Shown here: positions 1 through 37,523 of the stretch, piece after piece | How positions within the stretch are numbered: position 1 is the stretch's first letter | Layout of the letters: each line of letters begins with the position of its first letter | Assembly: GCA_027451965.1 (NCBI GenBank) | Contig: DAIDHJ010000001.1 | Span: 317,276-354,798 of the forward strand | From: Candidatus Adlerbacteria bacterium | GTDB lineage: Bacteria; Patescibacteriota; Minisyncoccia; Phycocordibacterales; SBAW01 | DNA: 37,523 bases | Direction: 5' to 3' | Program-made: the position numbers and the translations under genes | The notes under the pieces: generated by a model | Seen by the model: only the letters and a program-made list of their open reading frames with translations | Told to the model about the DNA's origin: nothing | The model's database searches: none

Positions 1-2
1 AA

Positions 3-1388
3 GAAGCGGAAAAGGAAGATGGAGACAAGAAAGCAAAAACGCGTATCAAGGTGATTGAGAAGGAAATTGCCGATCTGAAAGAAAAGACCAGTGATCTTGA
101 ATTGCGCTGGAAGAATGAACGACAAATTCTCCAAGACATAAAAAGTATTAAGAAAGAACTGGAAATACTTCGGCTTGAGGCTGATTCTGTCGAAGCTGCA
201 GTTGATCTTTCTCGTGCAGCAGAAATTCGCTATGGAGAAATTCCTACTCTTGAGAAAGAGCTCGATCAGAAGCAAAAGAAACTCAAGAAGCTGCAAACTT
301 CTCGTCGATTGCTCAAAGAAGAAATTACGGAGAACGATATTGCTGCGGTAGTCTCTACCTGGACCGGTATCCCGGTATCACGCATGCTGGAAGAAGAGGC
401 TGAAAAACTCTCTCGCATTGAATCGGAACTTGAATCGCGTGTCGTGGGACAACATGAGGCAGTGCAAAAAGTAGCCGATGCAGTGAAGCGATCCCGTGCG
501 GGTATTGCTGATCCGAATCGACCAATCGCATCCTTTATGTTCTTGGGACCGACTGGAGTGGGTAAGACGGAACTTACCAAGGCGCTCGCACAATTCATGT
601 TCAACGATGAAAAAGCACTTATTCGCGTTGATATGTCCGAATACATGGAGAAACATTCTGTTTCCAAGATCATCGGAGCGCCTCCGGGATATGTGGGACA
701 TGAAGAAGGAGGAGCACTCACTGAACTGGTGCGGCACCGACCCTATGCAGTGCTTCTCTTTGATGAGATTGAGAAAGCGCATCCGGAGATCTTCAATATT
801 CTCCTGCAGGTGCTTGATAACGGCTATCTTACCGATGCAAAGGGTCGCAAGGTGAACTTCCGCAACACTATCATCATCATGACATCCAATATCGGCGCCC
901 AGTACATCGACAAGATGGAACAGATCGGCTTTGCGATGAACAGCAGTGATGTACAGAATTATCGGCTTGCAAAGGAAAAAGTAGAATCATCCCTGAAAGA
1001 TTACTTCCGTCCGGAATTCCTCAACCGTCTCGATGAGATCATTATTTTCAACATCCTTTCACCGGAGGCAGTCAAAGAGATTGTCGGTATCCAGGTACAG
1101 GAAGTCATTGAACGGCTTGCCGGCAAAAACATCACCCTTACTATTGCTCCTGCGGTGTATGAATATCTCGCCAAAGAAGGATATAACCCGCATTACGGTG
1201 CTCGACCGCTTCGTCGGCTCATTCAAGACAAGATTCTTACCAAGGTAGCGAATTTGATGGTATCGCGCGGTGTGCTCTCAGGCGGCACCGTATTGGTAGA
1301 TATAAAAGGAGACGAATTTACTTTCGACGTAAAGAAAACCGGAAAAGGAAAGACTACTTCTATTCCGCCTGCATTGCAGACGATATAA
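3..1388 (+). CDS. clpB: ATP-dependent chaperone ClpB, C-terminal part (5' end lies outside the window)
   Basis: Frame is open from position 3. Coiled-coil M-domain (RAAEIRYG), NBD2 Walker A GPTGVGKT, DMSEYMEKHSVSKIIGAPPGYVG, Walker B LLFDEIEKAH, FRPEFLNRLD, GARPLRR. Confidence 0.95.
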   Translation, partial: EAEKEDGDKKAKTRIKVIEKEIADLKEKTSDLELRWKNERQILQDIKSIKKELEILRLEADSVEAAVDLSRAAEIRYGEIPTLEKELDQKQKKLKKLQTSRRLLKEEITENDIAAVVSTWTGIPVSRMLEEEAEKLSRIESELESRVVGQHEAVQKVADAVKRSRAGIADPNRPIASFMFLGPTGVGKTELTKALAQFMFNDEKALIRVDMSEYMEKHSVSKIIGAPPGYVGHEEGGALTELVRHRPYAVLLFDEIEKAHPEIFNILLQVLDNGYLTDAKGRKVNFRNTIIIMTSNIGAQYIDKMEQIGFAMNSSDVQNYRLAKEKVESSLKDYFRPEFLNRLDEIIIFNILSPEAVKEIVGIQVQEVIERLAGKNITLTIAPAVYEYLAKEGYNPHYGARPLRRLIQDKILTKVANLMVSRGVLSGGTVLVDIKGDEFTFDVKKTGKGKTTSIPPALQTI

Positions 1389-1394
1389 CGAAAC

Positions 1395-1481
1395 TGGTGC
1401 GCCGGGAGGGATTCGAACCCCCGTAGCCGCAAGGGCGTTTGGTTTACAGCCAAATGCAATTGACCACTCTGCCACCGACGC
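1395..1481 (-). tRNA. tRNA-Tyr(GTA), CCA encoded
   Basis: Reverse complement folds into a cloverleaf: acceptor GCGTCGG/CCGGCGC, anticodon arm TTTGG-CT GTA AA-CCAAA, long variable arm, GGTTCGAATCC, ACCA end. Confidence 0.97.
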
Positions 1482-1546
1482 AACGTTCTATACGATACCG
1501 CACCTGAGGCTTTGGTGCAAAAAATGAGTGTTACAATACGTTCAGT

Positions 1547-2572
1547 ATGAAAAGGAAAAACGTAGGAGCGTATATAGCAAGTACGTTACTCTTCCTTATC
1601 CCTATTGTTGTTGCCGCACAGGGCTTGGTTCCTACGTGTAATGGTATTAATACCAATGGTCAACCCACAAGTGGTGCACTCTATTGCACCCCGTGTGATC
1701 TATATCAACTTGTACAAAATATTATCAATTTTCTTATTCAACTCTCTGTTCCTATTGGAATCCTACTCCTTGCTTATGCTGGAATATTACTTTTTTCTGC
1801 AAATGGAGATCCTTCAAAAATAACTAAAGCAAGGCGCATTTTCAGTTCTGCGGTTATTGGTCTTGGAATTGCTCTTTCTGCGTGGTTGTTAGTGCAGACT
1901 TTTGTTAATATGCTTGTTTCATCAACGTTTAAATCAGGATGGAGTTGGAATAATATATCTCAGTATTGCACTACAGATCGAGGTGGAATAAATACTGATG
2001 TTACAGTCAGTGATTGGCTTAATCAGACTATAGGACAAGGAACACCAGGATCAGTATCTGTGGGACCTAATCCTCCTGGGGGAGGGGGCGGAGATCTATT
2101 TACCGCTATTTGTGCTCAATTACCACAACCACCTACACAAGGACCCACTATTAATAATGCAATATGTATTTCTGCGCATAAATACATATATAACTCCACT
2201 GCGCTGTGTAATTGTCCAGATAGTTATGGCCATCCTGGAGGGGAAGCATGTGCCTATGCAGTAAGTCAAATATTAAATGGGATTTCTAATATTAATACAG
2301 AATCAGTGCCCGCAATGCATCAACTGCTAGGTGGTTCTACTGGTAATGGTGGTGTAGATGGAACATTAGTAAATCAAGCAAATGCTACATGTGGTGATAT
2401 TATTATTTCACAAAATGATGAACATGTAGGCATTTGTCTTGACCCAGGATGTAATCATGTAATCTCTAATTCATCAACAAACTCTACTTTCACTTGGTGT
2501 AGTAATGGGGATTTTGATGGAACTTATGATAAGTTTGGTGGTAATCCAACCATTTATCAGGTAACTCATTAG
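1547..2572 (+). CDS. CPR-type (TrbC/VirB2-like) pilin fused to a C-terminal Cys/His papain-fold (NlpC/P60-CHAP-like) domain
   Basis: Signal peptide, GLVPTC..CTPCDLYQLVQNIINF, then two TM helices joined by SANGDPSKITKARR (CPR pilin pattern). Gly/Pro linker, then ACAYAVSQIL...GDIIIS..HVGIC...VISNSS. Confidence 0.75.
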   Translation: MKRKNVGAYIASTLLFLIPIVVAAQGLVPTCNGINTNGQPTSGALYCTPCDLYQLVQNIINFLIQLSVPIGILLLAYAGILLFSANGDPSKITKARRIFSSAVIGLGIALSAWLLVQTFVNMLVSSTFKSGWSWNNISQYCTTDRGGINTDVTVSDWLNQTIGQGTPGSVSVGPNPPGGGGGDLFTAICAQLPQPPTQGPTINNAICISAHKYIYNSTALCNCPDSYGHPGGEACAYAVSQILNGISNINTESVPAMHQLLGGSTGNGGVDGTLVNQANATCGDIIISQNDEHVGICLDPGCNHVISNSSTNSTFTWCSNGDFDGTYDKFGGNPTIYQVTH

Positions 2573-2575
2573 TAT

Positions 2576-3031
2576 ATGAAAATACTTTCTATTATCGTTG
2601 GAATTATCATTCTCATCTGTATTGTATTGGGTATTTGGTTCTTTATATCCCAAAGACAAACATCACCTTCTTACTTGCAAAATAATCTTGGATCTTCATT
2701 TCCTATTCCTACACAGACTTCGAACAATTCTTCTAGTTCATCACAACAGGCTTCTTCTACACAGGAAGTAACACAAGCATTTTCACAACAAACAAATATT
2801 AGTGATCCTACTCTTACTGCAGGTACTGCAATAGTAGTATTTCCTTATGCCCTCCAACCATGGAGCACCACCAACGGCGGAGGTGCAGCATTGCTACAGT
2901 ATGACTCTGTCAAGGGCTGGGTATTAATATCAGGAGGAGGTGGTGTATGGGATGTTCCTTCGCTTGTCACCACAGGTGTTCCACAGACAATTGCTATACA
3001 ACTTATTACTGCATTAAAACAAGGTAAATAA
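2576..3031 (+). CDS. Membrane-anchored extracytoplasmic protein, paralogue of 3106..3486 (candidate immunity/partner protein)
   Basis: Starts 3 nt after the pilin stop. N-terminal TM, Ser/Gln linker, domain YALQPWSTTNGGGAALLQYD..W...GGGGVWDVPSL. Confidence 0.75.
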   Translation: MKILSIIVGIIILICIVLGIWFFISQRQTSPSYLQNNLGSSFPIPTQTSNNSSSSSQQASSTQEVTQAFSQQTNISDPTLTAGTAIVVFPYALQPWSTTNGGGAALLQYDSVKGWVLISGGGGVWDVPSLVTTGVPQTIAIQLITALKQGK

Positions 3032-3291
3032 TAAACATACTGGTTTACAAAAAAAGAAACCCCTCTTATAAAGAGGGGTTTCTCGCTGTTCTCTATCGAT
3101 CAGCGTTAGTGCTGAGAGCGTGTTCCTGCGATCAGCTTTTCAGCGATGGATTTTGGAACATGGAAGATGATTAATGAAGGAACATCCCATACGCCACCAC
3201 CACCACTTTTGAATACCCATCCTCTGGAGGAATCGTATTGTAGCAATGCTGCACCTCCGCCGTTGGTGGTGCTCCATGGTTGGAGGGCATA
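2846..3291. repeat. Perfect 53-bp inverted repeat (2846-2898 / 3239-3291) inside two convergent paralogues
   Basis: TATGCCCTCCAACCATGGAGCACCACCAACGGCGGAGGTGCAGCATTGCTACA at 2846-2898; exact reverse complement at 3239-3291. Confidence 0.97.
3049..3083. terminator. Intrinsic terminator between the convergent paralogues (stronger U-tract on the - strand)
   Basis: 13-bp stem AGAAACCCCTCTT-ATA-AAGAGGGGTTTCT preceded by an A run. Confidence 0.85.
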
Positions 3292-3486
3292 TCCTCTCCA
3301 ACCATTGGAGGTGTGCTCGCATACGACCGTCGCTCTTGCAACTGTCACAGGGGTTACGTTCAGATTGATTGATGTTTGCCTGAAAAATGCGGCAGCAACT
3401 ACGGCAGCATCTGAGGTACACTTTGCTGATGCGATTATGGGAGTCATCCACAGAGCGATCAGCAGAAGAATAGCGATATTGCGCAT
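3106..3486 (-). CDS. Secreted small protein, paralogue of 2576..3031
   Basis: Strong SD GAAAGGAG, signal peptide ending in ASA, same YALQPWSTTNGGGAALLQYD domain. Confidence 0.8.
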   Translation of the reverse strand: MRNIAILLLIALWMTPIIASAKCTSDAAVVAAAFFRQTSINLNVTPVTVARATVVCEHTSNGWRGYALQPWSTTNGGGAALLQYDSSRGWVFKSGGGGVWDVPSLIIFHVPKSIAEKLIAGTRSQH

Positions 3487-3524
3487 GATGCGCTCCTTTC
3501 ATTACGTTAAAGTTCGTTCAAATA

Positions 3525-3559
3525 GAATTTAATCATATTATAACTTACTTGTCAAGTAA
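3525..3559 (-). promoter_or_regulatory. Sigma70-like promoter with a palindromic -35 box
   Basis: On the - strand TTGACA-18 nt-TAAATT. The -35 sits in the palindrome TTACTTG-A-CAAGTAA; 16 bp are identical to 17745-17760. Confidence 0.6.
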
Positions 3560-3618
3560 CTAGAAAATATGGCTTAGAATTGCGCTATTTGTACAAGTAC
3601 GATATAGTGCTTCTTGTT

Positions 3619-3777
3619 ATGTCACAAGATCGCCTCATTAAACTAGCCTGCGGCAAGTGCAAGCGCATCAACTATTGGTCTTCTAAGAATAAGAAGAAGG
3701 TTGAACGTAAGATTGAGCTTAAAAAGTGGTGCAAATGGTGCCGCGCACAGACCGTGCACAAGGAGGCCAAAAAATAA
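3619..3777 (+). CDS. rpmG: 50S ribosomal protein L33 (zinc-ribbon C+ form)
   Basis: MSQDRLIKLACGKCKRINYWSSKNKKKVERKIELKKWCKWCRAQTVHKEAKK; two CxxC motifs; followed by tRNA-Trp. Confidence 0.95.
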   Translation: MSQDRLIKLACGKCKRINYWSSKNKKKVERKIELKKWCKWCRAQTVHKEAKK

Positions 3778-3793
3778 GGTATACTCGCCTCGA

Positions 3794-3864
3794 GGGCCTA
3801 TAGTTCAATGGTAGAATAGCGGTCTCCAAAACCGTTGATCGAGGTTCGAGTCCTCGTGGGCCCG
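3794..3864 (+). tRNA. tRNA-Trp(CCA), 3' CCA not encoded
   Basis: GGGCCTA/TGGGCCC acceptor, GCGGT-CT CCA AA-ACCGT anticodon arm, GGTTCGAGTCC. Confidence 0.96.
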
Positions 3865-3941
3865 CCCTAATTTTTACCCTATAAAATCTGAACGTTTGGA
3901 TATGGTGATGTCATAGGTATAGTAAGGTGGAAATATTCTGT

Positions 3942-4718
3942 ATGTTACGCAAGGTTCCGCAGATCACAGTGTTTTTCTGGATCGTGAAAGTGATTACCAC
4001 TGCTCTTGGTGAAAGCACTTCCGATTTTCTTGTGTATTCCATCAATCCTTATGTTGCGGTTGCTATTGGCTTTCTTGCATTCGCTGCTGCTCTCGCATTC
4101 CAATTCTGGTGGCCACGATATACAGCATGGGTCTACTGGCTCGCTGTTACTATGGTCGCTATTTTTGGAACAATGGGAGCGGATGTGCTGCATATTGTCA
4201 TTGGTATTCCATACCTTTACACCACAATATTTTTCGCTGTTTCACTCTTTATTATTTTTATTCTCTGGTACGTAGTCGAGAAAACACTTTCTATTCACAG
4301 CATAAATACTTCTCGACGCGAGATATTCTACTGGCTTACAGTATGCGCAACGTTCGCGCTGGGGACTGCATGGGGTGATATGATGGCATTCACACTCCAC
4401 TTAGGGTTTTTCACTGCAGGACTGTTTTTTGCTGCACTCATCGCTCTCGTTGCGGTTCTCCATTATGCAGCGAAAGGCTGGTTCAGCGAACGTCATAAGC
4501 ATCTGTCACGCAATGCGGTGCTTACATTCTGGATCGCGTACATCCTCACACGCCCTCTCGGAGCCTCGTTTGCCGACTGGTTTGGAAAATCGTCCTCGAT
4601 TGGTGGTCTTGGGTGGGGAGATGGAATAGTAAGCTCCATCCTTGCGGTGCTTCTCATAGGTTTTGTTTGGTACCTTACCGTTACTCGTATTGATGTAGAT
4701 CGTTCGCACCTTGAGTGA
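3942..4718 (+). CDS. Multi-pass membrane protein, COG4705/DUF347-repeat family
   Basis: KVPQITVFFWIVKVITTALGESTSD, four internal repeats (GTMGAD, GTAWGD, TRPLGASFADW), EKTLSIHSI. Confidence 0.85.
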   Translation: MLRKVPQITVFFWIVKVITTALGESTSDFLVYSINPYVAVAIGFLAFAAALAFQFWWPRYTAWVYWLAVTMVAIFGTMGADVLHIVIGIPYLYTTIFFAVSLFIIFILWYVVEKTLSIHSINTSRREIFYWLTVCATFALGTAWGDMMAFTLHLGFFTAGLFFAALIALVAVLHYAAKGWFSERHKHLSRNAVLTFWIAYILTRPLGASFADWFGKSSSIGGLGWGDGIVSSILAVLLIGFVWYLTVTRIDVDRSHLE

Positions 4719-4754
4719 CATTCTTGTTCTGGTATATCTTTTTAAATACGCCAA

Positions 4755-4790
4755 GGGGCCGCACTCTAACGCAATGTAGAATGCGGCCCC
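4755..4790. terminator. GC-rich hairpin, possible terminator for a - strand transcript
   Basis: GGGGCCGCA-C-TCTA...TAGA-A-TGCGGCCCC; U-tract is weak. Confidence 0.45.
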
Positions 4791-4988
4791 GGCTCAAATC
4801 ATCAGTATCTGCATATCCTCCTCATTGATTGATTATCACTGTCTATAAGTTGATAATCTGCCCCTGATGAAAGGAACGGTGGCGTGTATCACGCTCCATA
4901 CACCGTTCGTTACTTTGTCACAAGATGCGCTGCCTTGTGCATGCGTTCACTCTACCAACCTCCTTTTGAAAAGTAGATGAAGAAAGCT

Positions 4989-5876
4989 TCAGACGGATAA
5001 AAATTGCTTCGCTTTTGTGAGTGCTTCAGATTTATTTTTTACCCACATAATTTCTTGATTGCGTTTGAACCAGCGCATTTGCCGTTTTGTATATTTGACA
5101 ATTGCACGTTCCAATTCTTCCATGAAGCGCTCACGAGAAAGTTTTTTTTGGAGCAACAGAGCAAGGTATGCATATTCAAGTCCTAATTCTGTCATGCGTT
5201 TGTATGAAAGCCCCTTTGCATGAAGGCGTCTTGCTTCGGAGATCATGCCTTCTTGCACTCGTTTGAGCAAACGATCGTGGATTTTTTTGCGAAGCATGTT
5301 CTCTCCAACGTGTACACCGAGCCAGAGTATCTTATATGTCTGTTTTTTCGAGGGCAGGGGCGTTTTACCGATAGCATAGGCAATCTCCAAAGCACGAATC
5401 AGGCGTCGCTTATGATCCGTTTCTATGGTTTTAGCGCGGCGTGGATCTTTCTTTTTGAGCAATGCATACAATGCGGCAGTACTTTTTTTCTCCAGTCGAG
5501 CTCGCAAGGAAGGATTGGGCGGTACTTCCGGAAAAGATATTCTTCCAAGTAGCGCATCCGCATACAATCCGGTACCGCCAACAATAATAGGAATATGTTT
5601 TCGTGCATGAATGGCATGCAGTATTGGTGTTCCTTTCTTTACATATTCGCTTACCGTAAAGCGGCGTTTGGGAGAAATAACATCAAGCAGATGGTGAGTG
5701 ACACCCTCCATTTCTTTTGGAGTAATTTTCCCGGTTCCAATCGTGAGTTCCTTGTATACCTGACGGGAATCAGCAGAAATAATTTCTCCACGGAGCTTCT
5801 TGGCTAAGTAGACGCCCAATGCGCTTTTTCCCGACGCAGTCGGTCCGACCACGGCGATAACGAACGGTGTTTCCAT
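4989..5876 (-). CDS. miaA: tRNA (adenosine(37)-N6)-dimethylallyltransferase
   Basis: METPFVIAVVGPTASGKS, IISADSRQVY, HHLLD, VGGTGLY, YTKRQMRWF. Start placed at the ATG at 5876 because the longer ORF runs through a tRNA. Confidence 0.95.
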   Translation of the reverse strand: METPFVIAVVGPTASGKSALGVYLAKKLRGEIISADSRQVYKELTIGTGKITPKEMEGVTHHLLDVISPKRRFTVSEYVKKGTPILHAIHARKHIPIIVGGTGLYADALLGRISFPEVPPNPSLRARLEKKSTAALYALLKKKDPRRAKTIETDHKRRLIRALEIAYAIGKTPLPSKKQTYKILWLGVHVGENMLRKKIHDRLLKRVQEGMISEARRLHAKGLSYKRMTELGLEYAYLALLLQKKLSRERFMEELERAIVKYTKRQMRWFKRNQEIMWVKNKSEALTKAKQFLSV

Positions 5877-5959
5877 GGTGCCGGAGGAGGGACTCGAACC
5901 CTCACCCCTTGCGAGACGCGATTTTGAGTCGCGCGCGTCTGCCATTCCGCCACTCCGGC
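5876..5959 (-). tRNA. tRNA-Leu(CAA), CCA encoded
   Basis: GCCGGAG/CTCCGGC acceptor, CGCGA-CT CAA AA-TCGCG, long variable arm, GGTTCGAGTCC, ACCA. Confidence 0.97.
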
Positions 5960-6004
5960 ATTGATACATCACAAATAGTGTGAGTGTTGTGTTAGTATAA
6001 TCGC

Positions 6005-6952
6005 ATGTCCGAGTTTTACAATAACGCTATTTTCTGGGTTGAGGTAGATAAGATAAAACCCAATCCGTTTCAGCCGCGCAAGGAATTTGACGAAGGGAAG
6101 CTGCAAGATCTTGCAAACTCTATCCGGCAGTACGGTGTCCTGCAACCGTTGGTTGTCTCACGGAAAGAAATTCAGAAAGATGATGGTGGATTGGCGGCTG
6201 AGTACGAACTGATCGCAGGAGAGCGGCGTCTGCGCGCCTCTCGGCTTGCAGGTATATCGCAGGTTCCGGTACTCATTCGAGCAGGATTCGATGACGACAA
6301 AACCAAATTAGAACTTGCCATCATTGAAAACTTGCAGCGAGAGGATCTCAATCCTATTGATCGAGCACAAGCATTTTCCCGGCTTACAGAAGAGTTTGGC
6401 TTCAAACACGTCGATATTGCCCAAAAAATAGGGAAGAGCCGGGAGTATGTATCAAATTCGCTACGCCTCCTTACCTTGCCAAAAGAAATGCAAGATGCGC
6501 TGTCTGCTGGCAGTATCAGCGAGGGACATACGCGCCCATTGCTCATGCTTTCCGATCGAGCGGAAGAACAGCAAACGCTGTTTCGTGAAATACTGCTTAA
6601 ACGACTCACGGTACGCGATTCAGAGGCAATCGCGCGTCGTATCGCAACAGACCGCATTCGGAAGAAAGAATATTTGTATGCCCCTGAAATTATCGCCATG
6701 GAAAAGGAATTGACTGAAGCGCTCGGTACGCGAGTTGCGATAGAACCTAAGGAGCGAGGAGGAAAACTCTCCATTGATTTTATGGATGAGGAAGATCTGC
6801 ATACACTGTTCCGTGCGCTCCAGGGGCGGCTTGAGCATGATCTGTCTACACCGCAAGAAGAAGCACCACAAACAGAACTGCTGGATGATCGTTCAAAAGA
6901 GGAAAAAACACTGGATGAAAATACGTTTGATCCAAAATACTTCTCGCTCTAA
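6005..6952 (+). CDS. parB: ParB/Spo0J chromosome partitioning protein
   Basis: IKPNPFQPRK, GVLQPLVV, IAGERRLRA, IENLQREDLNPI, HTH (KIGKSREYVSNSLRLL), SEGHTR. Confidence 0.95.
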   Translation: MSEFYNNAIFWVEVDKIKPNPFQPRKEFDEGKLQDLANSIRQYGVLQPLVVSRKEIQKDDGGLAAEYELIAGERRLRASRLAGISQVPVLIRAGFDDDKTKLELAIIENLQREDLNPIDRAQAFSRLTEEFGFKHVDIAQKIGKSREYVSNSLRLLTLPKEMQDALSAGSISEGHTRPLLMLSDRAEEQQTLFREILLKRLTVRDSEAIARRIATDRIRKKEYLYAPEIIAMEKELTEALGTRVAIEPKERGGKLSIDFMDEEDLHTLFRALQGRLEHDLSTPQEEAPQTELLDDRSKEEKTLDENTFDPKYFSL

Positions 6953-8478
6953 TGTTTAGTTTCTAACGCAAGACGAATATGTCTGCGCGCAAGGGTTGTT
7001 TTAGCAAAATCTAACCACTTCTGCTTTGGAGAGGCTGTTTTTTTTGTAATGATTTCGACGATATCGCCGTTATGGAGCGTGGTACTAAGCGGTACCATTT
7101 TACCGTTTACTTTAGAGGCGAATACATGATTACCTATATCTGAGTGTATAGCATAAGCAAAATCAACTGGACTAGAACTCATAGGTAAATCCACCACATC
7201 ACCCGTTGGGGTAAATACAAAGACGCGATGTGAAAAAATATCTGTTTTCAGTACTGTTTCGAGTTCTGGATCATTTATTTCTTGCGGAAGCTCAGTAAGC
7301 CATGCTGGAGCTGAGCGGGTATCATACCGATTTTTGCGTACAGATGTTGCACTACTCATCCCTCCTTTTATTTCAGGGGTTTGTTTTCTTTTCAACAAAC
7401 TTCTAATCCAATCAAAACTAGATTGTCTACCTTCCTGTCCTTTTTCTTCTGCATCTTTATACTTTACGTGTGCTGCGATACCATACTCAGCCTCCTGGTG
7501 CATTGCTTCTGTACGAATCTGTATTTCTACAATGCCACCATCTCCAGAAAATACCGTTGTATGGAGACTTCGATATCCATTTGGTTTTTTAAAGGCAATA
7601 TAATCTTTTATTTTATTTGGAAGTGGTTGCCATAGTTTATGTACTACACCGAGTACTCGGTAACAGTCTGCTATCGTAGGCACGATAATACGAATCGCGG
7701 CAACATCATGAATATTTTCAATATTATTTTCTTTGCGCTTCAGTTTTTGAGATAGACTCCATAATCCCTTAACGCGGAAATCACTATGAAACGAAGTGAT
7801 GCCGCTATCAGCCAAGCCTCGTTTTAGGGTTTTAAGCATTTTTTGTAATCGTCCCATTGTTTCTTTAGATCGTTCTCCCAGAAGCTTTTTGGTCGTTGCG
7901 TACTCTTCAGGGTAGGCATAGGCAAATGCAAGATCTTCCAATTCTCGACGGACTGTACCAATACCAAGACGGTGGGCGATTGCAGCGTATATCTCGAGTG
8001 TTTCAAGAGCAATACGTTTTCGTTTTTCAGGAGGCACGAACTGTAGTGTCTGCATATTATGCAGACGATCCATAAGTTTAATGATAAGAACGCGCGCATC
8101 CTTGCCGGTTGCCACAAGCAGTTTCCGTAGACTTTCTCTATGCCGTTCCACCCCTCGGTATTTGAGGTGTCCCAACTTCGTCACTCCTTCCACTAAGAAA
8201 CGTATTTCTTTCCCGAATTCCTTTTCGATTGTCTCTGGTTTTACTCCAACATCTTCGATTGCATCATGCAGTAAACCTGCAGCAATCGTCCGGGCGCTCA
8301 TGCCAAGGCTTGCTAGGCCTTTTGCCGTGGCAACAAGGTGTACGAGATACGGTTCTCCTGACAGTCGCTTGTGATCTTTATGTGCCTCTGCGGCAAATGC
8401 ATACGCTTTCTCTATCAGCGTGCTGTCTGCAGCGCTCGGCGCATCCATGAGATTGGTAATCTCCTTGCTATCCGACAT
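6949..8478 (-). CDS. RelA/SpoT-family (p)ppGpp hydrolase/synthetase, short form (HD + synthetase + TGS)
   Basis: R.SGEPY..H, LLHDAIED, DRLHNMQTL, KDYIA..K.NGYRSLHT, EIQIRT, TGS VFVFTPTGD..DFAYAIHSDIG; no C-terminal ACT/RRM. Confidence 0.92.
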   Translation of the reverse strand: MSDSKEITNLMDAPSAADSTLIEKAYAFAAEAHKDHKRLSGEPYLVHLVATAKGLASLGMSARTIAAGLLHDAIEDVGVKPETIEKEFGKEIRFLVEGVTKLGHLKYRGVERHRESLRKLLVATGKDARVLIIKLMDRLHNMQTLQFVPPEKRKRIALETLEIYAAIAHRLGIGTVRRELEDLAFAYAYPEEYATTKKLLGERSKETMGRLQKMLKTLKRGLADSGITSFHSDFRVKGLWSLSQKLKRKENNIENIHDVAAIRIIVPTIADCYRVLGVVHKLWQPLPNKIKDYIAFKKPNGYRSLHTTVFSGDGGIVEIQIRTEAMHQEAEYGIAAHVKYKDAEEKGQEGRQSSFDWIRSLLKRKQTPEIKGGMSSATSVRKNRYDTRSAPAWLTELPQEINDPELETVLKTDIFSHRVFVFTPTGDVVDLPMSSSPVDFAYAIHSDIGNHVFASKVNGKMVPLSTTLHNGDIVEIITKKTASPKQKWLDFAKTTLARRHIRLALETKH

Positions 8479-8519
8479 GCGTCAAGTGTACGACGTTCAT
8501 GCCGGAGCGTCTATCATGG

Positions 8520-10733
8520 TTATTTTTTGGTTCGTTTTTTTGCTGCGCCTCCGCGGCCACGTGTTTTCTTTTCTTCGGAGAGAATCTCAAGTGCACGGGA
8601 AAGTTCCACGGTGTACACGTCATCCTGTTTGAGTGAACGAAAATCACCGTCATGCATGATGTAGGGGCCGAATCTCCCTACATTGGCGATAATCGGCTTT
8701 CCCGTCTGTGGATGCTCGCCCAGTGTGCGCGGCAGGGAAAGATAATGCAACGCGTCTTCTAGGGTTACCGTACTTGGATCTTTTTCTCGGGGAACACTCG
8801 CGCGACGCGGTTTTTCTTTTCCTTTCTTTTTTCCTTTCTCCGGGATACCTATCTGTACGTACGGACCAAACCGGCCGGTAAGCAGATATATAGGAAGACC
8901 GCTTACAGGATCTGTCCCTAATGGCTCTGGCGGTTCATTGGAAAGCACTTCTCCTGTTTCAGTGCGTGCTCCCGTGCACTCAGGAAAACGAGAGCAGCTC
9001 ATGAATTTTCCTTGCCGTGAGAGTTTATACACCATAGGAGCCCCGCATACGGGGCAGGGGAATGCTTCCGGTGCTGGCCCCAGATCGGTGAGCTTGCCGA
9101 CCGTATCTTCTTTTGTTTTCACTTCCTGTTGGAACGGCGTATAAAAATCCTTGAGCGTTTTTACGTATTCGCGTTTCCCTTGTGCGATATCGTCAAGTTC
9201 GTCCTCCATTTCTGCTGTAAAAGTATCGCTGATATAGGTAGGAAAGTTATCTTCAAGAAACGTGGATACCACATCTCCCGTTTCCGTAGGGATGAGAGAG
9301 CGGCCTTCTTTCACGACATAGCCGCGGTCATTGAGCGTTTTCATGATGGAGGCATAGGTGGATGGCCGACCAATGCCTCGCTTCTCCAATTCTTTAATAA
9401 GTCCTGCCTCAGAGTATCGTGCCGGTGGTTGGGTTTGTTTTGCCTGCGACTGTATATCAACGAGCGTAAGCGCATCTCCTACAGAGAGCTTTGGAACTTC
9501 AGTATCTTCTCCTCGTGCATCAGGATCTGCCTGTAGCCATCCGGGAGATACTACCCGTGAACCATTGATAGCAAATGCAGGGATATCTTTCGTACGAATC
9601 GTAGTGCTCACCTTAGTGCGCAGCATCTTCGCTTCTGGCATCTGTGAAGCGATGGTACGGGCCCAGATAAGTCCATACAATCTTTTTTGTTCATCGGTAG
9701 TACCCGCTTTGCGTACCATAGGATGAGTGGGGCGGATCGCTTCATGGGCTTCCTGTGCATTTTTACTTTTGGTTTTGTAGCTCTGTGCCACATACTGTCC
9801 GGCGCCAAAGAGGTGTTCGGTGATTTTCTGTATTTCTTGATGTGCTTGCGCACTCAGCGTGGTTGAGTCCGTACGCATATAGGTGATATGTCCGGCTTCA
9901 TAGAGTTTTTGCGCGATTCCCATAGTACGCGACGGCGCAAACCCCAGGCGGGAACTGGCTGCCTGTTGGAGTGTTGAGGTGGTAAATGGCGGATTGGGAC
10001 GTCGGCTTACTTCGGTCTCCTTAATATCTTCCACAAACCATGTCCCATGCTTTCCTTTATGGAGAATGTCTTCTACCTGTTTGCTGTCGCGCGGTTCTTC
10101 TTCGCACGTTACGGTAAAGGGGCTTTTGCCGTTTTGTAATTGTGCGGTGACGACCCAATAGTCTTCCGGATGAAATGCGCGAATTTCCCGCTCGCGTTCC
10201 ATAATAATGCGCAGAGCGGGGGATTGTACGCGGCCTGCGGAGAGTCCGTAGCGGACCTTTTTCCAGATGAGGCCGGAAAGATCGTAGCCGACCAGCCGGT
10301 CGAGCACGCGGCGCGCTTCCTGGGCAAGGCGCAAATGCTCGTCTATGGGGCGGGGATGGCGCAGCGCTTCTGCGATCGCTTCTTTCGTAATTTCATGGAA
10401 GACAATACGTTCCGGTTTCTTGAGCTTCAGTTCTTGGGCGATGTGCCATGCGATCGCTTCTCCTTCGCGGTCGGGGTCGGTAGCAAGAATCACTTCTGCA
10501 GCCTTGCGGGCAAGAGCGCGTAATGAGCTGATCACCTCTTCTTTATTCGGCACGACTTCGTAGTGAGGTACGAATCCTGCAGGAATGTCGATTGCCTTCT
10601 TATTGTTCTTGGGAAGATCACGCACATGTCCCACGGAAGCGCGCACAGTAAAATCTCCCGAGCTATCAATCTCGGAAAGATATTTTTCGATGGTTTTCGC
10701 TTTTGCGGGGGATTCGACAATAACTAATTTCAT
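8520..10733 (-). CDS. topA: DNA topoisomerase I
   Basis: MKLVIVESPAKAKTI, ATDPDREGEAI, SAGRVQS, ITYMRTD, QEAHEAIRPT, GIGRPSTY, one C4 zinc ribbon, two GRFGPY repeats. Confidence 0.97.
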   Translation of the reverse strand: MKLVIVESPAKAKTIEKYLSEIDSSGDFTVRASVGHVRDLPKNNKKAIDIPAGFVPHYEVVPNKEEVISSLRALARKAAEVILATDPDREGEAIAWHIAQELKLKKPERIVFHEITKEAIAEALRHPRPIDEHLRLAQEARRVLDRLVGYDLSGLIWKKVRYGLSAGRVQSPALRIIMEREREIRAFHPEDYWVVTAQLQNGKSPFTVTCEEEPRDSKQVEDILHKGKHGTWFVEDIKETEVSRRPNPPFTTSTLQQAASSRLGFAPSRTMGIAQKLYEAGHITYMRTDSTTLSAQAHQEIQKITEHLFGAGQYVAQSYKTKSKNAQEAHEAIRPTHPMVRKAGTTDEQKRLYGLIWARTIASQMPEAKMLRTKVSTTIRTKDIPAFAINGSRVVSPGWLQADPDARGEDTEVPKLSVGDALTLVDIQSQAKQTQPPARYSEAGLIKELEKRGIGRPSTYASIMKTLNDRGYVVKEGRSLIPTETGDVVSTFLEDNFPTYISDTFTAEMEDELDDIAQGKREYVKTLKDFYTPFQQEVKTKEDTVGKLTDLGPAPEAFPCPVCGAPMVYKLSRQGKFMSCSRFPECTGARTETGEVLSNEPPEPLGTDPVSGLPIYLLTGRFGPYVQIGIPEKGKKKGKEKPRRASVPREKDPSTVTLEDALHYLSLPRTLGEHPQTGKPIIANVGRFGPYIMHDGDFRSLKQDDVYTVELSRALEILSEEKKTRGRGGAAKKRTKK

Positions 10734-10801
10734 ACGTAAAGCTGTACCCATTGATACAACGAATTATAAAAGAGTGCAAAATGAAGCTGTTTTTAAAAAA
10801 T

Positions 10802-10829
10802 AAAAGAGCCGTCTGCTGACGGCTCTTTT
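10802..10829. terminator. Intrinsic terminator after the orphan gene 10839..11270
   Basis: AAAAGAGCCGTC-TGCT-GACGGCTCTTTT, flanked by A/T tracts. Confidence 0.85.
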
Positions 10830-10838
10830 CTTTCTTAT

Positions 10839-11270
10839 TCATGAGGCTCTCATATGAGGCATTCTCTCCATATCGTCTAGATAATATCCATAGACAGGAA
10901 ACCTGCTTGGCTTGAAATGTGATACCACGTTCTTCGGATAGACAGCGGCCTCCTTCCATTTTCCGCTTTGTATCCAGTCGTAGAGCACCACCTCACTCTT
11001 GCTTCCGCATATGAGTATTATCCAGCCGCCGGGCACGAATCCTGAAATGTCGTGCCGGAGGGGTTTGACTGGTTCCAGGCGAGGCCGTCCTTTTCCATCG
11101 ATACTGTACGCGATGATCCAATCATGCCGGGCGGCAACAGCAATACTCACTGTTCCCACGTGCATAACTTGCATCGCAAGGTGTTTACAGGGGATGACCA
11201 ATCTGAATCCATCAGGAGTTAGGGATATGCCACCATTCTCAGGAAAGTCGCAGGAAATTTTTCCGTACAC
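10839..11270 (-). CDS. Hypothetical orphan protein (~143 aa)
   Basis: Non-overlapping part of the 338-aa ORF. GTG start preceded by SD-like GAGAGGTG; own terminator; no family recognised. Confidence 0.6.
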   Translation of the reverse strand: MYGKISCDFPENGGISLTPDGFRLVIPCKHLAMQVMHVGTVSIAVAARHDWIIAYSIDGKGRPRLEPVKPLRHDISGFVPGGWIILICGSKSEVVLYDWIQSGKWKEAAVYPKNVVSHFKPSRFPVYGYYLDDMERMPHMRAS

Positions 11271-11400
11271 CTTACACCTCTCACTTCCAGGAGGATCATA
11301 ATCCAAAGTGCTATAAATTGGTATAGCCCCTGTGTGTACAGTGGTTTTCGTACAATAGAGTGCTTTTCTGTGCAGATGATATGCGCTATGCTCCTTATAT

Positions 11401-12693
11401 ATGTTAGATATCACCTTCATCCGAGAGAATCCGGATATCATCCGTGCGGCGATGAAGCATAAGCACCGGGAAGGGGTTGATCTTGATCGGCTGCTCCATC
11501 TTGCTGATGAACGCAAGAAGCTTGCCGGAGAGGTGAGTGAAATAAATAGAAAGCGTAATGAAGCGGCCGCTGCCCGAGACGGTGAGGCAGGAAAAAAACT
11601 CAAGGATGATTTACGGAATGTGGAAGAGCAGTACCAAGCAGTAGAGAAAGAGCTTCTCTCTCTGCTCATCCAGCTTCCTAATATTCCTTCTGCTGATACG
11701 CCGGTTGGTCCGGATGAATCGGGGAACGTGGTGGTGCGGCAGTGGGGCGAAAAACCAACCTTTTCGTTTGCTGCGAAACCGCATTGGGAGCTAGGCGAAA
11801 TGCTTGGCATTATCGACAGCGAGAAGGCGGCAGAGGTATCCGGTGCCCGTTTCACCTACCTCAAGGGTGATCTTGCGCTCATGCAGTTTGCGCTGCTGCA
11901 ATTCGTTCTCAAAACGTTTACTTCCGAGGAAATACTCGGAACGATCATAAAAGGTGCGGGCCTTTCAGTCTCAGCAAAACCGTTTATTCCCGTCATACCT
12001 CCGATCATGATGCGATCCCAGGTCATGAACCGCATGGCGCGGCTCGATCCTATTGATGAACGGTACTATTTTGAGAAAGACGATCTGGTGTTCATCGGAA
12101 GCGCGGAACACACGCTTGGTCCGTTGCATATGGATGAGACGCTTACTCCAGAGCATCTGCCGCTGCGCTATGTGGCGTATACGCCTGCGTTCCGTCGGGA
12201 AGCAGGAGCAGCGGGAAAAGATACGCGCGGCATCCTACGGCTCCATCAGTTCGATAAAATTGAGATGGAATCATTCACGCTTCCGGAAGAAGGACTTGCA
12301 GAGCAAGATCTATTTGTCGCTATTCAGGAATATTGTATGCAGCAGCTCGGCATTCCGTACCAGGTGATGCTTATTTGTACCGGAGATATGGGATTTCCTG
12401 ATCAGCGGCAGTTTGATATTGAATCATGGATGCCCGGACAGGGAGTGTATCGAGAGACTCACACTTCTGATTACGTGGGCGGTTTCCAATCTCGCCGGCT
12501 CAATACGAAAGTAAAACGAGCAGACGGCGCCACAGAACCCGTGCACATGAACGATGCCACCGCGATTGCTATGGGACGCACCCTCATTGCTATTCTTGAA
12601 AATTACCAGGAAGCGGACGGCTCTATCCGCATTCCTGCGGTTCTCCGCCCGTTCATGCTCGGAAAAGAACGGATCGAAAAGGTGCGCGCATAA
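11401..12693 (+). CDS. serS: Serine--tRNA ligase
   Basis: MLDITFIREN, LPNIP, GSAEHTL, AFRREAG..GKDTRGILRLHQFDKIE, DIESWMP, GRTLIAILENYQ. Confidence 0.97.
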   Translation: MLDITFIRENPDIIRAAMKHKHREGVDLDRLLHLADERKKLAGEVSEINRKRNEAAAARDGEAGKKLKDDLRNVEEQYQAVEKELLSLLIQLPNIPSADTPVGPDESGNVVVRQWGEKPTFSFAAKPHWELGEMLGIIDSEKAAEVSGARFTYLKGDLALMQFALLQFVLKTFTSEEILGTIIKGAGLSVSAKPFIPVIPPIMMRSQVMNRMARLDPIDERYYFEKDDLVFIGSAEHTLGPLHMDETLTPEHLPLRYVAYTPAFRREAGAAGKDTRGILRLHQFDKIEMESFTLPEEGLAEQDLFVAIQEYCMQQLGIPYQVMLICTGDMGFPDQRQFDIESWMPGQGVYRETHTSDYVGGFQSRRLNTKVKRADGATEPVHMNDATAIAMGRTLIAILENYQEADGSIRIPAVLRPFMLGKERIEKVRA

Positions 12694-12699
12694 TCTTCT

Positions 12700-13521
12700 A
12701 TGGCACCCCGTGTTGTGCTTCCGGAATCTCGCATACGCCTGCAGCGCCATCAGCGTCGCATGTTGCTGTTGTGGTCTGCTGTCACTGTATGCATTCTCCT
12801 GCTGGGCGGCAGTATTGCACTGCTATGGCTACCGCAGTGGCGCATTACCGCGGTGTCGATAACTGGCACACAAACACTCACTCCTTCTGCTATTGCCACT
12901 GTCGCGTATGCGGATCTGTCGGGAAGATACGGATATATAATCCCCAAAAATAATGTGCTGGTATATCCGAAGCAAAAAATCAGTGCGGATGTATTGCGTC
13001 AATTTCCTGTACTGCAAACCGTATCAGTTGGTATAGAAAATTTTCACACGCTGCGTGTGAGGGTGGTGGAGCGCACTCCTGTCGCGCAGTATTGCGGGAG
13101 CGAAGCGGCTTCAAATACCCCTTGTTATCTACTTGATCAAAGTGGAATGGTATACGCTCCTGCTTTGCAGAATTCGGAGAGTGCGTATGTATCCTATTTT
13201 GGATCGACGACGCAAGGAGCTCTTCCGTGGCAGTATCTTTCCCCGGAGCAATTCCAATCATTGCTGGCACTGACTCAAGCGGTGAACGGAGTGGCGAAGA
13301 CCGATACGGTACATAGTGTCTCTGTTGATTCTTTGGGAGAGGTGCATATGACGTTCGGAAGCGGTTTCACGCTCCTGTTCATGCTTTCACAGAATCCAGC
13401 AGATGTGCTGCATAGTTTCTCATTGGCGCTTACTAGTGACCCGTTTACCACCCATGCACTGTCGGCGGTGGAATATCTTGATATGCGATTCGGGGATCGG
13501 CTGTACTACAAACTCAAATAA
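12700..13521 (+). CDS. ftsQ: Cell division protein FtsQ/DivIB-like (POTRA)
   Basis: Basic N-tail, single TM, ITAVSITG POTRA start, V.V.ER.P, YLLDQSG, C-terminal YLDMRFGDRLYYK. Confidence 0.8.
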   Translation: MAPRVVLPESRIRLQRHQRRMLLLWSAVTVCILLLGGSIALLWLPQWRITAVSITGTQTLTPSAIATVAYADLSGRYGYIIPKNNVLVYPKQKISADVLRQFPVLQTVSVGIENFHTLRVRVVERTPVAQYCGSEAASNTPCYLLDQSGMVYAPALQNSESAYVSYFGSTTQGALPWQYLSPEQFQSLLALTQAVNGVAKTDTVHSVSVDSLGEVHMTFGSGFTLLFMLSQNPADVLHSFSLALTSDPFTTHALSAVEYLDMRFGDRLYYKLK

Positions 13522-13536
13522 CAGTAAGGTAATTGC

Positions 13537-14499
13537 ATGCATAACTTTTGGAAGCAGTTGCCGCGGCCGTTTTTTGTGTTGGCACCGCTTGCCAACGTGA
13601 CGGATGCTGCATTCCGCACCCTTATCGCACGCTATTCCAAACCGCATGGTCCACAGGTCATGTACACCGAATTTGTTTCTGCGGACGGGCTGATGCATGG
13701 GAATCGGGACGTGCTGCTGCGGGATCTTCAGTTTAGCGATGCACAGCGTCCAATCGTGGCGCAGCTCTTTACCAGCGATCCCGGATCGATGGAAGCGGCT
13801 GCCGGATTAGCTGCTGAACTCGGATTTGATGGGATTGATATCAATATGGGATGCCCGGATCGGGCAGTCGAAAGACAAGGCGCGGGAGCGGCACTGATCA
13901 AGAACATGTCCCAGGCAGTAAAAGTGATAGAGGCTGCGCAACGCGGTGCCCCAACGCTTCCCATTTCAGTAAAAACTCGCTTGGGGTATAACACGGATGT
14001 ACTTGAATCATGGGTGGAGACGCTGCTCTCCACCCCCATTGCAGCGCTTACTATCCACGCCCGCACGCGCAAGGAAATGTCCAAGGTTCCGGCTCGATGG
14101 GAACGCATCGCTCGAGCGGTGGAACTGCGCAATGCGTTGCGGAGTCCTGTTTGTATCATCGGCAATGGCGATGTAGTGGATCTTGCCGATGCTGCGCAGA
14201 AAGCGGCGCATACCGGCGCTGACGGGGTCATGCTCGGAAGAGCTATTTTCGGCACACCCTGGCTGTTTGACCCATCTCGACGGCCGACGCTGCGCGAACG
14301 CTTGGAGATTGCCATCGAACACACCGCCTTATTTGAAAGAATGCTGGGAGATCTCAAAAATTTTGCGATTATGAAAAAACATTTTAAGGCGTACATCGAA
14401 GGGTTCCCGGGTGCAAAAGAACTGCGGATGCGCCTTATGGAAACCAAACAGGCGGGAGAAGTGGAAGAGATATTGCGCGAGTATATCGCATCGATATGA
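13537..14499 (+). CDS. dus: tRNA-dihydrouridine synthase
   Basis: LAPLANVTDAAFR, YTEFVS, GIDINMGCP, VKTRLG, TIHART, IGNGDV, DGVMLGRA. Confidence 0.93.
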   Translation: MHNFWKQLPRPFFVLAPLANVTDAAFRTLIARYSKPHGPQVMYTEFVSADGLMHGNRDVLLRDLQFSDAQRPIVAQLFTSDPGSMEAAAGLAAELGFDGIDINMGCPDRAVERQGAGAALIKNMSQAVKVIEAAQRGAPTLPISVKTRLGYNTDVLESWVETLLSTPIAALTIHARTRKEMSKVPARWERIARAVELRNALRSPVCIIGNGDVVDLADAAQKAAHTGADGVMLGRAIFGTPWLFDPSRRPTLRERLEIAIEHTALFERMLGDLKNFAIMKKHFKAYIEGFPGAKELRMRLMETKQAGEVEEILREYIASI

Positions 14500-14529
14500 G
14501 CCCTCATATTTCTTTTGTATACTGAAGAC

Positions 14530-15585
14530 ATGGCTAGGACCGCCTCCAAAGAAAGCACTGGAATAGCACTCTATCGAAAGTACCGTCCCCACACGTTTGC
14601 GGAAGTACGCGATCAGCAACATATTGTCTCGGTGCTTGAAGCGGCTGTTGAACGGGGAACCATTGCGCACGCATACCTGTTTTCTGGAAGCCGCGGCACG
14701 GGCAAAACCTCTCTTGCGCGTATTCTTGCGCGAGCGGTGGGAACGAGCGATCAGGATATTTATGAACTGGATGCCGCGAGCAATCGCGGCATCGATGAAA
14801 TACGGGAACTGCGCGAGGGAGTGGCGACGCTGCCGTTCGATTCAACGTATAAATTTTATATTCTCGATGAAGTGCATGCGCTTACGCCGCAAGCGTGGGG
14901 AGCGCTTCTCAAAACACTGGAAGAGCCTCCGGAGCATGTGGTGTTTGTGCTGGCAACGACCGAGTTCGATAAGGTGCCTGAAACTATTGTCTCTCGTTGC
15001 CAGGTATTTCAGCTCAAAAAGCCTTCTCACGAGACGCTTAAAAAACTGGTATTGGATGTGGCGAAGAAAGAAGGTGCATCGCTCGCGTCCTCTGGGGCGG
15101 AACTCATCGCTCTTATGGGAGACGGATCGTTCCGCGATACGCTCGGTATTTTGCAAAAAGTGCTTACGCTTTCCACAGATGGAAAACTTTCTGAAGAAGA
15201 AGTAGCAAAAGTGGTCGGTGCGCCGTCTGGCACTCTGGTGAACGGATTTCTGCAAGAACTTTCGGTAAAGCATATTCCGGAAGCGCTAAAACTGTTTTCT
15301 CAAGCACGGGAGGGGGGAGTGGAGACAAAAGTATTTTCACTGCTGATCATTACCAAAATACGCGCGGTGCTGCTGGTACGGTTTGCTCCGGAGCTGAAGG
15401 GAGAGTTAGAAGAGCAGTTTGGAGCAGAGGATATGGAAGTGCTTACCACACTCGCCAAACAGAAGGACTCTGCAATAAATGCAGACCTGCTCTCCGCATT
15501 TATTACGGCACATTTGGAAATCGACCGTTCTCCTATTCAAGCGATTCCCTTGGAGCTGGCGATCTATAAAGTTCTGGGCGAGTAG
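14530..15585 (+). CDS. dnaX: DNA polymerase III subunit gamma/tau, short form
   Basis: LYRKYRP, HAYLFSGSRGTGKTS, ELDAASNRGID, ILDEVH, LLKTLEEPP, TIVSRC, GSFRD. Confidence 0.95.
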   Translation: MARTASKESTGIALYRKYRPHTFAEVRDQQHIVSVLEAAVERGTIAHAYLFSGSRGTGKTSLARILARAVGTSDQDIYELDAASNRGIDEIRELREGVATLPFDSTYKFYILDEVHALTPQAWGALLKTLEEPPEHVVFVLATTEFDKVPETIVSRCQVFQLKKPSHETLKKLVLDVAKKEGASLASSGAELIALMGDGSFRDTLGILQKVLTLSTDGKLSEEEVAKVVGAPSGTLVNGFLQELSVKHIPEALKLFSQAREGGVETKVFSLLIITKIRAVLLVRFAPELKGELEEQFGAEDMEVLTTLAKQKDSAINADLLSAFITAHLEIDRSPIQAIPLELAIYKVLGE

Positions 15586-15632
15586 TTCATTTCGCAAATC
15601 AAGCAATTTTTTGCTATGCTCAAAGGTGTTTT

Positions 15633-15703
15633 TGGGAGATCGTCTAATGGTAGGACAGCGGCCTTTGAAGCCGTTAATCATGGTTCGAATCCATGTCTCC
15701 CAG
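15633..15703 (+). tRNA. tRNA-Gln(TTG), 3' CCA not encoded (followed by CTA)
   Basis: TGGGAGA/TCTCCCA acceptor, GCGGC-CT TTG AA-GCCGT, CATGG-TTCGAAT-CCATG. Confidence 0.96.
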
Positions 15704-15778
15704 CTAGTATATTTACATATTAACGATACTGTTGTATAGTATTTTTAGTTACAAGTATCCCTTTGAAAGGAGGGTTTC

Positions 15779-17656
15779 ATGGTTCCTTCACAACTTCACA
15801 CCAAAGCTCGTGAGTTTACTGCTCAAGTGCCTAATATGTGGCGCATGATGCGTGAAGCACGTCAGTTCATGTATACCGTGAGTCCTTCCATGTATTACAT
15901 GTCATGGTTCGAAGGTATACTGGGCGGCATTGCTACACTAGGTGGTTTTGCTGCAGTAAGTGTATTTTTCCAACATGCGACTGGAGGTGCGGTACAGTCA
16001 TGGTTACATTCGCAACATGTAAGCATTGCTTTCATTATAGTAGCGCTTGTTGCTATCGTACTTTACTTTCTCATTCGCGGCACACTACATGCAATTGGTA
16101 ATTTGCGCAGGAGTCTTCTTCAAAACAAAGTAGAGCTACTCCTGGAGCAGGAAGAGATTAATCTGTTGATGAATTTAGATGCCGGACGTCTTTCTGACCC
16201 TGCATTTATGTTCATCAGAGAAAAAGCGACCAAATGGCATGGACGCAACGCCGTTTCCCAACTCTTTACAAAACAACGTAATGTGTTTGGAGCACTGGTT
16301 GGCGTTCTTGCATCTCTGGGTTTACTTGCAATATTGAACCCCCTCTTCATTGTACTTACCACAATTCCTATTGTGGTTGGAACACTTGCAGAAATGCAGC
16401 GCGAAAAGAAAGATCGCGCTATATGGGAATCAATGCATTTAACCCGTCGTTTACACGATGAGTACGAACGCTGTCTCATGGATCCCATGTATTTATTGCA
16501 AGGAAAGCTTTTTTGTTTTACATCGTACTGGCGAAAGCGCTACAACACGATGCAAAATGAACTGGTTCAAAAAGAACAAGAACTGGAGTGGTTCAGATAC
16601 AAGTGGAATCTCGTCAATGTGGGGACTGGGGTATGTATGCTCGCCATCATTATGGGGTACCTTGGTCATGGAATAGCTGATCGAACCATAGCATTTTCAG
16701 AAGTCTTTCTGATTTGGGGTAGCATGCAAACGCTCGCTCGCTCTATTACCAGTTTTTCTTCTTCGATCGGACAAATTTGGCAAGGATGTCTCGATTATAC
16801 GTACCGTGAGCAGTTTCTTACAACCAAGCCGCTTATCGACGAGTCGAAGTCGGAGTCGTTCCGATTTCCTTCTACGCCGAAGCTTGAGTTGCGAGAAGTT
16901 TTTTTCCGTTACCCACGGGAAGAGAACCTAGTACTCAAAGGGTGTTCAATTTCGATTACGCCAAATGAAAAGGTGGCTATCGTAGGTCAGAATGGTTCTG
17001 GGAAGAGTACGCTGTTACGGCTACTATCGAAGATCTACCTACCTGATGAGGGTCAGGTGCTAGTCGATGGTTTGTCGATTTCTCGCATTACACAATCTTC
17101 TTGGTTCGAGCAAATACTCTTTGCTACGCAGGATACTCAACTCCCGAGACTTACTGTCGAAGAAGTTCTTACAGGAGGACCTCCACGAACCGCTGATATG
17201 AATCGGCTTATCCAAGCTGCAGGGCATGCACGAGCTGTTGAAATGATCACCGATGAGTTTCCTCAGCAGTATGAACAACAACTTGGTGCTGACTGGCCAG
17301 ATGGTAAAGAACCATCGACTGGTCAGTGGCAACGGCTCAAGATCACCTCAGCCTTCTATCGACTACTTGAACCGGCAGTGCGCATCGGTCTCTTCGACGA
17401 ACCGATGTCGCAATGTGACGTAGAGACACGAGAACGTTTCTATCGTGAGTTACAAGGAGTCAGTGGTAAGACCATTATCGTGGTTGCACATGATCCTGTA
17501 TATCTGCACTATTTCCAGCGGGTTATCCTAATGGAACATGGCTGCATTGTACGAGATATGTGCACCCGAGAAGAGATTGTTGCTTATCAGCGCGAAGCTA
17601 TCCCTCGATTTGAGCAGATTGAGCGCAAGGGTAACCATCTTTGGTCAGTGGAGTAA
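15779..17656 (+). CDS. Fused ABC exporter (TMD + NBD), divergent
   Basis: About 6 TM helices, Walker A GQNGSGKST, signature PSTGQWQRL, Walker B GLFDEP, H-loop VAHD; SD AAAGGAGG. Confidence 0.9.
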   Translation: MVPSQLHTKAREFTAQVPNMWRMMREARQFMYTVSPSMYYMSWFEGILGGIATLGGFAAVSVFFQHATGGAVQSWLHSQHVSIAFIIVALVAIVLYFLIRGTLHAIGNLRRSLLQNKVELLLEQEEINLLMNLDAGRLSDPAFMFIREKATKWHGRNAVSQLFTKQRNVFGALVGVLASLGLLAILNPLFIVLTTIPIVVGTLAEMQREKKDRAIWESMHLTRRLHDEYERCLMDPMYLLQGKLFCFTSYWRKRYNTMQNELVQKEQELEWFRYKWNLVNVGTGVCMLAIIMGYLGHGIADRTIAFSEVFLIWGSMQTLARSITSFSSSIGQIWQGCLDYTYREQFLTTKPLIDESKSESFRFPSTPKLELREVFFRYPREENLVLKGCSISITPNEKVAIVGQNGSGKSTLLRLLSKIYLPDEGQVLVDGLSISRITQSSWFEQILFATQDTQLPRLTVEEVLTGGPPRTADMNRLIQAAGHARAVEMITDEFPQQYEQQLGADWPDGKEPSTGQWQRLKITSAFYRLLEPAVRIGLFDEPMSQCDVETRERFYRELQGVSGKTIIVVAHDPVYLHYFQRVILMEHGCIVRDMCTREEIVAYQREAIPRFEQIERKGNHLWSVE

Positions 17657-17668
17657 GTAGTTCAACAG

Positions 17669-17697
17669 AAAAAGGAGTCTTTCGAGACTCCTTTTTT
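17669..17697 (+). terminator. Intrinsic terminator
   Basis: AAAAAGGAGTCT-TTCG-AGACTCC followed by a T run. Confidence 0.9.
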
Positions 17698-17744
17698 ATT
17701 TTGATCTTAAGAGGCTTCTTATATTACCCAACTCACGCAGCAAG

Positions 17745-17777
17745 TACTTGACAAGTAAGTAATAAGTGTAGTATAAT
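17745..17777 (+). promoter_or_regulatory. Consensus sigma70 promoter with a palindromic -35 box
   Basis: TTGACA (17748-17753)-18 nt-TATAAT (17772-17777); palindrome TACTTG-A-CAAGTA. Confidence 0.8.
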
Positions 17778-17828
17778 GTAGAAGTACGATCTTTAACAGT
17801 TCTAGTCTAGCTCAAGAAAGGAGCAAAC

Positions 17829-18167
17829 ATGGTTCAGTGGTATCGTTCTCTCCCGGCGTGGCAGCAGGCTGTGCTGCGAGATCTTGGACGAGGACTGTTG
17901 GCCTTATGTCTCCTTCCATTCCGGATTCTCGGGTGGATCTTGAGAGAGATGGGAACACAGGCAACGACGAGTACACAACGTTTCGTTCGGCCACTTCTGT
18001 GGCCGGCAGCTGGAGTCTTCGCCCTCTTCGCATTCTATACGGTGATGGGACCTCAGCAATTCTCGTCTCTCGTCGGTCTGCTTTTGACCTTGGGTATCGT
18101 CCTTTACGGACTGAAACTCATGGTCTTCGGTTTTTCAAAACCGAAGAAAAGAAAGCGGACACACTAA
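17829..18167 (+). CDS. Small hypothetical membrane protein (112 aa) with a basic C-tail
   Basis: SD GAAAGGAG, 2-3 hydrophobic segments, KPKKRKRTH end, own promoter and terminator. Confidence 0.75.
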   Translation: MVQWYRSLPAWQQAVLRDLGRGLLALCLLPFRILGWILREMGTQATTSTQRFVRPLLWPAAGVFALFAFYTVMGPQQFSSLVGLLLTLGIVLYGLKLMVFGFSKPKKRKRTH

Positions 18168-18175
18168 CATTCTCG

Positions 18176-18204
18176 GGCGGATTGCAATAGCGATCCGCCT
18201 TTTT
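18176..18204 (+). terminator. Intrinsic terminator
   Basis: GGCGGATTGC-AATA-GCGATCCGCC-TTTTT. Confidence 0.85.
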
Positions 18205-18272
18205 AATTTGCTATTAATAAGGTTCTCATATAATCCAACTCACGCAGCCAAGTCGTTATAGGTTCTTGGGTT

Positions 18273-18999
18273 CGAGATGCGTCGTTTACTTAACAATAGA
18301 ATAGATTACAATCAGATTGTATGAGTCAGCTAAAAATAGTTGCGCTCGGTGAAATAACTCAGAAGGCTGGAAAAGCTTTCTTTCCGCGTTTTGGGGGAAG
18401 CTTAAAAGATACTCTCGAACCATTTCCTGCGGAATATTTAGAAAAACAAAAAGAACATCCTGTAAAATTTTGGGGAGATATTTTCTGGGCTTTCAAAGAT
18501 ATTGTAGTCCAAGTGCTGAATTATTACGATGCAAAATCGGATTACGAAGTATCTACAGAAGTTGCGCATTTTGTAGTGAATTATTTGAAAAGTGATAAAT
18601 CTAAAAGATTGCTTAGCCAACTAGTGCCTTTTGGGGAATACATAGAAATGGGTAACGATTTCATGATGGAGACCGCAAGTCCAAGTGATAAATCGGCTCA
18701 ATTCAAGGATTGGTTTACAAAGGCGCTAACCCTCATTTGTATGGGGGTGCGTATAAGTTCTAAAGAAGAAGAGGCGCAAGTTAACACACAAAGAGAAGCT
18801 ATGCGTAAACTCGCACTACTTGCTTTGAAAGGATTGCATAATAATTCTTCCAAAGAAGATTTGACTGTAGCCACTTGGTTTAAGAATATGTTTTTACTAT
18901 TTGAAAATCTCGATATCAAGGGATCTACGCCGATGTTTTCTTTTGAGGAACAGAGTGCATTGGTCTGATATTTATAGATACACCCGAGACGCGTCGTTT
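18273..18999 (+). repeat. 15-bp direct repeat B (18273-18287 / 18985-18999), one mismatch
   Basis: CGAGATGCGTCGTTT versus CGAGACGCGTCGTTT, bracketing the 215-aa gene. Confidence 0.8.
18321..18968 (+). CDS. Hypothetical soluble protein (215 aa)
   Basis: Long AT-rich ORF with TACAAT 8 nt upstream; no motif recognised. Confidence 0.75.
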   Translation: MSQLKIVALGEITQKAGKAFFPRFGGSLKDTLEPFPAEYLEKQKEHPVKFWGDIFWAFKDIVVQVLNYYDAKSDYEVSTEVAHFVVNYLKSDKSKRLLSQLVPFGEYIEMGNDFMMETASPSDKSAQFKDWFTKALTLICMGVRISSKEEEAQVNTQREAMRKLALLALKGLHNNSSKEDLTVATWFKNMFLLFENLDIKGSTPMFSFEEQSALV

Positions 19000-19140
19000 T
19001 GTAAGTGTAAAATGAAGCTAATCCGTCAAGCGGGGTTTGACCGACCACGGTTCGAGCACGAGATGGCCAGCCAGTTTGAGACAGGTTCAGTCTCCGAGGT
19101 GTCTTTATAAAATATTAAAAAGGGGGCGTATACTTTATTT

Positions 19141-19686
19141 GTGATAGACATAATCAATAAAAACCAAGGGGTCATATCCTTTCTTGCGATTATTATCTCT
19201 CTAGTAACTTATTTCCTCACTGGCCAGAAATTGTGGGTCTTCGCTGTGCTTGTTGCAGTAATACTCATTTTGAGCGTACTCCTTTTTTGGGAGAAAAAGC
19301 GCCACAAATCTTTTGTAGATACTCAGAAGAAAGCCCGCATCCTATTCATTGATGACAAACACTGCGAGATTGTGACTAACTTACGGCGTAACGACTTTGA
19401 AGTTCGAAAAATTGATGATGTAACATCGCCAGCAACAGATACTGATGTTCAATGGGCAAATATAATCTTTGTCGACTATAAAGATGTTGGCAAGAAACTT
19501 TTTGGGAAAAAAGAAGGTCTCGGTCTTATAAGCGAGCTGAAGAGAACCTATATGAACAATAAGCGTTACGTTATCTATTCATCAGTACAAGATTTCGATG
19601 GACTTGTTGAGTTTCCATACATTCGGAAAAATGCTTCTTATGACGAATTCGTATCGCTAATTTCTACTGAGCTGGCCAAACTATGA
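19141..19686 (+). CDS. Membrane-anchored receiver (REC)-domain protein with no output domain
   Basis: Two N-terminal TM helices, then RILFIDD, IIFVDY (phospho-Asp position), EGLGLISELK, VIYSS, YIRK. Confidence 0.75.
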   Translation: MIDIINKNQGVISFLAIIISLVTYFLTGQKLWVFAVLVAVILILSVLLFWEKKRHKSFVDTQKKARILFIDDKHCEIVTNLRRNDFEVRKIDDVTSPATDTDVQWANIIFVDYKDVGKKLFGKKEGLGLISELKRTYMNNKRYVIYSSVQDFDGLVEFPYIRKNASYDEFVSLISTELAKL

Positions 19687-20687
19687 TTCACTTAAGAATC
19701 ACAAGTCAGGATAGGGTTTTGATAAATACATTTCCAGACGAATTTAGCGTTGAGGGCGCAGAAAAAGATAAGGATGTCCGCTACGTGGAACAAAAGATAG
19801 ATTCAGGGATCATTGAATTTCTTTTTGTGAAAGAGCCGCGTATCGCGAGGAGTAACAAGGTTCTCAATGCCTTTACATCGGCAATGACGATTCTTCTTGA
19901 AGAATCATTAAAGAATAATGTCCAACGAGCTCAAGAAATGGCTGATGATTACTTACATAACATAAAGAAGATTCATGGAAATCAAAAAAGCATAATTGAG
20001 AGATGTGTGTCAGGAGCCGAAGAACAAGAAAACTATCAGGAGTTCGTCAAATCTGTTGCGAGAGAAGTCCAGGAGAATCCAAGTGTAACAGCAGAGGATA
20101 TCTGCGCTCTTTCAAAAGAGATACGGCTGATTGATTACCATATTGGAGGTTACAACCTGTTGCGGGACAATTCATCGCGAATAGCAATTACGGACAATCA
20201 CGACTTAAGAAAGTTTCTACTAGGGTTATCTCATCTATTTTTCGATTCTTTCTCAAAGAATAAAGTTCTTGTTAGTCTGCATGAGATTGACAAAGATTTC
20301 CGATGTTCATTCGAATACGAAACTTTCAATGTTGCCATGCATAGCTTCCTCGAGAATATCGTCAAATATTCTAAGCCCTACTCTAAGGTGAGAATTTATA
20401 CGCAAAATACGGGTCAACTTATTTTCCAAATGGAAAGTATTCGCCTCGAGAAGGATGAGTTAACCAGTATTTTCAAAAGAGGAGTGTCTGGTCGCAATGT
20501 TCCAGATGATTTGCGTGGGAATGGCATTGGCATGTATCAACTAAAGAAGGCTTTGGATAGAAGTAATATCTCCATATCTATCAGGCCAAATTACTCAAAA
20601 AACTCAGATTTAAACGGCATTCAATATGCCGAGAACATTTTTTCGTTTACATTTCCGAAATTCTCGTTCCGAGATGTATCATTTTAA
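19683..20687 (+). CDS. Soluble histidine-kinase-like HATPase protein
   Basis: ATGA overlap with the REC gene. H-box-like DYLHNIKK, N-box LENIVKYS, F-box IFKRGVSG, G2 GNGIGMY; no TM. Confidence 0.75.
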   Translation: MIHLRITSQDRVLINTFPDEFSVEGAEKDKDVRYVEQKIDSGIIEFLFVKEPRIARSNKVLNAFTSAMTILLEESLKNNVQRAQEMADDYLHNIKKIHGNQKSIIERCVSGAEEQENYQEFVKSVAREVQENPSVTAEDICALSKEIRLIDYHIGGYNLLRDNSSRIAITDNHDLRKFLLGLSHLFFDSFSKNKVLVSLHEIDKDFRCSFEYETFNVAMHSFLENIVKYSKPYSKVRIYTQNTGQLIFQMESIRLEKDELTSIFKRGVSGRNVPDDLRGNGIGMYQLKKALDRSNISISIRPNYSKNSDLNGIQYAENIFSFTFPKFSFRDVSF

Positions 20688-20814
20688 AAAAGGAAAAGTC
20701 GCCCGAAAACCCTTGTGGTGCTTGATGGATAATTTTCTGAAACCGAGGGGCCAGCCAGTTTGAGATACGTTCGGAGTTCAAGTAATATAAATCTTATATC
20801 CCAACTAACTTCCT

Positions 20815-21279
20815 ATGCGTAAATTACTTGTCTGGATTGTTTTAATTCTTATTGTTGCAGTAGCAGTATGGTACACACTACCCAAACGAGCGCCACAGCA
20901 ACAGAGCAATAGCGCTGCCAGTACCACTCAAATACCCGGCGACAATCTTACCTTAGGGCAAACTGCCTCTGCCGGAGTGGGAACATATCTCGTGGCATAT
21001 AACGGGATGACTCTCTACACGTATGCGCTTGATGCTACCAATGTTTCCAATTGCACCGGAGGATGCGCAGTCGCGTGGCCGCCGTATCTGGTAACTTCAA
21101 CAAAAAACCTTGTAGCAGAATATCCGCTTAATGGAATGATAGGGACCATTGCCCGTAGCGACGGTTCAACACAAATAACCTATAACGGCCGACCGCTCTA
21201 CTTTTTCAAAGGAGATACAGCGCCAAATCAGGTAAATGGGCAGGGTATCGGAGGAGTGTGGTACGCAGCAAAGCCTTAA
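20815..21279 (+). CDS. Secreted/anchored COG4315-type protein with Yx(F/W/Y)xxD repeats
   Basis: GMTLYTYALD, CTGGCAVAWPP, QITYNGRPLYFFKGD, GQGIGGVW. Confidence 0.85.
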   Translation: MRKLLVWIVLILIVAVAVWYTLPKRAPQQQSNSAASTTQIPGDNLTLGQTASAGVGTYLVAYNGMTLYTYALDATNVSNCTGGCAVAWPPYLVTSTKNLVAEYPLNGMIGTIARSDGSTQITYNGRPLYFFKGDTAPNQVNGQGIGGVWYAAKP

Positions 21280-22745
21280 GGCAGTACGTTCCAAATATTC
21301 GGATCCTCACCTCCATCTAATTTGAATATTGCTACGCCTCGTACGCCAAGCTGTTTAGCTAAGGTAACTTTTTGTGCGATTGCTTGCGCATCGCTCCAAT
21401 CGATCAAGTTGAATGTGGATCCGGTTGTCGTAGACATGCCATCGGTATAGGAGACAGAGGGCATGTTAACAGTGTTTGTTGGATTGAGATCAACTTCATC
21501 TCCCGTAGGCGAATAATTTCCCGATGATACATAGGTAAATGATGGCTCTCCGGCGCTATTGCGAATAGGGGAGATACCCAGTTTCGACATGAGATCGAGT
21601 GCGTATTTCTGGTTGAACGGCCAGAGCATCTGATACTTGTACTGGTATCCGGAGGAAGAGATTACCGGCGTGACCGAATATTCATAGCCGTAGGTAGGAA
21701 CGCCGATAATGATTTTGTTTCGTGCGATGGACTGTGCAGCGAGATTTACCAGATCGCTGACCCATTTCGGATCGGCAACCGGAGCGTAAGGACCGGTTTG
21801 TTCTTTGTTCAATGGCTTGTCGATAGTGCCCTGGTCATATGCCATAATCTCGACTCGGTCGCAGTATCGGTTCATTTGCGTGTAATCATTTGCATAGTCT
21901 GTTGCGTCCAAAGGAATGGTAGCTCCCGGGGCATATCGATCGCTCAGTGGCATCCGTGCTTCCACGGTGCAATACACCCATTTGTTTCCCATCTTGGGAT
22001 AGAGTTCTCGTAAGAATGCCGAAAATGCATTTCTGGTATCTGCGGTTTTTGCCTCGAAATCAATATCAATGCCATCAAAATTGTTTTGACGCACTGTTGC
22101 GACAATCTCATTTTCAAGTGCGATACGAGATGCTGGATCAGTAAGTACTGCCTGTTCTGCAGTGCCGTTACCCCACATCACGGTCGGTACTACGCGAACA
22201 TGAGCTTGTTTTGCAGTCGCAATGAATGAGCTCCAAGTGATTCCGGTAATATTTCCCGCATCGTATAGATGGCCGTTCACGGTTACGGTGTAATTAAACG
22301 GCATGACTGAAGTGAGCTGATTAAGATGCGGCAACACATCTTGCGTACCGGATGCAGTGCTCCAGTAGGGAATCCATCCGGATATCTCAAACTTTCCCGT
22401 TGCACGGCGCGTTTCTGTACCGGTGAGTATTGCTTCTGGATTGGTAAAATTATACAGCGCTTGCTGAGTAAGCGGTCCTGCAATGCCATATCCGGAGTAG
22501 GCCGCGCCGGAGCAGATAATATTTTCCGTGCATTGAAACTTTTCTACTGCCGCTTGTGTCAGCGGTCCGAAATAACCGGTAGCACTATCTGAAGAAAGGT
22601 AGCCAAGAGTGATCAGCTGTTTTTGAAGAAGGGTCACTCCATACCCTGAGGAACCAAGAGTGAAAGACCGGGCGGCAAAGGAAGTGTGCGGTAGAAGGAG
22701 AACTATCACTGCCAGTATTCCGATAAATAAATGTTGTTGTTTCAT
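21276..22745 (-). CDS. Secreted GH18 glycoside hydrolase with an N-terminal peptidoglycan-binding domain
   Basis: Signal peptide; LGSSG..V..LQ..L...GY..TGYFGPLTQAAVEKFQ; intact DGIDIDFE catalytic motif; IMAYD; GVPTYGY. Confidence 0.9.
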   Translation of the reverse strand: MKQQHLFIGILAVIVLLLPHTSFAARSFTLGSSGYGVTLLQKQLITLGYLSSDSATGYFGPLTQAAVEKFQCTENIICSGAAYSGYGIAGPLTQQALYNFTNPEAILTGTETRRATGKFEISGWIPYWSTASGTQDVLPHLNQLTSVMPFNYTVTVNGHLYDAGNITGITWSSFIATAKQAHVRVVPTVMWGNGTAEQAVLTDPASRIALENEIVATVRQNNFDGIDIDFEAKTADTRNAFSAFLRELYPKMGNKWVYCTVEARMPLSDRYAPGATIPLDATDYANDYTQMNRYCDRVEIMAYDQGTIDKPLNKEQTGPYAPVADPKWVSDLVNLAAQSIARNKIIIGVPTYGYEYSVTPVISSSGYQYKYQMLWPFNQKYALDLMSKLGISPIRNSAGEPSFTYVSSGNYSPTGDEVDLNPTNTVNMPSVSYTDGMSTTTGSTFNLIDWSDAQAIAQKVTLAKQLGVRGVAIFKLDGGEDPNIWNVLP

Positions 22746-23039
22746 ATTCAGTCTCCCAATTATATACGGTTTTACCTCTAATGAGGTAGGAGGATCATGA
22801 ACTATTTATATAGGATACACAGAGCGCTATGTATTCTTAAGGTAATTTTGTAAATAATTCCCTTACATAAACACCAAAGGCCGCCAGGAAACCCTGGTGG
22901 CCTTCGGTTGCCCTGTTGGGAGATATTCCCAAAACAGGTGAACACAGTGTAGAAATAGGGCGATGAGAATTTTGTGAAAGATTGCTTTTTTAGAAGAGAG
23001 ATGAAATGATATTTTCATCTCTTCATCCATTTGCACCCC

Positions 23040-24146
23040 ATGTCTCCTGCACCTAAAAAGCATTTTACAAAGAAACACATACTTTTTTTCGCGCAGGGCA
23101 TAACTATCGTAGTGGCAGGGGTACTGAGTGTATATCTGATCAGCAACGCCGCGCCGCTGCACTATACTGCTTCGAAAAACTCCACTGCGACCACAACAGC
23201 TCCGAGCGCAACCACTGCAGGGTCGCTGCAACCGCTTGATATTGCTCTATATAACGAGAAAATGCTTGCTCTGGCGAACTATCCAAAAACGGCAGGCACT
23301 TCCAGCGCTTCTTCAAGCGTATCTCATCTATGGCCGGTAAAAACGGTATATCCGAATGCGGGTGCACTCCTGCCATTCCATCGCATTGTTGCCTACTACG
23401 GCAACTTTTACTCAAAACAAATGGGTGTCCTTGGAGCGTATCCTCCGCAACAAATGCTGCAAATGCTCCAACAAGCTGCAGCGCAGTGGCAAGCTGCCGA
23501 TCCTAATACACCCGTTATTCCCGCACTCGACTATATTGCAGTAACCGCACAAGGAAGCGCCGGTCCTGATGGAAAATATCGAGCGCGCATGCCGGCAAGT
23601 CAGATTGAAGAAGCAATAACACTTGCCAATCAGGTGCATGGACTCGTGTTCCTTGATGTACAGGTCGGATTAAGCAATCTCCAAACCGAGCTGCCGCTGC
23701 TCGAGCCGTATCTCAAGCTGCCACAAGTAGAACTTTCCATAGATCCAGAGTTTTCGATGAAAGACGGTACGCCGCCGGGGAAGGAGATCGGTACTTTCAA
23801 TGCTTCGGATGTTAACTATGCCGCTAATCTTCTTGCTTCTATTGTCCGACAAAATAATCTGCCACCAAAAATCCTCGTCGTCCATCGATTCACTGAGGAC
23901 ATGGTAACCGGCTACAAGCAAATCACCCCATTGCCGGAAGTGCAGATTGTCATGGATATGGATGGATGGGGCTACCCGGAAAAGAAAATCCATACCTACA
24001 AGAGCGTTATCGCTTCAGAACCGGTGCAGTTTACCGGATTCAAACTGTTTTATAAGGCAGATTTGCGCCCGCCGAGCACCCGCTTGCTCACGCCGGCAGA
24101 AGTATTGTCGCTTCAACCCCAGCCTATTTACATTCAGTATCAGTAA
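23040..24146 (+). CDS. Conserved hypothetical membrane-anchored extracytoplasmic protein
   Basis: N-terminal TM, Ser/Thr linker, globular domain RIVAYYGN...LDVQVG...IDPEF...VVHRFT...DMDGWG...GFKLFY. Confidence 0.8.
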   Translation: MSPAPKKHFTKKHILFFAQGITIVVAGVLSVYLISNAAPLHYTASKNSTATTTAPSATTAGSLQPLDIALYNEKMLALANYPKTAGTSSASSSVSHLWPVKTVYPNAGALLPFHRIVAYYGNFYSKQMGVLGAYPPQQMLQMLQQAAAQWQAADPNTPVIPALDYIAVTAQGSAGPDGKYRARMPASQIEEAITLANQVHGLVFLDVQVGLSNLQTELPLLEPYLKLPQVELSIDPEFSMKDGTPPGKEIGTFNASDVNYAANLLASIVRQNNLPPKILVVHRFTEDMVTGYKQITPLPEVQIVMDMDGWGYPEKKIHTYKSVIASEPVQFTGFKLFYKADLRPPSTRLLTPAEVLSLQPQPIYIQYQ

Positions 24147-24408
24147 GTACTGCGAAACGGGGAACGCGTCGTTCTCCCACTACTACTGTTTCCAGCCAGC
24201 TGGTAAGCGGACGAATAAAGGTGAGTTTCTCTCCATACTGCGCCTGATAGATGACCGCTAACGTGTCATCTGCTTCCATAATCCCCAAACAAAGAACGGT
24301 ATAGCGATGTTGTGGATCTTTGTAATGCACATATGTAGCGCCCACACATACCAATGCTCGTGCATCATCGAGTGCCTCCTGTAATTTGTTCCCTGGGACA
24401 TGCGTCAT
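24124..24408 (-). CDS. DUF1653-domain protein
   Basis: YVHYK..Y.V....E....VIYQAQYG....RP...W. Confidence 0.75.
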   Translation of the reverse strand: MTHVPGNKLQEALDDARALVCVGATYVHYKDPQHRYTVLCLGIMEADDTLAVIYQAQYGEKLTFIRPLTSWLETVVVGERRVPRFAVLTDTECK

Positions 24409-24413
24409 GTGTG

Positions 24414-24427
24414 CCAGTATATACTGG
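24414..24427. promoter_or_regulatory. Palindromic bidirectional -10 element
   Basis: CCAGTATATACTGG contains TATACT on both strands, 6 and 7 nt from two divergent ATGs. Confidence 0.65.
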
Positions 24428-24431
24428 AGCT

Positions 24432-24734
24432 ATGGAATACCATAAGTTAGTCAGAGATTACATTCCTGATCGTATTCAGGAAAAAGGAGAGCGTGCTGTG
24501 TTTCATATTGCTGATAAGGAAGAGTATCAAGAAAAACTACGGGAAAAACTTTCTGAAGAAGTTGCCGAATATCTGGAGAGCCAGTCGACAGAAGAGCTGG
24601 CGGATATTCTTGAAGTGGTGTACGCGCTCGCGCAGCTTGCTGGCGATACCCCGGCAATAGTGGAAAAGCTGCGTGTAGAAAAAGCGGAGAAACGAGGGGC
24701 CTTCACAAAGCGGATTATCCTGGATGAATCCTGA
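24432..24734 (+). CDS. MazG-like/PRA-PH nucleoside triphosphate pyrophosphohydrolase
   Basis: YHKLVRDYIP, KLSEEVAEY, EELADILEV, KAEKRGAF. Confidence 0.88.
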   Translation: MEYHKLVRDYIPDRIQEKGERAVFHIADKEEYQEKLREKLSEEVAEYLESQSTEELADILEVVYALAQLAGDTPAIVEKLRVEKAEKRGAFTKRIILDES

Positions 24735-24799
24735 TTCTTCATCCCATATATAGAGGGTACTCTGCATAGTTTAGCTATTATCCGAGTAATGCTTTCACT

Positions 24800-24952
24800 A
24801 TGCTTTATGCAATTGCGGCAATTTTAATAGTGCTTTGGCTCATCGGAGTGCTTGCCGCATACACCTTAGGAGGTTTTATTCACATCCTCTTGGTAATAGC
24901 GATCATTATGATTCTCATACGCCTTATCCAGGGAGAAAATCCCGTTAAGTAA
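24800..24952 (+). CDS. Small membrane protein, lmo0937/DUF5670-like (50 aa; absent from the ORF track)
   Basis: MLYAIAAILIVLWLIGVLAAYTLGGFIHILLVIAIIMILIRLIQGENPVK; LWL.G and GGFIHILLVIA signatures. Confidence 0.85.
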   Translation: MLYAIAAILIVLWLIGVLAAYTLGGFIHILLVIAIIMILIRLIQGENPVK

Positions 24953-24971
24953 GGAGGTGTATACTATGGCT

Positions 24972-25325
24972 ATGTTTGAAAACATAGGATTTGTGGTGTA
25001 TGCCGTGACCGATATGCCACAGGCGCGTGCATTTTACGAAGGAGTACTCGGTCTCACGCCGAATGCCCCGGTTTCTGAAGGGCATCCGTGGGTAGAGTAC
25101 GATATCGGTTCAAGTACTCTGGCAATCGGTTCTTCACCGGAATGGAAACCGTCTGCTGATGGCGCGACAGCCGCGCTGGAAGCGAAAGATTTTGATGCGG
25201 TCATTGCTGCACTCAAAGGACACAATGTTCCATTTATGCTGGAACCACAGGATTTTCCCACGTGCCATATGGCCGTCATTCAAGACCCGGACGGCAATAA
25301 ACTCCTTATCCATAAGCGCAAATAA
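24972..25325 (+). CDS. VOC/glyoxalase family protein
   Basis: YAVTDMPQARAFYEGVLGL, QDPDGNKL. The start could instead be 24966. Confidence 0.9.
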   Translation: MFENIGFVVYAVTDMPQARAFYEGVLGLTPNAPVSEGHPWVEYDIGSSTLAIGSSPEWKPSADGATAALEAKDFDAVIAALKGHNVPFMLEPQDFPTCHMAVIQDPDGNKLLIHKRK

Positions 25326-25361
25326 GCAGGGAAGGGATGGTATATACTAAGGGTATACCTC

Positions 25362-25760
25362 ATGGATTCCATACAGTTATTGCCGGTTACAGAATTGCGT
25401 CCTCACGAAAGGGTGATTTTGCCGAGAGCACTCGCGTTGTTTACCAAGATGGCATGGGATCAAATGTTTTTAAAGCCTATTTTGGTAGATCAACATACCA
25501 AGGTGATTTTGGACGGGCATCATCGTTGGTGGGCGAGCCGTAAGCTCGGTCTCCAGCTTATTCCATGCTACTGCATCGATTATCTCAATGATGCACGTAT
25601 CTCCTGCGAACCTCGGCGGGAAGATATTCCGGTTACCAAGGAAACTCTGATTGCCACTGCCGTTACCGGGGTAGTATTTCCCCCAAAAACCACAAAACAT
25701 CGCTATGAATTGCCCACGCACAGCAATTTTTCGTTCAAAGAATTGCGCACCTCTCCTTGA
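25362..25760 (+). CDS. Stand-alone ParB/Srx-fold protein (SerK/SbnI-like)
   Basis: LRPHE, PILVD, ILDGHHR, FPPKTTKH; no HTH. Confidence 0.75.
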   Translation: MDSIQLLPVTELRPHERVILPRALALFTKMAWDQMFLKPILVDQHTKVILDGHHRWWASRKLGLQLIPCYCIDYLNDARISCEPRREDIPVTKETLIATAVTGVVFPPKTTKHRYELPTHSNFSFKELRTSP

Positions 25761-25817
25761 ACTGTATGTACTTGCATTTTTTGAAATATATGGTAGTATA
25801 TTCACATTAATCGTTTT

Positions 25818-27659
25818 ATGTATTCTCGTATGACATCTCGTCCTCTTTTGGTACTTCCATTGGTCATAGGGCTCTTTACCTGCCTGTTTGTGCAGGTACA
25901 ACCAGCGTCTGCACAGCAGGCAATGACCTGTACGCAACTGACGTATAATCTCCATAAAGGATCGACCGATTACACAACGAATGGACAAGTGTCTCAATTG
26001 CAGGTGTTTTTAGGCCAGGCCGGCTATTTTCCATATCAACCGGTAGGAGTCTTTGGTCCAATCACCTTTAGTGCGGTACAAAACTTTCAAGCTGCGCACG
26101 GAATTCCGGCGACAGGATATGTAGGACCAATTACCCGAAATGCAATTGCGCAAATAAGTTGCCAAGGGGGGCAAGGAGTGATACCTCCACCTTCAACGAG
26201 CAGTGTATATATTCAAACACTTTCTTCCACGTCAGGAGCACCGGGAACTACTATCAATGCATACGGATCAGGATTTACTCCAAGTAATGCAGTCGTGCTC
26301 GGTGGAAGCCTCGTTTCGTATGTGCCTTCGTACAATGGCGCAACTCTCTCATTCACGGTACCTAACCTAGCACCAGGCACCTATACCCTCTACATCCAAA
26401 ACAGTAACGGTAGTAGTAACCCTATTTCGTTTGTGGTAACGAACACCACGTATAACTACGGTTCTCCGTATATACAATCTCTCTCTCCAACATCTGGACC
26501 GGCAGGAACGGTAGTTACGGTATATGGATCAGGATTTACCTTTAGCAATACGCTTCTCTTTAACGGTTCGGTGCTTCCGGTAAATTCGATAAACGGCACA
26601 ACGCTCAGTTTTACTGTTCCGAATCTGTCTGCAGGTACCTACTCGTTCTATATCCAGAATAGTAATGGCACGAGTAATCAGCTTTCTTTCAGCATCACTT
26701 CCTCGTATACCTATCAAACACCAGTGCTTCAATCGCTCTCTCCAACGTCTGGACCGGCAGGGACTACGGTAACCATTCAAGGAAGCGGATTCACTGCAAG
26801 CAACACACTCGTCTTTAACGGTACGAGCATGACCGTAAATTCCACAAATGGCAGTACCATTACCTTTACGGTTCCGAATCTGTCTGCAGGTACCTATTCG
26901 CTCTATGTGCAAAACAGCAATGGTACCAGCAATACGGGACTCTTCACTATCACGCAGACACTCACGCCTATTATCATCCAGAATTCTGGATCTACTAACA
27001 CTCTTCCATTCAACATCACCATCAATACCGACGGCAGCGGCACATTGAATGTGAACAATACAACAAAGCAGTTCAGCGCCGGAACGCTTAACTATCAAGG
27101 GTTGATAAGCGATATTCAGGGAGTACCTAGCCTCAGTTTTCCTCCACAAGGATGCATGAAATCAGCATCATTTGGAGTCACGATCACTCTGTCATTTAAC
27201 GGGCAGACAAGCGGAGATCTTACCTGTCCGCCAAGCGCAACCAGCTACCAAACGCTGAAGAACGATGTGAATAATGTCATTGCTCAGGTATGTCCCTACA
27301 ACAGCTGCCAAACCAAAAGCACGGTAACACCTGCAACCACTCCTACGATTAGTTCCGTCATTCCGTCTTCTGCGATTGCAGGAACTATCGTGACCATATA
27401 TGGCACAGGATTTACTGCATCAAACAATAGTGTCCTCTTGAGCGGATCACTAAGCGGGTCCATAGCTAAGAACCTTTCATCGAGCAACGGTACGACGCTG
27501 ATGTTTACCATGCCGAATTCCATAGGACCGAACTGCTTCAATCAGACTATATGTCCAGACTGGGTCGCCATTCTTCAGGCAGGCACGTACAATCTTTCGG
27601 TTGAAAATACAAACGGCACAAGCAACACAGTATCATTCACCTACGGCGGAGGATTCTAA
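25818..27659 (+). CDS. Secreted surface protein: peptidoglycan-binding domain plus four IPT/TIG-like domains
   Basis: Signal peptide; VSQLQVFL..GYF..GVFGPITFSAVQNFQ..GIPATGYVGPITR; repeats LSPTSGPAGT.V...GSGFT.SN...FTVPNL.AGTY....QNSNGTSN. Confidence 0.88.
   Translation: MYSRMTSRPLLVLPLVIGLFTCLFVQVQPASAQQAMTCTQLTYNLHKGSTDYTTNGQVSQLQVFLGQAGYFPYQPVGVFGPITFSAVQNFQAAHGIPATGYVGPITRNAIAQISCQGGQGVIPPPSTSSVYIQTLSSTSGAPGTTINAYGSGFTPSNAVVLGGSLVSYVPSYNGATLSFTVPNLAPGTYTLYIQNSNGSSNPISFVVTNTTYNYGSPYIQSLSPTSGPAGTVVTVYGSGFTFSNTLLFNGSVLPVNSINGTTLSFTVPNLSAGTYSFYIQNSNGTSNQLSFSITSSYTYQTPVLQSLSPTSGPAGTTVTIQGSGFTASNTLVFNGTSMTVNSTNGSTITFTVPNLSAGTYSLYVQNSNGTSNTGLFTITQTLTPIIIQNSGSTNTLPFNITINTDGSGTLNVNNTTKQFSAGTLNYQGLISDIQGVPSLSFPPQGCMKSASFGVTITLSFNGQTSGDLTCPPSATSYQTLKNDVNNVIAQVCPYNSCQTKSTVTPATTPTISSVIPSSAIAGTIVTIYGTGFTASNNSVLLSGSLSGSIAKNLSSSNGTTLMFTMPNSIGPNCFNQTICPDWVAILQAGTYNLSVENTNGTSNTVSFTYGGGF
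26205..26955 (+). repeat. Three tandem ~85-aa IPT-coding repeats (255-nt period between units 2 and 3)
   Basis: CAATC.CTCTCTCCAAC.TCTGGACCGGCAGG at 26475 and 26730; GTTCCGAATCTGTCTGCAGGTACCTA at 26616 and 26871. Boundaries are approximate. Confidence 0.85.
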
Positions 27660-27662
27660 TGC

Positions 27663-28262
27663 CTAACGTTTTCTTTGCAGTACAACTATAGGAAGAAGCG
27701 AGAGTGCAGCGATACCGAGAGAAATAGCTGTAAGATAATGCACGATAATCGGAAAACTTACTCCTAAGAAATAACCGATAAGCGTGATGCCCGCTCCCCA
27801 CAGCACTCCGCCCGCAACGTTGTACGGCAAAAAAATCCGATAGGGCATTTTCCCGATGCCGGCGACAATTGGAGCGAAGGTACGTACGATAGGAATGAAG
27901 CGTGCGAGCAAAATGGCATAGGTGCCATAGCGTTCATAAAAATGTTGTGCTCGTATGACGTGGCTGTGATGAAAAAAACGAGAATCTTTTCTGGTAAATA
28001 GAGAGGAACCGGCCCATGCGCCAAACCAATATCCGACTGTGTCTCCCAATATTGCCCCGAGCATAATAAGGATAAGAACGGGACCAAGAGAAAGAGTGTG
28101 CTGTGCGGCGAGCAATCCAGCTGCAAAGAGAAGTGTATCTCCGGGTAAGAAAAAACCAAAGAACAAGCCTGATTCCGCAAATACACACGCAAACAATCCT
28201 ATATATCCCAAAGAAAGAAGCAGATAAGAAGCATTGGTAAACAGTTGTACAAAGGTATGCAT
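27663..28262 (-). CDS. dedA: DedA family (VTT domain) membrane protein
   Basis: FAESGLFFGFFLPGDTLLFAAG, GDTVGYW, ARFIPIVRTFAP..AG. Confidence 0.93.
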   Translation of the reverse strand: MHTFVQLFTNASYLLLSLGYIGLFACVFAESGLFFGFFLPGDTLLFAAGLLAAQHTLSLGPVLILIMLGAILGDTVGYWFGAWAGSSLFTRKDSRFFHHSHVIRAQHFYERYGTYAILLARFIPIVRTFAPIVAGIGKMPYRIFLPYNVAGGVLWGAGITLIGYFLGVSFPIIVHYLTAISLGIAALSLLPIVVLQRKR

Positions 28263-28338
28263 GGACGTCAGTAGTGTATCACACGGCCATTATGGATATT
28301 GAAACCTGTGATTATAGGCTCAGGTTATACTGACATAT

Positions 28339-28923
28339 ATGAAATTCCTCTTTTGGTTTGCATACGTCAGCGTCCCGGTCACGCTCTTATGCGGATTACT
28401 ATACCTTGTGGTGCAGCAAGATATGCGCACATCTGCAAACGACCCACAGATTCAACTGGCAGAAGATGCGGCGGCGCAGATCATCTCGGGAAAGCAAATC
28501 GATCAAGTGGTGCCGGTTGGAAAAGTAGATATAGCAACAAGTCTTGCGTCGTATCTTATGGTATTCAATAACCAGGGAGTACCGCTCCTCTCACAGGCGG
28601 TGCTCAACGGTGAAACACCAACTCTTCCGCAAGGAGTATTTAATCTGACACAGGCGTATCATACCGTCACCACTCCTATGGGCATCGAGAGCCGTTTTAC
28701 CTGGCAACCGGCTCCGGGTGTGCGCAGCGCTGTCGTGCTTCTTCATTTTTCTTCCAAAAACGGTATTGGATATGTGCTGGCTGGCCGTTCGCTTCGTGAA
28801 GTGGAAATGCGAGAACAGAAACTTTCATCGTATGTTGTCATGTGCTGGTTACTTACCGAAGCACTCCTGTTCCTTATGACGATAACCGTGTACCTGTTAG
28901 CTAAACGCGGACGATTTGCATAA
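28339..28923 (+). CDS. Hypothetical protein with TM-extracytoplasmic domain-TM topology
   Basis: Two TMs around QQDMR.SANDPQIQLAED...TWQP.PGVR.A...GYVLAGRSLREVE. Confidence 0.8.
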   Translation: MKFLFWFAYVSVPVTLLCGLLYLVVQQDMRTSANDPQIQLAEDAAAQIISGKQIDQVVPVGKVDIATSLASYLMVFNNQGVPLLSQAVLNGETPTLPQGVFNLTQAYHTVTTPMGIESRFTWQPAPGVRSAVVLLHFSSKNGIGYVLAGRSLREVEMREQKLSSYVVMCWLLTEALLFLMTITVYLLAKRGRFA

Positions 28924-28988
28924 AAGTGCTTTTACTGGGGAATCAGTATGATCATATTTGGATGTTTCTTAGTATACTGAGTTAAGCT

Positions 28989-30668
28989 ATGCCACTAGCT
29001 GAGGAACTTAAACGTATCGTGCGCGGGGAAGTAATCGATACCCCCGATATGCGAAAGCAGTACGCGCGTGATGCCAGTATTTTTACCATCACACCAGAGG
29101 TAGTGATATTCCCGAAAGATGCACAAGATGTTTCAGCGCTTGTAGAGTACGTAGCACAACAAAAAAAAGACCCGAGAAGGGCCCATATCTCCATCACTGC
29201 CCGCGGAGCGGGGACTGATATGTCTGGCGGACCGCTTACTGATTCGATTGTGCTTGATATGACCAAACATTGTAATCGGTTTCTCGGACTCTCTCATGAT
29301 ATCGCGAGTGTGGAACCAGGTATGTTTTTCCGCGATTTTGATAACCGCACCAAGCGGGATGATTTGGAACTGCCGAGCTACACTGCTTCTCGAGAGCTCA
29401 ATACAGTAGGAGGTATGGTGGCTAATAACTCGGGCGGTGAAAAAAATTTAAAATATGGAAAGACTGCCCGATATGTGGAAGCACTGGATGTGGTGCTTTC
29501 TGACGGAAAGCTCCATACACTGCGACTATTACAAGGAGAGGCATTGCAACAAAAACTTGCTGAACAGAGCTTTGAAGGAGAAATACATCGTCGCGTTGCG
29601 GCACTTCTGACTACACATCAGAAAGTTATTGAAATGCATAAGCCACAGGTGGAAAAAAATTCTTCAGGGTATGCACTCTGGGATATGGGAGACGGTGTGC
29701 ATTCACTCAACCTTGCCCGGCTTATGGTAGGAGCACAAGGAACGCTCGGCATTATTACCAAAGCGGACATACGTCTCGTACATCCAAAACCTTACGCTTC
29801 CATGGTGGTTATATTTCTTAAACATTTGTCCGAACTGGGAGCGGTGGTACCACAGGTGCTCGCACATCAGCCTGATAGTTTTGAATCATACGACGACCAT
29901 ACGTTCGCATTAGGAGTGAAATATTTTCCGGAGTTTACGCGCTCCATGAAAACGAACATCTTTTCCTTGCTCATTTCATTTTTGCCCGAATTTTGGATGC
30001 TTTTGACGGGGGGTATTCCTAAATTGGTACTGCTTGTAGAATTTCGTGCTGCTACGCAAGAAGAAGCAGAACATCGTGCTGAACAATTGGCCGTTGAACT
30101 CAAAGAAACCAAAGATATCTCTGTACGAATAGCTCCATCAGAGCGGCAGGCGAGGAAATATTGGGCGATACGGAGAGAAAGTTTTAATCTGCTGCGCAAG
30201 AAAGTGCATGGGATGCGCACCGTTCCCTTTATAGATGATTTCGTTGTACCGCCGGATCGGCTTGCAGAGTTTCTGCCGAAGCTTGAAGCAATTCTTTCTC
30301 ATTACCATCTCACGTATACGGTTGCCGGTCATGTGGGTGACGGCAATTTTCATATTATTCCGCTTGCAAAACCATCAGAGCCAGGACTCCCGCGTATTAT
30401 CGATGAACTGTCTCACCAAGTCTATAATCTCGTGTTGTCATATCATGGCTCTATTACCGGAGAACACAACGACGGTTTAGTGCGGACACCATACGTAGAA
30501 AAAATGTTCGGACAGGAGATGTACGCGTTGTTCTATGAGATAAAGAAAATATTCGACCCGCTCAATATTTTCAATCCTGGAAAAAAAGTAGGTCTTACTT
30601 ACTCCGACGCGTTCGCCCATCTTGATCTGCCTAAATCATCCTATACGCCTACCCCCGAAGCACCATAA
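28989..30668 (+). CDS. FAD-linked oxidoreductase, GlcD/D-lactate dehydrogenase family
   Basis: ARGAGTDMSGG, TVGGMVANNSGG, GAQGTLGIIT, GHVGDGNFH, GEHNDG, FDPLNIFNPGK. Confidence 0.9.
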   Translation: MPLAEELKRIVRGEVIDTPDMRKQYARDASIFTITPEVVIFPKDAQDVSALVEYVAQQKKDPRRAHISITARGAGTDMSGGPLTDSIVLDMTKHCNRFLGLSHDIASVEPGMFFRDFDNRTKRDDLELPSYTASRELNTVGGMVANNSGGEKNLKYGKTARYVEALDVVLSDGKLHTLRLLQGEALQQKLAEQSFEGEIHRRVAALLTTHQKVIEMHKPQVEKNSSGYALWDMGDGVHSLNLARLMVGAQGTLGIITKADIRLVHPKPYASMVVIFLKHLSELGAVVPQVLAHQPDSFESYDDHTFALGVKYFPEFTRSMKTNIFSLLISFLPEFWMLLTGGIPKLVLLVEFRAATQEEAEHRAEQLAVELKETKDISVRIAPSERQARKYWAIRRESFNLLRKKVHGMRTVPFIDDFVVPPDRLAEFLPKLEAILSHYHLTYTVAGHVGDGNFHIIPLAKPSEPGLPRIIDELSHQVYNLVLSYHGSITGEHNDGLVRTPYVEKMFGQEMYALFYEIKKIFDPLNIFNPGKKVGLTYSDAFAHLDLPKSSYTPTPEAP

Positions 30669-31191
30669 CGTCTCCTTGGGAATCAATGGTAATAAGTTTT
30701 GAAGGGGTGCCAACAATAGTTCCTTCGTCGACATAAAAATCAACACGAGTACCAAAGTATTCTCGTGCTTGCGCAATGGTGGTGGCTGGTGGTAATCCTT
30801 CGGGATTTGCGCTGGGAGCAGCGAGTGGACCGCTATAGCACAATAGTTCTCGCAACGATTCTTTCTGTGGAAGCCGAAACGCGAGAGAGAAGTTCCCTCG
30901 ATGCAGATACGAAAAGGTGGCATCAGGACAGGGAAGTATGATACTTACTGGTCCCGGCCAGTAGGTAGTAAGCATAGATCGCATTTCCTCCGTCAAGGTT
31001 ATACCGAATGGTGCGATCTCCTCATACGAGGATATCAGGATGATGAAAGGTTTTGTCACTGTTCTCCCTTTCAATTCATACATTCGCTCTATAGTATTTT
31101 GCTGCAAAGCAGAACCCACAATACCGTACAGCGTATCGGTTGGTATGATGCCGATTCCACCGTTGCGAAGTATTTCTACGTAACTTGTCAT
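30649..31191 (-). CDS. tsaC: L-threonylcarbamoyladenylate synthase (YrdC domain only)
   Basis: IPTDTLYG, LKGR...KP, WPGPVS, AFRLP, APSAN..G. Confidence 0.92.
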   Translation of the reverse strand: MTSYVEILRNGGIGIIPTDTLYGIVGSALQQNTIERMYELKGRTVTKPFIILISSYEEIAPFGITLTEEMRSMLTTYWPGPVSIILPCPDATFSYLHRGNFSLAFRLPQKESLRELLCYSGPLAAPSANPEGLPPATTIAQAREYFGTRVDFYVDEGTIVGTPSKLITIDSQGDVMVLRG

Positions 31192-31226
31192 TATTTCTTT
31201 AAAAAGAGAAAAACTGATACCGGAAA

Positions 31227-32738
31227 CTATACAAATCCCGGGAAAAAATCTGTTTTGATATGTCTTTTTGGAATACCGAGATCCTGGAGTATTTCACGGA
31301 AAGCAGTAATCATTGCTTGTGGGCCAGAGATATAAAAAATGCGTTCTCGGTAATCCGGTATGAGTTTGCGAATCAGTTCTGGCGTTACCGTTTCATATGT
31401 ATAGGCAGGAAGGGGATGTTCTTCAGTAAGAACATAGTGTACAGGAGTCCCCAGTTCTGTGCGAGCACGCTCCAGAATTGAACTGTACGCAATGTCTTCC
31501 TTGGTTCTATTGCTATACAGGACGGCAATATCTCGTTTTTCTCTGCGGTCCAACAGGTACTGCAGCATGCTGCGAAACGGGGTGATACCTATTCCGCCCG
31601 CAATGAACACCAATTTTTGTGTTTTTGAAGCAGGAAGGGTGAACGTGCCCCCGGTTTCAAGTGCGCTTATAGATCCTCCTGGCTGAAGGGCAAGCAATGC
31701 TCGTTTAAAGCTACTTCCATTTTTCGTGAATTTAACACCGATACGCACTTCTTGCTCGGTTGGAGACGAAGCGAGTGTAAAGTAACGCCGATTTCCGCGC
31801 ATATCCGTTTTCGTATGAGGAAGTGTCCATTCCATGTATTGTCCCGGAAGATACGCAAAAGCAGTACGTGGTGAAAAAAGAAAATCAGCACTGCTTTTTC
31901 CTGTGCGCTCAATGCGGGTAAGAGTCATATGCACCCTCTTGCGAGGATTAACGATTGCAGAAAAGATGTTTCCTACTACTAATGCAAGTTCTGGAGTGGA
32001 ATATATTGATCCGATATGAATTGCAGGGGCAAACAGTATACCTACCACTATTCCATATGCTATCCGCAACCAAGCTATAGACGGGGTAGTGACCGGTTCG
32101 GTAAGCATGATAAACGCAAGGAATAGGAGGGAAGTATGGACAACTACTTGTCCTAATAGGCTTATGTTTGGTACCGCAGTGGTAAGAAATATAGAGAACA
32201 GTGCTGCAGTAAAGAATACGAGCACCAGATCCCATCGTTGTAATTTCCGCACTAGCAGTATGCCACCAATAAGGATCACCGGAAGCAATGCAAGATTTCC
32301 AGCGGCCCACCAGCTTGCTGCATGTCCAAATAGAAACGCCATCGCTACCAACCCAAGTGCGGCAGGGTTGAAGATCGGCTTTTTTCTCAAGGTGATCAAA
32401 TATTTTGATGCAATAGCTACGGTACTTGCAGCTGCCAGTAACAGTATGCCGCCGAGATTTGTCGGCGCTATAGGAGTAATGAGCAGTGCCAGAATAAGAG
32501 CAGTGATGTAAGTAGATTCCGTATTTGCCGGCGCAGCAAATATATGTACGCACAACTCATTTACAAACAGGCTTACCAGCGTGATCAATACAGCAGAGAA
32601 AAGGATGTTTATCGGCTGGTATGGCAAGATGTGTACCCAACCATATACCACCGCGCTCACTAGGATCGCCAGGAGGTAATAGAGTACCAGGTGATACATA
32701 GTGGTTCGGTTGAGGATGTAATCAATAAACTGCATCAT
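31227..32738 (-). CDS. NqrB/RnfD-like membrane domain fused to an FNR-type FAD/NAD(P)H oxidoreductase
   Basis: Multi-TM N-half with IASKY..K.IFNPAA and MLTEPVTTP; C-half with PGQY, RRYFTLASSP, FIAGGIGITPFRSM, FYISGP. Confidence 0.88.
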   Translation of the reverse strand: MMQFIDYILNRTTMYHLVLYYLLAILVSAVVYGWVHILPYQPINILFSAVLITLVSLFVNELCVHIFAAPANTESTYITALILALLITPIAPTNLGGILLLAAASTVAIASKYLITLRKKPIFNPAALGLVAMAFLFGHAASWWAAGNLALLPVILIGGILLVRKLQRWDLVLVFFTAALFSIFLTTAVPNISLLGQVVVHTSLLFLAFIMLTEPVTTPSIAWLRIAYGIVVGILFAPAIHIGSIYSTPELALVVGNIFSAIVNPRKRVHMTLTRIERTGKSSADFLFSPRTAFAYLPGQYMEWTLPHTKTDMRGNRRYFTLASSPTEQEVRIGVKFTKNGSSFKRALLALQPGGSISALETGGTFTLPASKTQKLVFIAGGIGITPFRSMLQYLLDRREKRDIAVLYSNRTKEDIAYSSILERARTELGTPVHYVLTEEHPLPAYTYETVTPELIRKLIPDYRERIFYISGPQAMITAFREILQDLGIPKRHIKTDFFPGFV

Positions 32739-33481
32739 ATCGTCGTATATGCTTCAAATCCGCTCGTCATCGTAGCCATACCGTCTTGATCAATACTATA
32801 CCCTTCATATCCCGGCAATGTTTCAATGAAACTGATCCCTGCATTCCCCATAGCAAACGCTGGAGTGGAGAATCGATCAGCCTCGCATACATCTGGACCA
32901 ATAACCGTAAGACTCGCCAGTGCAGTGAGCGGTTGTTCAGGGTGATGTGGGTCGTAAATATGATTGCCGCGTTCGTACAGTCCTGACGTTGCTACGCCTT
33001 TTCCTTGCGGATATATGATTTTTACAATGGTGTTCGGAGTAAATGGATTTCGAATGCCTATACTCCAAGGTTTTCCTTGAGCATTAGTCCCCGAAGTCTG
33101 TATGTCGCCTCCGGCTTCGATAGAAAAATTTTCATATCCTTTTTGGTACAGTAATCGCGCTGCATTGCGTATGGACCATCCTTTGACGATTCCAGAAGGA
33201 TCGATATGGCCATCAGGATGATGCATGTCGAAATATCCTTTTGATTCTTCTTTTGTTTTCTCCGCGAGTGCAAAGATTTCATGCATATCCGTACTCCATG
33301 CGGATTCAGGCAGTTCCCCTCGATTAATACGCATAATCTCACTCTCCGTTTTATAGGTGCTGAAGCGGGTATCTACTGATACGAAATACGAGAATACCTC
33401 TTCAATCGCAGTGTGGACATCAGCATCGGAGACAATTTCAACAGTAATAGGCATGCCCATGCAAGGACGTGTCTCTTTCAT
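32735..33481 (-). CDS. apbE: FAD:protein FMN transferase
   Basis: MGM, FSTYK..SEI.RIN, DPSGIVKGW, EAGGDI, W.IGIRNP, VATSGLYERG.HI.DP, AD. Confidence 0.92.
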   Translation of the reverse strand: MKETRPCMGMPITVEIVSDADVHTAIEEVFSYFVSVDTRFSTYKTESEIMRINRGELPESAWSTDMHEIFALAEKTKEESKGYFDMHHPDGHIDPSGIVKGWSIRNAARLLYQKGYENFSIEAGGDIQTSGTNAQGKPWSIGIRNPFTPNTIVKIIYPQGKGVATSGLYERGNHIYDPHHPEQPLTALASLTVIGPDVCEADRFSTPAFAMGNAGISFIETLPGYEGYSIDQDGMATMTSGFEAYTTI

Positions 33482-33489
33482 ACGTATTC

Positions 33490-33963
33490 CTATGCTTTAT
33501 TGAGCGCCGTGGTTAATGATTGTACGAATGCCTCACTTGTTGCAGTAGCGCCAGAAACCAAATCAACTTGGGCGCTTTGTGTTGCTATAGCTTCTTGTTT
33601 AAGTTGTGGAAGTGCAACAGCACTTCGTTCTTGAGAATAAGGATTGTCATTTGGATATTGCAAAAAGACAATATTTACTAAAGCTCCATTTTGAATTACT
33701 GCTCGTACTTGCAAGGGGCCGTAGAAGGCATCGGTAACCGAACCAGTATAAGTGCCATCCCTATATCTTCCGGTATTTGAATTTATGGGCGGTGTTGCGG
33801 GTTGAGGTTGTGGAGGTTGTTGCTGGACTGGGGTAGGAGACTGCGGAGGTGGGGTAGTAGATGTCGCCGCAAGAGAAGTTGCAGTTTGGTTGGAAAATGT
33901 ATTCCATAGTGCATAGGCTCCTAATGCAATGAGAAGAGCGCCGATAAAAAATAATTTCTTCAT
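33490..33963 (-). CDS. Membrane-anchored FMN-binding protein (flavinylation target)
   Basis: TM, Pro/Gln linker, YRDGTYTGS...YG, VDLVSGATATS ([S/T]GA[S/T] motif). Confidence 0.92.
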   Translation of the reverse strand: MKKLFFIGALLIALGAYALWNTFSNQTATSLAATSTTPPPQSPTPVQQQPPQPQPATPPINSNTGRYRDGTYTGSVTDAFYGPLQVRAVIQNGALVNIVFLQYPNDNPYSQERSAVALPQLKQEAIATQSAQVDLVSGATATSEAFVQSLTTALNKA

Positions 33964-33981
33964 AGACAGGTTATTTATAGG

Positions 33982-34434
33982 TTAATTAGAGCCGTACCCA
34001 GGAGAACAGCGGATAAACTGAGCAACAATATGTCCTTGCTGATCCGGTTGGCCAACAACAACTATGGTTTCTCCAACACTGAGGGTAGAAGTTCCTTCAT
34101 TGTCGAAGGAAGTAGAGCTGCTAACAAGTATGCTCTGCTGATTTCCAACACGATTGGTGATTTGAATAATTGGAAAATGAATTGTACTAATTGTTCCTAC
34201 TGTTCCATGATTACTCTCGATGAATTCGTGTGGGAACGGTAGAGGGATACCAAACGGTCCTATCGTCCCTTCGGCAGGGAATCCATACCCGGATCTATAT
34301 TCAAATTCAAAGTGTTCTGCTTCGAATGACATACCGAGATGAAAGATTAATGCGGCAAGTATCAAAGAAGCAAGCACTACCAGTATTGCTTTTTTTCGAG
34401 GAGTGAACCACGTTTTTCTTGTATTTTCAGACAT
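33982..34434 (-). CDS. Hypothetical membrane-anchored protein with a beta-rich C-terminal domain
   Basis: Start MSENTRK 1 nt after the upstream stop; single TM; HGTVGTI...LSVGETIVVVG...IVAQFIR. Confidence 0.75.
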   Translation of the reverse strand: MSENTRKTWFTPRKKAILVVLASLILAALIFHLGMSFEAEHFEFEYRSGYGFPAEGTIGPFGIPLPFPHEFIESNHGTVGTISTIHFPIIQITNRVGNQQSILVSSSTSFDNEGTSTLSVGETIVVVGQPDQQGHIVAQFIRCSPGYGSN

Positions 34435-34435
34435 G

Positions 34436-34834
34436 TTAGATGTTTGCGTGTGCGGTAAAGAGAATGTGCGCATTGGCTGGGATGCGTGACAAAGACCATA
34501 TGCATCCTGCAACACACGCCAGTACGCCGAGAATTCCTAATGCAGGTAATGAATCGAATAACAGGAGACCCAAGTTCTGCCAGGAAGAAAGGATTATTTG
34601 GTGGTTAGAAAGAGCGAGATTAAGATAATCGTAAAATCCTGATACATACAATTCGTGTGCGGCATACGAGAGTATTGGAATAAGAGCTCCAATTGATACA
34701 AACGTACTGCCGATAAATGCTGCGATGCGCATTTTTGCTCGGCGACACTGCAATGCAAAAATACGTGCTTCTATATTCCTATAAAGTATAGAGGGAGGCT
34801 CTACTTCTTGGAGCAGTTGGCCTAGGGTATACAT
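34436..34834 (-). CDS. Membrane protein, putative anti-sigma factor
   Basis: Short soluble N-terminus EVEPP..LY..I..RI, then two TMs; lies downstream of the ECF sigma gene. Confidence 0.6.
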   Translation of the reverse strand: MYTLGQLLQEVEPPSILYRNIEARIFALQCRRAKMRIAAFIGSTFVSIGALIPILSYAAHELYVSGFYDYLNLALSNHQIILSSWQNLGLLLFDSLPALGILGVLACVAGCIWSLSRIPANAHILFTAHANI

Positions 34835-34922
34835 GCTTTGTATACGAATCACCGTTTTGGTTTGGTGCATTTTATACACAAAGGGCACTTTGACATAGAT
34901 TCTATTTCTATTAGACTCCTAC

Positions 34923-35101
34923 GGTAATAAGCCATCCCGCGGCTTATTAGAAAGGGAAAACCATTGTTCCTAAAACGCTGGTCCTTTCAAGTCTCTGCCG
35001 GGCTGCAGGGACACTCCCAGGCGAGGGAAGAGCGTTCCTTTCGGGATAGGTTTTTGAGTGGTCATCCTCCGTAAAGAGGGTTACCACTCCTACGGGCGGC
35101 T
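34923..35101 (+). ncRNA. Candidate structured non-coding RNA, family not recognised
   Basis: Three nested stem domains with several G-U pairs in the + orientation; TTGACA-16 nt-TAGACT upstream (34890-34917). Confidence 0.5.
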
Positions 35102-35680
35102 CTACAATGAGCCGCCCTCATGCTGCTGGGAAAGTAATTTTCGCAGCGTAATCAATGCACGAAAATGTCTGCTTTTTACCGTATTGATAGATGCATGCAA
35201 CAAAGTGCCTATTTCTTCAAAGGTAAGATGGTTGGTGTAGTGCAGTAACAATACTTCTCGCTGCGGTGCGGGAAGTTGTTGTATAGCGGCCTGTAATGTT
35301 TGTGCATCTTCCGCTTGTATCAACGCTTCTTCTGCAAGCAAGGCTGGATCAGGAACCGTTTCGGCAAGCACATTTTTTTCTTCCACATCAAATGAAGAAA
35401 AGGGCACCTGTTTTTTCTTTCTGAGGTAATCGATTGCCGTATTGTGTGCAATACGCATAAGCCAGGTGCTAAATTTACTGGTTTCTGGGCGGTATGAAGC
35501 CAAGTGTCTCCAAGCTTTTACGAATGTTTCTTGAGCTATATCCTGCGCATCTGATTCGTTTCCGGTAAATCGCAATGCAAATGAGTACACATTTCCCAAT
35601 GTACGGTTAGTAATTTCTTTGAATGCCAATTCATCTCCTTGTAGATATTGTGCAACCAGTTCCTCATTGGTGATCTCCAT
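35102..35680 (-). CDS. ECF RNA polymerase sigma factor (sigma-70 family)
   Basis: DAQDIAQETFVKAW, FSTWLMRIAHNTAIDYLRK, LP..QREV, TFEEIG..L..SINTVKSR. Confidence 0.93.
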   Translation of the reverse strand: MEITNEELVAQYLQGDELAFKEITNRTLGNVYSFALRFTGNESDAQDIAQETFVKAWRHLASYRPETSKFSTWLMRIAHNTAIDYLRKKKQVPFSSFDVEEKNVLAETVPDPALLAEEALIQAEDAQTLQAAIQQLPAPQREVLLLHYTNHLTFEEIGTLLHASINTVKSRHFRALITLRKLLSQQHEGGSL

Positions 35681-35735
35681 GTACAAAACATTCTATCGTA
35701 AAACAGAAAATATTCTTTGTTATAGTAAGTAGTGT

Positions 35736-36272
35736 ATGCAAACTGAAACGATTGTACTGGGCGGCGGTTGTTTTTGGTGCACCGAGGCGGTATTTTCGCA
35801 GCTTAATGGAGTACTATCGGTGGTCCCCGGATATGCCGGCGGAACGGAGACGCACCCCACCTATGAGCAAGTATCGGAAGGGAATACGGGTCATGTGGAA
35901 GTGATAGAAATCACCTATGATCCTGAGATCATTTCATGTGAACGCATTCTGGAAGTTTTTTTTGATAGCCACGATCCTACTACGCTTAATCGACAAGGAA
36001 ATGATATTGGCCCGCAGTATCGTTCGGTCATATTTTATACCACTCCACAGCAGCAGGCAGTTGCACTTCACTATCTCCGGACCATCCAGGATGCGTACGC
36101 TGCTCCGGTAACCACTACTATAGAGCCCCTCGTTATGTTTTATCCGGCGGAAGCGTATCACCAGGAATACTATAAAATGCACGCAAACGCGCCATACTGC
36201 CAGTTGGTTATTGCTCCTAAAATCAAGAAGCTTACAAAGCAATTTCCTGAACTCATAAAACCAGAACCATAG
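35736..36272 (+). CDS. msrA: Peptide-methionine (S)-S-oxide reductase
   Basis: GGGCFWCTEA, GYAGG, HDPTTLNRQGND.G.QYRS, FYPAEAYHQEY, PYC. Confidence 0.96.
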   Translation: MQTETIVLGGGCFWCTEAVFSQLNGVLSVVPGYAGGTETHPTYEQVSEGNTGHVEVIEITYDPEIISCERILEVFFDSHDPTTLNRQGNDIGPQYRSVIFYTTPQQQAVALHYLRTIQDAYAAPVTTTIEPLVMFYPAEAYHQEYYKMHANAPYCQLVIAPKIKKLTKQFPELIKPEP

Positions 36273-36291
36273 CGTGTGGTATAGTCTCGAT

Positions 36292-36747
36292 ATGGAAAAA
36301 GTGCTACTTACGCCGTACTACCTTATTGCAGCCGCTCTGATTGGAGTGGGGGATACGCTCTATCTTTCGTATTACAAGTACCTTGGACTGGTTCCTACCT
36401 GCGCTATTTTGCATGGTTGCGATCAAGTGCTCACGAGTGCGTATGCAACTGTCTATGGGGTGCCACTGGCATATATCGGATTCGTATTTTATGTATACAT
36501 GCTGGTCCTGGTCTTGTTGCTCGCCATAGATCCCCGCTCTCCTGCATTACGATGGGGTGTTATGGCCTACACGACCATAGGTCTCTTGTGTTCCGTCCGT
36601 TTTGAAACGCTACAACTTTTTTCAATCGGCGCGCTCTGTATTTACTGCGCAACCTCTGCACTCACCGCACTCGCGCTATTTGCGTTGAGTGTGTGGCACG
36701 TACGTGCCAGTAGCTCAATGTCTCGGCCTGCGTACGCCGCGGAATAG
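36292..36747 (+). CDS. Vitamin K epoxide reductase (VKOR) family disulfide-formation protein
   Basis: C.....CDQVLTSAYA...GVPL loop cysteines, active-site CIYC, 4 TMs. Confidence 0.9.
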   Translation: MEKVLLTPYYLIAAALIGVGDTLYLSYYKYLGLVPTCAILHGCDQVLTSAYATVYGVPLAYIGFVFYVYMLVLVLLLAIDPRSPALRWGVMAYTTIGLLCSVRFETLQLFSIGALCIYCATSALTALALFALSVWHVRASSSMSRPAYAAE

Positions 36748-37509
36748 CCTCCAAAGCACATACAAGAATATGATTGCCGCTACGGGATAGAAGATTCCTA
36801 CATGCGTGATGATATAGCGCAGCGCAGTAAGTACATATAGCAGGACGGAAAAAGAAATAGTGCGTAGCGTAGTAGTAATTGAAGCGCTGCTGGTTGATCC
36901 GCTTTGCGTTTGATTGCCTTGCGCGGTTTTCTGCGTATCGATTGACGTTTGTTTCCCTGTTGGTAATTGTGCTTGTGTCCATTGGGATGCATTAGTGAGC
37001 GCTAGGTTCGCTTTGGTGCGCGCAGTATCGATGCTAGCAAATGCTGGCGCGAGATATTGTGCAGCGGGCGGGGAAATGGTCTGAATGGCGGCATCTATGG
37101 GTTGTGAGGATTCTACCGTTTGCGTGGATCCAGTGGATGAGGCGGTAGTAGGTGGAGCTGCAACAAGAAACGTGCCTTGCGTCTCATCAACAACCAATTG
37201 GTTACTATCGTACAGATCGGCAGATATAGTGTGTGAGCCGGCAGTAGGACTCCAAGAAATGGAATACACTTGTGCTTGAAAGGGAGAAAGGGATACAGAA
37301 ACATTTCCGATCAATGTGCCGTTATCAAGAAAATTTAGTTTTCCAGCGAACGCGGTGTTGTTAGTGTTTGAAACTACGGTATGGATGGATACAGTATCGC
37401 CTTGCGTAACAGTGCTTTGGGAAAGAAATACAGATTGTTTAATAAAGTCTGCCGCGGAGACTACTCCTGGCAACAGGCACAAGAGCAACACCAGCACACT
37501 CTTTCTCAT
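36715..37509 (-). CDS. Surface protein: signal peptide, CARDB/Ig-like domain, C-terminal TM anchor
   Basis: GDTVSI...V.N..., F.DNGT.IG, ISWSPTAGSHTISA; Ser/Thr linker; C-terminal TM with a basic tail. Confidence 0.8.
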   Translation of the reverse strand: MRKSVLVLLLCLLPGVVSAADFIKQSVFLSQSTVTQGDTVSIHTVVSNTNNTAFAGKLNFLDNGTLIGNVSVSLSPFQAQVYSISWSPTAGSHTISADLYDSNQLVVDETQGTFLVAAPPTTASSTGSTQTVESSQPIDAAIQTISPPAAQYLAPAFASIDTARTKANLALTNASQWTQAQLPTGKQTSIDTQKTAQGNQTQSGSTSSASITTTLRTISFSVLLYVLTALRYIITHVGIFYPVAAIIFLYVLWRLFRGVRRPRH

Positions 37510-37523
37510 AAACGTAAGTGTAC

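Follow-up and report, generated by a model that had tools for sequence, protein, structure and literature searches.

The stretch of DNA analysed here, referred to as the window, is 37.5 kb long. Between a tRNA-Tyr gene (1395..1481, minus strand) and a tRNA-Trp gene (3794..3866, plus strand), which form the conserved left and right borders of the module described below, three protein-coding genes are present, named here as A, B and C. Gene A (1547..2572, plus strand) encodes a protein of 341 aa which consists of a signal peptide, a VirB2-like pilin hairpin, a Gly/Pro linker and an NlpC/P60-like cysteine hydrolase domain. Its stop codon (TAG, 2570-2572) is separated by 3 nt from the start (ATG, 2576) of gene B (2576..3031, plus strand), the product of which (151 aa) has a membrane anchor (residues ~4-24), a Ser/Thr/Gln-rich tether and a 90-residue domain (residues ~60-151). 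Gene C (3106..3486, minus strand; 126 aa) is a paralogue of gene B with a cleavable-looking signal peptide (..IIASA followed by KC) and has neither anchor nor tether. A GC-rich hairpin (3054..3084) with a 14-pair stem, including 6 GC pairs, and T runs on both sides lies between the convergent genes B and C and may be a bidirectional terminator-like site. The conserved domains of B and C also form a 161-nt inverted DNA repeat (2846-3006 against 3131-3291; 77% complementary). Rfam analysis of the whole window identifies four tRNAs only.

Residues 52-119 of gene A (1700..1903, plus strand) match the Pfam family T4SS_pilin (PF18895, the VirB2-like pilins of Patescibacteria; E 3.7e-10, 40.2 bits with the cut-off at 26.6), and an in-house pilin HMM matches the protein with an E-value of 1.3e-29. 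This part is made of two hydrophobic helices which flank the basic loop KITKARR. As read from the translation, the N-terminal region has the order MKRKNVGAYIASTLLFLIPIVVAAQG, helix, SANGDPSKITKARRIFSS, helix, corresponding to a signal peptide and a hairpin with a basic loop. Going by the positive-inside rule, the C terminus of the protein would lie outside the membrane. Downstream of the hairpin are a Gly/Pro-rich linker (residues about 166-186; 2042..2104, plus strand), which reads GTPGSVSVGPNPPGGGGGD in the translation, and a C-terminal part of ~150 residues, the NlpC/P60-CHAP-like domain (residues 189-341; 2111..2569, plus strand). The original prediction had described a pilin continuing through a Gly/Pro linker into a Cys-rich domain, and all the sequence features of this description are found in place.

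The same hydrolase domain is fused to a pilin-type module in 18 of the 31 related loci, and in the loci L001, L002 and L015 the fusion has small free-standing pilins arrayed around it. The resolution of a domain tree with 32 rows is poor, 4 of its 29 inner branches being starred, and the pilin label is clustered on it (5 changes, where shuffling gives a mean of 10.2); L015 and L017, the ORFs of which lie at contig 5' edges and are possibly truncated, were scored as 'other' in this labelling. The tree appears compatible with one origin of the pilin fusion or with several, and a single origin is neither shown nor excluded by it.

A possibility which we take seriously, although we do not favour it, is that the pilin hairpin is a mere membrane anchor or export carrier that builds no filament, the hydrolase either staying in the membrane or being cut free at the linker. 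The long flexible Gly/Pro linker after the hairpin would suit such a role, and in L018 a VanY-hairpin-NlpC protein has its hairpin in the middle, where it resembles an anchor rather than a pilin. Hydrolases of Gram-positive T4SSs are membrane-anchored, which points in the same direction, and VirB2/TrbC propilins undergo C-terminal trimming. None of the 37 ORFs scanned in the 37.5-kb window encodes a T4SS ATPase or channel protein; this absence of T4SS genes argues for an anchor or carrier and stands against the reading we prefer, in which gene A belongs to a T4SS/pilin apparatus. It is also possible that a 150-residue domain on each pilin subunit may fit poorly into a pilus. However, the hairpin scores as a true member of PF18895, and the fusions amid the pilin arrays of L001, L002 and L015 speak against a mere anchor.

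The C-terminal domain of gene A contains the motifs EACAYAV (residues 233-239), CGDIIIS (282-288), EHVGIC (292-297) and ISNSS (306-310). Its candidate triad is Cys235, His293 and Asn308 (codons 2249-2251, 2423-2425 and 2468-2470, plus strand), conserved among relatives in 144 of 148, 151 of 157 and 156 of 157 cases, respectively. This conservation upholds the Cys-His dyad that had been predicted and adds Asn308 to it; Cys297 and Cys302 are also conserved. The domain and partner families were recovered by exhaustive search and locus-based HMMs, while a word-index search with the domain returns 2 relatives only. Since the exhaustive search yields 243 cluster representatives at E<=1e-3, the domain is more than a chance resemblance. 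The family HMM matches the gene A domain with an E-value of 3.9e-58, and in 129 of 151 relatives the domain reaches within 3 residues of the protein C terminus.

The AF2 model of the domain (pLDDT 90.9) has NlpC/P60 and CHAP wall hydrolases as its top Foldseek matches in the PDB, led by 4xcm_B (E 9.5e-4, TM 0.55); MepS, Spr, SagA, CwlO, LytE and CHAPK are among the further matches. The Foldseek probability is 0.99-1.00 through rank 24, with TM scores of ~0.45-0.55 and a single match at E<=1e-3. The sequence profile of the domain matches CwlO (8.2e-5), SagA (0.0019) and a CHAP endolysin (0.0046), and the profile comparison aligns the His motif with GHVGIY of CwlO. Model, Foldseek and CwlO profile match agree with the papain-like NlpC/P60-CHAP fold proposed earlier. 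Clusters of the ESM Atlas named NLPC_P60, Amidase_5 and CHAP, at about 0.90-0.91, serve as leads only. Gene A has no match to Pfam CHAP (PF05257) or NLPC_P60 (PF00877) at E<=1, and phmmer with the full-length protein gives 0 matches to PDB sequences at E<=10. Among 76 relatives, one passes NLPC_P60 (P0069, 25.0 bits against 23) and three have sub-threshold CHAP or NLPC_P60 matches. A Foldseek TM of only about 0.5 at an E-value of about 1e-3, together with the missing Pfam match, counts against our main reading. The domain is a diverged NlpC/P60-CHAP subfamily which has no model of its own. Its relatives join it to PG_binding_1, GH19 lysozyme-like, Lysostaphin_N or VanY domains and an M23 peptidase adjoins one of them, a context suggesting that the domain would cut the stem peptide or amide of peptidoglycan.

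A wall hydrolase followed by a small membrane protein is also the arrangement of a prophage lysis cassette, in which A would be an endolysin and B a holin-like protein, and a CHAP endolysin is found among the distant matches of the domain. We consider such an origin extremely improbable, as tblastn with the domain gives no match in 50,697 phage records, no phage genes are present in the window, the locus is syntenic among housekeeping genes, and B, with its single anchor and a domain folded outside the membrane, does not resemble a holin.

The products of genes B and C share 42 identical residues out of 58 (72%; E 1e-29) and the partner HMM matches gene C with an E-value of 2.3e-25, in keeping with the paralogy claimed in the original prediction. 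Its claim of one anchored and one soluble copy also agrees with our reading of the sequences, by which B would be held in the membrane and C, with its signal peptide, released. A second partner copy within 6 kb is found in none of the 31 related loci.

The AF2 model of gene B is of high confidence (pLDDT 93.7), and Foldseek against the PDB gives nothing significant for it (best E 0.24), with faint NTF2- or cystatin-like rows only. In the ESM Atlas the partner matches unnamed 'hypothetical protein' clusters alone, at 0.90-0.92, and 'hypothetical protein' is the label wherever a source names members of the family. No Pfam model was found for the family, a word-index search with gene B returns the two proteins of the window itself (B and C) only, and PADLOC has no match for A, B or C. 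The NCBIfam model NF033672, 'copper uptake system-associated protein', scores B at 28.5 bits and C at 20.3 bits, below its cut-off of 50, and 26 of 29 members of the partner family match it below the cut-off (best E 1.3e-12). It is likely that the partner family is distantly related to NF033672, its scores lying short of membership, and this weak resemblance counts against our main reading. The name of NF033672 rests on gene neighbourhood. No conserved Cys, His or Met able to bind copper is present in the partner family.

Modelling of the gene A domain together with gene B gives an ipSAE of 0.90 (0.90, 0.85 and 0.91 in three runs) against 0.00 for the best of three controls, with a partner pLDDT of at least 92 and contact agreement of at least 90% in the runs. 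Of 80 solved complexes, 58 reach the ipSAE mark, as do 2 of 110 mismatched pairs, counts which are only approximate with own alignments. To the modelled interface, A contributes C235, H293, S307 and N308, and B its conserved residues W96, G102 and G103; two Gly-rich loops of B (W96-G103 and S119-D126) cover Cys235, His293 and Asn308. The binding of gene B that had been proposed for a multimer check is predicted, well above the controls and over the active site. Of 24 aligned interface positions, 21 are identical between C and B. Because the model places its loops over the catalytic residues, gene B is best read as the cognate inhibitor or immunity protein of the gene A enzyme. However, no known inhibitor family appears to back this reading, the comparison of the modelled partner fold ending at the E-value of 0.24 given above.

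The NlpC/P60 superfamily includes enzymes which do not act on peptidoglycan. It is therefore conceivable that the cysteine domain acts on another substrate (a protein, a lipid or an acyl group) and that B is a substrate, a chaperone or a metal-related partner; the weak matches of 26 of 29 partners to NF033672 and a partner fold with no significant solved neighbour would fit this. We regard it as quite improbable. The relatives join the domain to peptidoglycan-binding and -cleaving domains, its closest structural neighbours are wall hydrolases, and the modelled interface covers the triad. The partner has none of the conserved residues needed for copper, and NF033672 is a family named by its neighbourhood whose matches here fall below the cut-off.

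The reading of A and B as enzyme and inhibitor is further supported by the recurrence of the pair. In 27 of the 31 related loci, the family HMM places the partner directly 3' of the hydrolase domain and in the same orientation, with gaps mostly of -4 to +27 nt, so that the expected co-occurrence of domain and partner is indeed found. Using gene B alone, tblastn detects a homologue directly downstream in 22 of the 31 loci (E<1e-3). In six frames over 319,479 bases, the partner HMM finds nothing beyond the 27 linked loci except one match to anchor and tether only. This second 'partner' match in L011 (7908-8555, minus strand) was discounted, as anchor and tether are all that it covers of the HMM. 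The four loci with the domain and no partner come from Pseudomonadota, Myxococcota and Deltaproteobacteria and count against our main reading. Nothing that the original prediction had named as speaking against it was encountered in silico.

Distances of effector and partner correlate in a Mantel test (r 0.64, 28 pairs; 0 of 2000 permutations as high), a value which phylogeny confounds. Once ClpB distance is controlled for, in 12 genomes, co-evolution is not significant (partial r 0.34; 118 of 2000 permutations as high), which also counts against our main reading. The mean distances are 0.55 for the effector, 0.66 for the partner and 0.23 for ClpB.

The gene order clpB, tRNA-Tyr, A, B, tRNA-Trp, miaA is common to many Patescibacteria. 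In 8 of the 13 related loci scanned, clpB and the effector gene have the tRNA-Tyr gene between them, and tRNA-Trp follows the partner gene in L003, L009, L010, L011, L014, L020, L024, L025, L028 and L030. An ORF of ~900 aa present upstream in many loci was considered as VirB4 and rejected, as it is ClpB; with this identity, the supposed T4SS operon becomes conserved housekeeping synteny. At this site, between clpB/tRNA-Tyr and tRNA-Trp/miaA, at least 11 species-level genomes retain the same domain with the same partner, and the polymorphic module envisaged in the original prediction is contradicted by this lack of swapping. In L008, a neighbouring pilin fusion ends in a lysozyme-like domain and is followed by another gene, which suggests that such a domain may also come with a downstream partner of its own.

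Genes A and B have a GC content of 0.388 each, compared to 0.496 for C, 0.462 for clpB and 0.461 across the window. Three clustered ORFs at 18321-20687 are just as AT-rich (0.38). In syntenic relatives, GC is below that of clpB for the effector in 9 of 11 loci and for the partner in 10 of 11. The AT-richness of pilin and partner gene relative to clpB, as noted earlier, is therefore real and fails as a sign of foreign origin: because the syntenic orthologues share it, low GC is a property of the A and B genes and not of import.

Members of the family are also found in conjugation loci. The pair lies within TrbI/VirD4 loci in L004, L006, L013 and L021 and on plasmid pLBX; the conjugative T4SS loci of cyanobacteria carry it in the order TrbI, hydrolase, partner, VirD4, as does pLBX. 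In L016 it adjoins PrgI and a VirB4-like P-loop ATPase. These associations with T4SS genes support our preferred reading. In the conjugative loci the pair occupies the place where a VirB1-like role is expected, and this raises the possibility that the enzyme is self-directed, opening the producer's own wall for passage of a T4SS or pilus or for growth remodelling, with B as an autolysin regulator like IseA and no other cell attacked. A fixed syntenic locus is as fitting for a housekeeping wall enzyme as for a weapon. Such a role would agree with the VirB1-like position in the cyanobacterial loci and pLBX, with the deep vertical synteny at one copy per locus and with the lack of domain swapping; moreover, PDB 8i2e (LytE with IseA) is among the fold matches of the domain, so endogenous inhibitors of this fold exist. 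We nevertheless find it somewhat unlikely, as 18 of 31 loci have a pilin-type module instead of a plain anchor, the window holds an extra secreted inhibitor copy (gene C), and effector and partner diverge fast in comparison to ClpB. Relaxases are, in addition, mostly missing from Patescibacteria T4SSs according to the relevant part of PMC12102498.

Among the nearest known counterparts of gene A are the VirB1-like hydrolases of monoderm conjugation, for which the passage concerned in PMC12102498 lists TraG (pIP501), PrgK (pCF10) and the TrsG and CD419 profiles; that passage does not mention pilin fusions. These are also CHAP or NlpC/P60-type cysteine hydrolases tied to T4SS genes and are often joined to a lysozyme-like domain, and relatives of the gene A domain hold a VirB1-like position in L004, L006, L013, L021, L016 and pLBX. 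However, the gene A enzyme is fused to a VirB2-like pilin, has no T4SS gene near it in the window, and has a domain which travels with a small partner predicted to block its active site (27 of 31 loci).

Pairs of amidase effector and immunity protein are known from the T6SS (Tae/Tai, such as Tse1-Tsi1) and from the Xanthomonas T4SS (X-Tfe/X-Tfi). As in these systems, a papain-like Cys-His enzyme, here a putative wall amidase, is encoded next to a gene for an extracytoplasmic protein, here predicted to bind the active site. In contrast to them, B has no sequence or fold relation to known immunity families in our comparisons, the carrier of the enzyme is a pilin fusion and not a secreted cargo, and the A-B pair is conserved in synteny rather than strain-variable. 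IseA (YoeB) of Bacillus subtilis inhibits the DL-endopeptidases LytE and CwlO and is, as proposed for the partner here, a small secreted protein controlling an NlpC/P60 wall hydrolase of the same cell. However, it is encoded elsewhere and separately regulated, whereas B is translationally adjacent to A, membrane-tethered and of a different, unmatched fold. For the grafting of a functional globular module on the C-terminal end of a pilin, one report describes PilB of Streptococcus sanguinis, a type IV pilin with a vWA module (bioRxiv 10.1101/2021.01.27.428410). As described there, PilB differs in belonging to the T4P superfamily rather than being VirB2-like, in carrying an adhesin module and not an enzyme, and in having no cognate inhibitor.

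We propose, with a probability of roughly 0.6, that A and B are the enzyme and the inhibitor of a two-gene module at the cell surface of Patescibacteria, most likely used as the wall-cutting arm of a T4SS/pilin apparatus. The gene A product would be exported by its signal peptide, with the pilin hairpin in the membrane and the C terminus outside, where the NlpC/P60-CHAP-type cysteine peptidase or amidase (Cys235, His293, Asn308) could cut peptidoglycan. Gene B would be co-transcribed with A, and its N-terminal anchor and flexible tether would hold the protein at the same membrane. There its small alpha/beta domain would bring its two Gly-rich loops, W96-G103 and S119-D126, to lie over the cleft of the catalytic site, blocking the enzyme while the pilin waits in the membrane and keeping it off the producer's own wall. 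Gene C would encode a further copy of the inhibitor, which is secreted and specific to the lineage. Once polymerisation or C-terminal processing takes the pilin out of the membrane, the enzyme may escape its tethered inhibitor, and when freed it may open peptidoglycan at the contact site, probably that of a host cell. The domain identities, the fold, the conserved triad, the linkage of the partner and its predicted binding over the active site come from the in silico results; the peptidoglycan substrate, the inhibition, the release, the display on a pilus and the target cell go beyond them and are what we infer.

A bolder version, which we offer as speculation and think unlikely in its entirety, is that of a 'cutting pilus', with a hydrolase warhead on the pilin which is silenced by the tethered inhibitor, armed on extraction into the filament and used to drill the host wall for epibiotic feeding. 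The pair would then be an unrecognised, widespread T4SS accessory, from the conjugative plasmids of cyanobacteria to the CPR.

This widely recurring hydrolase-partner gene pair appears not to have been described before. That the partner stands beside the hydrolase in the conjugative T4SS loci of cyanobacteria points to a possible control step as the T4SS penetrates the wall, of which no description was found in the literature searched. In a Saccharibacterium, the T4SS and pilin arrays are reported to be essential for epibiotic growth, their function being given as unknown in the relevant parts of PMC10633639 and PMC12857230. A wall-hydrolase pilin with a dedicated inhibitor provides a concrete, testable mechanism by which ultrasmall epibiotic bacteria could breach and tap their hosts. 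The module offers two small soluble domains for expression and assay that do not require the organism in culture, and the partner family would be a new family of NlpC/P60 inhibitors.

Gene A (1547–2572, + strand) encodes a protein of 341 amino acids in which a pilin is joined to a Cys-rich C-terminal region. The N-terminal part reads in translation as a signal-peptide-like segment, and residues 52–119 match the Pfam family T4SS_pilin (PF18895; E = 3.7e-10, 40.2 bits against a cut-off of 26.6). These residues form two hydrophobic helices separated by a basic loop (KITKARR), which by the positive-inside rule would place the C terminus of A on the extracellular side. A Gly/Pro linker (approximately residues 166–186) leads into the Cys-rich region, which carries the motifs quoted in the original prediction; the ORF positions of A and of the partner genes B and C are also exactly as it gave them. 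According to our in-house pilin HMM, the hairpin is present in the effector of 18 of the 31 related loci (denoted by L numbers) that carry the C-terminal domain of A. Inspection by eye revealed a C-x-x-C motif ahead of helix 1 and a W-x-x-I-x-C motif past helix 2, also present in the pilin fusions of L003, L008, L014 and L030; a disulfide may connect both outside ends of the pilin through these cysteines.

The C-terminal domain of A is predicted to be a diverged NlpC/P60-CHAP hydrolase. Pfam and NCBIfam scans gave no match to this part of A, and no match to it was found in phage records. An exhaustive HMMER search with residues 185–341 retrieved 243 cluster representatives at E ≤ 1e-3, of which 71 pass E ≤ 1e-10. 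In 129 of 151 relatives no more than 3 residues separate the end of the domain from the C terminus, the proteins being 74 to 1240 aa long. Among the matches listed, 76 of 150 were scanned against Pfam, and carried T4SS_pilin (21), DUF4231/SLATT (3), GH19 (2), PG_binding_1 (1) and, below threshold, Lysostaphin_N (1). Weak CHAP or NLPC_P60 matches were seen in four of the 76, with P0069 alone exceeding the NLPC_P60 cut-off.

The candidate catalytic triad is nearly invariant, with Cys235 kept in 144 of 148 relatives, His293 in 151 of 157 and Asn308 in 156 of 157. Gly283-Asp284 is nearly invariant as well, and Cys297 and Cys302 form a probable disulfide pair. The AlphaFold2 model of the domain (69-row alignment) has a pLDDT of 90.9 and a pTM of 0.88. 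In a Foldseek search of the PDB its top matches were NlpC/P60 or CHAP wall hydrolases, the first being 4xcm_B (E = 9.5e-4, TM 0.55), with MepS, Spr, SagA, CwlO, LytE-IseA and CHAPK also among them; TM-scores are modest, about 0.5, with a single match at E ≤ 1e-3. A profile built from the domain alignment matches CwlO (8.2e-5), SagA (0.0019) and a CHAP endolysin (0.0046), and aligns the His motif of A with GHVGIY of CwlO. The papain-like fold and Cys-His pair proposed from the sequence are thus borne out by the structural matches and the conserved residues.

Gene B (2576–3031, + strand; 151 aa) starts 3 nt past the stop codon of A, and gene C (3106–3486, − strand; 126 aa) lies convergent to it. 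As read from their sequences, B has a hydrophobic N-terminal anchor followed by a Ser/Thr/Gln-rich tether, and C has a signal peptide ending in ASA|KC. The two are paralogous, as originally proposed, with 42 of 58 residues identical, and together make a 161-nt inverted DNA repeat with a terminator-like hairpin (3054–3084) between its arms. The GC content of C is 0.496 against 0.388 for B, though the shared domain is 77% identical in DNA.

The 31 loci came from a scan of species-representative genomes; Patescibacteria form the majority, and the remainder belong to cyanobacteria, Myxococcota, Pseudomonadota, a Deltaproteobacteria MAG, Vulcanimicrobiota and unclassified MAGs. Co-occurrence of partner and hydrolase domain, on which the effector-immunity reading depends, was recovered in two ways. 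With B of the window as sole tblastn query, 22 of 31 loci show a same-strand homologue just 3' of the domain (E < 1e-3). A family HMM places a partner beside the domain in 27 of 31; its E-values are circular because it was trained on these same loci, and the tblastn count is independent. Over six frames of 319,479 bases this HMM gave one extra match, covering anchor and tether only. By the same HMM no partner is present in four loci (Pseudomonadota, Myxococcota and Deltaproteobacteria). Effector-partner gaps are mostly −4 to +27 nt. None of the other related loci contains a second partner copy, which marks C as a duplication confined to this lineage.

The partner domain is modelled (pLDDT 93.7) as a helix, a four-stranded sheet and two helices. 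Foldseek found no significant neighbour among solved structures (best E = 0.24), the partner falls in no Pfam family (Pfam scan, Atlas), and all named members are called 'hypothetical protein' in their sources. The NCBIfam model NF033672, 'copper uptake system-associated protein', matches 26 of 29 members weakly and below its cut-off; no paper with this name was found in the literature searched, and no Cys, His or Met is conserved across the family.

The A domain (alignment A1) and the B domain (alignment A3) were modelled together, and the outcome supports binding between them. Three runs gave ipSAE values of 0.90, 0.85 and 0.91, while the best of three controls gave 0.00; among solved complexes 58 of 80 attain the ipSAE mark, among mismatched pairs 2 of 110, and these counts are only approximate for our own alignments. 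Partner pLDDT is at least 92 and contacts agree among runs by at least 90%. The modelled interface includes Cys235, His293, Ser307 and Asn308 of A and the loops W96–G103 and S119–D126 of B, with the conserved W96, G102 and G103. This is the arrangement to be expected of an active-site blocker. Of the 24 interface positions that align between the paralogues, C has the residue of B at 21.

The module is bordered on the left by clpB and tRNA-Tyr and on the right by rpmG, tRNA-Trp, a DUF347 membrane protein, miaA, tRNA-Leu, parB, relA and topA. Of the 31 loci, 11 have clpB upstream and 12 have miaA downstream, and 8 of 13 loci scanned have tRNA-Tyr ahead of the effector and tRNA-Trp past the partner. 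The order clpB, tRNA-Tyr, pilin-hydrolase, partner, tRNA-Trp, miaA, tRNA-Leu, parB, relA/spoT, topA is common to the window (1–11000) and many Paceibacteria-like genomes (L003, L008, L010, L011, L014, L019, L020, L022, L025, L028 and L030); gene C, rpmG and the DUF347 protein are additions in the window. Such shared order in related genomes argues for an old, vertically kept locus and not an island. The GC content of A and B is 0.388 against 0.461 for the window, which might suggest import. However, effector orthologues also fall below their own clpB in 9 of 11 loci, and partner orthologues in 10 of these 11, so that neither the gene order nor the composition supports an imported module. The original description as polymorphic is not supported either, as domain and partner are not swapped at the clpB-miaA site. 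The longest miaA ORF (4989–5972, − strand; GTG at 5972) overlaps tRNA-Leu (5876–5959, same strand); the true miaA start is probably further in.

No T4SS gene was found among 37 ORFs scanned in the window. In relatives, L016 combines PrgI, a VirB4-like P-loop protein, the pilin fusion and a partner, with dnaA close by. The domain protein and partner adjoin a VirD4-like coupling protein in L004, L006, L013, L021 and the Leptolyngbya boryana plasmid pLBX, with TrbI/VirB10 upstream in all except L013; the domain protein thereby holds the position expected of a VirB1-like hydrolase. In L004, L021 and pLBX it is GH19-like and about 770–790 aa long, and a MobF relaxase is encoded nearby in pLBX.

Small-pilin arrays surround the fusion in several Saccharibacteria-like loci. 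L008 has a second pilin fusion (3830–4876) with a lysozyme-like SLT_3 end (E = 4.6e-4, sub-threshold), followed by a small anchored protein (4898–5434). The end of the latter shows homology (E = 3e-10) to an additional domain carried by the partners of L001 (6331–7164) and L002 (6293–7162), with which partners of similar length in L007 and L015 align. L008 may contain a second enzyme-partner pair, and the long partners may be fused double partners. These sequences hint, as a lead and not a result, at pilins carrying various wall enzymes, each with its own partner. A third type of pilin fusion (358 aa) lies right 3' of the partner gene in L011 (6821–7894), and its C-terminal domain of about 200 residues matches no Pfam family. 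In L018 the NlpC/P60-like domain shares one protein (4831–6312) with a VanY D-Ala-D-Ala carboxypeptidase and a pilin-like hairpin; an M23 peptidase gene precedes it and a partner follows.

Elsewhere in the window, three co-directional ORFs of 215, 181 and 334 aa (18321–20687) share the AT-richness of A and B, with a GC content of 0.38, and none of them matches Pfam at 1e-5. The middle product carries a membrane segment at its N terminus, and the last gives a weak HATPase_c match (E = 0.007). They are possibly an imported or defence-like cassette. Two exported wall-related proteins carry PG_binding_1, one with GH18 (21276–22745, −) and the other with TIG repeats (25818–27659, +). An RnfD/NqrB-like protein fused to an NAD-binding domain, ApbE and an FMN_bind protein (31227–33963, −) form a small redox module of the membrane, encoded here in a reduced genome. 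Finally, at 35736–36747, msrA is followed by a VKOR-family protein. VKOR is a possible route to extracytoplasmic disulfides, a point that bears on A and C as exported proteins rich in Cys.

The accessible text of one survey (PMC12102498) describes VirB2-like pilins in 1,948 Patescibacteria assemblies, together with pilin arrays and VirB1 homologues, and contains no pilin-hydrolase fusion. Two further papers (PMC12857230, PMC10633639) report that Southlakia epibionticum requires its T4SS and the associated pilin array for epibiotic growth. Pairs of wall hydrolase and inhibitor are already known, as are T4SS hydrolases. The fusion to a pilin and the family of partners seem to be undescribed, since searches of openly accessible main texts turned up neither a VirB2-pilin-NlpC/P60 fusion nor its partner.

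The in-silico results show an NlpC/P60-like domain, its triad intact, attached to a pilin hairpin and tightly linked to a partner family, which a confident model places over the catalytic cleft. Four independent computations support the core of the original prediction, namely that an amidase is fused to a pilin and comes with cognate blocker proteins outside the cytoplasm. The substrate of A would be peptidoglycan, because of its structural neighbours, the PG_binding_1, GH19 and VanY fusions and the M23 neighbour. B would inhibit the enzyme at the producer's membrane, and departure of the pilin from the membrane would free it. The enzyme may be displayed on a pilus, as originally proposed, and the wall that it cuts may be that of the host or the cell's own. 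Conserved synteny and the relatives in conjugative loci favour a VirB1-like role. Fusion to a pilin and the additional secreted copy of the inhibitor favour an outward role, as does fast divergence, mean distances being 0.55 for the effector and 0.66 for the partner against 0.23 for ClpB.

Follow-up and report, generated by a model that had tools for sequence, protein, structure and literature searches.

Two small genes in the genome of a Candidatus Adlerbacteria bacterium face each other tail to tail and carry, within otherwise diverged coding sequences, an inverted repeat of 53 bases that is identical at every position. The locus raises the question of whether this repeat is a switch, across which a DNA segment inverts and exchanges the ends of two proteins, or the footprint of a copying event between two old gene copies. 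The window, by which we mean the whole stretch of 37,523 nucleotides that was analysed, lies in the main contig (548 kb) of a genome that totals 552 kb and is 99% complete. The gene order around the repeat is clpB (partial), tRNA-Tyr, a T4SS-pilin-like gene, gene A (+ strand) and gene B (− strand), and continues from B with rpmG, tRNA-Trp, a gene for a DUF347 membrane protein, miaA, parB, a relA/spoT homologue and topA. The T4SS-pilin-like gene (1547–2572, + strand) encodes 341 amino acids and matches PF18895 at 40.2 bits (cut-off 26.6). Gene A (2576–3031, + strand; an open reading frame of 151 amino acids) lies directly 3′ of it, with a start 4 nucleotides past its stop, and the two are probably co-transcribed; A thus has the position of a pilin-operon partner, and this order is kept in relatives, whose A orthologues follow a pilin-like gene in the loci inspected. 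Gene B (3106–3486, − strand; an open reading frame of 126 amino acids) is an inverted paralogue of A with the same domain and fits the family profile with an E-value of 4.3e-36. A Shine-Dalgarno-like AAGGAG is found 6 nucleotides before its ATG, and a promoter-like site at 3555–3526. The two genes are convergent, with 74 bp between their stop codons, and both are complete: each begins with a start codon of its own, has an N-terminal export segment and encodes the entire domain. Protein A is composed of a hydrophobic N-terminal anchor, a Ser/Thr/Gln-rich linker and the conserved domain of about 95 residues, whereas the N-terminus of B is signal-peptide-like, with a hydrophobic core and then Ala-Ser-Ala before Lys. 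The first-pass annotation of this DNA had contrasted an anchored with a secreted protein, and A looks anchored and B secreted when the N-termini are judged by eye. An antisense open frame of 128 amino acids (3146–3532, + strand) overlaps B and slightly exceeds its 126 amino acids; a longest-ORF rule would choose this frame, whereas family homology backs B and gives the antisense frame no support.

The domain found in A and B belongs to a family with 690 representatives at E ≤ 0.001 among 1.84 billion proteins. A Pfam scan of A returned no family at cut-off, a PDB profile search with the domain gave nothing below E 0.69, and an Atlas search found unnamed Patescibacteria clusters only. Both proteins weakly match NCBIfam NF033672, a copper uptake system-associated protein (28.5 bits for A and 20.3 bits for B, cut-off 50); taken together with the mine-drainage samples, this match makes a metal-related role for A and B a lead only. 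An AlphaFold2 model of mature B, built with 13 family sequences, reached a pLDDT of 91.5 and predicts a helix, four antiparallel strands and two C-terminal helices. No match was obtained with Foldseek against the PDB at E ≤ 0.001. In a wide structural scan, the best score was a Z of 6.9, for a designed cystatin fold, and TraM, DotI, TrwG, IcmL and PepSY-like domains scored between 4.6 and 5.7; we make no assignment to a cystatin-, PepSY- or VirB8/TraM-like fold family, since all Z values are at most 6.9 and within the noise range stated for the tool. Elsewhere, the domain is also seen in tandem duplication within single proteins, namely members P0003, P0017 and P0103 (233–283 amino acids), which have two to three matched stretches each.

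The left arm of the repeat (2846–2898, + strand) comprises codons 91–107 of A and two bases of codon 108, and the right arm (3239–3291, − strand) codons 66–82 of B and two bases of codon 83. Most of what the first-pass annotation had said of its geometry was borne out. The left arm is the reverse complement of the right at 53 of 53 bases, and since each arm opens with a whole Tyr codon (Y91 in A and Y66 in B) the two lie in a common reading frame of the convergent genes. The next four codons, CAG TAT GAC TCT in A and CAA TAC GAT TCC in B, are all synonymous, and a further perfect island of 17 bp is found at 2945–2961/3176–3192. The 340-bp inter-arm segment (2899–3238, assigned to neither strand) takes in 43.3 codons from the end of each gene, the two stop codons and a hairpin, so that its inversion would exchange the last 44 or so residues in frame and break neither gene. 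The hairpin (3054–3084) is a palindrome with 14 pairs and is called as an intrinsic terminator for B; earlier described as a symmetric terminator, it is palindromic as claimed, but the terminator is scored on the − strand only, where a T-run follows it, and the + strand tail is T-poor, giving A a weak U-tail, so that the hairpin is not fully symmetric. Its centre (3069) coincides with that of the whole 446-bp palindrome (3068.5), which suggests that a fold-back event around the hairpin gave rise to the A/B pair as an inverted duplication.

The 53-bp arms form the outer end of a longer inverted repeat of 161 nucleotides with 77% identity (2846–3006/3131–3291), and identity across it is mosaic: perfect over 53 bp and then about 66% (66% in DNA over the aligned part of the A and B portions of the inter-arm segment), with the second island of 17 bp. 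The 53-bp repeat is real and non-random. No other perfect inverted repeat in the 548-kb contig is as long, the runner-up with arms within 20 kb of each other being 23 bp long, and the genome contains the tract as this single pair and nowhere else. Shuffling the 37 mismatches of the 161-nucleotide arms gave a clean run of at least 53 in 0 of 200,000 permutations. Degenerate codons for the same residue are identical at 16 of 16 positions in the tract and at 9 of 23 downstream (Fisher P 8.6e-5), and a run permutation at the synonymous level gave 813 in 1,000,000; the identical run is thus significantly longer than the divergence of the genes predicts, synonymous sites included. The 23-bp runner-up (contig positions 196559–196931, outside the window; 327-bp spacer) sits where two type IV prepilin-like genes (172 and 179 amino acids) encode their conserved hydrophobic N-terminal segments, and its geometry resembles that of the A/B repeat but the genes are divergent, that is, head-to-head. 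Two smaller features lie at the right arm: a local palindrome (3276–3305, 15 + 15 nucleotides, 87%) is centred exactly on its outer edge, and part of an 8-residue insertion in B just before the tract resembles an inverted copy of the codons after it, a likeness in sequence that would fit a small template-switch event.

An identity that extends to silent sites could be maintained by selection on the nucleotide sequence, acting on a regulatory RNA or protein site shared by both mRNAs or on a read-through duplex. A transcript over both arms would form a long, almost perfect hairpin (−267.8 kcal/mol, z −19.9), and the weak U-tail on A's terminator agrees with this idea. However, a strong fold is automatic for any inverted repeat and counts against giving it weight here, and no Rfam family reached its gathering score at the arms, only tRNA having passed the threshold in the scan. 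Since B is present in no other genome searched, conservation of a nucleotide site cannot be shown, and we rank such selection as the least probable of the explanations weighed.

How old are the two genes in comparison with the repeat? Divergence was estimated by the Nei-Gojobori method, comparing the 37–44 codons after the tract with the tract itself. After the tract, pS is 0.65–0.68, dS about 1.5–1.8, which is saturated, and dN 0.28–0.44, whereas the 13.3 synonymous sites of the tract show 0 differences. A tree built from 13 domain sequences pairs A with B as sisters, with a support of 100/100 and a long stem, and their own tips measure 0.40 and 0.51 substitutions per site, respectively; this sister status and the long tips indicate a duplication that is lineage-specific and old. 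The alignment of B with the family extends over the entire domain, N-terminal helix included, with the 8-residue insertion just before the tract. The saturated flanks on the one hand and the clean tract on the other indicate that the genes are far older than the 53-bp identity.

The distribution of the genes is that of a single-copy family member with one local exception. Among 80 genomes of the genus searched, 12 others have an A orthologue, in one full-length copy, and a second copy of the domain was absent from them, the weak extra matches covering the hydrophobic N-terminus only. Across these 80 genomes and a sample of 401 of the order, the two-copy pair was found in the source genome only; within the order-level sample, two other genomes had a single match each. 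A GTDB-wide contig scan yielded seven loci, all single-copy and none with the convergent pair, word-index protein searches with A and with B returned only the window's own two proteins, and a scan of JGI metagenome contigs with B gave 175 pattern matches, of which 0 were confirmed. The protein and contig collections searched yielded no close strain. We also compared the C-terminal halves of A and B with the orthologue consensus, as a hint of an earlier swap, and obtained a mixed signal.

We consider it probable, at roughly 0.6, that the 53-bp identity goes back to a conversion over a short tract, or a template switch, that took place recently between two old paralogues in inverted orientation. 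Recent gene conversion had been offered by the first-pass annotation as the alternative to an invertible segment, and it fits best, given the complete lack of synonymous change in the tract next to the high pS beside it. The copying event and its mechanism, which we infer, would run as follows. An inverted duplication of the gene following the pilin-like gene would have produced the tail-to-tail genes A and B, possibly forming around the terminator hairpin at its exact centre, and the two copies have since diverged so far that their silent sites are saturated. In a recent event, one copy would have overwritten the other over a short stretch, by RecA-type conversion or by a replication template switch, and this copying between closely spaced arms would have removed every difference over at least 53 bp. 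On one side, the tract boundary would be set by the end of homology at B's 8-residue insertion just upstream. The perfect repeat would accordingly be the footprint of a non-reciprocal exchange rather than a site dedicated to a recombinase. Incidentally, it would provide a substrate for homologous recombination, on which 2899–3238 could occasionally invert and swap the C-terminal halves in frame.

The machinery for the first of these routes is available, as the genome encodes RecA (461 bits) and with it homologous recombination, and since the arms are only 340 bp apart, intramolecular copying would be easy. The locus resembles cases of ectopic conversion, or concerted evolution, of inverted duplicates in its diverged paralogues, its sharply bounded perfect run, its patchy second island and the presence of recombination machinery; unlike them, the A/B tract is short, no donor is identifiable and the event is inferred rather than observed. 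Donor and recipient cannot be named because the copies are identical and share derived residues against all orthologues. The second route would be akin to the correction of quasipalindromes, the classic cases of which have much shorter arms and loops than the A/B repeat. Template switching at such sites, as presented in the available text of PMC7202029, is a RecA-independent route by which an imperfect inverted repeat becomes a perfect one. Conversion accounts for the origin of the identity and does not explain its position on the most conserved strands of the domain.

A more trivial origin would be an artefact of assembly or polishing, in which graph simplification or consensus calling erased slight differences that truly exist between the arms. 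The genome is metagenome-assembled, and bubble-popping can homogenise repeats shorter than a read. Sequencing runs other than the assembly bear on this point. Seven runs contain part of the stretch. The best four of them, all mine-drainage metagenomes of a single study, were compared as Logan contigs, which have a word depth of 3–6 here and drop minority forms. In run X1, contigs end at 2875 and start at 3262, one contig spans 2876–3291, and the breaks thus lie exactly 30 bases inside each arm. In a contig graph with k = 31, which we take to be the Logan setting, such breaks are what identical arms predict, which independently supports identity of 2846–2898 and 3239–3291 in another strain too: between the arms, the X1 contig departs from the window at 17 letters and has 5 gaps over 416 bases, and the flanks show 0–2 differences per contig. 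Neither arm contains a difference among the differences listed for the other runs. With an independent run of a differing strain breaking in this way, an artefact is very improbable.

The same contigs give some information on exchange between the genes. Two SNPs are listed in the C-terminal part of A, 2944 T>C and 2973 C>T, and among the differences listed there both turn A to B's paralogous base; the first, found in two other runs, also extends the 17-bp island. These matches to B's base are a hint of ongoing exchange between the paralogues. Strain-level variation is seen at further sites of the window. The C-terminal half of the pilin-like gene (2176–2312) is a hot spot with dense substitutions in the mine-drainage runs, and runs X2 and X4 have three 1-base insertions at 2217–2232 of this gene. 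At tRNA-Trp (3794–3866), the depth rises to 40–240, compared with 3–6 around it, owing to contigs of many other organisms; the loose contig ends at this site come from those contigs and are unconnected with the repeat.

If the repeat were in use as a switch, both orientations of 2899–3238 should occur. Most contigs break inside the arms because of the k of 31 and carry no orientation information, and stretches left uncovered in some runs carry no weight either, but two contigs cross an arm and reach beyond it by more than 31 bases at either end: record 20 of X3 (3107–3571) joins the head of B to the tail of B, and record 26 of X4 (2597–2963) the head of A to the tail of A. Both of these low-depth contigs are in the reference orientation, and neither an inverted joint nor any other kind was reported in the contigs of the four runs at a depth of 3–6. 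Since contigs hide minority forms, this is weak evidence against frequent flipping and none against rare flipping.

The first-pass annotation had favoured shufflon-like variation by an invertible segment, and this interpretation fared less well than the geometry on which it was built. As it had stated, no invertase is visible in the window, where 0 of 40 open reading frames scanned are recombinases; both genes are full-length, and there is one pair of repeats only. In addition, the tract encodes model residues 44–61, most of strands 2 and 3, such that the predicted inversion junction would lie inside strand 3 and cut one compact domain in mid-sheet rather than fall between modules; the pair is unique to one genome, and the two bridging contigs show the reference orientation.

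Three versions of this idea can be weighed separately. In the first, a programmed shufflon, a site-specific invertase would act on a site inside the 53-bp repeat. The inverted-repeat geometry is all that the locus itself offers in its favour, and 53 bp exceeds the length needed for the core site of a recombinase. A serine recombinase (PF00239) was not found in the 99%-complete genome, and the one full tyrosine recombinase (PF00589) lies 168 kb from the locus and is XerA/XerC/XerD-like, scoring 257 bits with NF040815 and only 53–59 bits with tyrosine-type DNA invertase models that have cut-offs of about 221. An unplaced 1751-bp contig is nearly filled by an open reading frame of 462 amino acids (59–1447) with a marginal C-terminal match to tyrosine recombinases; scanned as a protein, it gave an integrase match of 26.1 bits, below the Pfam cut-off of 27.1, and the contig may be a mobile-element fragment in the bin. 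Classical shufflons and the Hin, Gin and Cin systems, which have a dedicated invertase (an Rci-type tyrosine or a Hin-type serine enzyme) and several crossover sites, differ from this locus, whose genome has no serine recombinase and only two copies of the tract. With a distant Xer-like enzyme, a sub-threshold integrase-like frame and a single repeat pair, a programmed shufflon is highly unlikely.

In the second version, 2899–3238 flips at an appreciable rate by homology and independently of any invertase, so that the parental pair and the reciprocal chimeras coexist and the tract is kept perfect through use. Both products would remain intact, the exchange being in frame and of equal length, the repeat is the longest inverted repeat of the genome, and RecA is encoded. 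Precedent is provided by the hsdS genes of Streptococcus pneumoniae (cod/ivr), at which, according to the available portion of PMC4948785, 85-bp and 298-bp repeats still invert after deletion of psrA, and deletion of recA has no detectable effect on inversion. The hsdS locus is similar in its opposed paralogues, its inverted repeats within genes and its exchangeable 3′ halves; in contrast to A and B, it has, in the same portion of that source, three classes of repeats, partial hsdS genes that are silent and a local invertase gene, and it swaps discrete target-recognition domains rather than cutting a single small domain mid-way. As pneumococcal segments flip without the invertase, its absence here is no proof of a static segment, and we keep a sizeable share of probability on homology-driven flipping.

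The comparison with gene-altering inversions in general is likewise divided. Milman et al. (2023; PMC9881135, as far as the available text goes) describe four attributes that mark validated cases and note nearby recombinases; three of the four are present at A and B. The repeat is 53 bp (their criterion being at least 22 bp) and lies inside two opposed coding sequences, the distance between the genes is short (74 bp, with the repeats 340 bp apart) in an orientation that brings the repeats close, and a flip would yield in-frame protein variants. The attribute with the heaviest weight, and the strongest predictor in the same text, is a truncated partner, in which the stretch between the start and the first repeat is missing. 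This asymmetry is absent here, since both genes are full-length with a start and an export signal. A and B also differ from the cases in that text in having no recombinase in or beside the locus, in being both complete and expressed-looking rather than one active gene with promoterless cassettes, and in showing one repeat pair, no second orientation in the low-depth contigs and a swap that would be reciprocal between live genes. In the accessible text of Chanin et al. (bioRxiv 10.1101/2023.03.11.532203), inversions of this class are termed partial intergenic invertons and are detected by long reads. Functionally, little would be gained from a flip, as the halves that would be exchanged are closely homologous, with identity at 24 of 43 residues. 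With the junction within strand 3 of a single domain, the pair unique to one genome, and 0 inverted joints in four runs, flipping at an appreciable rate is doubtful, though clearly ahead of the invertase-driven form. More tentative than this is the third and most specific version, a recombinase-independent, reciprocal two-gene shufflon in which the 340-bp flip trades half-domains of an anchored and a secreted pilin-operon surface protein; we regard it as unlikely.

Diversity-generating retroelements are common in Patescibacteria, and we tried this class as a candidate as well. They are similar in having two near-identical repeats, one of them in the C-terminal part of a surface protein. Unlike in such elements, the A/B repeats are inverted coding copies, their mismatches are of all kinds rather than adenine-restricted, and a reverse transcriptase (PF00078) was not found in the genome; the candidate was rejected.

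Recent conversion or template switching between A and B is the reading that we prefer, and, if it is correct, the locus is a clean small case of concerted evolution of inverted paralogues in a reduced Patescibacteria genome, in which RecA-type exchange or template switching acts on surface-protein genes. It would also be a caution, in that a long perfect in-frame inverted repeat in opposed genes, the signature sought by inverton finders, can arise without a switch. Should the segment flip instead, this would be an unusual invertase-free form of protein shuffling in an organism with almost no regulatory capacity, acting beside pilus-like genes thought to mediate host contact, and a reciprocal shufflon would make four proteins from two live genes in a 0.55-Mb genome without a dedicated invertase. 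In either case, the domain of A and B represents an uncharacterised family with a confidently predicted fold that is tied to pilin-like genes.

Follow-up and report, generated by a model that had tools for sequence, protein, structure and literature searches.

Anatomy of the tRNA-Leu(CAA)/miaA junction

In the window analyzed here, a stretch of 37,523 nucleotides from a tiny, uncultured Parcubacteria-type bacterium with a genome of 552 kb, the gene for tRNA-Leu(CAA) runs directly into miaA, which codes for a tRNA dimethylallyltransferase of 295 aa, on the minus strand. ARAGORN placed tRNA-Leu(CAA) at 5876..5959(-), with the encoded CCA included (5878..5876). The Rfam tRNA model (RF00005) matched 5879..5959(-) over model positions 1-71 with 58.9 bits (gathering threshold 29), the last matched base being the discriminator, A5879, and the full cloverleaf has a 7-bp acceptor stem with 7/7 pairs. 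Among the 48 tRNAs of the genome, this copy is the only tRNA-Leu(CAA) gene. Across the junction, the minus strand reads ...CTCCGGC-A-CC-ATG-GAA-ACA, so that the discriminator is followed by C5878, C5877, and A5876. Direct reading of 5874..5878 (C74-C75-A76 and the ATG at 5876..5874) shows that A5876 is used twice, as the end of the tRNA CCA and as the first base of the miaA start codon. This shared base had been described in a first-pass annotation of the sequence, and ARAGORN, Rfam, the IPPT match (see below), and the reading of the sequence all bear it out. The discriminator and the ATG are only 2 nt apart, and neither a promoter nor a Shine-Dalgarno (SD) sequence can fit between them.

The anticodon loop of the tRNA is C-U-C-A-A-A-A, with the anticodon CAA at 5926..5924, A37 at 5923, and A38 at 5922 according to the Rfam alignment (5922..5926, minus strand). 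A36-A37-A38, the mark of substrates of E. coli MiaA, is present as the annotation had claimed, making this tRNA a putative MiaA substrate; in all, the three bases occur in 8 of the 48 tRNAs of the genome. The cloverleaf was recovered when the leader and the tRNA were folded together with the opening 46 nt of miaA, but the whole-fold z-score was 0.03, and at this score a 7-bp hairpin over the miaA AUG (5879..5873 with 5854..5848) was given no weight.

The open reading frame (ORF) at 4989..5876(-) was identified as miaA by its match to Pfam IPPT (PF01715; 3.9e-61, 207.2 bits against a cut-off of 23.6) and by its similarity to the solved MiaA structures 2QGN (5.6e-53), 3D3Q (6.4e-46), and 2ZM5 (1.9e-31). 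Near its N terminus it carries the P-loop GPTxxGK[ST] in the form GPTASGKS (residues 11-18; 5823..5846, minus strand), of which G11, T13, G16, and K17 are invariant in 24 MiaA sequences. Since the N-terminal alignment starts at residue 2 or 6, against residue 5 of 3D3Q and 2QGN, the protein beginning at this ATG has an N terminus of normal length.

As also noted in the first pass, the frame stays open across the tRNA, upstream to a GTG at 5972, and contains in-frame ATG and GTG codons inside the tRNA gene; the next in-frame start downstream is a GTG at codon 9, 26 nt past the discriminator. Translation from one of these codons, or transcription of miaA from a separate promoter located in the tRNA gene, nevertheless appears highly improbable. 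A start at codon 9 would drop the beta-strand FVIAVV preceding the P-loop, a segment that aligns with the solved structures from residues 2-6 onward, and in 56 relatives MiaA has a uniformly short N terminus with the pattern M-x-K-P-K-hydrophobic strand-GPT. Moreover, the reading frame across the tRNA varies among relatives because the gap between tRNA and miaA varies in length: the gaps differ modulo 3, and several relatives have in-frame stops within the tRNA. When 30 tight junctions were examined for TANNNT at -16..-9 relative to the start, 0 had such a box, and a promoter inside the tRNA gene, which the annotation had named as speaking against its reading, was not found here either; the promoter-like site described below precedes the tRNA.

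Tight tRNA-gene junctions in this genome and its relatives

The layout at miaA recurs elsewhere in the genome. A same-strand ORF of at least 100 aa starts at most 150 nt downstream of 23 of the 48 tRNAs. Three of these ORFs begin exactly 2 nt after the discriminator and five within 10 nt, with the next gap at 22 nt, a distribution indicating that the abutment goes beyond chance. At the three closest junctions, discriminator-CC-ATG-GA is found, and all three genes are Pfam supported: besides miaA (MiaA), these are the genes for an RluA-type pseudouridine synthase (PseudoU_synth_2) after tRNA-Val(TAC) and for RarA (MgsA/RarA) after tRNA-Thr(CGT), both with junctions identical to that of miaA. 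The two remaining tight genes code for a SAM methyltransferase, at 6 nt, and for TsaD, at 10 nt after a tRNA, which in the case of TsaD is tRNA-Val, not known to be a t6A substrate. An enzyme is paired with its own substrate in only one of the five tight junctions, that of tRNA-Leu(CAA) and miaA.

Related loci found with a MiaA alignment as the query numbered 80. Among the 58 related genomes in which miaA was detected, 11 (five from the same genus and six from other families of the order) have tRNA-Leu(CAA) only 2-16 nt ahead of it (2, 3, 6, 12, 2, 2, 13, 16, 11, 10, and 3 nt). The gaps of 10-16 nt, seen in five relatives, are neither leaderless nor SD led and are a counterpoint to the leaderless model discussed below. 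Within 1.5 kb upstream of miaA, the tRNA was found in 36 of the 58 relatives, on the same strand in 29 and inverted in 7; of the 29, 18 have it at a distance of more than 190 nt from miaA, and the 7 inverted copies are placed before parB. Outside the 11 tight cases, the tRNA is farther off, inverted, or absent from the locus. Conservation of the zero-gap junction had been proposed as a check in the first pass, and the exact overlap is not kept.

The first reading offered by that annotation was substrate-coupled autoregulation, in which the unprocessed tRNA would be the leader of miaA and binding of MiaA, or the modification state of A37, would control processing or translation. It would suit a tRNA with A36-A37-A38, and five of the eight tRNAs with this signature lie within 12.5 kb around miaA; in addition, tRNA-Leu(CAA) is close to miaA in the 36 relatives named above and near miaA in 0 of 32 matches labelled as other phyla. 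However, synteny among kin is inherited and therefore not independent evidence, and the same junction stands before RarA and the pseudouridine synthase, with TsaD following tRNA-Val. The tRNA is also distant or inverted in the 18 and 7 relatives, and variable spacing had itself been named in the annotation as speaking against this reading. A search of 5500..6400 with Rfam (E up to 1) found no regulatory RNA family, such as a T-box, besides the tRNA; its extra hits were two sub-threshold chance matches, one on the strand opposite to the tRNA. With one in five junctions pairing enzyme and substrate and no conserved zero gap, autoregulation gains nothing from these data, and we regard it as very unlikely.

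The tRNA-Val(TAC) junction also recurs in relatives: in 10 of 30 loci, this tRNA stands 1-6 nt from the synthase gene. The tRNA-Thr/RarA junction was rejected as a conserved feature, as it occurs in this genome only (1 of 30 loci). When 118 loci were pooled, 81 tRNAs had a same-strand ORF within 200 nt, and 19 of the gaps measured 1-4 nt, as many as in the whole range of 21-50 nt; the loci of relatives were picked via genes that are tRNA adjacent in this genome, and kin are not independent, so that the pooled counts overstate the case.

Tight junctions might also be a neutral by-product of genome shrinkage, with deletions having pushed a gene onto a tRNA and miaA being poorly expressed or on its way to loss. 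The genome is indeed very compact, with same-strand ORF spacings peaking at -4, +2, and +3 nt genome-wide, and the RarA junction indicates that such arrangements arise readily. We nevertheless give this explanation only a small chance of being correct: miaA is intact, with every family-invariant residue, and 58 of 61 related genomes retain it; tsaD, which is essential in most bacteria, has the same layout; and the order has kept tight junctions in more than one of its families. The junction is not specific to miaA; it is probably one case of a general tRNA punctuation layout in this Paceibacteria-type order.

Initiation signals and processing enzymes

A promoter-like site (TTGTAA, 16 nt, TATACT) was located at 5994..6021 on the minus strand, with a predicted start ~28 nt before the 5' end of the tRNA; the consensus scan that detected it gave 2 matches against 2.8 expected from shuffled sequence, i.e., matches at the chance rate. 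In all 13 tight tRNA-Leu(CAA) junctions among the loci examined, TTGNNN-16..18-TANNNT is present upstream of the tRNA. Genome-wide, SD-like 4-mers were not enriched before first start codons (40 of 480, versus 45 of 476 internal controls), and TANNNT at -15..-11 was found at 133 of 480 first start codons versus 23 of 476 internal controls, with the consensus TGnTAtaaT. The anti-SD sequence (CCTCC) is absent from the 3' tail of the 16S rRNA in this genome and was found in 0 of 25 tails of the order. Because the 16S rRNA lacks an anti-SD, the genes lack an SD, and -10 boxes lie 12 nt ahead of start codons, leaderless initiation appears to be the default of the lineage. A frame of 384 aa scored 142 bits against ribosomal protein S1 (TIGR00717), below a cut-off so strict that just 2 of 14 controls reached it, and this score was given no weight. 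In three metatranscriptome contig sets, the locus was matched by a single 48-nt piece of a tRNA with 90-95% likeness; the piece belongs to another organism, since it continues into unlike sequence.

The genome encodes the RNase P protein RnpA (46.1 bits) and a CCA-adding enzyme (PolyA_pol, 136.8 bits), both part of a punctuation repertoire. In mitochondria, the cut at the discriminator is made by RNase Z. Canonical RNase Z (TIGR02651) scored over the cut-off in 0 of 61 genomes, compared with 9 of 14 controls, and a simple model of RNase P plus RNase Z was dropped for this reason; its absence from the 61 genomes is a counterpoint to a cut of the mitochondrial type. The TIGR02651 match in this genome is RNase J, and further MBL-fold ORFs code for a 458-aa beta-CASP RNase and a 207-aa Lactamase_B_3 protein. 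A 3' exonuclease of the RNase R/II type (RNB domain) is present as well. RNase J is a 5'-end-dependent exonuclease, and a processed miaA mRNA would carry a 5' monophosphate end, so RNase J could degrade it.

We infer from these features that a promoter ahead of the tRNA would drive a single transcript of tRNA-Leu(CAA) and miaA. RNase P would trim the 5' side of the tRNA, a candidate endonuclease would cut at the discriminator or 1-2 nt past it, and the CCA-adding enzyme would complete the tRNA, making the encoded CCA dispensable. The downstream piece would then begin 0-2 nt before the AUG and could be translated as a leaderless miaA mRNA. The first-pass annotation had held that a mature tRNA with its encoded CCA and an intact miaA start are mutually exclusive on one transcript. 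That argument stands only if the encoded CCA must stay; because CCA is not encoded in 36 of the 48 tRNA genes and a CCA-adding enzyme is present, both products could come from one transcript. Its second reading, in which trimming at the discriminator releases a near-leaderless mRNA, is consistent with the junctions of unrelated genes, the lack of SD and anti-SD, the leaderless signature, and a promoter-like site found upstream of the tRNA and not inside it. In our judgment, it is probable that excision of the tRNA near the discriminator yields both a finished tRNA and a near-leaderless miaA mRNA, as a general layout and not as a device of miaA.

The two products might instead compete, without a precise cut. 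Exonucleases would form the tRNA 3' end after a cut inside miaA, destroying the message, and MiaA would come only from precursor that had escaped processing, with ribosomes initiating internally at the AUG that adjoins the base of the acceptor stem. Such a route is compatible with an RNase R/II and no detected RNase Z, and the CCA encoded at this locus could let exonuclease trimming halt at the mature end. It seems unlikely, however, given that an internal AUG beside a stable 7-bp stem would be a poor start where SD and anti-SD are lacking and initiation depends by default on the 5' end. A route in which the cut could fall anywhere would also not readily account for the sharp pile-up of gaps at 1-4 nt, and the 2- to 3-nt spacers of relatives (CA, TA, CAA, or CTT) encode no mature CCA.

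Known systems and implications

The closest parallel to the excision proposed here is tRNA punctuation in animal mitochondria, reportedly described by Ojala, Montoya, and Attardi in 1981. In both cases, the tRNA stands directly against the next start codon, so that neither a promoter nor a ribosome-binding site can fit between them, and tRNA excision would give a leaderless mRNA, CCA being added posttranscriptionally. Unlike in mitochondria, the proposed excision would take place on a bacterial chromosome with many promoters and concern only 5 of 48 tRNAs; RNase P has the bacterial protein RnpA as a component, and a search for canonical RNase Z found none. The mitochondrial system is covered in PMC10941002 and in the reviews PMC3790967 and PMC4394434. 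According to PMC4787750, human mitochondrial tRNA-Tyr and tRNA-Cys overlap by one nucleotide, which is repaired after processing. There, too, one nucleotide is common to a tRNA 3' end and the downstream gene, and the conflict is solved by short release and enzymatic completion; the partner here is protein coding, however, and the shared base is A76, which the CCA-adding enzyme would add anyway.

Leaderless mRNAs were reportedly found in M. tuberculosis by Cortes et al. in 2013, a study cited in PMC12641261, and they are described for P. acnes in PMC3848588. As in the leaderless mRNAs of Actinobacteria, Deinococcus, and archaea, a -10 box about 7 nt before the start would be combined with a 5'-terminal AUG and no SD. 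Those mRNAs are primary, with a 5' triphosphate; the 5' end proposed here would come from processing, and the anti-SD has been lost altogether. A tRNA-mRNA cotranscript is known from the E. coli thrU-tyrU-glyT-thrT-tufB operon, with an SD-containing spacer between the last tRNA and tufB. As proposed for miaA, a protein gene is transcribed there from a tRNA promoter and separated by processing, but the spacer here is 2 nt long and has no SD.

Loss of the anti-SD has been reported for a subgroup of Parcubacteria (PMC9297842), and the consulted passages of that paper leave the way of translation start open. The lack of CCTCC in all 25 16S tails of this order is the same lineage-level trait. In that source, the word "leaderless" occurs 0 times, and the passages on SD and anti-SD are silent on tRNA-gene junctions. 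A search of freely accessible articles found tRNA punctuation only in mitochondrial work, with no bacterial case; neither a tRNA/miaA junction nor leaderless genes of Patescibacteria were described there.

More tentatively, the whole anti-SD-less Paceibacteria order may, without RNase Z, rely on tRNA genes to create the starts of downstream genes, an extension that we consider possible, if somewhat doubtful. A candidate endonuclease (RNase J, RNase Y, or the conserved 458-aa CPSF73/aCPSF1-like beta-CASP RNase) would cut 0-2 nt past the discriminator. C74, which is encoded almost universally, would thereby be left for the CCA-adding enzyme, and a 5'-terminal AUG would be created at once, in an independently evolved counterpart of mitochondrial punctuation. 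If excision works as proposed, gene annotation in such genomes should accept a start codon that touches or overlaps a tRNA gene instead of moving it downstream. If correct, the proposed excision would point to a new endonuclease acting on tRNA 3' ends where RNase Z is lacking and would extend tRNA punctuation from mitochondria to ultrasmall bacteria. It would also show how bacteria without SD and anti-SD express promoterless genes, by borrowing a tRNA processing site for a 5'-terminal AUG.

The tRNA-Leu(CAA)/miaA junction

On the minus strand, a tRNA-Leu(CAA) gene (5876..5959, ARAGORN) runs directly into miaA (4989..5876), whose 295-aa product matched Pfam IPPT (3.9e-61) and solved MiaA structures (best, 5.6e-53). 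The sequence across the junction reads ...CTCCGGC-A-CC-ATG-GAA-ACA-CCG..., in which C5878, C5877 and A5876 form a CCA directly after the discriminator base (position 73), and A5876 is also the first base of the miaA ATG. The Rfam tRNA model matched 5879..5959 (58.9 bits; gathering score, 29), ending at discriminator A5879. Sequence reading, ARAGORN, Rfam and Pfam together confirmed the CCA/ATG overlap as the first-pass annotation had described it, and two further features that it had reported were also found: the anticodon loop is C-U-C-A-A-A-A, giving A36-A37-A38, and the miaA frame stays open upstream of the ATG, through the tRNA, as far as GTG 5972. Of the 48 tRNA genes in the genome (551,879 bases in 5 contigs, 98.98% complete; here G000), this is the only one for tRNA-Leu(CAA); the nearest named records of G000 bear the labels Candidatus Paceibacterota, Parcubacteria or Patescibacteria.

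A different true start codon, which would have removed the overlap, was not borne out. Residues 2-6 of the MiaA product align with residue 5 of MiaA structures 3D3Q and 2QGN, and the predicted N termini of 56 relatives were all short, consisting of M-x-K-P-K followed by a hydrophobic strand and GPT. G11, T13, G16 and K17 were invariant in an alignment of 24 sequences, and use of the next in-frame start, the GTG at codon 9, would remove the strand preceding the P-loop. A start further upstream, inside the tRNA, was not supported either: the tRNA-to-miaA gaps of relatives differ (2, 3, 6, 10, 11, 12, 13 and 16 nt), therefore the reading frame through the tRNA differs as well, and several relatives have in-frame stops within the tRNA. 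A predicted 7-bp hairpin (5848..5879, minus strand; ACCAUGG with CCGUGGU) would mask the miaA AUG in the RNA; since the fold was no better than that of shuffled sequence (z 0.03), it is probably noise.

The spacing between tRNA-Leu(CAA) and miaA is too short for a terminator. About 35 nt before the tRNA lies a promoter-like TTGTAA-16-TATACT (6021..5994, minus strand), a consensus match of a kind no more frequent than chance predicts; at 13/13 tight Leu(CAA) junctions, a motif like it was present upstream of the tRNA. On the plus strand, a TATAAT box ends 3 nt upstream of the parB ATG at 6005 and overlaps the minus-strand TATACT, resulting in a compact divergent promoter region (5990..6010). 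At its other end, parB is convergent with, and overlaps by 4 nt, a gene for a RelA/SpoT-type (p)ppGpp synthetase/hydrolase (6949..8478, minus strand; 509 aa; HD_4, RelA_SpoT and TGS domains).

Tight tRNA-gene junctions in the genome and its relatives

In G000, 23 of the 48 tRNAs were followed within 150 nt of the discriminator by a same-strand open reading frame (ORF) of at least 100 aa, the gaps between discriminator and start codon being, in ascending order, 2, 2, 2, 6, 10, then 22 and more nt. Besides tRNA-Leu(CAA), which precedes MiaA by 2 nt, Pfam identified the neighbors at four tight junctions outside the window: a 247-aa PseudoU_synth_2 (RluA-type) protein 2 nt after tRNA-Val(TAC) (G000:C1:97063-97138), a 378-aa MgsA/RarA ATPase 2 nt after tRNA-Thr(CGT) (233044-233119), a SAM-dependent methyltransferase 6 nt after tRNA-Pro(TGG) (155698-155771) and TsaD 10 nt after tRNA-Val(GAC) (291274-291347). 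All three 2-nt junctions read discriminator-CC-ATG-GA, with one base common to CCA and ATG. An enzyme meets its expected substrate at only 1/5 of these junctions, Leu(CAA)/MiaA. That the same layout serves unrelated genes speaks against the proposal that tRNA-Leu(CAA) mediates substrate-coupled autoregulation of miaA.

miaA was present in 58/61 genomes from the genus and order of G000, and all 58 loci were inspected for the position of tRNA-Leu(CAA). It lay on the same strand, at most 1.5 kb upstream of miaA, in 29 loci, upstream but inverted in 7, and was absent from 22, of which four extend <330 nt upstream. In 11 loci, from G000, four same-genus genomes and six genomes of other families, it abutted miaA (gaps of 2, 3, 6, 12, 2, 2, 13, 16, 11, 10 and 3 nt). 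The check for conservation of the zero-gap junction thus turned out negative: the CCA/ATG overlap was found in G000 only, and the 2- to 3-nt spacers of relatives are CA, TA, CAA or CTT. Both this lack of conservation and the many relatives in which the tRNA is apart from miaA or inverted count against autoregulation. Six of the 7 inverted copies (loci L002, L005, L013, L021, L038 and L051) lie 17-52 nt before parB, and the remaining one is close to its locus end; miaA and parB (6005..6952 in the window) are thus two divergent neighbors between which the tRNA gene flips.

A second set of 85 loci, drawn differently, from named records (L136 and L036 are one and the same contig; L155 is ambiguous), yielded more abutting pairs in Patescibacteria-labelled contigs (L143 and L145, 12 nt; L161, 3 nt); no tRNA lay within 1.5 kb of miaA in any of its 32 hits labelled as other phyla. 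tRNA-Val(TAC) abutted the pseudouridine synthase gene in 10/30 loci (gaps of 1-6 nt) and another gene in two more (1 and 4 nt). The tRNA-Thr/RarA junction was confined to G000 among 30 loci, and therefore tRNA-gene junctions also arise anew. When 118 loci with 155 tRNAs were pooled, 81 tRNAs had an ORF of 120 aa or longer on the same strand no more than 200 nt away: gaps of 1, 2, 3, 4 and 5 nt occurred 4, 6, 4, 5 and 2 times, gaps of 6, 7, 9 and 10 nt 2, 1, 1 and 1 times, and gaps of 11-20, 21-50, 51-100 and 101-200 nt 9, 19, 10 and 17 times. Because the choice of loci relied on genes with a tRNA neighbor in G000, and related genomes are not independent samples, the 1- to 4-nt peak illustrates the pattern and is no clean statistic.

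Start signals, tRNA 3' ends and processing enzymes

Among 480 long ORFs of G000, an SD-like 4-mer preceded 40/480 first start codons versus 45/476 internal in-frame controls. The 16S rRNA of G000 (outside the window, G000:C1:32863-34325; locus L212, 1501-1520) has the 3' tail GGAACAATTCAATG, without CCTCC, and this anti-SD core was absent from 25/25 16S tails of G000 and 24 relatives (26 loci were inspected, one without the anchor motif). With neither SD enrichment nor CCTCC, SD-led initiation is unavailable to miaA or any other G000 gene. A Parcubacteria subgroup that has lost the anti-SD motif has already been described (PMC9297842); the word "leaderless" is absent from the available text of that paper.

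A TANNNT box starting at -15..-11 preceded 133/480 first start codons versus 23/476 internal in-frame controls, with a sharp mode at -12 (52/480) and an extended -10 consensus of TGnTAtaaT. It was found before 75/261 operon-first-like and 46/182 closely following genes. Judged from sequence, this pattern is the signature of transcripts that would begin at the start codon, and the usual start signal in the lineage appears to be a 5'-terminal AUG. At tight junctions, TANNNT at -16..-9 of the start codon was found in 0/30 cases.

CCA is encoded in 12/48 tRNA genes of G000; the tRNA genes inside the window, with or without CCA, lie at 1395..1481, 3794..3866, 5876..5959 and 15633..15704. Position 74 is a C in 44/48, and in 77/81 tRNAs of the relatives' miaA loci; this frequent C74 may mark a 3' endonuclease cut site or a requirement of the CCA-adding enzyme. 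Between tRNA-Pro(CGG) and tRNA-Ala(CGC) (outside the window, G000:C1:366921-367064), a single C follows the discriminator, and RNase P cleavage of tRNA-Ala(CGC) would leave tRNA-Pro(CGG) with C74 as its end. RnpA and a CCA-adding enzyme (PolyA_pol, 136.8 bits) are present. Since CCA is mostly not encoded and the CCA-adding enzyme is available, a cut anywhere in 73-75 would leave the tRNA repairable and the AUG of the mRNA whole. The two products are therefore not mutually exclusive; the first-pass claim, made for a mature tRNA with its encoded CCA, would hold only if that CCA had to be kept.

RNase Z (TIGR02651) scored over the cut-off in 0/61 genomes versus 9/14 control genomes, and a search of G000 found no RNase E/G. 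Its nucleases include RNase Y, RNase J (631 aa), an RNB exonuclease and a 458-aa MBL/beta-CASP/RMMBL ribonuclease assigned by profile matches (G000:C1:183854-185230; locus L243, 855-2231). The last is similar to archaeal aCPSF1 in the catalytic part (281.7 bits against the aCPSF1 model there) and to the type VII CRISPR Cas14 model. It occurs in 56/61 genomes of this order, which yielded no RNase Z above the cut-off, and is a candidate RNA 3'-end or tRNA-processing nuclease. According to PMC3848588, P. acnes likewise has no tRNase Z, and its tRNAs may be cut on the 3' side by an endonuclease yet to be identified; a paper on ribosome biogenesis in CPR bacteria (PMC12641178) reports that these retain RNase J, RNase III and PNPase.

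A proposed lineage-wide expression scheme

The junction anatomy and its recurrence were observed in sequence, as were a leaderless promoter signature, a set of processing enzymes and the loss of both SD and anti-SD; from these we infer co-transcription, cutting and translation of a tRNA-miaA RNA. tRNA-Leu(CAA) and miaA would share one dicistronic transcript that is cleaved near the discriminator; the CCA-adding enzyme would complete the tRNA end, and the miaA piece would be translated as a near-leaderless mRNA. Of the two earlier readings, trimming to a near-leaderless mRNA is thus the best supported, and autoregulation, given the unrelated genes and the unconserved overlap, gains no support. 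A loose observation in favor of autoregulation is that, of the eight tRNAs of G000 with A36-A37-A38, five (Cys, Leu-TAA, Tyr, Trp and Leu-CAA; genome 310.7-323.2 kb; in the window, 1395..1481 [-], 3794..3866 [+] and 5876..5959 [-]) lie within 12.5 kb around miaA, a region that was chosen after the fact and is given no weight. In many bacteria, tRNA-Tyr and tRNA-Trp are old neighbors of the rpmG/secE region, and the clustering may simply be old synteny with the rpmG region. tRNA-Trp lies past the miaA 3' end inside the locus in most relatives; in the window, it is directly preceded by a 65-aa ORF (3580..3777, plus strand), which from its sequence we take to be a putative ribosomal protein L33 (rpmG).

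Cleavage of a tRNA-miaA transcript into a tRNA and a near-leaderless mRNA would be a bacterial form of mitochondrial tRNA punctuation, differing from it in that RNase Z was not found in this lineage. Mitochondrial tRNA punctuation, leaderless mRNAs and Parcubacteria anti-SD loss are each already known singly. A search of openly accessible full texts turned up no account of bacterial genes that abut a tRNA and become leaderless through processing, nor of a tRNA/miaA junction. What makes the junction interesting is that it would exemplify an expression mechanism shared across the lineage, not a regulatory device peculiar to miaA.

Follow-up and report, generated by a model that had tools for sequence, protein, structure and literature searches.

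Streptococcal cis-mobilizable elements and composite SCC elements lack an integrase, are flanked by attachment (att) sites and share a single site, in tandem, with elements that do bear one; cis-mobilizable elements are in principle mobile when help is given in trans. In integrons, an IntI-type tyrosine recombinase, an attI site and the promoter Pc lie beside the array, and the attC sites are conserved in fold, not in sequence. A further arrangement is found in Dehalococcoides, where 20-bp copies of the ssrA 3′ end, set as repeats, delimit tandem islands and a serine recombinase lies beside attL on the reverse strand (McMurdie et al. 2011, PMC3146451). In that paper, 15 of the ssrA islands are without an integration module, many such islands are discussed as cis-mobilizable or fixed, and mention is made of cis-mobilizable elements and accretion in streptococci and composite SCC elements.

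Here, we focus on a locus in the window (the whole stretch of 37,523 nucleotides analysed), in which four small modules follow an intact tRNA-Gln(UUG) gene. Few routes of gene gain are known for bacteria whose genomes measure about 0.5 Mb, and a single tRNA-Gln end appears to be an entry point for defence and export genes genus-wide, with islands encoding a large serine recombinase (LSR) as the visible vehicle. The most likely explanation is that the modules are foreign and were left by mobile islands of the kind that target tRNA-Gln in related species. In particular, we lean towards tandem accretion of four recombinase-less modules (15705–20755) at the 3′-end attachment site of tRNA-Gln(UUG). 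LSR islands, as seen in relatives, would have inserted repeatedly at the tRNA-Gln end of this genome as well; recombinase genes would then have been lost and the ends would have decayed, leaving modules that each begin just past CAGC and close with a degenerate tRNA-Gln-like arm. The array would now be fixed, and would move only if an incoming island brought a recombinase that recognizes the worn sites.

As far as the cited sections describe them, the Dehalococcoides ssrA islands are similar in being tandem islands behind one small-RNA gene, closed by direct repeats of its 3′ end, with extra conserved sequence around the repeats and a large (CcrB-like) serine recombinase beside attL on the reverse strand, a feature found here in relatives only. 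They differ in that the target here is tRNA-Gln and not tmRNA, the modules are far smaller (0.5–2 kb, one or two genes each), the repeats of this genome are degenerate and the recombinase is gone, and unrelated ORFs stand between a promoter-bearing trailer and a conserved tRNA-like element of 93 nt. Compared with the streptococcal and SCC elements, the att-like sites are worn and module mobility is putative. The tycheposon-fed tRNA islands of Prochlorococcus, in the portion of the study drawn on (bioRxiv 10.1101/2020.12.28.424599), share the inward displacement of older elements by successive integrations, the partial tRNAs and degenerated remnants scattered in the island, and defence or niche cargo in a streamlined genome. 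Tyrosine recombinases are reported there in 910 of 937 elements, whereas the islands of the relatives studied here encode large serine recombinases; unlike tycheposons, the window's array has no replication module that could be seen.

Boundary sites and the tRNA-Gln 3′ end

The anchor tRNA-Gln(UUG) occupies 15633–15704 on the + strand (ARAGORN; Rfam tRNA, 66.8 bits). Its 3′ end reads TCTCCCAGC, followed past the junction by TAGT, with CAGC at 15701–15704; CCA is not encoded, and CTA stands directly after CAGC. A preliminary description of this DNA had noted a core, CAGCNA(A)GT, shared by the tRNA end and four downstream sites. The core is indeed present on the + strand at 15701, 17738, 18245, 19068 and 20752, and the downstream sites end in CAGC at 17741, 18248, 19071 and 20755, as the tRNA does at 15704. 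Two details of the same description were reproduced: 18232–18250 matches the tRNA end at 14 of 19 positions by hand count (13 of 19 in a shifted scan), and the site at 19049–19073 has exact tRNA spacing, with GGTTCGA (19049–19055), 11 nt, CCAGC (19067–19071) and CA. A nearly full-length, degenerate tRNA copy extends over 19003–19071. The sites fall into two repeat pairs: D1 (17693–17741 and 18200–18248), 82% identical over 49 nt, and D7 (19065–19088 and 20749–20772), identical at 22 of 24 positions. No further copy of D1, D7 or the box pair D3 (described below) was found anywhere in the genome. The weakest site is 17738, whose sole support is its repeat with 18245; a search of 79 genus genomes gave no homologue of the D1 arm, and being unique to this genome the arm speaks against accretion.

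Counted over both strands, the 548-kb contig has 78 occurrences of the motif, which was picked after the fact, giving 0.36 expected per 5093 nt of one strand and P = 5e-4 for four sites; as these form two repeat pairs, they amount to about two independent events, with P about 0.05. Likeness to the genome's own tRNA-Gln end is marginal (P about 0.05). Matches at 13 or more of 19 positions are found at 76 places genome-wide, and for the match of 20 of 32 at 19046, 2000 shuffles give P = 0.049, with about 12 equal or better chance sites in the genome. The window holds no copy of its own tRNA end within 2 mismatches of 16, its sites matching at 11 of 15 positions or worse. Such marginal resemblance would suit repeats that are due to chance or purely regulatory, unrelated to recombination and set among ordinary chromosomal neighbours, as would the chance occurrence elsewhere of 13–16-mers like the relatives' junctions: those at C1:537777, 541172 and 542285 were rejected as chance matches inside the gene for a 4545-aa repeat protein. 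The 3′ ends of the genome's other tRNAs, considered as a source, explain the sites no better than tRNA-Gln, and an Rfam scan of 15400–21400 (E ≤ 10) returned the true tRNA alone, with no credible tRNA fragment or other family.

Chance or purely regulatory repeats are nevertheless largely refuted as an explanation, and we consider them highly improbable. An HMM trained only on six relatives (the last 12 nt of tRNA-Gln plus 70 nt of the trailer that follows) was used to scan the whole 552-kb genome, and it finds these sites alone: its top three matches are 19065–19129 (E 4e-6), 18240–18309 (E 2e-5) and 20750–20774 (E 0.04), and the fourth has E 1.7. Exact junction matches of 13–16 nt connect the locus to genomes G013, G014 and G059. 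Synteny is missing at all 38 relatives' loci, contig breakpoints coincide with the sites, and modules 3 and 4 are low in GC, all of which argue in the same direction. These comparisons support module boundaries that are probably true derivatives of the tRNA-Gln 3′ end. The earlier statement that every module closes with a degenerate tRNA-end copy is supported for three of the four sites by the relatives-only HMM; 17738 belongs to the series through its repeat with 18245 only.

Modules and cargo

All modules and their genes lie on the + strand. Module 1 (15705–17741, GC 0.448) carries a promoter-like site (15712–15740), the gene for a 625-aa ABC exporter (15779–17656), a terminator (17668–17697) and the right arm D1a (17693–17741), which ends in CAGC. 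All 79 other genus genomes lack an orthologue of the exporter at E ≤ 1e-60. Module 2 (17742–18248) has a consensus sigma-70 promoter (17748–17777, 12/12), the gene for a small membrane protein of 112 aa (17829–18167), a terminator (18175–18200) and the right arm D1b (18200–18248), again ending in CAGC. The protein has no Pfam, PADLOC or PHROG match, and its two NCBIfam matches are sub-threshold (E 0.03 and 0.1, far below the cut-off).

Module 3 (18249–19071, GC 0.392) opens with a trailer of type A (18249–18309; trailer HMM E 2e-5) containing box D3a (18273–18287) and a promoter-like site (18285–18312), followed by the gene for a 215-aa orphan (18321–18968), which has a single homologue, at 44% identity, among 5.8 billion proteins. 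It closes with the 93-nt tRNA-Gln-like element (18979–19071; element HMM E 6e-28), which includes box D3b (18985–18999) and ends in CAGC. Both ends have counterparts in genome G084, at 79% identity for the trailer and 84% over 104 nt for the element.

Module 4 (19072–20755, GC 0.385) begins with the first copy of a type B trailer (19072–19129) and encodes a membrane-anchored receiver-like protein of 181 aa (19141–19686) and a HATPase of 334 aa (19683–20687). Its diverged tRNA-like right arm (about 20706–20755) ends in CAGC and is 81.5% identical over 65 nt to a copy 0.8 kb behind the tRNA-Gln of G047. The two genes, adjacent with overlapping stop and start, match PADLOC models PDC-M43A (6.9e-20) and PDC-M43B (2.8e-42), where PDC presumably stands for phage defence candidate; by this likeness the pair is a candidate phage-defence system. 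A genome-collection scan with the HATPase as query showed the pair to be kept in 4 Patescibacteria genomes at 51–68% identity, at loci with no tRNA within 6 kb, no trailer and no shared ends.

The first DNA past the last boundary (20756–21279) consists of a second type B trailer, with a promoter-like site at 20760–20788, and a gene for a COG4315-type lipoprotein (20815–21279). A metagenome scan with this protein retrieved 33 loci (57% identity at best); as none had a tRNA or trailer, they offered no strain-level comparison. At least three of the four modules (1–3) have a promoter-like site of their own, and the low GC of modules 3 and 4 (0.39, against 0.52 for dus–dnaX and 0.46 for the window) favours accretion.

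Islands at tRNA-Gln in relatives and strain-level contigs

Comparison of the locus with relatives identifies it as an insertion hot spot whose genes are not in fixed synteny, in line with the preliminary description. The order dus–dnaX–tRNA-Gln is conserved; past the tRNA the DNA is hypervariable, with about 4–10 kb of unrelated sequence before conserved genes return, and none of the 38 relatives' tRNA-Gln loci carries the ABC, 112-aa, 215-aa, PDC-M43, COG4315 or GH18 genes behind the tRNA. Partner sequence families swap exactly after CAGC, again as had been proposed.

Intact LSR islands are found at the tRNA-Gln end in relatives, bounded by near-exact copies of 15–22 nt. The LSR gene adjoins tRNA-Gln on the opposite strand, and the former tRNA end, together with whatever followed it, is carried away from the tRNA and forms a direct repeat at the island's far side. 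In G018, an LSR (Resolvase, Recombinase and Zn_ribbon domains, 502 aa) lies beside the tRNA in an island that also holds a Shedu gene and finishes with an exact 15-nt copy of the tRNA end and then the trailer; in G065, the island comprises a split LSR, a methyltransferase and further genes, and its closing copy measures 18 nt. An LSR domain is encoded in 52 of 80 genus genomes, less than 1 kb from tRNA-Gln(ttg) on the opposite strand in five (G009, G018, G053, G063 and G094) and within 5 kb of it in G065 and G075. A displaced copy of the own tRNA end (at most 2 mismatches in 16) is present at 9 of 37 relatives' loci, and a displaced copy, trailer or tRNA-like element of some kind at 14 of 38, always downstream and on the same strand. 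The window's sites are far more degenerate than these repeats of relatives, which look active.

The break in synteny with its accessory gene content, the boundaries recognized by the relatives-only HMM, the intact islands, the lack of any Resolvase or Recombinase domain in this genome and the ssrA island precedent in Dehalococcoides (PMC3146451, in the sections used) all favour accretion. As there is neither a near-exact copy of the tRNA end nor a recombinase fragment at the window's sites, the recombinase-mediated origin is inferred from relatives. Furthermore, a simple chain of insertions predicts the old trailer at the last boundary only, whereas here three boundaries bear one (18249, 19072 and 20756); accretion therefore needs elements with trailer-like left ends, or another mechanism. 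Erosion of successive larger islands, which the preliminary description had listed as its alternative to serial cassette capture, accounts for modules 1, 2 and 4 no less well than such capture does.

Metagenome contigs break at the predicted sites, in support of accretion. An X3 contig runs from 19053 straight to 20754 without the PDC-M43 pair (module 4), and one X1 contig is 94% identical over 20753–21320, its window match ending at 20753 and covering only what lies onward. This evidence is thin and weakens the case to that extent: there is one contig for each breakpoint, at depth 2–8, the joint has 29 letters on its shorter side, and the likeness setting was 85%. The comparison is with assembled low-depth contigs, in which uncovered stretches of the window prove nothing. 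X1 contigs flanking the block match dus, dnaX and GH18 at about 98% identity and a depth of about 10, and among the matches listed modules 1–2 occur in X1 as pieces only, with 0–1 letters different, at depth 3.5–4.7; this may reflect a commoner strain without the block.

A recurring unit with unrelated cargo

Seven units at six loci in five species share the order trailer, ORF(s) and tRNA-like element, with unrelated cargo: the 215-aa orphan of the window, a NUDIX protein in G073, proteins of 167 and 153 aa in G054, two units in G084 (140 and 67 aa; 214 aa) and two in G018. No homology between cargoes was found by blastp at E ≤ 1e-3, and phmmer E-values all exceed 0.04. At the five single-unit loci the element begins 0–11 nt past the stop codon. 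Full-length matches of the element between species are 72–87% identical, against 64–72% for DnaX there, and other spacers gave no match apart from junction and arm sequences. Conservation ends at CAGC, where varied trailer types follow that also stand behind true tRNA-Gln genes elsewhere. So compact a recurring unit is unexpected from independent erosion of large islands and counts against accretion.

The units might instead be active cassettes (promoter-bearing trailer, ORF(s) and 93-nt tRNA-Gln-like site) moved singly at the CAGC junction by a recombinase acting in trans, which we regard as possible but doubtful. Such cassettes would form an integron analogue by tRNA mimicry, self-expressed and anchored on the two tRNA-Gln genes of the genus, a proposal we hold just as tentatively; their recombinase would perhaps be encoded elsewhere, for example by LSRs of islands that share the CAGC junction. 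Conserved ends around non-homologous cargo, an element better conserved than its surroundings and trailer types that interchange where conservation stops all speak for such cassettes, as do the X3 contig, which omits module 4 at the two CAGC sites, and an LSR gene in G071 that lies 0.75 kb past one tRNA-like element. However, LSRs are no more frequent in genomes with the element (11 of 20) than in those lacking it (41 of 59), no cassette was found twice at different places, the circular junction envisaged in the preliminary description was not seen among assembled contigs, and modules 1 and 2 bear another, genome-specific arm. The site also lacks a conserved fold: a fold of the element from five sequences has 9 pairs and no compensatory change. 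As an RNA gene the 93-nt element was rejected, 27 copies giving no consensus structure and no covariation, and two conserved blocks of it have no match in viral contigs.

Like integron cassettes, the units are co-oriented, hold one or two genes, end in a recombination-site-like element and have borders near start and stop codons. In contrast to integrons, the array is without an IntI, attI and Pc platform beside it, promoters belong to the units themselves, it is the sequence of the site and not its fold that is conserved (no attC-like fold was found), and the anchor is a tRNA gene. Of the serial capture proposed at the outset, the boundaries, the hot spot and the switches after CAGC are supported, but the recombinase in trans did not materialize and the integron likeness is loose.

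Cargo could also be exchanged by homologous recombination after DNA uptake, with trailer and element as expression parts and homology arms for a RecA-type swap, and with short duplications arising from single crossovers of circularized fragments. Consistent with this, in several species the −35 and −10 boxes of the trailer end 6–8 nt ahead of the start codon (e.g. GCGATACAAT), a box of 15–17 nt (CGAGAyGCGTCGTTT) flanks the cargo on both sides, in the same variant in five of seven units, and the near-full-length tRNA copy, as opposed to a short core, fits a long homologous duplication. We nonetheless judge it improbable: arms of 50–100 nt with the identity seen between species are a poor substrate, the partner switch is sharp at CAGC and not spread along the arms, and the recombinase-bearing islands of relatives use the identical point.

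If the small units are mobile on their own, they would constitute a new cassette system and a source of ready attachment sites and recombinases with which to build genetic tools for very intractable organisms. If they are immobile, the locus nevertheless records, in a clear and datable form, the decay of islands into fixed accessory genes.

The array was rightly described as integrase-less, with no recombinase gene inside it. A search of the genome for a recombinase that might act in trans identified none, and the genome is without a serine recombinase. The genome's only Phage_integrase matches, at C1:152171 (321 aa) and on contig C2, lie away from the array. We take the 321-aa tyrosine recombinase to be Xer-like; the second tyrosine recombinase, an integrase encoded on a contig of 1.75 kb, has fragments of another tRNA as its flanks.

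The tRNA-Gln locus and its modules

The genome under study (G000) comprises 552 kb with 47% GC in five contigs, and the public runs containing parts of the window are mine-drainage metagenomes. tRNA-Gln(ttg) (15633–15704) lies directly after dus and dnaX and is followed by five co-oriented genes. These encode an ABC exporter of 625 aa that matches type I secretion and bacteriocin-exporter-like proteins (15779–17656), a 112-aa membrane protein (17829–18167), a 215-aa orphan (18321–18968), a membrane-anchored receiver-like protein of 181 aa (19141–19686) and a HATPase protein of 334 aa (19683–20687). The orphan has no family match and one homologue among 5.8 billion clustered proteins (44% identity, 212 aa); the 181-aa and 334-aa proteins match the PADLOC candidate defence pair PDC-M43A (6.9e-20) and PDC-M43B (2.8e-42). 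After this pair come a gene for a COG4315-type lipoprotein (20815–21279) and, on the opposite strand, a GH18 gene.

The tRNA gene ends in CAGC at 15704, and the four downstream sites with the core CAGCNA(A)GT reported in the preliminary description are found where it placed them, with CAGC ending at 17741, 18248, 19071 and 20755. When split at these junctions (CAGC|), the array yields four modules with GC contents of 0.45, 0.48, 0.39 and 0.39, as against 0.52 for dus–dnaX. Module 1 (15705–17741) holds a promoter-like site, the exporter gene, a terminator and repeat arm D1a, and module 2 (17742–18248) a perfect consensus promoter, the 112-aa gene, a terminator and arm D1b. Module 3 (18249–19071) opens with trailer A (the sequence directly after CAGC), which carries a promoter-like site, followed by the 215-aa gene and a 93-nt element (18979–19071) that is a degenerate, nearly full-length copy of tRNA-Gln (D-loop CTAAT, TTTGA, GGTTCGA, ending in CCAGC). 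In module 4 (19072–20755), trailer B precedes the PDC-M43 pair, and behind the pair stands a tRNA-like arm that is akin to the 93-nt element but more diverged; this arm is 81.5% identical to one in the related genome G047. Beyond the array lies a second trailer B, which holds the putative promoter for the lipoprotein gene.

Junction sequences shared with relatives

Taken alone, the likeness of the sites to this genome's own tRNA end is marginal: 13–14 of 19 positions match, there are 76 equally good sites genome-wide, and a longer match at the 19046 site (20/32) reaches P = 0.049 against shuffles. The motif occurs four times in the array against 0.36 expected, a count that amounts to two independent events and uses a motif picked after the fact. 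The sites group as local repeat pairs, namely D1 (49 nt, 82% identity), D7 (22/24) and D3 (14/15, 18273–18287 versus 18985–18999), with no further copy of any pair anywhere in the genome.

The tRNA-Gln loci of 38 related species, a few of them from other families of the order, provide a second comparison. In several, the DNA directly after the true tRNA-Gln is the DNA that follows CAGC at the window sites. The tRNA-Gln of G084 reads CAGC followed by CAACTCGTGATAGGTTATC..CGAGATGCGTCGTTTAC, matching 18245–18290, while in G045 and G059 CAGC is followed by CAGT(A/T)TGAGATAGG.., matching both 19068–19110 and 20752–20790; the G045 junction goes on as GTTCGGACTCCGA.., and that of G059 shares a 16-nt exact match with the window. 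A trailer HMM, built from six relatives alone and run across the whole G000 genome, matches 19065–19129 (E 4e-6), 18240–18309 (E 2e-5) and 20750–20774 (E 0.04), with no other match below E 1.7. Twelve of 37 relatives have the core CAGCNA(A)GT where their true tRNA-Gln ends. The relatives' junctions and the HMM constitute decisive support for three of the four sites, those ending at 18248, 19071 and 20755. An internally repetitive open frame of 4545 aa that closes the main contig (G000:C1:534403-548040, outside the window) also contains matches to the relatives' junction words, which were dismissed as chance.

A recurring unit with unrelated cargo

The 93-nt element is matched in 20 of 79 other genomes of the genus (25 matches, the full-length ones at 72–87% identity). 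Twelve matches have a tRNA-Gln-type gene 0.1–5 kb upstream, on their own strand and contig, at least four lack one, and the remainder are on short contigs; the element is also found behind tRNA-Gln(ctg) in G018 and G084. Across 27 copies, the conserved stretch extends from a GCGCTCrAGwCGCGTCG box as far as CAGC and not beyond; the DNA after it is one of three trailer types (A, B and a third) or unrelated sequence. The trailer types behind these elements are also found behind true tRNA-Gln genes of other species. No conserved RNA fold was found among the copies. Copies at loci L108 (G071:C2) and L109 (G054:C32) have no tRNA-Gln within the roughly 20 kb examined, and behind two of them stands a common sequence, CCGmAGACTTTT..GTATCGGAC. 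The G071 copy has a large serine recombinase (LSR) of 444 aa 0.75 kb away. The element may itself be a landing site.

A compact unit of trailer, same-strand ORF(s) and element recurs across species: with the 215-aa orphan in the window, a NUDIX protein in G073, proteins of 167 and 153 aa in G054, two units in G084 (140 and 67 aa; 214 aa) and two in G018. The stop codon lies 0–11 nt before the start of the element in the five single-unit loci; in G018 the second unit has the element directly after the stop codon, and the sole called ORF of the first is on the opposite strand. Comparison of the cargo proteins with each other revealed no relationship. In several units a trailer −10 box (GCGATACAAT or similar) ends 6–8 nt before the start codon, and this spacing suggests that the cargo is expressed leaderless. 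A further box, CGAGAyGCGTCGTTT, flanks the cargo on both sides (18273–18287 and 18985–18999 in the window, the latter copy containing the palindrome GACGCGTC) and also occurs in relatives' trailers and tRNA-like elements. The same variant stands on either side of the cargo in five of seven units, and the box might in its own right bind a protein or be a site of crossover.

Two features do not agree with plain decay of islands: the trailers at three boundaries, and the recurrence in several species of this compact unit, whose ends are conserved while its cargo is unrelated. On their account, a cassette system with exchange at CAGC|, or exchange by homologous recombination via the conserved ends, stays in play as a less likely explanation. 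Several observations speak against an active cassette system. No recombinase was found for it, the element is not associated with LSR-bearing genomes (11/20 genomes with it versus 41/59 without), no cassette was found in two places, and the sites are worn in this genome.

Islands at tRNA-Gln and origin of the array

The genes upstream of tRNA-Gln are conserved in relatives. The window's genes behind tRNA-Gln occur at 0 of 38 relatives' loci, where recognisable homologues of later window genes (23031, 28989, 35736) reappear after about 4–10 kb of unrelated DNA. In G018, tRNA-Gln is followed by a 502-aa LSR on the opposite strand and a Shedu gene, in a 4.7-kb block closed by an exact repeat of the tRNA end (15 nt), after which the trailer follows. 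In G065 the block measures 7.3 kb, includes a split recombinase and has a closing copy of 18 nt; G030 has a tRNA-end copy of about 22 nt, and in G094 a 55-nt copy closes a 23-kb island. Nine of 37 testable loci contain a displaced, near-exact repeat of their own tRNA end, and 14 of 38 a displaced copy, trailer or tRNA-like element of some kind, always downstream of tRNA-Gln and on the same strand. At five loci (L110, at the tRNA-Gln(ctg) of G018, L039, L045, L049 and L060), non-coding inserts of about 115–170 nt separate a tRNA-Gln gene from an exact 16–18 nt copy of its 3′ end; they resemble miniature elements, or islands that have been emptied.

Of 80 genomes of the genus, 52 encode the recombinase domain PF07508. 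Five of these have it no more than 1 kb from tRNA-Gln(ttg), on the strand opposite the tRNA, and in a further two the distance is at most 5 kb. The preliminary description had invoked a recombinase acting from elsewhere, but PF07508 is absent from G000, whose only two tyrosine recombinases are a distant 321-aa gene and, on a 1.75-kb contig, an integrase between pieces of another tRNA. On this contig, C2 (1751 nt, not part of the window), the integrase frame is 463 aa long and has the same fragment of the tRNA's 5′ part, in reverse orientation, on either side. It probably represents an integrative element located at a different tRNA, and would have interrupted the assembly there; contigs C3–C5 are also short and tRNA-carrying (GC 0.49–0.60).

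The best-supported explanation is tandem accretion of serine recombinase islands at their tRNA-Gln attachment site, followed by recombinase loss and decay. Successive islands using this site would have accumulated in tandem, and loss of their recombinases would have left modules that are now probably fixed in the genome. The pattern is that described for Dehalococcoides ssrA islands, which, according to PMC3146451, are tandem and closed by 20-bp repeats, with a serine recombinase adjoining attL on the reverse strand; 15 of them have no integration module and are discussed there as cis-mobilizable or fixed. The array also resembles Prochlorococcus tRNA islands, as outlined in bioRxiv 10.1101/2020.12.28.424599. 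A full-text literature search found no description of such arrays in Patescibacteria, which is not proof of absence.

Strain-level variation was compared in assembled contigs only, from three metagenome runs of one study. In run X3, a 216-nt contig (depth 2–4) follows the window through the last part of the 93-nt element to 19053 and resumes at 20754, omitting the candidate defence pair with its joint at two CAGC sites. In run X1, an 895-nt contig (94% identical) matches 20753–21320 and departs from the window at 20753. Contigs for dus, dnaX and GH18 in this run have a depth of about 10 and about 98% identity, and among the matches listed the block is represented by pieces of modules 1–2 only (0–1 letters different, depth 3.5–4.7). 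We read X1 as containing a commoner close strain without the block, although the contigs fall short of proof; the evidence is thin, consisting of single contigs with a short side of 29 letters and a likeness of 85%. The contig breakpoints in both X1 and X3 lie at the predicted places.

Follow-up and report, generated by a model that had tools for sequence, protein, structure and literature searches.

A tandem array of small recombinase-less gene units behind tRNA-Gln(ttg) in a Candidatus Adlerbacteria genome and its probable origin in serial site-specific integration

The window (the whole 37,523-nt stretch of Candidatus Adlerbacteria DNA that we analysed) carries at 15.7-20.8 kb what are probably, with a probability that we put at roughly 60%, four stacked recombinase-less islets behind tRNA-Gln(ttg) that arose by serial site-specific integration. 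Each islet would be bounded by a tRNA-Gln-like tail (..CAGC[CA]), namely the tRNA itself, A1, A2, C1 and C2 (Table 1), and the islets would have been inserted one after another, most likely by site-specific recombination with the crossover at the tail. The attachment site of the mobile elements would then carry a copy of the tRNA 3′ end, and their target would be either the tRNA or an earlier tail copy. The trailer that includes B1 and the 92-nt element that runs from B2 into C1 would be the two attachment-site arms flanking unit 3, with B1 and B2 as homologous boxes inside these arms and no target duplication. As the enzyme we propose a member of the clade of large serine recombinases that adjoins the same element in relatives.

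Layout of the array and its repeats

The array follows directly on tRNA-Gln(ttg) and has the same orientation as the tRNA, and all tails, the 92-nt element and all cargo ORFs between 15.7 and 20.8 kb are on the + strand. C2 with its copy of trailer type 2 forms the right edge, followed by the core genes Lipoprotein_15 (20815-21279) and GH18 (21276-22745). The linkage of dnaX and tRNA-Gln(ttg) is retained in 16 of 20 same-genus loci. Immediately 3′ of this tRNA the sequence is unrelated, and the conserved trailer is absent there.

Table 1. Features of the tRNA-Gln(ttg) array, in window positions
Feature	Position	Strand	Description
tRNA-Gln(ttg)	15633..15704	+	array anchor; ARAGORN and Rfam
Unit 1 cargo	15779..17656	+	625-aa fused ABC transporter; Pfam ABC_tran, E 2.3e-20
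Repeat A1	17693..17741	+	terminator T-tail, degenerate T-arm-like stretch, tRNA-Gln-like tail (..CCAACTCACGCAGC)
Unit 2 cargo	17748..18200	+	promoter 17748-17777, 112-aa ORF 17829-18167, terminator 18175-18200
A2 and trailer type 1	18200..18290	+	A2 tail 18200-18248, then trailer CCAAGTCGTTATAGGTTC... ending in B1
Repeat B	18273-18287 (B1) / 18985-18999 (B2)	+	15 nt, 1 mismatch
Unit 3 cargo	18321..18968	+	215-aa protein, no assigned function; G+C 0.38
92-nt element	18983..19073	+	B2 near start; tail ..CGAGATGGCCAGC(CA) = start of C1
C1 and trailer type 2, first copy	19065..19105	+	C1 19065-19088; trailer CCAGTTTGAGACAGGTTCAGTCTCCGAGGTG
Unit 4 cargo	19141..20687	+	PDC-M43A/PDC-M43B candidate defence pair (PADLOC); G+C 0.38
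C2 and trailer type 2, second copy	20749..20790	+	C2 20749-20772

Three direct-repeat pairs, each around its own gene set, had been proposed in a first-pass annotation of this DNA, and program-derived coordinates, shuffle controls and a genome search agree that all three are real. Pair B and pair C (24 nt at 92% identity, the initial 17 nt identical) are as described there, whereas pair A, given as about 34 bp, extends over 49 nt at 82% identity around the exact 14-mer core that the annotation had recognised. Both A copies start inside a terminator T-tail. Within the window, the A core allowing two mismatches has two matches against 0.30 expected, a number reached by 4 of 100 shuffles, while B at up to two and C at up to three mismatches have two matches each (0.11 and 0.07 expected) and were equalled in none of 100 shuffles. 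A third, weaker copy of B (80%) lies at 20670, and one B-like 12-mer with one mismatch occurs elsewhere in the genome. Across the whole genome (551,879 bases, 552 kb; G+C 0.471) the A, B and C motifs are each restricted to their two places; being unique to this locus, they are not regulatory motifs of the ordinary genome-wide kind.

When A2 with B1, C1 and C2 are set against the genuine tRNA-Gln 3′ end and trailer of relatives (G023, G039, G027, G040 and G316), they correspond column for column. A2+B1 corresponds to a tRNA-Gln 3′ end, or tail, followed by a conserved trailer of ~40 nt; A2 aligns with the genuine tRNA-Gln and trailer of G023, G039 and G316, and together with trailer type 1 it has 78-85% matches in G039, G025 and G023. 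C2 is a further tail plus trailer, with matches of 85-91% in G027, G040 and G019, and trailer type 2 also stands behind the genuine tRNA-Gln(ttg) of G027 and G040. The tail of the genome's own tRNA-Gln(ttg), TCTCCCAGC, is only loosely like A (CACGCAGC) and C (GGCCAGC), and beyond CAGC it has little in common with A1; all four copies (A1, A2, C1 and C2) are closer to the tRNA-Gln tails and trailers of relatives than to the own tRNA end. These alignments show that the repeats and the tails and trailers of tRNA-Gln are homologous, which, together with the variable cargo, upholds the earlier suggestion that they resemble attachment sites at a gene-insertion hot spot.

B2 and C1 turned out to be the two ends of the 92-nt element. 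Exact matches of at least 10 nt in box B occur in 4 of 21 same-locus pairs and in 42 of 420 other pairs. Copies of B from one locus thus resemble each other no more than copies from different loci do, and B is not a private repeat; judged by sequence comparison, it is a conserved box belonging to two att modules rather than a fresh duplication. With A2+B1 as one module and B2+C1 as one element, the gaps of 24 nt (A2 to B1) and 65 nt (B2 to C1), noted previously as about 20 and 65 bp, are explained, and the view of three separate private pairs no longer stands.

The same observations bear on the proposal of three independent units with their own repeat pairs, in which minus-strand peptides read from the A copies and the SNWLA read from the C copies would be 3′-end remnants of recombinase genes overlapping att. 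The pairs indeed do not overlap and each encloses a gene set, and both in relatives and in viral contigs a serine recombinase gene ends near a tRNA 3′ end, at 119-152 nt in 4 of 46 viral loci (see below). The peptides exist, but they are simply the translation of repeated DNA, encoded by the tRNA-like tail and the T-arm-like stretch, in open stretches of only 27-28 codons between stops; and A2+B1 and B2+C1 each form one conserved module, with B as a shared box. Compared with four serine recombinases of the clade described below, the peptides gave no significant match (best E 7.9, at internal positions), so that, as far as these four enzymes are concerned, the remnant reading is for the most part refuted. 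We regard the three-unit proposal as hardly credible.

Cargo of the four units

Downstream of tRNA-Gln(ttg) in the 20 same-genus loci, matches to the ABC transporter of unit 1, whose terminator lies at 17668-17697, are only 25-30% identical. We count unit 1 as cargo because it is absent at this site in relatives, which is the sole basis for doing so. The promoter of unit 2 fits the consensus at 12 of 12 positions, and its 112-aa product is a two-helix membrane protein with no Pfam family at E 0.01 and a weak T4SS_pilin match at E 0.049. For the 215-aa protein of unit 3 there was no Pfam family, no Atlas relative (best score 0.76) and no relative in the 2.48 Mb of loci that were compared. Both sets of contents, promoter, 112-aa gene and terminator within pair A and the 215-aa gene within pair B, are as first annotated.

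Pair C had been said to enclose a REC/HATPase gene pair. It does enclose two ORFs, of 181 and 334 aa, that overlap by 4 nt, and the longer product has a sub-threshold HATPase_c match in Pfam (E 0.0073, 17.2 bits against a cut-off of 26.4 bits), but the receiver domain did not hold up, the 181-aa protein having none up to E 10 in Pfam. PADLOC assigns the 181-aa protein, which has N-terminal membrane helices, to PDC-M43A (E 6.9e-20) and the 334-aa protein to PDC-M43B (E 2.8e-42), both components thus being present and adjacent. The name PDC-M43 was not found in the published literature, and unit 4 is put forward as a putative candidate anti-phage system. A homologous PDC-M43 pair is present in only one relative, G002 of the same genus, where no such repeats flank it.

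Units 3 and 4 both have a G+C of 0.38 against 0.471 for the genome, a value as low as which is found in only 3.2% of 2.46-kb windows. Given this identical low G+C, the two units may have come together, perhaps in one acquisition. Units 2, 3 and 4 contain solely cargo ORFs between their tails, with no recombination or transfer functions. None of the five cargo proteins was found behind dnaX-tRNA-Gln(ttg) in the 20 same-genus loci, and the cargo differs between genomes: between identical module types, other genomes carry MacB-type efflux with MarR, an LD-carboxypeptidase with a GDSL lipase, a BNR protein, a Cu-ATPase with CsoR, methylases, a Cap15-type receptor and Fic.

The 92-nt element and its candidate enzyme

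The 92-nt element is single copy in its own genome (nhmmer E 8.3e-26); its body contains the near-invariant GGGCTTGACCGACCACGGTTC, and its borders are sharp in an alignment of 21 sequences. Of 301 genomes from the order, 55 (own genome counted) gave BLAST matches to it, and in 14 of the matched genomes at least 79 of its first 87 nt are covered at 71-87% identity; DnaX, by contrast, shows a protein identity of only 58-73% within the genus. Among 80 loci chosen because they share a 17-mer, it is present in 51, under several Patescibacteria names. It thus occurs in many Patescibacteria, usually 3′ of a tRNA and with variable cargo between; in 13 of 25 element loci, tRNA-Gln precedes the element on the same strand at a distance of 0.37-13.3 kb, and G018, G300 and G257 have arrays of 2-4 elements with intervening cargo. 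Of the distinct elements with a same-strand tRNA at most 5 kb upstream, 27 of 28 have a tail equal to the last four bases of that tRNA (17/18 for Gln, with CAGC; 7/7 for Ser, 2/2 for Trp and 1/1 for Asp, all three with CCGC). These comparisons establish the element as a conserved sequence family in which the tail agrees with the tRNA upstream.

Strong sequence conservation with sharp borders, the orientation shared with the tRNA and a predicted small invariant hairpin (GACCG-ACCA-CGGTT) could also suit a functional RNA, with trailer and element serving the tRNA-Gln locus as processing signals, terminators, a small RNA or similar regulatory parts, the repeats reflecting function rather than recombination and the cargo merely gathering around them. 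We consider this very unlikely. RNAalifold gave no consensus fold for the element: the energy was only -4.77 kcal/mol, covariation contributed -0.29, and one of 10 pairs was compensatory. No Rfam family takes in the element or the trailers, whether at the gathering or at a lenient threshold; only tRNAs pass the gathering score, and the best lenient matches score 16-21 bits where gathering would require 38-59. Moreover, unrelated genes stand between the tRNA and the element, which are 0.4-13 kb apart; the element forms arrays of up to four copies, and its downstream genes change from locus to locus.

The array encodes no integrase or recombinase, and Resolvase and Recombinase domain searches found no serine recombinase in the own genome, where two tyrosine recombinase (Phage_integrase) matches lie away from the array. 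The candidate enzyme comes from relatives. There, large serine recombinases of a single clade, which share 67-77% identity across four families, are encoded at most 10 kb from the element in 11 of 51 loci, in 10 of these 11 upstream and on the opposite strand; in G232, 258 nt separate the start of the recombinase gene from the element. The clade is also represented in 46 IMG/VR loci (predicted viruses), four of which have a convergent tRNA (Gln twice, Glu and Asp) 119-152 nt past the recombinase stop codon. The recombinase is common irrespective of the element (197 of 301 genomes; 40 of 54 element-bearing relatives in a hand tally), and in genomic cases it is mostly without a neighbouring tRNA. 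No repeat of at least 12 nt between recombinase side and element side in 10 loci, and no tail copy in 11 viral contigs, was found that would mark the ends of the recombinase-bearing elements. With the recombinase absent from this genome, the islets would be fixed, or movable only with an enzyme supplied by a related element.

Empty sites, in which tRNA, trailer and full element are contiguous, were found in none of 25 element loci, and a pattern search of 401 genomes returned four matches, of which none was an empty site; nearest comes locus L152, where the element minus its first box lies 2 nt after tRNA-Gln. Public contigs, at low depth, showed no usable deletion joint. A lone 19053>20754 joint, whose short side measures 29 nt, comes from a contig only 85% alike, and a metagenome contig 94% identical to our sequence diverges from position 20753. 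Neither search lent weight to the earlier idea that single units can be excised.

The missing empty sites would also fit a reading in which DNA imported from other Patescibacteria replaced or added whole blocks by homologous (RecA-type) recombination through the conserved tRNA, trailer and 92-nt anchors, the repeats having arrived with the blocks and no integration having taken place in this genome. Anchors of 72-92 nt that are 72-90% alike across families, an array without a recombinase in a genome without a serine recombinase, the G+C of 0.38 in both units 3 and 4, as if acquired en bloc, and a box B equally alike within and between loci all suit such cassette swapping. It leaves unexplained, however, why the tail matches the upstream tRNA in nearly every case and why a single recombinase clade lies near the element in regular orientation. 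The arms of A and C2 are not conserved elsewhere and are therefore unfit as shared anchors, and homologous exchange is generally inefficient through anchors shorter than 100 nt at ~80% identity. On balance we think cassette swapping unlikely and prefer serial site-specific integration.

Comparison with known island systems

In the account of McMurdie et al. 2011 (PMC3146451), the ssrA-GIs of Dehalococcoides stand in tandem 3′ of the gene for a small structured RNA, part of whose 3′ end recurs as a short direct repeat at the borders of every island, with extra conserved sequence just 5′ of each repeat; a reverse-strand large serine recombinase adjoins attL where present, many islands without an integration module are interpreted as cis-mobilizable or fixed, and the cargo is low in G+C. 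The array behind tRNA-Gln shares the tandem units, the 3′-end repeats (an exact core of 14 nt in 49 nt for A and 17 nt in 24 for C), the conserved arm, the module-less units and the low-G+C cargo, and its units without a recombinase are likewise bounded by such short repeats of the target end. It differs in its anchor, tRNA-Gln (tRNA-Ser, Trp or Asp in relatives) rather than tmRNA, in its far smaller units of 0.5-2 kb with one or two genes, and in its conserved arm, a 92-nt element found across several Patescibacteria classes. In addition, no integration module is present, and the recombinase would have the role that gene neighbourhoods in other genomes suggest.

SCCmec and pseudo-SCC elements of staphylococci use the large serine recombinases CcrAB or CcrC at the 3′ end of rlmH/orfX; SCC elements stack at one site, bounded by copies of the integration site, and some that have no recombinase gene are neighbours of others that do. 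Stacked units between site copies are thus common to both systems, with a serine recombinase acting there and presumably here; but the SCCmec target is a protein gene and the elements span 20-60 kb, whereas our array has a tRNA-end mimic and minimal units, and no Ccr-type pair was seen in it. The CIMEs of streptococci, which accrete site-specifically at the att sites of ICEs and IMEs, are attL/attR-flanked DNA without recombination or transfer genes, mobilised only in trans, which resembles tandem units 2-4 with nothing other than cargo between tails; CIMEs, however, depend on tyrosine integrases and a complete ICE alongside, and this genome has no complete element. Tycheposons carry their own tyrosine recombinase, and to our knowledge no 92-nt tail-mimic element has been described for them. 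As presented in 10.1101/2020.12.28.424599, these elements of Prochlorococcus are similar to our array in the streamlined genome, the tRNA-linked islands and the tandem small cargo elements.

Integrons are alike in their co-oriented single-gene units, recombination sites of ~60-140 nt and units without a recombinase, but the array has no IntI or attI platform and no adjacent integrase, its 92-nt element is conserved in sequence without a conserved hairpin whereas attC is conserved in structure, and its units have their own promoters and terminators. It is tempting to speculate, and we offer this only tentatively, that the 92-nt element and the boxed trailer are a dedicated recombination module across several Patescibacteria classes that docks gene units via one serine recombinase clade. 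Such a module would be a tRNA 3′-end copy joined to a conserved arm rather than a decaying scar, and small self-expressed units would be docked behind tRNA genes and earlier copies of the module. If true, ultra-small genomes would possess an integron-like capture row in which the tRNA is never broken and the enzyme is provided by passing elements.

For Patescibacteria, whose genomes measure about half a megabase, the acquisition of accessory genes is poorly documented. The main text of a paper on genomic islands in Patescibacteria (PMC12455944) makes no mention of tRNA, integrase or recombinase, and a locus of this type was not found described in the literature on Saccharibacteria/Patescibacteria serine recombinases, tRNA-Gln and genomic islands. 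The array offers a compact example of a tRNA-Gln hot spot that carries a candidate anti-phage system and appears tied to a conserved 92-nt site and one recombinase clade. If this link is true, it would provide a short attP/attB pair together with its enzyme from an uncultured group, and imported genes would be recognisable in these genomes by sequence alone.

Repeat pairs and the genes they enclose

The first-pass annotation described three consecutive cargo units, each bracketed by its own direct repeats. Sequence comparison confirmed the three pairs, here A, B and C with left and right copies numbered 1 and 2 (see table), and shuffling of the window gave expected matches of 0.30 (A), 0.11 (B) and 0.07 (C) against two seen for each. 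The motifs are confined to this locus in the whole 551,879-base genome, which is 98.98% complete. As described, pair A encloses a perfect consensus promoter, a 112-aa open reading frame (ORF) and a terminator, both A copies beginning inside the T-tail of a terminator, and pair B encloses a 215-aa ORF. Pair C encloses an ORF of 181 aa and, overlapping it, one of 334 aa. The two had been labelled REC/HATPase; Pfam returned no receiver domain, and HATPase_c was matched, but below threshold only. Using PADLOC, the two proteins matched the candidate defence pair PDC-M43A/B (E 6.9e-20 and 2.8e-42), a name that was not found in the literature searched. The 112-aa and 215-aa proteins have no Pfam family and no relatives in 2.48 Mb of fetched loci, and the best Atlas score of the 215-aa protein, 0.76, is below the useful range. 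The 112-aa product is a two-helix membrane protein with a weak T4SS_pilin match (E 0.049). The G+C content of the 215-aa unit and the PDC-M43 pair is 0.38 versus 0.471 for the genome, and this shared composition suggests that the two may have arrived together.

Features of the repeat locus (window positions)
Feature	Position or left copy	Right copy	Description
tRNA-Gln(ttg)	15633-15704		same strand, 2 kb upstream of A1
Repeat A	17693-17741	18200-18248	49 nt, 82% identity, exact 14-mer inside
112-aa ORF	17829-18167		enclosed by A
Repeat B	18273-18287	18985-18999	15 nt, one mismatch
92-nt element	18983-19073		ends formed by B2 and C1
Repeat C	19065-19088	20749-20772	24 nt, 92% identity

tRNA-Gln tails, trailers and a 92-nt element

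When the region was searched against the DNA of 40 relatives, the matches obtained were short and strong and coincided precisely with the repeats (18232-18290, 18985-19085 and 20751-20790). The A2 plus B1 sequence lies directly 3' of a genuine tRNA-Gln gene in three relatives (G023, G039 and G316), and the C2 sequence directly 3' of a genuine tRNA-Gln(ttg) in two (G027 and G040). In a column-by-column alignment of five window sites with the relatives' tRNA ends, A1, A2, C1 and C2 are tRNA-Gln-like 3' ends (..CAGC[CA]), referred to here as tails, and the window has its own tRNA-Gln(ttg). A2 continues into a conserved trailer of ~40 nt whose final box is B1, and C1 and C2 continue into a second trailer type homologous to the first. 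Because A2 and B1 form a tail plus trailer, the 24-nt gap between them is the middle of the trailer.

B2 and C1 mark the opposite ends of a single element, so the 65-nt gap between them is its body. The element has sharp borders and unrelated flanks in 21 aligned copies. BLAST matches occur in 55 of the 301 genomes of the order, own genome included, and are near full length in 14 of the 55, at 71-87% identity. A profile of the element found a single copy in the own genome and matched 51 of 80 loci fetched by a shared 17-mer, with names from several Patescibacteria groups. Since DnaX proteins within the genus are merely 58-73% identical, the element is far better kept than expected of neutral DNA. 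Rfam returned nothing but tRNAs for the window, for the region at lenient thresholds and for four relatives' loci, and the consensus fold of 21 elements (RNAalifold) was unconvincing, at -4.77 kcal/mol with a covariation term of -0.29 and one compensatory pair among 10.

Box B was considered as a crossover core, and the B1/B2 pair as a duplication made on arrival of the 215-aa gene. Exact matches of at least 10 nt occurred in 4 of 21 same-locus pairs versus 42 of 420 between-locus pairs, with no clear difference. Both proposals were dropped because boxes are not clearly more alike within loci than between them, and B1 and B2 are therefore read as homologous to each other, one box belonging to the trailer and one to the element.

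Several further motifs were seen around these sites. An inverted copy of the T-arm (..GGATTCGAA..) lies ~50-60 nt after many tRNA-Gln genes of relatives (loci L082, L088, L094, L097, L101, L016, L023 and L069), where it could pair with the 3' part of the same tRNA; no such copy follows the window tRNA-Gln. A direct-repeat motif, GTGTCACTTTTGTCACTTTTTG, is found just upstream of the element in L067 (~4140-4330, minus strand), L028, L032, L034, L018, L044 and L008. The window lacks this motif, whose function may be that of an operator or of a site for an accessory protein. One element copy (L070 1818-2017, G257:C57) is split by a ~105-nt insertion at profile positions 58/60, with tail and trailer kept.

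Tail mimicry, cargo and serine recombinases in relatives

Of 28 distinct elements that have a tRNA on the same strand within 5 kb upstream, 27 carry a tail equal to the last four bases of that tRNA, a count in which kin are not independent but the split is clean. Elements at tRNA-Gln loci end in CAGC (17 of 18), and those at tRNA-Ser/Trp/Asp loci in CCGC (10 of 10). An integrative element bearing a copy of its target's end would yield exactly this pattern.

In 13 of 25 loci the element has a same-strand tRNA-Gln 0.37-13.3 kb upstream, and seven of the other 12 loci end early at contig ends. The DNA between tRNA-Gln and element differs in every genome, including an efflux pump with MarR, cell-wall enzymes, a BNR protein, copper-resistance genes and methylases, mostly in the same orientation as the tRNA. 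Defence-type genes also adjoin the element, encoding a Cap15 cyclic-dinucleotide receptor domain, Fic and an AEP-TOTE primase (L054 11689-12306; L071 3385-4828), which fits the PDC-M43 cargo of the window. The only relative with a PDC-M43 homologue (G002) has no tails, boxes or element around that gene. In three genomes (G018, G300 and G257), two to four elements form arrays in which cargo separates the copies. The dnaX-tRNA-Gln(ttg) pair is kept in 16 of 20 same-genus loci, and the window cargo was not found behind it in the 20. As the cargo is missing from these loci, the ABC transporter that separates the tRNA from A1 probably also counts as cargo.

Four large serine recombinases near the element, from four families, are 67-77% identical to one another. 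Members of this clade lie at most 10 kb from the element in 11 of 51 loci, and ten of the 11 lie upstream of it, on the opposite strand, at distances of 0.3-1.3 kb or 6-8.3 kb; in one genome (G232) 258 nt separate the gene start from the element, and GTGTCACTTTTGTCACTTTTTG lies in this interval. Forty-six IMG/VR loci also carry the clade, and in four of them a convergent tRNA (Gln twice, Glu, Asp) lies 119-152 nt past the recombinase stop codon. The element occurs in just one of the 46, and an exact 17-mer of it had 0 matches in IMG/VR. In 10 loci, comparison of the flank at the recombinase stop with the flank at the element gave only chance-sized 10-11-mers as shared repeats, and no further tRNA-tail copies were found along 11 viral contigs, so neither search located the termini of the recombinase-bearing elements. 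Across the order, the recombinase family is common with or without the element (197 of 301 genomes, a tally that takes in one genome flagged unpublished, G273).

The own genome has no serine recombinase and carries tyrosine recombinase genes elsewhere. Beyond the window, a 1.75-kb contig of this genome (L074 1-1751) consists of a 462-aa ORF resembling tyrosine integrases (Phage_integrase E 8.3e-6, just under cut-off). Both contig ends read as antisense to a tRNA 5' half, and the contig has the appearance of a second tRNA-linked island, unassembled and of a different type. Minus-strand peptides at the A copies had been proposed as recombinase remnants. They are 27-28-codon open stretches across the tRNA-like tail with no significant match to the four recombinases, and they read as a by-product of DNA identity.

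Search for empty sites and the proposed mechanism

Altogether, the earlier interpretation of the repeats as boundaries of separately inserted or excisable units is partly supported. Empty sites were sought in the 25 element loci and by pattern in 401 genomes, and none was found: the contiguous tRNA/trailer/box/element pattern gave 4 matches, all unrelated or coding, in a search that demanded 20-50 nt from CAGC to box and that sites with a short 16-17-nt trailer would escape. At L152 (4325-4483), 2 nt separate a tRNA-Gln(ctg) from a downstream element without its first box, and the box is replaced by the tRNA tail plus CCAAGTCGTGC; of the loci seen, this one comes nearest to a 'tRNA plus element' ground state. 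The public runs comprised three from one study, as contigs only and at depth 1-10, with most of 18276-20750 uncovered. Their single joint (19053>20754) was rejected as evidence of excision, since it rests on 29 nt in a contig 85% alike. In one metagenome run, an 895-nt contig is 94% identical over 20753-21320 and then carries 327 nt of unlike sequence exactly from the start of C2, and therefore a related population has different DNA upstream of the C2 tail.

Islands arranged in tandem at the 3' end of a small RNA gene, some of them lacking an integrase, are already known from SCC composites, CIME accretion and tycheposons. The ssrA islands of Dehalococcoides, as described in PMC3146451, are of the same kind, and their layout of an RNA gene beside a convergent recombinase is shared by the viral loci with a nearby convergent tRNA. 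Compared with all of these systems, the window array has very small units, a 92-nt tail-mimic element that is widely shared and contains repeated boxes of CGAGAY type, and a different host group; no description of this locus type was found in the literature searched.

The sequence homologies, the existence of the element family, the agreement of tail with tRNA and the variation in cargo are observed; from them we infer integration itself, a serine recombinase as its agent and the crossover point. The attachment site of the mobile units would combine a conserved arm with a tRNA-tail copy and a trailer, and the units would integrate at the tRNA 3' end or at an earlier tail copy. The window would then read, in order, as tRNA, ABC transporter, A1, 112-aa gene, A2 with its trailer (B1), 215-aa gene, element (B2 to C1) with its trailer, PDC-M43, C2 with its trailer, and core genes. 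Every integration would leave tail-bounded DNA, and where the recombinase module was lost, minimal islets would remain.

Follow-up and report, generated by a model that had tools for sequence, protein, structure and literature searches.

An element of about 190 nucleotides separates an ECF-type sigma factor gene from the adjoining gene in the anti-sigma position in the genome of a Candidatus Adlerbacteria bacterium, and comparison with relatives marks it as an insertion. It bears a promoter-like site of its own, oriented antisense to the flanking genes, a hairpin at the predicted transcription start and GC-rich hairpins at its far end. Most of this layout recurs, with sequence identity above the neutral level, in one metagenome locus. 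The reading that is tentatively preferred here, with a likelihood that we place a little short of even, is that the element constitutes an independent plus strand unit of about 190 nt, encoding a cis-antisense regulatory RNA directed at the joint of the sigma and anti-sigma genes. Small genes of this kind are well known; it is the sequence of the element that is new.

The sigma/anti-sigma locus and its interruption

The window, that is, the whole stretch of 37,523 nucleotides analysed here, belongs to a genome (G000) of 552 kb in 5 contigs with an estimated completeness of 99%. The sigma factor gene is followed on the minus strand by a membrane protein gene which occupies the place of an anti-sigma gene and, after it, by genes for DUF5666, FMN-binding, ApbE and NQR2/RnfD-plus-NAD-binding proteins (Pfam assignments), while msrA and a VKOR-family gene are in divergent orientation to the sigma gene. 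The features which delimit the interruption are the following:

34436-34834, minus strand: membrane protein gene in the anti-sigma position, without Pfam family, likely start ATG 34834
34835-34868, minus strand: motif GCACCAAA-14 nt-CGTATA-6 nt-ATG, promoter-like, before the anti-sigma gene
35102-35686, minus strand: ECF-type sigma factor gene (Pfam Sigma70_r2 2.5e-24, Sigma70_r4_2 1.7e-15), stop codon 35102-35104

A first-pass annotation of the window had described a gap of 267 bp between these two genes. This value holds with the anti-sigma start codon at ATG 34834, which aligns with the starts of relatives; the anti-sigma reading frame is open as far as 34888 (34436-34888, 150 codons), and the gap amounts to 213 bp if counted from the first in-frame GTG, at 34888. 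In the homologous metagenome locus, L051, an in-frame stop codon is read from the sequence upstream of the anti-sigma ATG.

Relatives, whose arrangement the annotation had proposed to check, do have the two genes side by side. An anti-sigma homologue is encoded in 27 of the 79 other genomes of the genus, each time adjoining a sigma gene, which lies directly upstream in 27 of 27 cases. The distance between the sigma stop codon and the first in-frame ATG does not exceed 84 nt in 26 of these 27 relatives; in the remaining one, L037, the frame is open into the sigma gene and is uninformative, yet the sigma and anti-sigma protein matches overlap. In G000, the first ATG is 231 nt away from the sigma stop codon, and the homologous ATG 34834 is 267 nt away. 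Similarly, among nine metagenome loci with a detectable anti-sigma match, L051 has a gap of 278 nt and all others have at most 52 nt. Since the sigma and anti-sigma genes abut in the 27 relatives, the element is, on this comparative evidence, a lineage-specific insertion.

Further searches point to a narrow distribution. The element is single-copy in its own genome, and BLAST comparisons of the G000 copy with 60 relatives, and of the L051 copy with the 79 other genus genomes, returned nothing but matches of 15-38 nt at chance level. When the pattern of conserved blocks GAAGAR-N0-1-CGTTCC-N4-34-(A)TCCTCCGTAR was searched, G000 was the sole match among 401 genomes of the order; the species-representative collection gave one match, regarded as fortuitous, within an ORF of 469 residues in a Clostridia MAG, and viral contigs gave none. 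The element thus appears so far in two related lineages only, those of G000 and L051.

An insertion of this kind could also be the remnant of a small mobile element, or a piece of captured foreign or gene-fragment DNA, that is now functionless. Such an origin would agree with the insertion relative to 27 relatives and with the G+C content of the element (0.54, vs 0.47 for the genome), and a 10-bp direct repeat, ACTCCTACGG, brackets most of the element in G000. There is, in addition, a similarity of 82% over 38 nt to the 3' end of a class II aminoacyl-tRNA synthetase-like ORF in genome G030. However, this recurrent match of 20-38 nt (35021-35058) was rejected as a chance hit, with an E-value of 0.0037 per genome in 1 of 61 genomes, and L051 does not share it. 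As for features of MITEs or insertion sequences, the element exists in one copy and has no terminal inverted repeats, and the suggestion of the first-pass annotation that it might be a small mobile element accordingly found no support. The direct repeat is present as described, at 34915 and 35086, but L051 has none; it is probably fortuitous, and its first copy stands mostly ahead of the predicted transcript start. Together with the failure to find a real match in relatives, order genomes, species representatives or viral contigs, and with conservation of the element above the neutral level (see below), this makes a functionless remnant very unlikely.

Architecture of the element and its homologue

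Read on the plus strand, the element comprises the following features:

34890-34917, plus strand: sigma-70-type promoter-like site, TTGACA-16 nt-TAGACT, 10/12 consensus matches
34915-34924 and 35086-35095, no strand assigned: 10-bp direct repeat ACTCCTACGG
34925-34949, plus strand: 5' hairpin of 9 bp with a 7-nt loop at the predicted 5' end, next to the conserved TTAGAAA
34950-35055, plus strand: weakly structured body with the blocks TTCAAG(G)TCTC and GAAGA.CGTTCC, z -0.86
34964-35074, plus strand: putative ORF of 36 codons with a TTG start and a Pro-Pro-stop end
34991-34998/35005-35012, plus strand: small hairpin in the body
35056-35069/35076-35089, plus strand: hairpin with 14-nt arms, specific to G000, with the stop codon of the ORF in its loop
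35094-35102/35109-35117, plus strand: GC-rich hairpin of 9 bp over the sigma stop codon

Several of these had been noticed beforehand and were confirmed. The site TTGACA-16-TAGACT is the best promoter-like site within 34600-35400, the 5' hairpin (34925-34933/34941-34949) forms 9 of 9 pairs, and the arms of the hairpin at 35056-35089 are 86% complementary. Transcription from the promoter-like site would start at about 34924-34925, and the sigma gene is convergent with the element. The GC-rich hairpin at 35094-35117 is presumed to be the 3' end or terminator of the plus strand RNA.

L051 was obtained from a metagenome scan with the sigma protein. Its sigma factor is 75% identical to that of G000 (the next best locus reaches 55%) and its anti-sigma protein 57.5%. 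The shared features are read on the plus strand of the window, which corresponds to the minus strand of L051. In both loci, sequence matching places the best promoter-like site, with 10/12 consensus matches, at homologous positions and opposite to the flanking genes; in L051 it reads TTGACT-16-TAGAAT, which gives the common consensus TTGACW-16-TAGAMT. The promoter hexamers are identical at 10 of 12 positions, in contrast to merely 8 of 16 in the spacer (hand count). The start hairpin lies 7 nt past the -10 box in both loci and has different loop sequences, and two of its eight aligned pairs are compensatory (A-U to C-G and G-C to A-U). The blocks TTAGAAA, TTCAAG(G)TCTC, GAAGA.CGTTCC and ATCCTCCGTA are common to the two loci, and a hairpin directly follows TTCAAG in the minimum free energy folds of both. 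The GC-rich hairpin at the sigma stop codon is likewise shared, with one compensatory pair and one G-C to G-U change. This covariation involves three pairs in two independent sequences. In L051, TTTTACTTTT, a U-tract, comes after the 3' hairpin, and the terminator scan recognizes the two as an intrinsic terminator of this strand. The distance from the predicted start to the end of this hairpin is 193 nt in G000 and 185 nt in L051. The recurrence of the promoter hexamers and their spacing, of the start hairpin and of the 3' hairpin argues for a reading on the plus strand.

Two observations have to be weighed against this resemblance. In G000, no U-tract follows either 3' hairpin, on the plus or on the minus strand. 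In addition, many housekeeping promoters of G000 have, judged by eye, an extended -10 look and no clear -35 box, so that the perfect -35 hexamer of the element is atypical for this genome.

Conservation and variation between strains

Alignment of the G000 and L051 elements gives 117 matches in 163 columns, with a z-score of 6.6 against 300 shuffles. By comparison, third codon positions of the flanking genes are identical at a rate of 0.41 in the sigma gene (185 codons) and 0.37 in the anti-sigma gene (130 codons). Because the alignment stands far above this synonymous-site identity of 37-41% as well as above shuffles, the two sequences support constraint, beyond the neutral level, on at least the blocks and hairpins.

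Four DNA runs, each from a different study, also yielded contigs with parts of the element; no RNA run was listed as containing the stretch. One contig of run X6 differs from the window at 9 positions in 34678-34888 and at 2 positions in 34889-35134 (Fisher P 0.028). This contrast was considered as evidence of selection and rejected, as the sigma gene is equally invariant: the element shows 2 differences in 213 nt, and the sigma gene a single one in 277 nt even with its synonymous sites counted. A recombination boundary is the probable cause of the contrast, and the low strain variation of the element may reflect recent shared ancestry rather than selection. In the anti-sigma gene, 5 of the 7 differences of this contig fall on third codon positions (hand count). 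Of the two variants in the element, 35042 C>T lies in an unpaired stretch and is non-synonymous in the plus strand ORF. The other, 35080 G>A, is the sole variant within a helix and converts U.G into U-A in the hairpin 35056-35089, which keeps its pairing on the plus strand.

Folding

Folding of the region 34884-35125 surpasses chance on both strands. The plus strand reaches -96.6 kcal/mol (z -5.39) and the minus strand -90.3 kcal/mol (z -4.09), with 0 of 200 dinucleotide shuffles as good in either case. The distribution of this signal is uneven. The tandem 3' hairpins (35056-35120) yield z-scores of -8.23 on the plus and -6.1 on the minus strand, and the 5' hairpin alone -2.05, whereas the ORF part (34964-35074) yields +0.96, each with 200 shuffles. 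The long interrupted rod that had been proposed for 34950-35055 is no better than shuffles (z -0.86 on the plus strand and -0.49 on the minus strand), and both minimum free energy and centroid structures contain local hairpins in its place. The folding signal comes from three hairpins, not from a rod. The preference for the plus strand put forward at the same time is only mild (-85.8 vs -80.3 kcal/mol for 34925-35117), and the hairpin 35056-35089 contributes one U.G pair on that strand.

Folding of the L051 element is modest relative to shuffles (z -2.4 and -2.9). Neither the rod nor the hairpin 35056-35089 has a counterpart there, two small hairpins standing in place of the latter. The same is true of the alternative end-to-end pairing that had been thought to compete with the 5' hairpin, as read from the L051 sequence.

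The position of the strongest hairpins speaks for another explanation, according to which there is no separate gene at all. The gap would be a hairpin-rich spacer that terminates or stabilizes the sigma mRNA and insulates it from the anti-sigma gene, and the plus strand promoter would be fortuitous or inert. Most of the folding signal does come from the two strongest hairpins, whose place is directly at and behind the sigma stop codon, and in one relative, L041, a small hairpin is seen by eye directly behind the sigma stop codon. Moreover, the anti-sigma gene is preceded by a promoter-like motif in most relatives, so that an uncoupling of the two genes would be tolerable. This GCACCAAA/CGTATA motif, which looks like a promoter, is found in five of the seven junctions of relatives listed (L024, L029, L032, L041 and L050), as well as in L051 and before a tRNA-Tyr gene; in G000, it stands back to back with the plus strand promoter of the element. 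However, the sense strand has no U-tract in either locus, while the antisense strand of L051 has a canonical one. A mere spacer would also leave unexplained why the hexamers and their spacing were kept while the spacer sequence diverged, why the hairpin is found exactly 7 nt past the -10 box in both loci, and why unstructured blocks are conserved in the middle of the element. On balance, a spacer of this type appears unlikely, though it deserves consideration.

Relation to known RNA families

The comparison with Rfam that the first-pass annotation had proposed gave no family that matches the element. At gathering thresholds, the whole window contains just four tRNAs, located elsewhere. With Rfam 15 and E-values up to 10, the only match in 34700-35300 was FAM13A-AS1_2, with 12.3 bits against a gathering threshold of 38 (E 5.4), i.e., a chance hit. 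RNase P and tmRNA genes were both found elsewhere in the genome, so that the element is not a misplaced copy of either.

A diverged 6S RNA or SRP RNA, or a riboswitch or attenuator controlling antisense read-through into the sigma gene and msrA, would have a suitable size at about 190 nt, and riboswitches, too, combine a structured leader with a terminator downstream of it. 6S RNA (RF00013) resembles the element in length, in its sigma-70-type promoter and in its location beside a sigma gene. No 6S or SRP RNA was detected elsewhere in the genome, which agrees with such a reading. Nevertheless, RF00013 has no match at E-values up to 10, either in 34700-35300 or genome-wide, and the element differs from 6S RNA in lacking a covariance-model match, a rod and a central bubble, as well as in its absence from relatives. 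The 6S-like rod once attributed to it is not supported, as the folds consist of local hairpins. Neither the small nor the large SRP RNA (RF00169, RF01854) has a match in the genome, and none is expected, since Ffh and FtsY were not found (searches for the Ffh M domain PF02978 and the SRP54-type GTPase PF00448). Other observations go against any known class: Rfam offers no relevant match up to E 10, the closing stem is absent, and a housekeeping RNA would be expected in relatives at large, not in two lineages only. The idea of a switch fares no better, as neither the interior structure nor the alternative pairing is conserved in L051. Membership in one of these classes is thus highly improbable.

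Coding capacity

An ORF of 29-36 codons in the same frame in both loci means that the element is possibly a small mRNA. This possibility was not considered when the first-pass annotation proposed a novel noncoding RNA, a proposal of which the lack of a known family and the antisense reading of the plus strand find support. The plus strand transcript would then be the mRNA of a protein of 36 (G000) or 29 (L051) residues, the product of a lineage-specific third gene, or else a dual-function RNA. The two ORFs start with TTG at the same place, behind an A/G-rich unpaired stretch, and end with Pro-Pro-stop; each has a different stop codon, located within the conserved block ATCCTCCGTA(A/G). A codon alignment made by hand places the conserved blocks (S-F-x-V-S, E-E, F, G-x-P-P) in a common frame, with net length differences of 9 and 18 nt between them. 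It contains 13 identical residues out of 29, of which 8 are encoded by codons that differ synonymously, and of its 21 mismatches 12 occupy third positions. The lack of excess folding in the ORF region (z +0.96) is also what a coding body would show.

Less guided comparisons, in contrast, do not single out this frame. An unbiased nucleotide alignment introduces 1-nt gaps within blocks, which puts CGTTCC out of frame, and in six-frame Smith-Waterman comparisons the pair of ORFs scores 35, vs 33, 31 and 29 for other frame pairs. ORFs of these lengths are common in shuffled sequences (P 0.26 for 36 codons in G000 and 0.34 for 29 codons in L051), and the peptide has net charges of opposite sign in the two loci, about +3 vs about -3 (hand count). 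No relative of the peptide was found in the 79 genus genomes, apart from one match at E 0.16 within a 308-residue frame, or among 1.84 billion representatives. The sole variant in the ORF, 35042 C>T, is non-synonymous. TTG starts are weak, and G000 shows no Shine-Dalgarno usage: the 3' end of its 16S rRNA lacks CCTCC, and Shine-Dalgarno-like motifs are not enriched before genes (32/569, vs 40/569 at random positions). For these reasons, the purine run before the TTG codons is not evidence of ribosome binding. With arguments on both sides, a coding role is considered the main rival of the antisense reading, if a distinctly less probable one; if the small ORF were translated, it would offer a case of a young micro-protein gene.

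Three related candidates were rejected. The conserved CCTCC block was considered as a mimic of the anti-Shine-Dalgarno sequence, and a Shine-Dalgarno site was considered for an ORF on the sense strand; both were dismissed on the same grounds, namely a 16S rRNA without CCTCC and the lack of enrichment of Shine-Dalgarno-like motifs. A small sense-strand ORF itself (31 codons in G000 and 17 in L051) differs between the loci in start context, length and sequence.

A more speculative combination, to which we attach a low probability, is that of a recently born dual-function third gene: the antisense body would insulate the sigma gene, the short ORF would be translated, and pausing at its termination would set the reach of the antisense transcript into the sigma gene. 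The features which bring this combination to mind are the Pro-Pro-stop end, the location of the stop codon in a hairpin loop near the terminator and a 16S rRNA without an anti-Shine-Dalgarno sequence.

A proposed antisense mechanism

For the preferred reading, a cis-encoded antisense RNA, the following sequence of events can be proposed. The element would have been inserted between the ECF sigma and anti-sigma genes in the common ancestor of the G000 species and the L051 lineage. The sigma-70-type promoter at 34890-34917 would direct transcription of a plus strand RNA from about 34925, where the 9-bp hairpin begins, and this RNA, of about 190 nt, would continue through some 105 nt with little structure and end at the GC-rich hairpins above the sigma stop codon (35094-35117). 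It would be fully complementary to any read-through transcript from the sigma into the anti-sigma gene. Because transcription of the element would converge on the sigma gene, polymerases could collide, and the duplex formed with the read-through transcript could be cleaved by RNase III, an enzyme that is encoded in the G000 genome (PF14622, 3.5e-40). Collision and cleavage would together uncouple sigma from anti-sigma, whose expression would be left to its own promoter-like motif, with the likely consequence that the ratio of sigma to anti-sigma shifts.

Besides the shared architecture, the antisense reading draws support from the better folding of the plus strand and from the helix variant at 35080, which preserves pairing on that strand. 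It is weakened by the lack of a U-tract after the 3' hairpins in G000 and by the fact that these hairpins are equally present on the sense strand and could there be of use to the sigma mRNA. The modest folding of L051, where the hairpin 35056-35089 is not conserved, also weakens it, as does the in-frame ORF common to both loci, which fits coding equally well.

Comparison with characterized systems

In literature searches, neither a comparable element nor work on small RNAs of Patescibacteria came to light. A full-text search for small or antisense RNAs of Patescibacteria gave nothing but unrelated papers, so that described regulatory RNAs appear scarce in this group. The practical weight of the present case is modest, since it concerns two lineages and a prediction from sequence. 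Still, a conserved small gene running from promoter to terminator at a sigma/anti-sigma joint, which is tightly closed in relatives, would be a concrete candidate. It would also suggest that sigma/anti-sigma co-expression can be broken and rewired by an insertion of 190 nt.

Among simpler devices, bidirectional Rho-independent terminators share with the element GC-rich hairpins at the meeting point of convergent units, in this case the plus strand unit and the sigma gene. The element differs from them by its length of about 190 nt, its own promoter, its start hairpin and its conserved unstructured blocks, and G000 lacks U-tracts on both strands.

In Bacteroides, polysaccharide utilisation loci controlled by ECF sigma and anti-sigma factors contain cis-antisense small RNAs such as DonS. 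RNAs of the DonS type are antisense to the 5' end of the susC-like gene located downstream. The likeness to the element consists in a cis-encoded antisense RNA inside a locus governed by an ECF sigma/anti-sigma pair. The element, unlike DonS, is located between sigma and anti-sigma, shares no homology with it and belongs to another phylum.

GadY of Escherichia coli is reportedly a cis-encoded antisense small RNA from the gadX-gadW intergenic region. As in that system, the element would be encoded opposite to two regulatory genes of common orientation, in the spacer that separates them, and its small RNA would be complementary to the stretch of a joint transcript that lies between the two cistrons, with RNase III, encoded in G000, as the would-be effector. 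The two are unrelated in sequence and structure, the partners of the element are a sigma/anti-sigma pair, and it resides in an organism without Shine-Dalgarno usage.

Gene neighborhood and promoter-like motif of the sigma/anti-sigma pair

The genes which follow and flank the sigma/anti-sigma pair are as follows:

window 31227-34515, minus strand: genes after the pair, namely DUF5666, FMN-binding, ApbE and an NQR2/RnfD-like fusion
window 35736-36747, plus strand: msrA and a VKOR-family gene, on the divergent flank of the pair

In the fusion, an NQR2/RnfD-like domain and a NAD-binding oxidoreductase domain are joined in one 503-residue protein. This cluster resembles a module for redox functions or oxidative damage, which the adjoining sigma factor possibly controls as its regulon.

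In both the Adlerbacteria genome (G000) and L051, a metagenome locus carrying a homologous element, the motif (T)GCACCAAA-14 to 16 nt-CGTATA is located 6-7 nt upstream of the anti-sigma ATG. The same motif is present in five of the seven junctions printed from relatives (L024, L029, L032, L041 and L050), and it was also found upstream of tRNA-Tyr and at one further site in G000, its positions being:

window 34835-34868, minus strand: motif site
window about 1490-1520, minus strand: motif site
G000:C1:294534, plus strand: motif site

It looks like a type of promoter with a leaderless start.

Translation initiation in G000

The 16S rRNA gene, with its 3' end, lies outside the window:

G000:C1:32863-34325 (L148:1460-1560): 16S rRNA gene, 3' end

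This 3' end, which reads ...GTTCGTGGA and then ACAATTCAATG, is devoid of the CCTCC anti-Shine-Dalgarno sequence. In agreement, Shine-Dalgarno-like motifs precede the first ATG of 32 of the 569 long ORFs, compared with 40 of 569 random positions. For 81/569 long ORFs, versus 18/569, a -10-like box is found no more than 20 nt ahead of the ATG. Collectively, these data suggest that initiation in G000 is Shine-Dalgarno-independent and often leaderless. A full-text literature search returned no paper on the anti-Shine-Dalgarno sequence in Patescibacteria.

SRP pathway and similarity searches

RNA and protein-domain searches detected no SRP pathway in G000 and 30 relatives. Neither the small nor the large SRP RNA was found in the whole G000 genome, the small RNA being found in 0 of the 31 genomes. 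G000 also gave no match to PF02978, the M domain of Ffh, or to PF00448, the SRP54-type GTPase domain shared by Ffh and FtsY. The domain search of the 30 relatives gave only short P-loop-level matches (model positions 2-52 of 196), one of them marginally above the cut-off. As a control, each of the five families searched was detected in 12 to 14 of 14 control genomes.

Part of the element (window 35021-35058) is similar over 38 nt (82%) to G030:C2:103390-103425 (locus L004), the 3'-terminal part of an ORF resembling class II aminoacyl-tRNA synthetases in another genome of the genus, and shorter, 20-nt matches to this same part occur in five other genus genomes. The similarity to this ORF was judged to be due to chance.

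Strain variation

Among strains in public sequencing runs, the anti-sigma gene (window 34436-34834) is much more variable than the sigma gene (window 35102-35686), with 7/157 versus 1/277 nt differing in run X6 and 18/436 versus 5/373 nt in run X5. This contrast could reflect a recombination boundary or a fast-evolving sensor partner.
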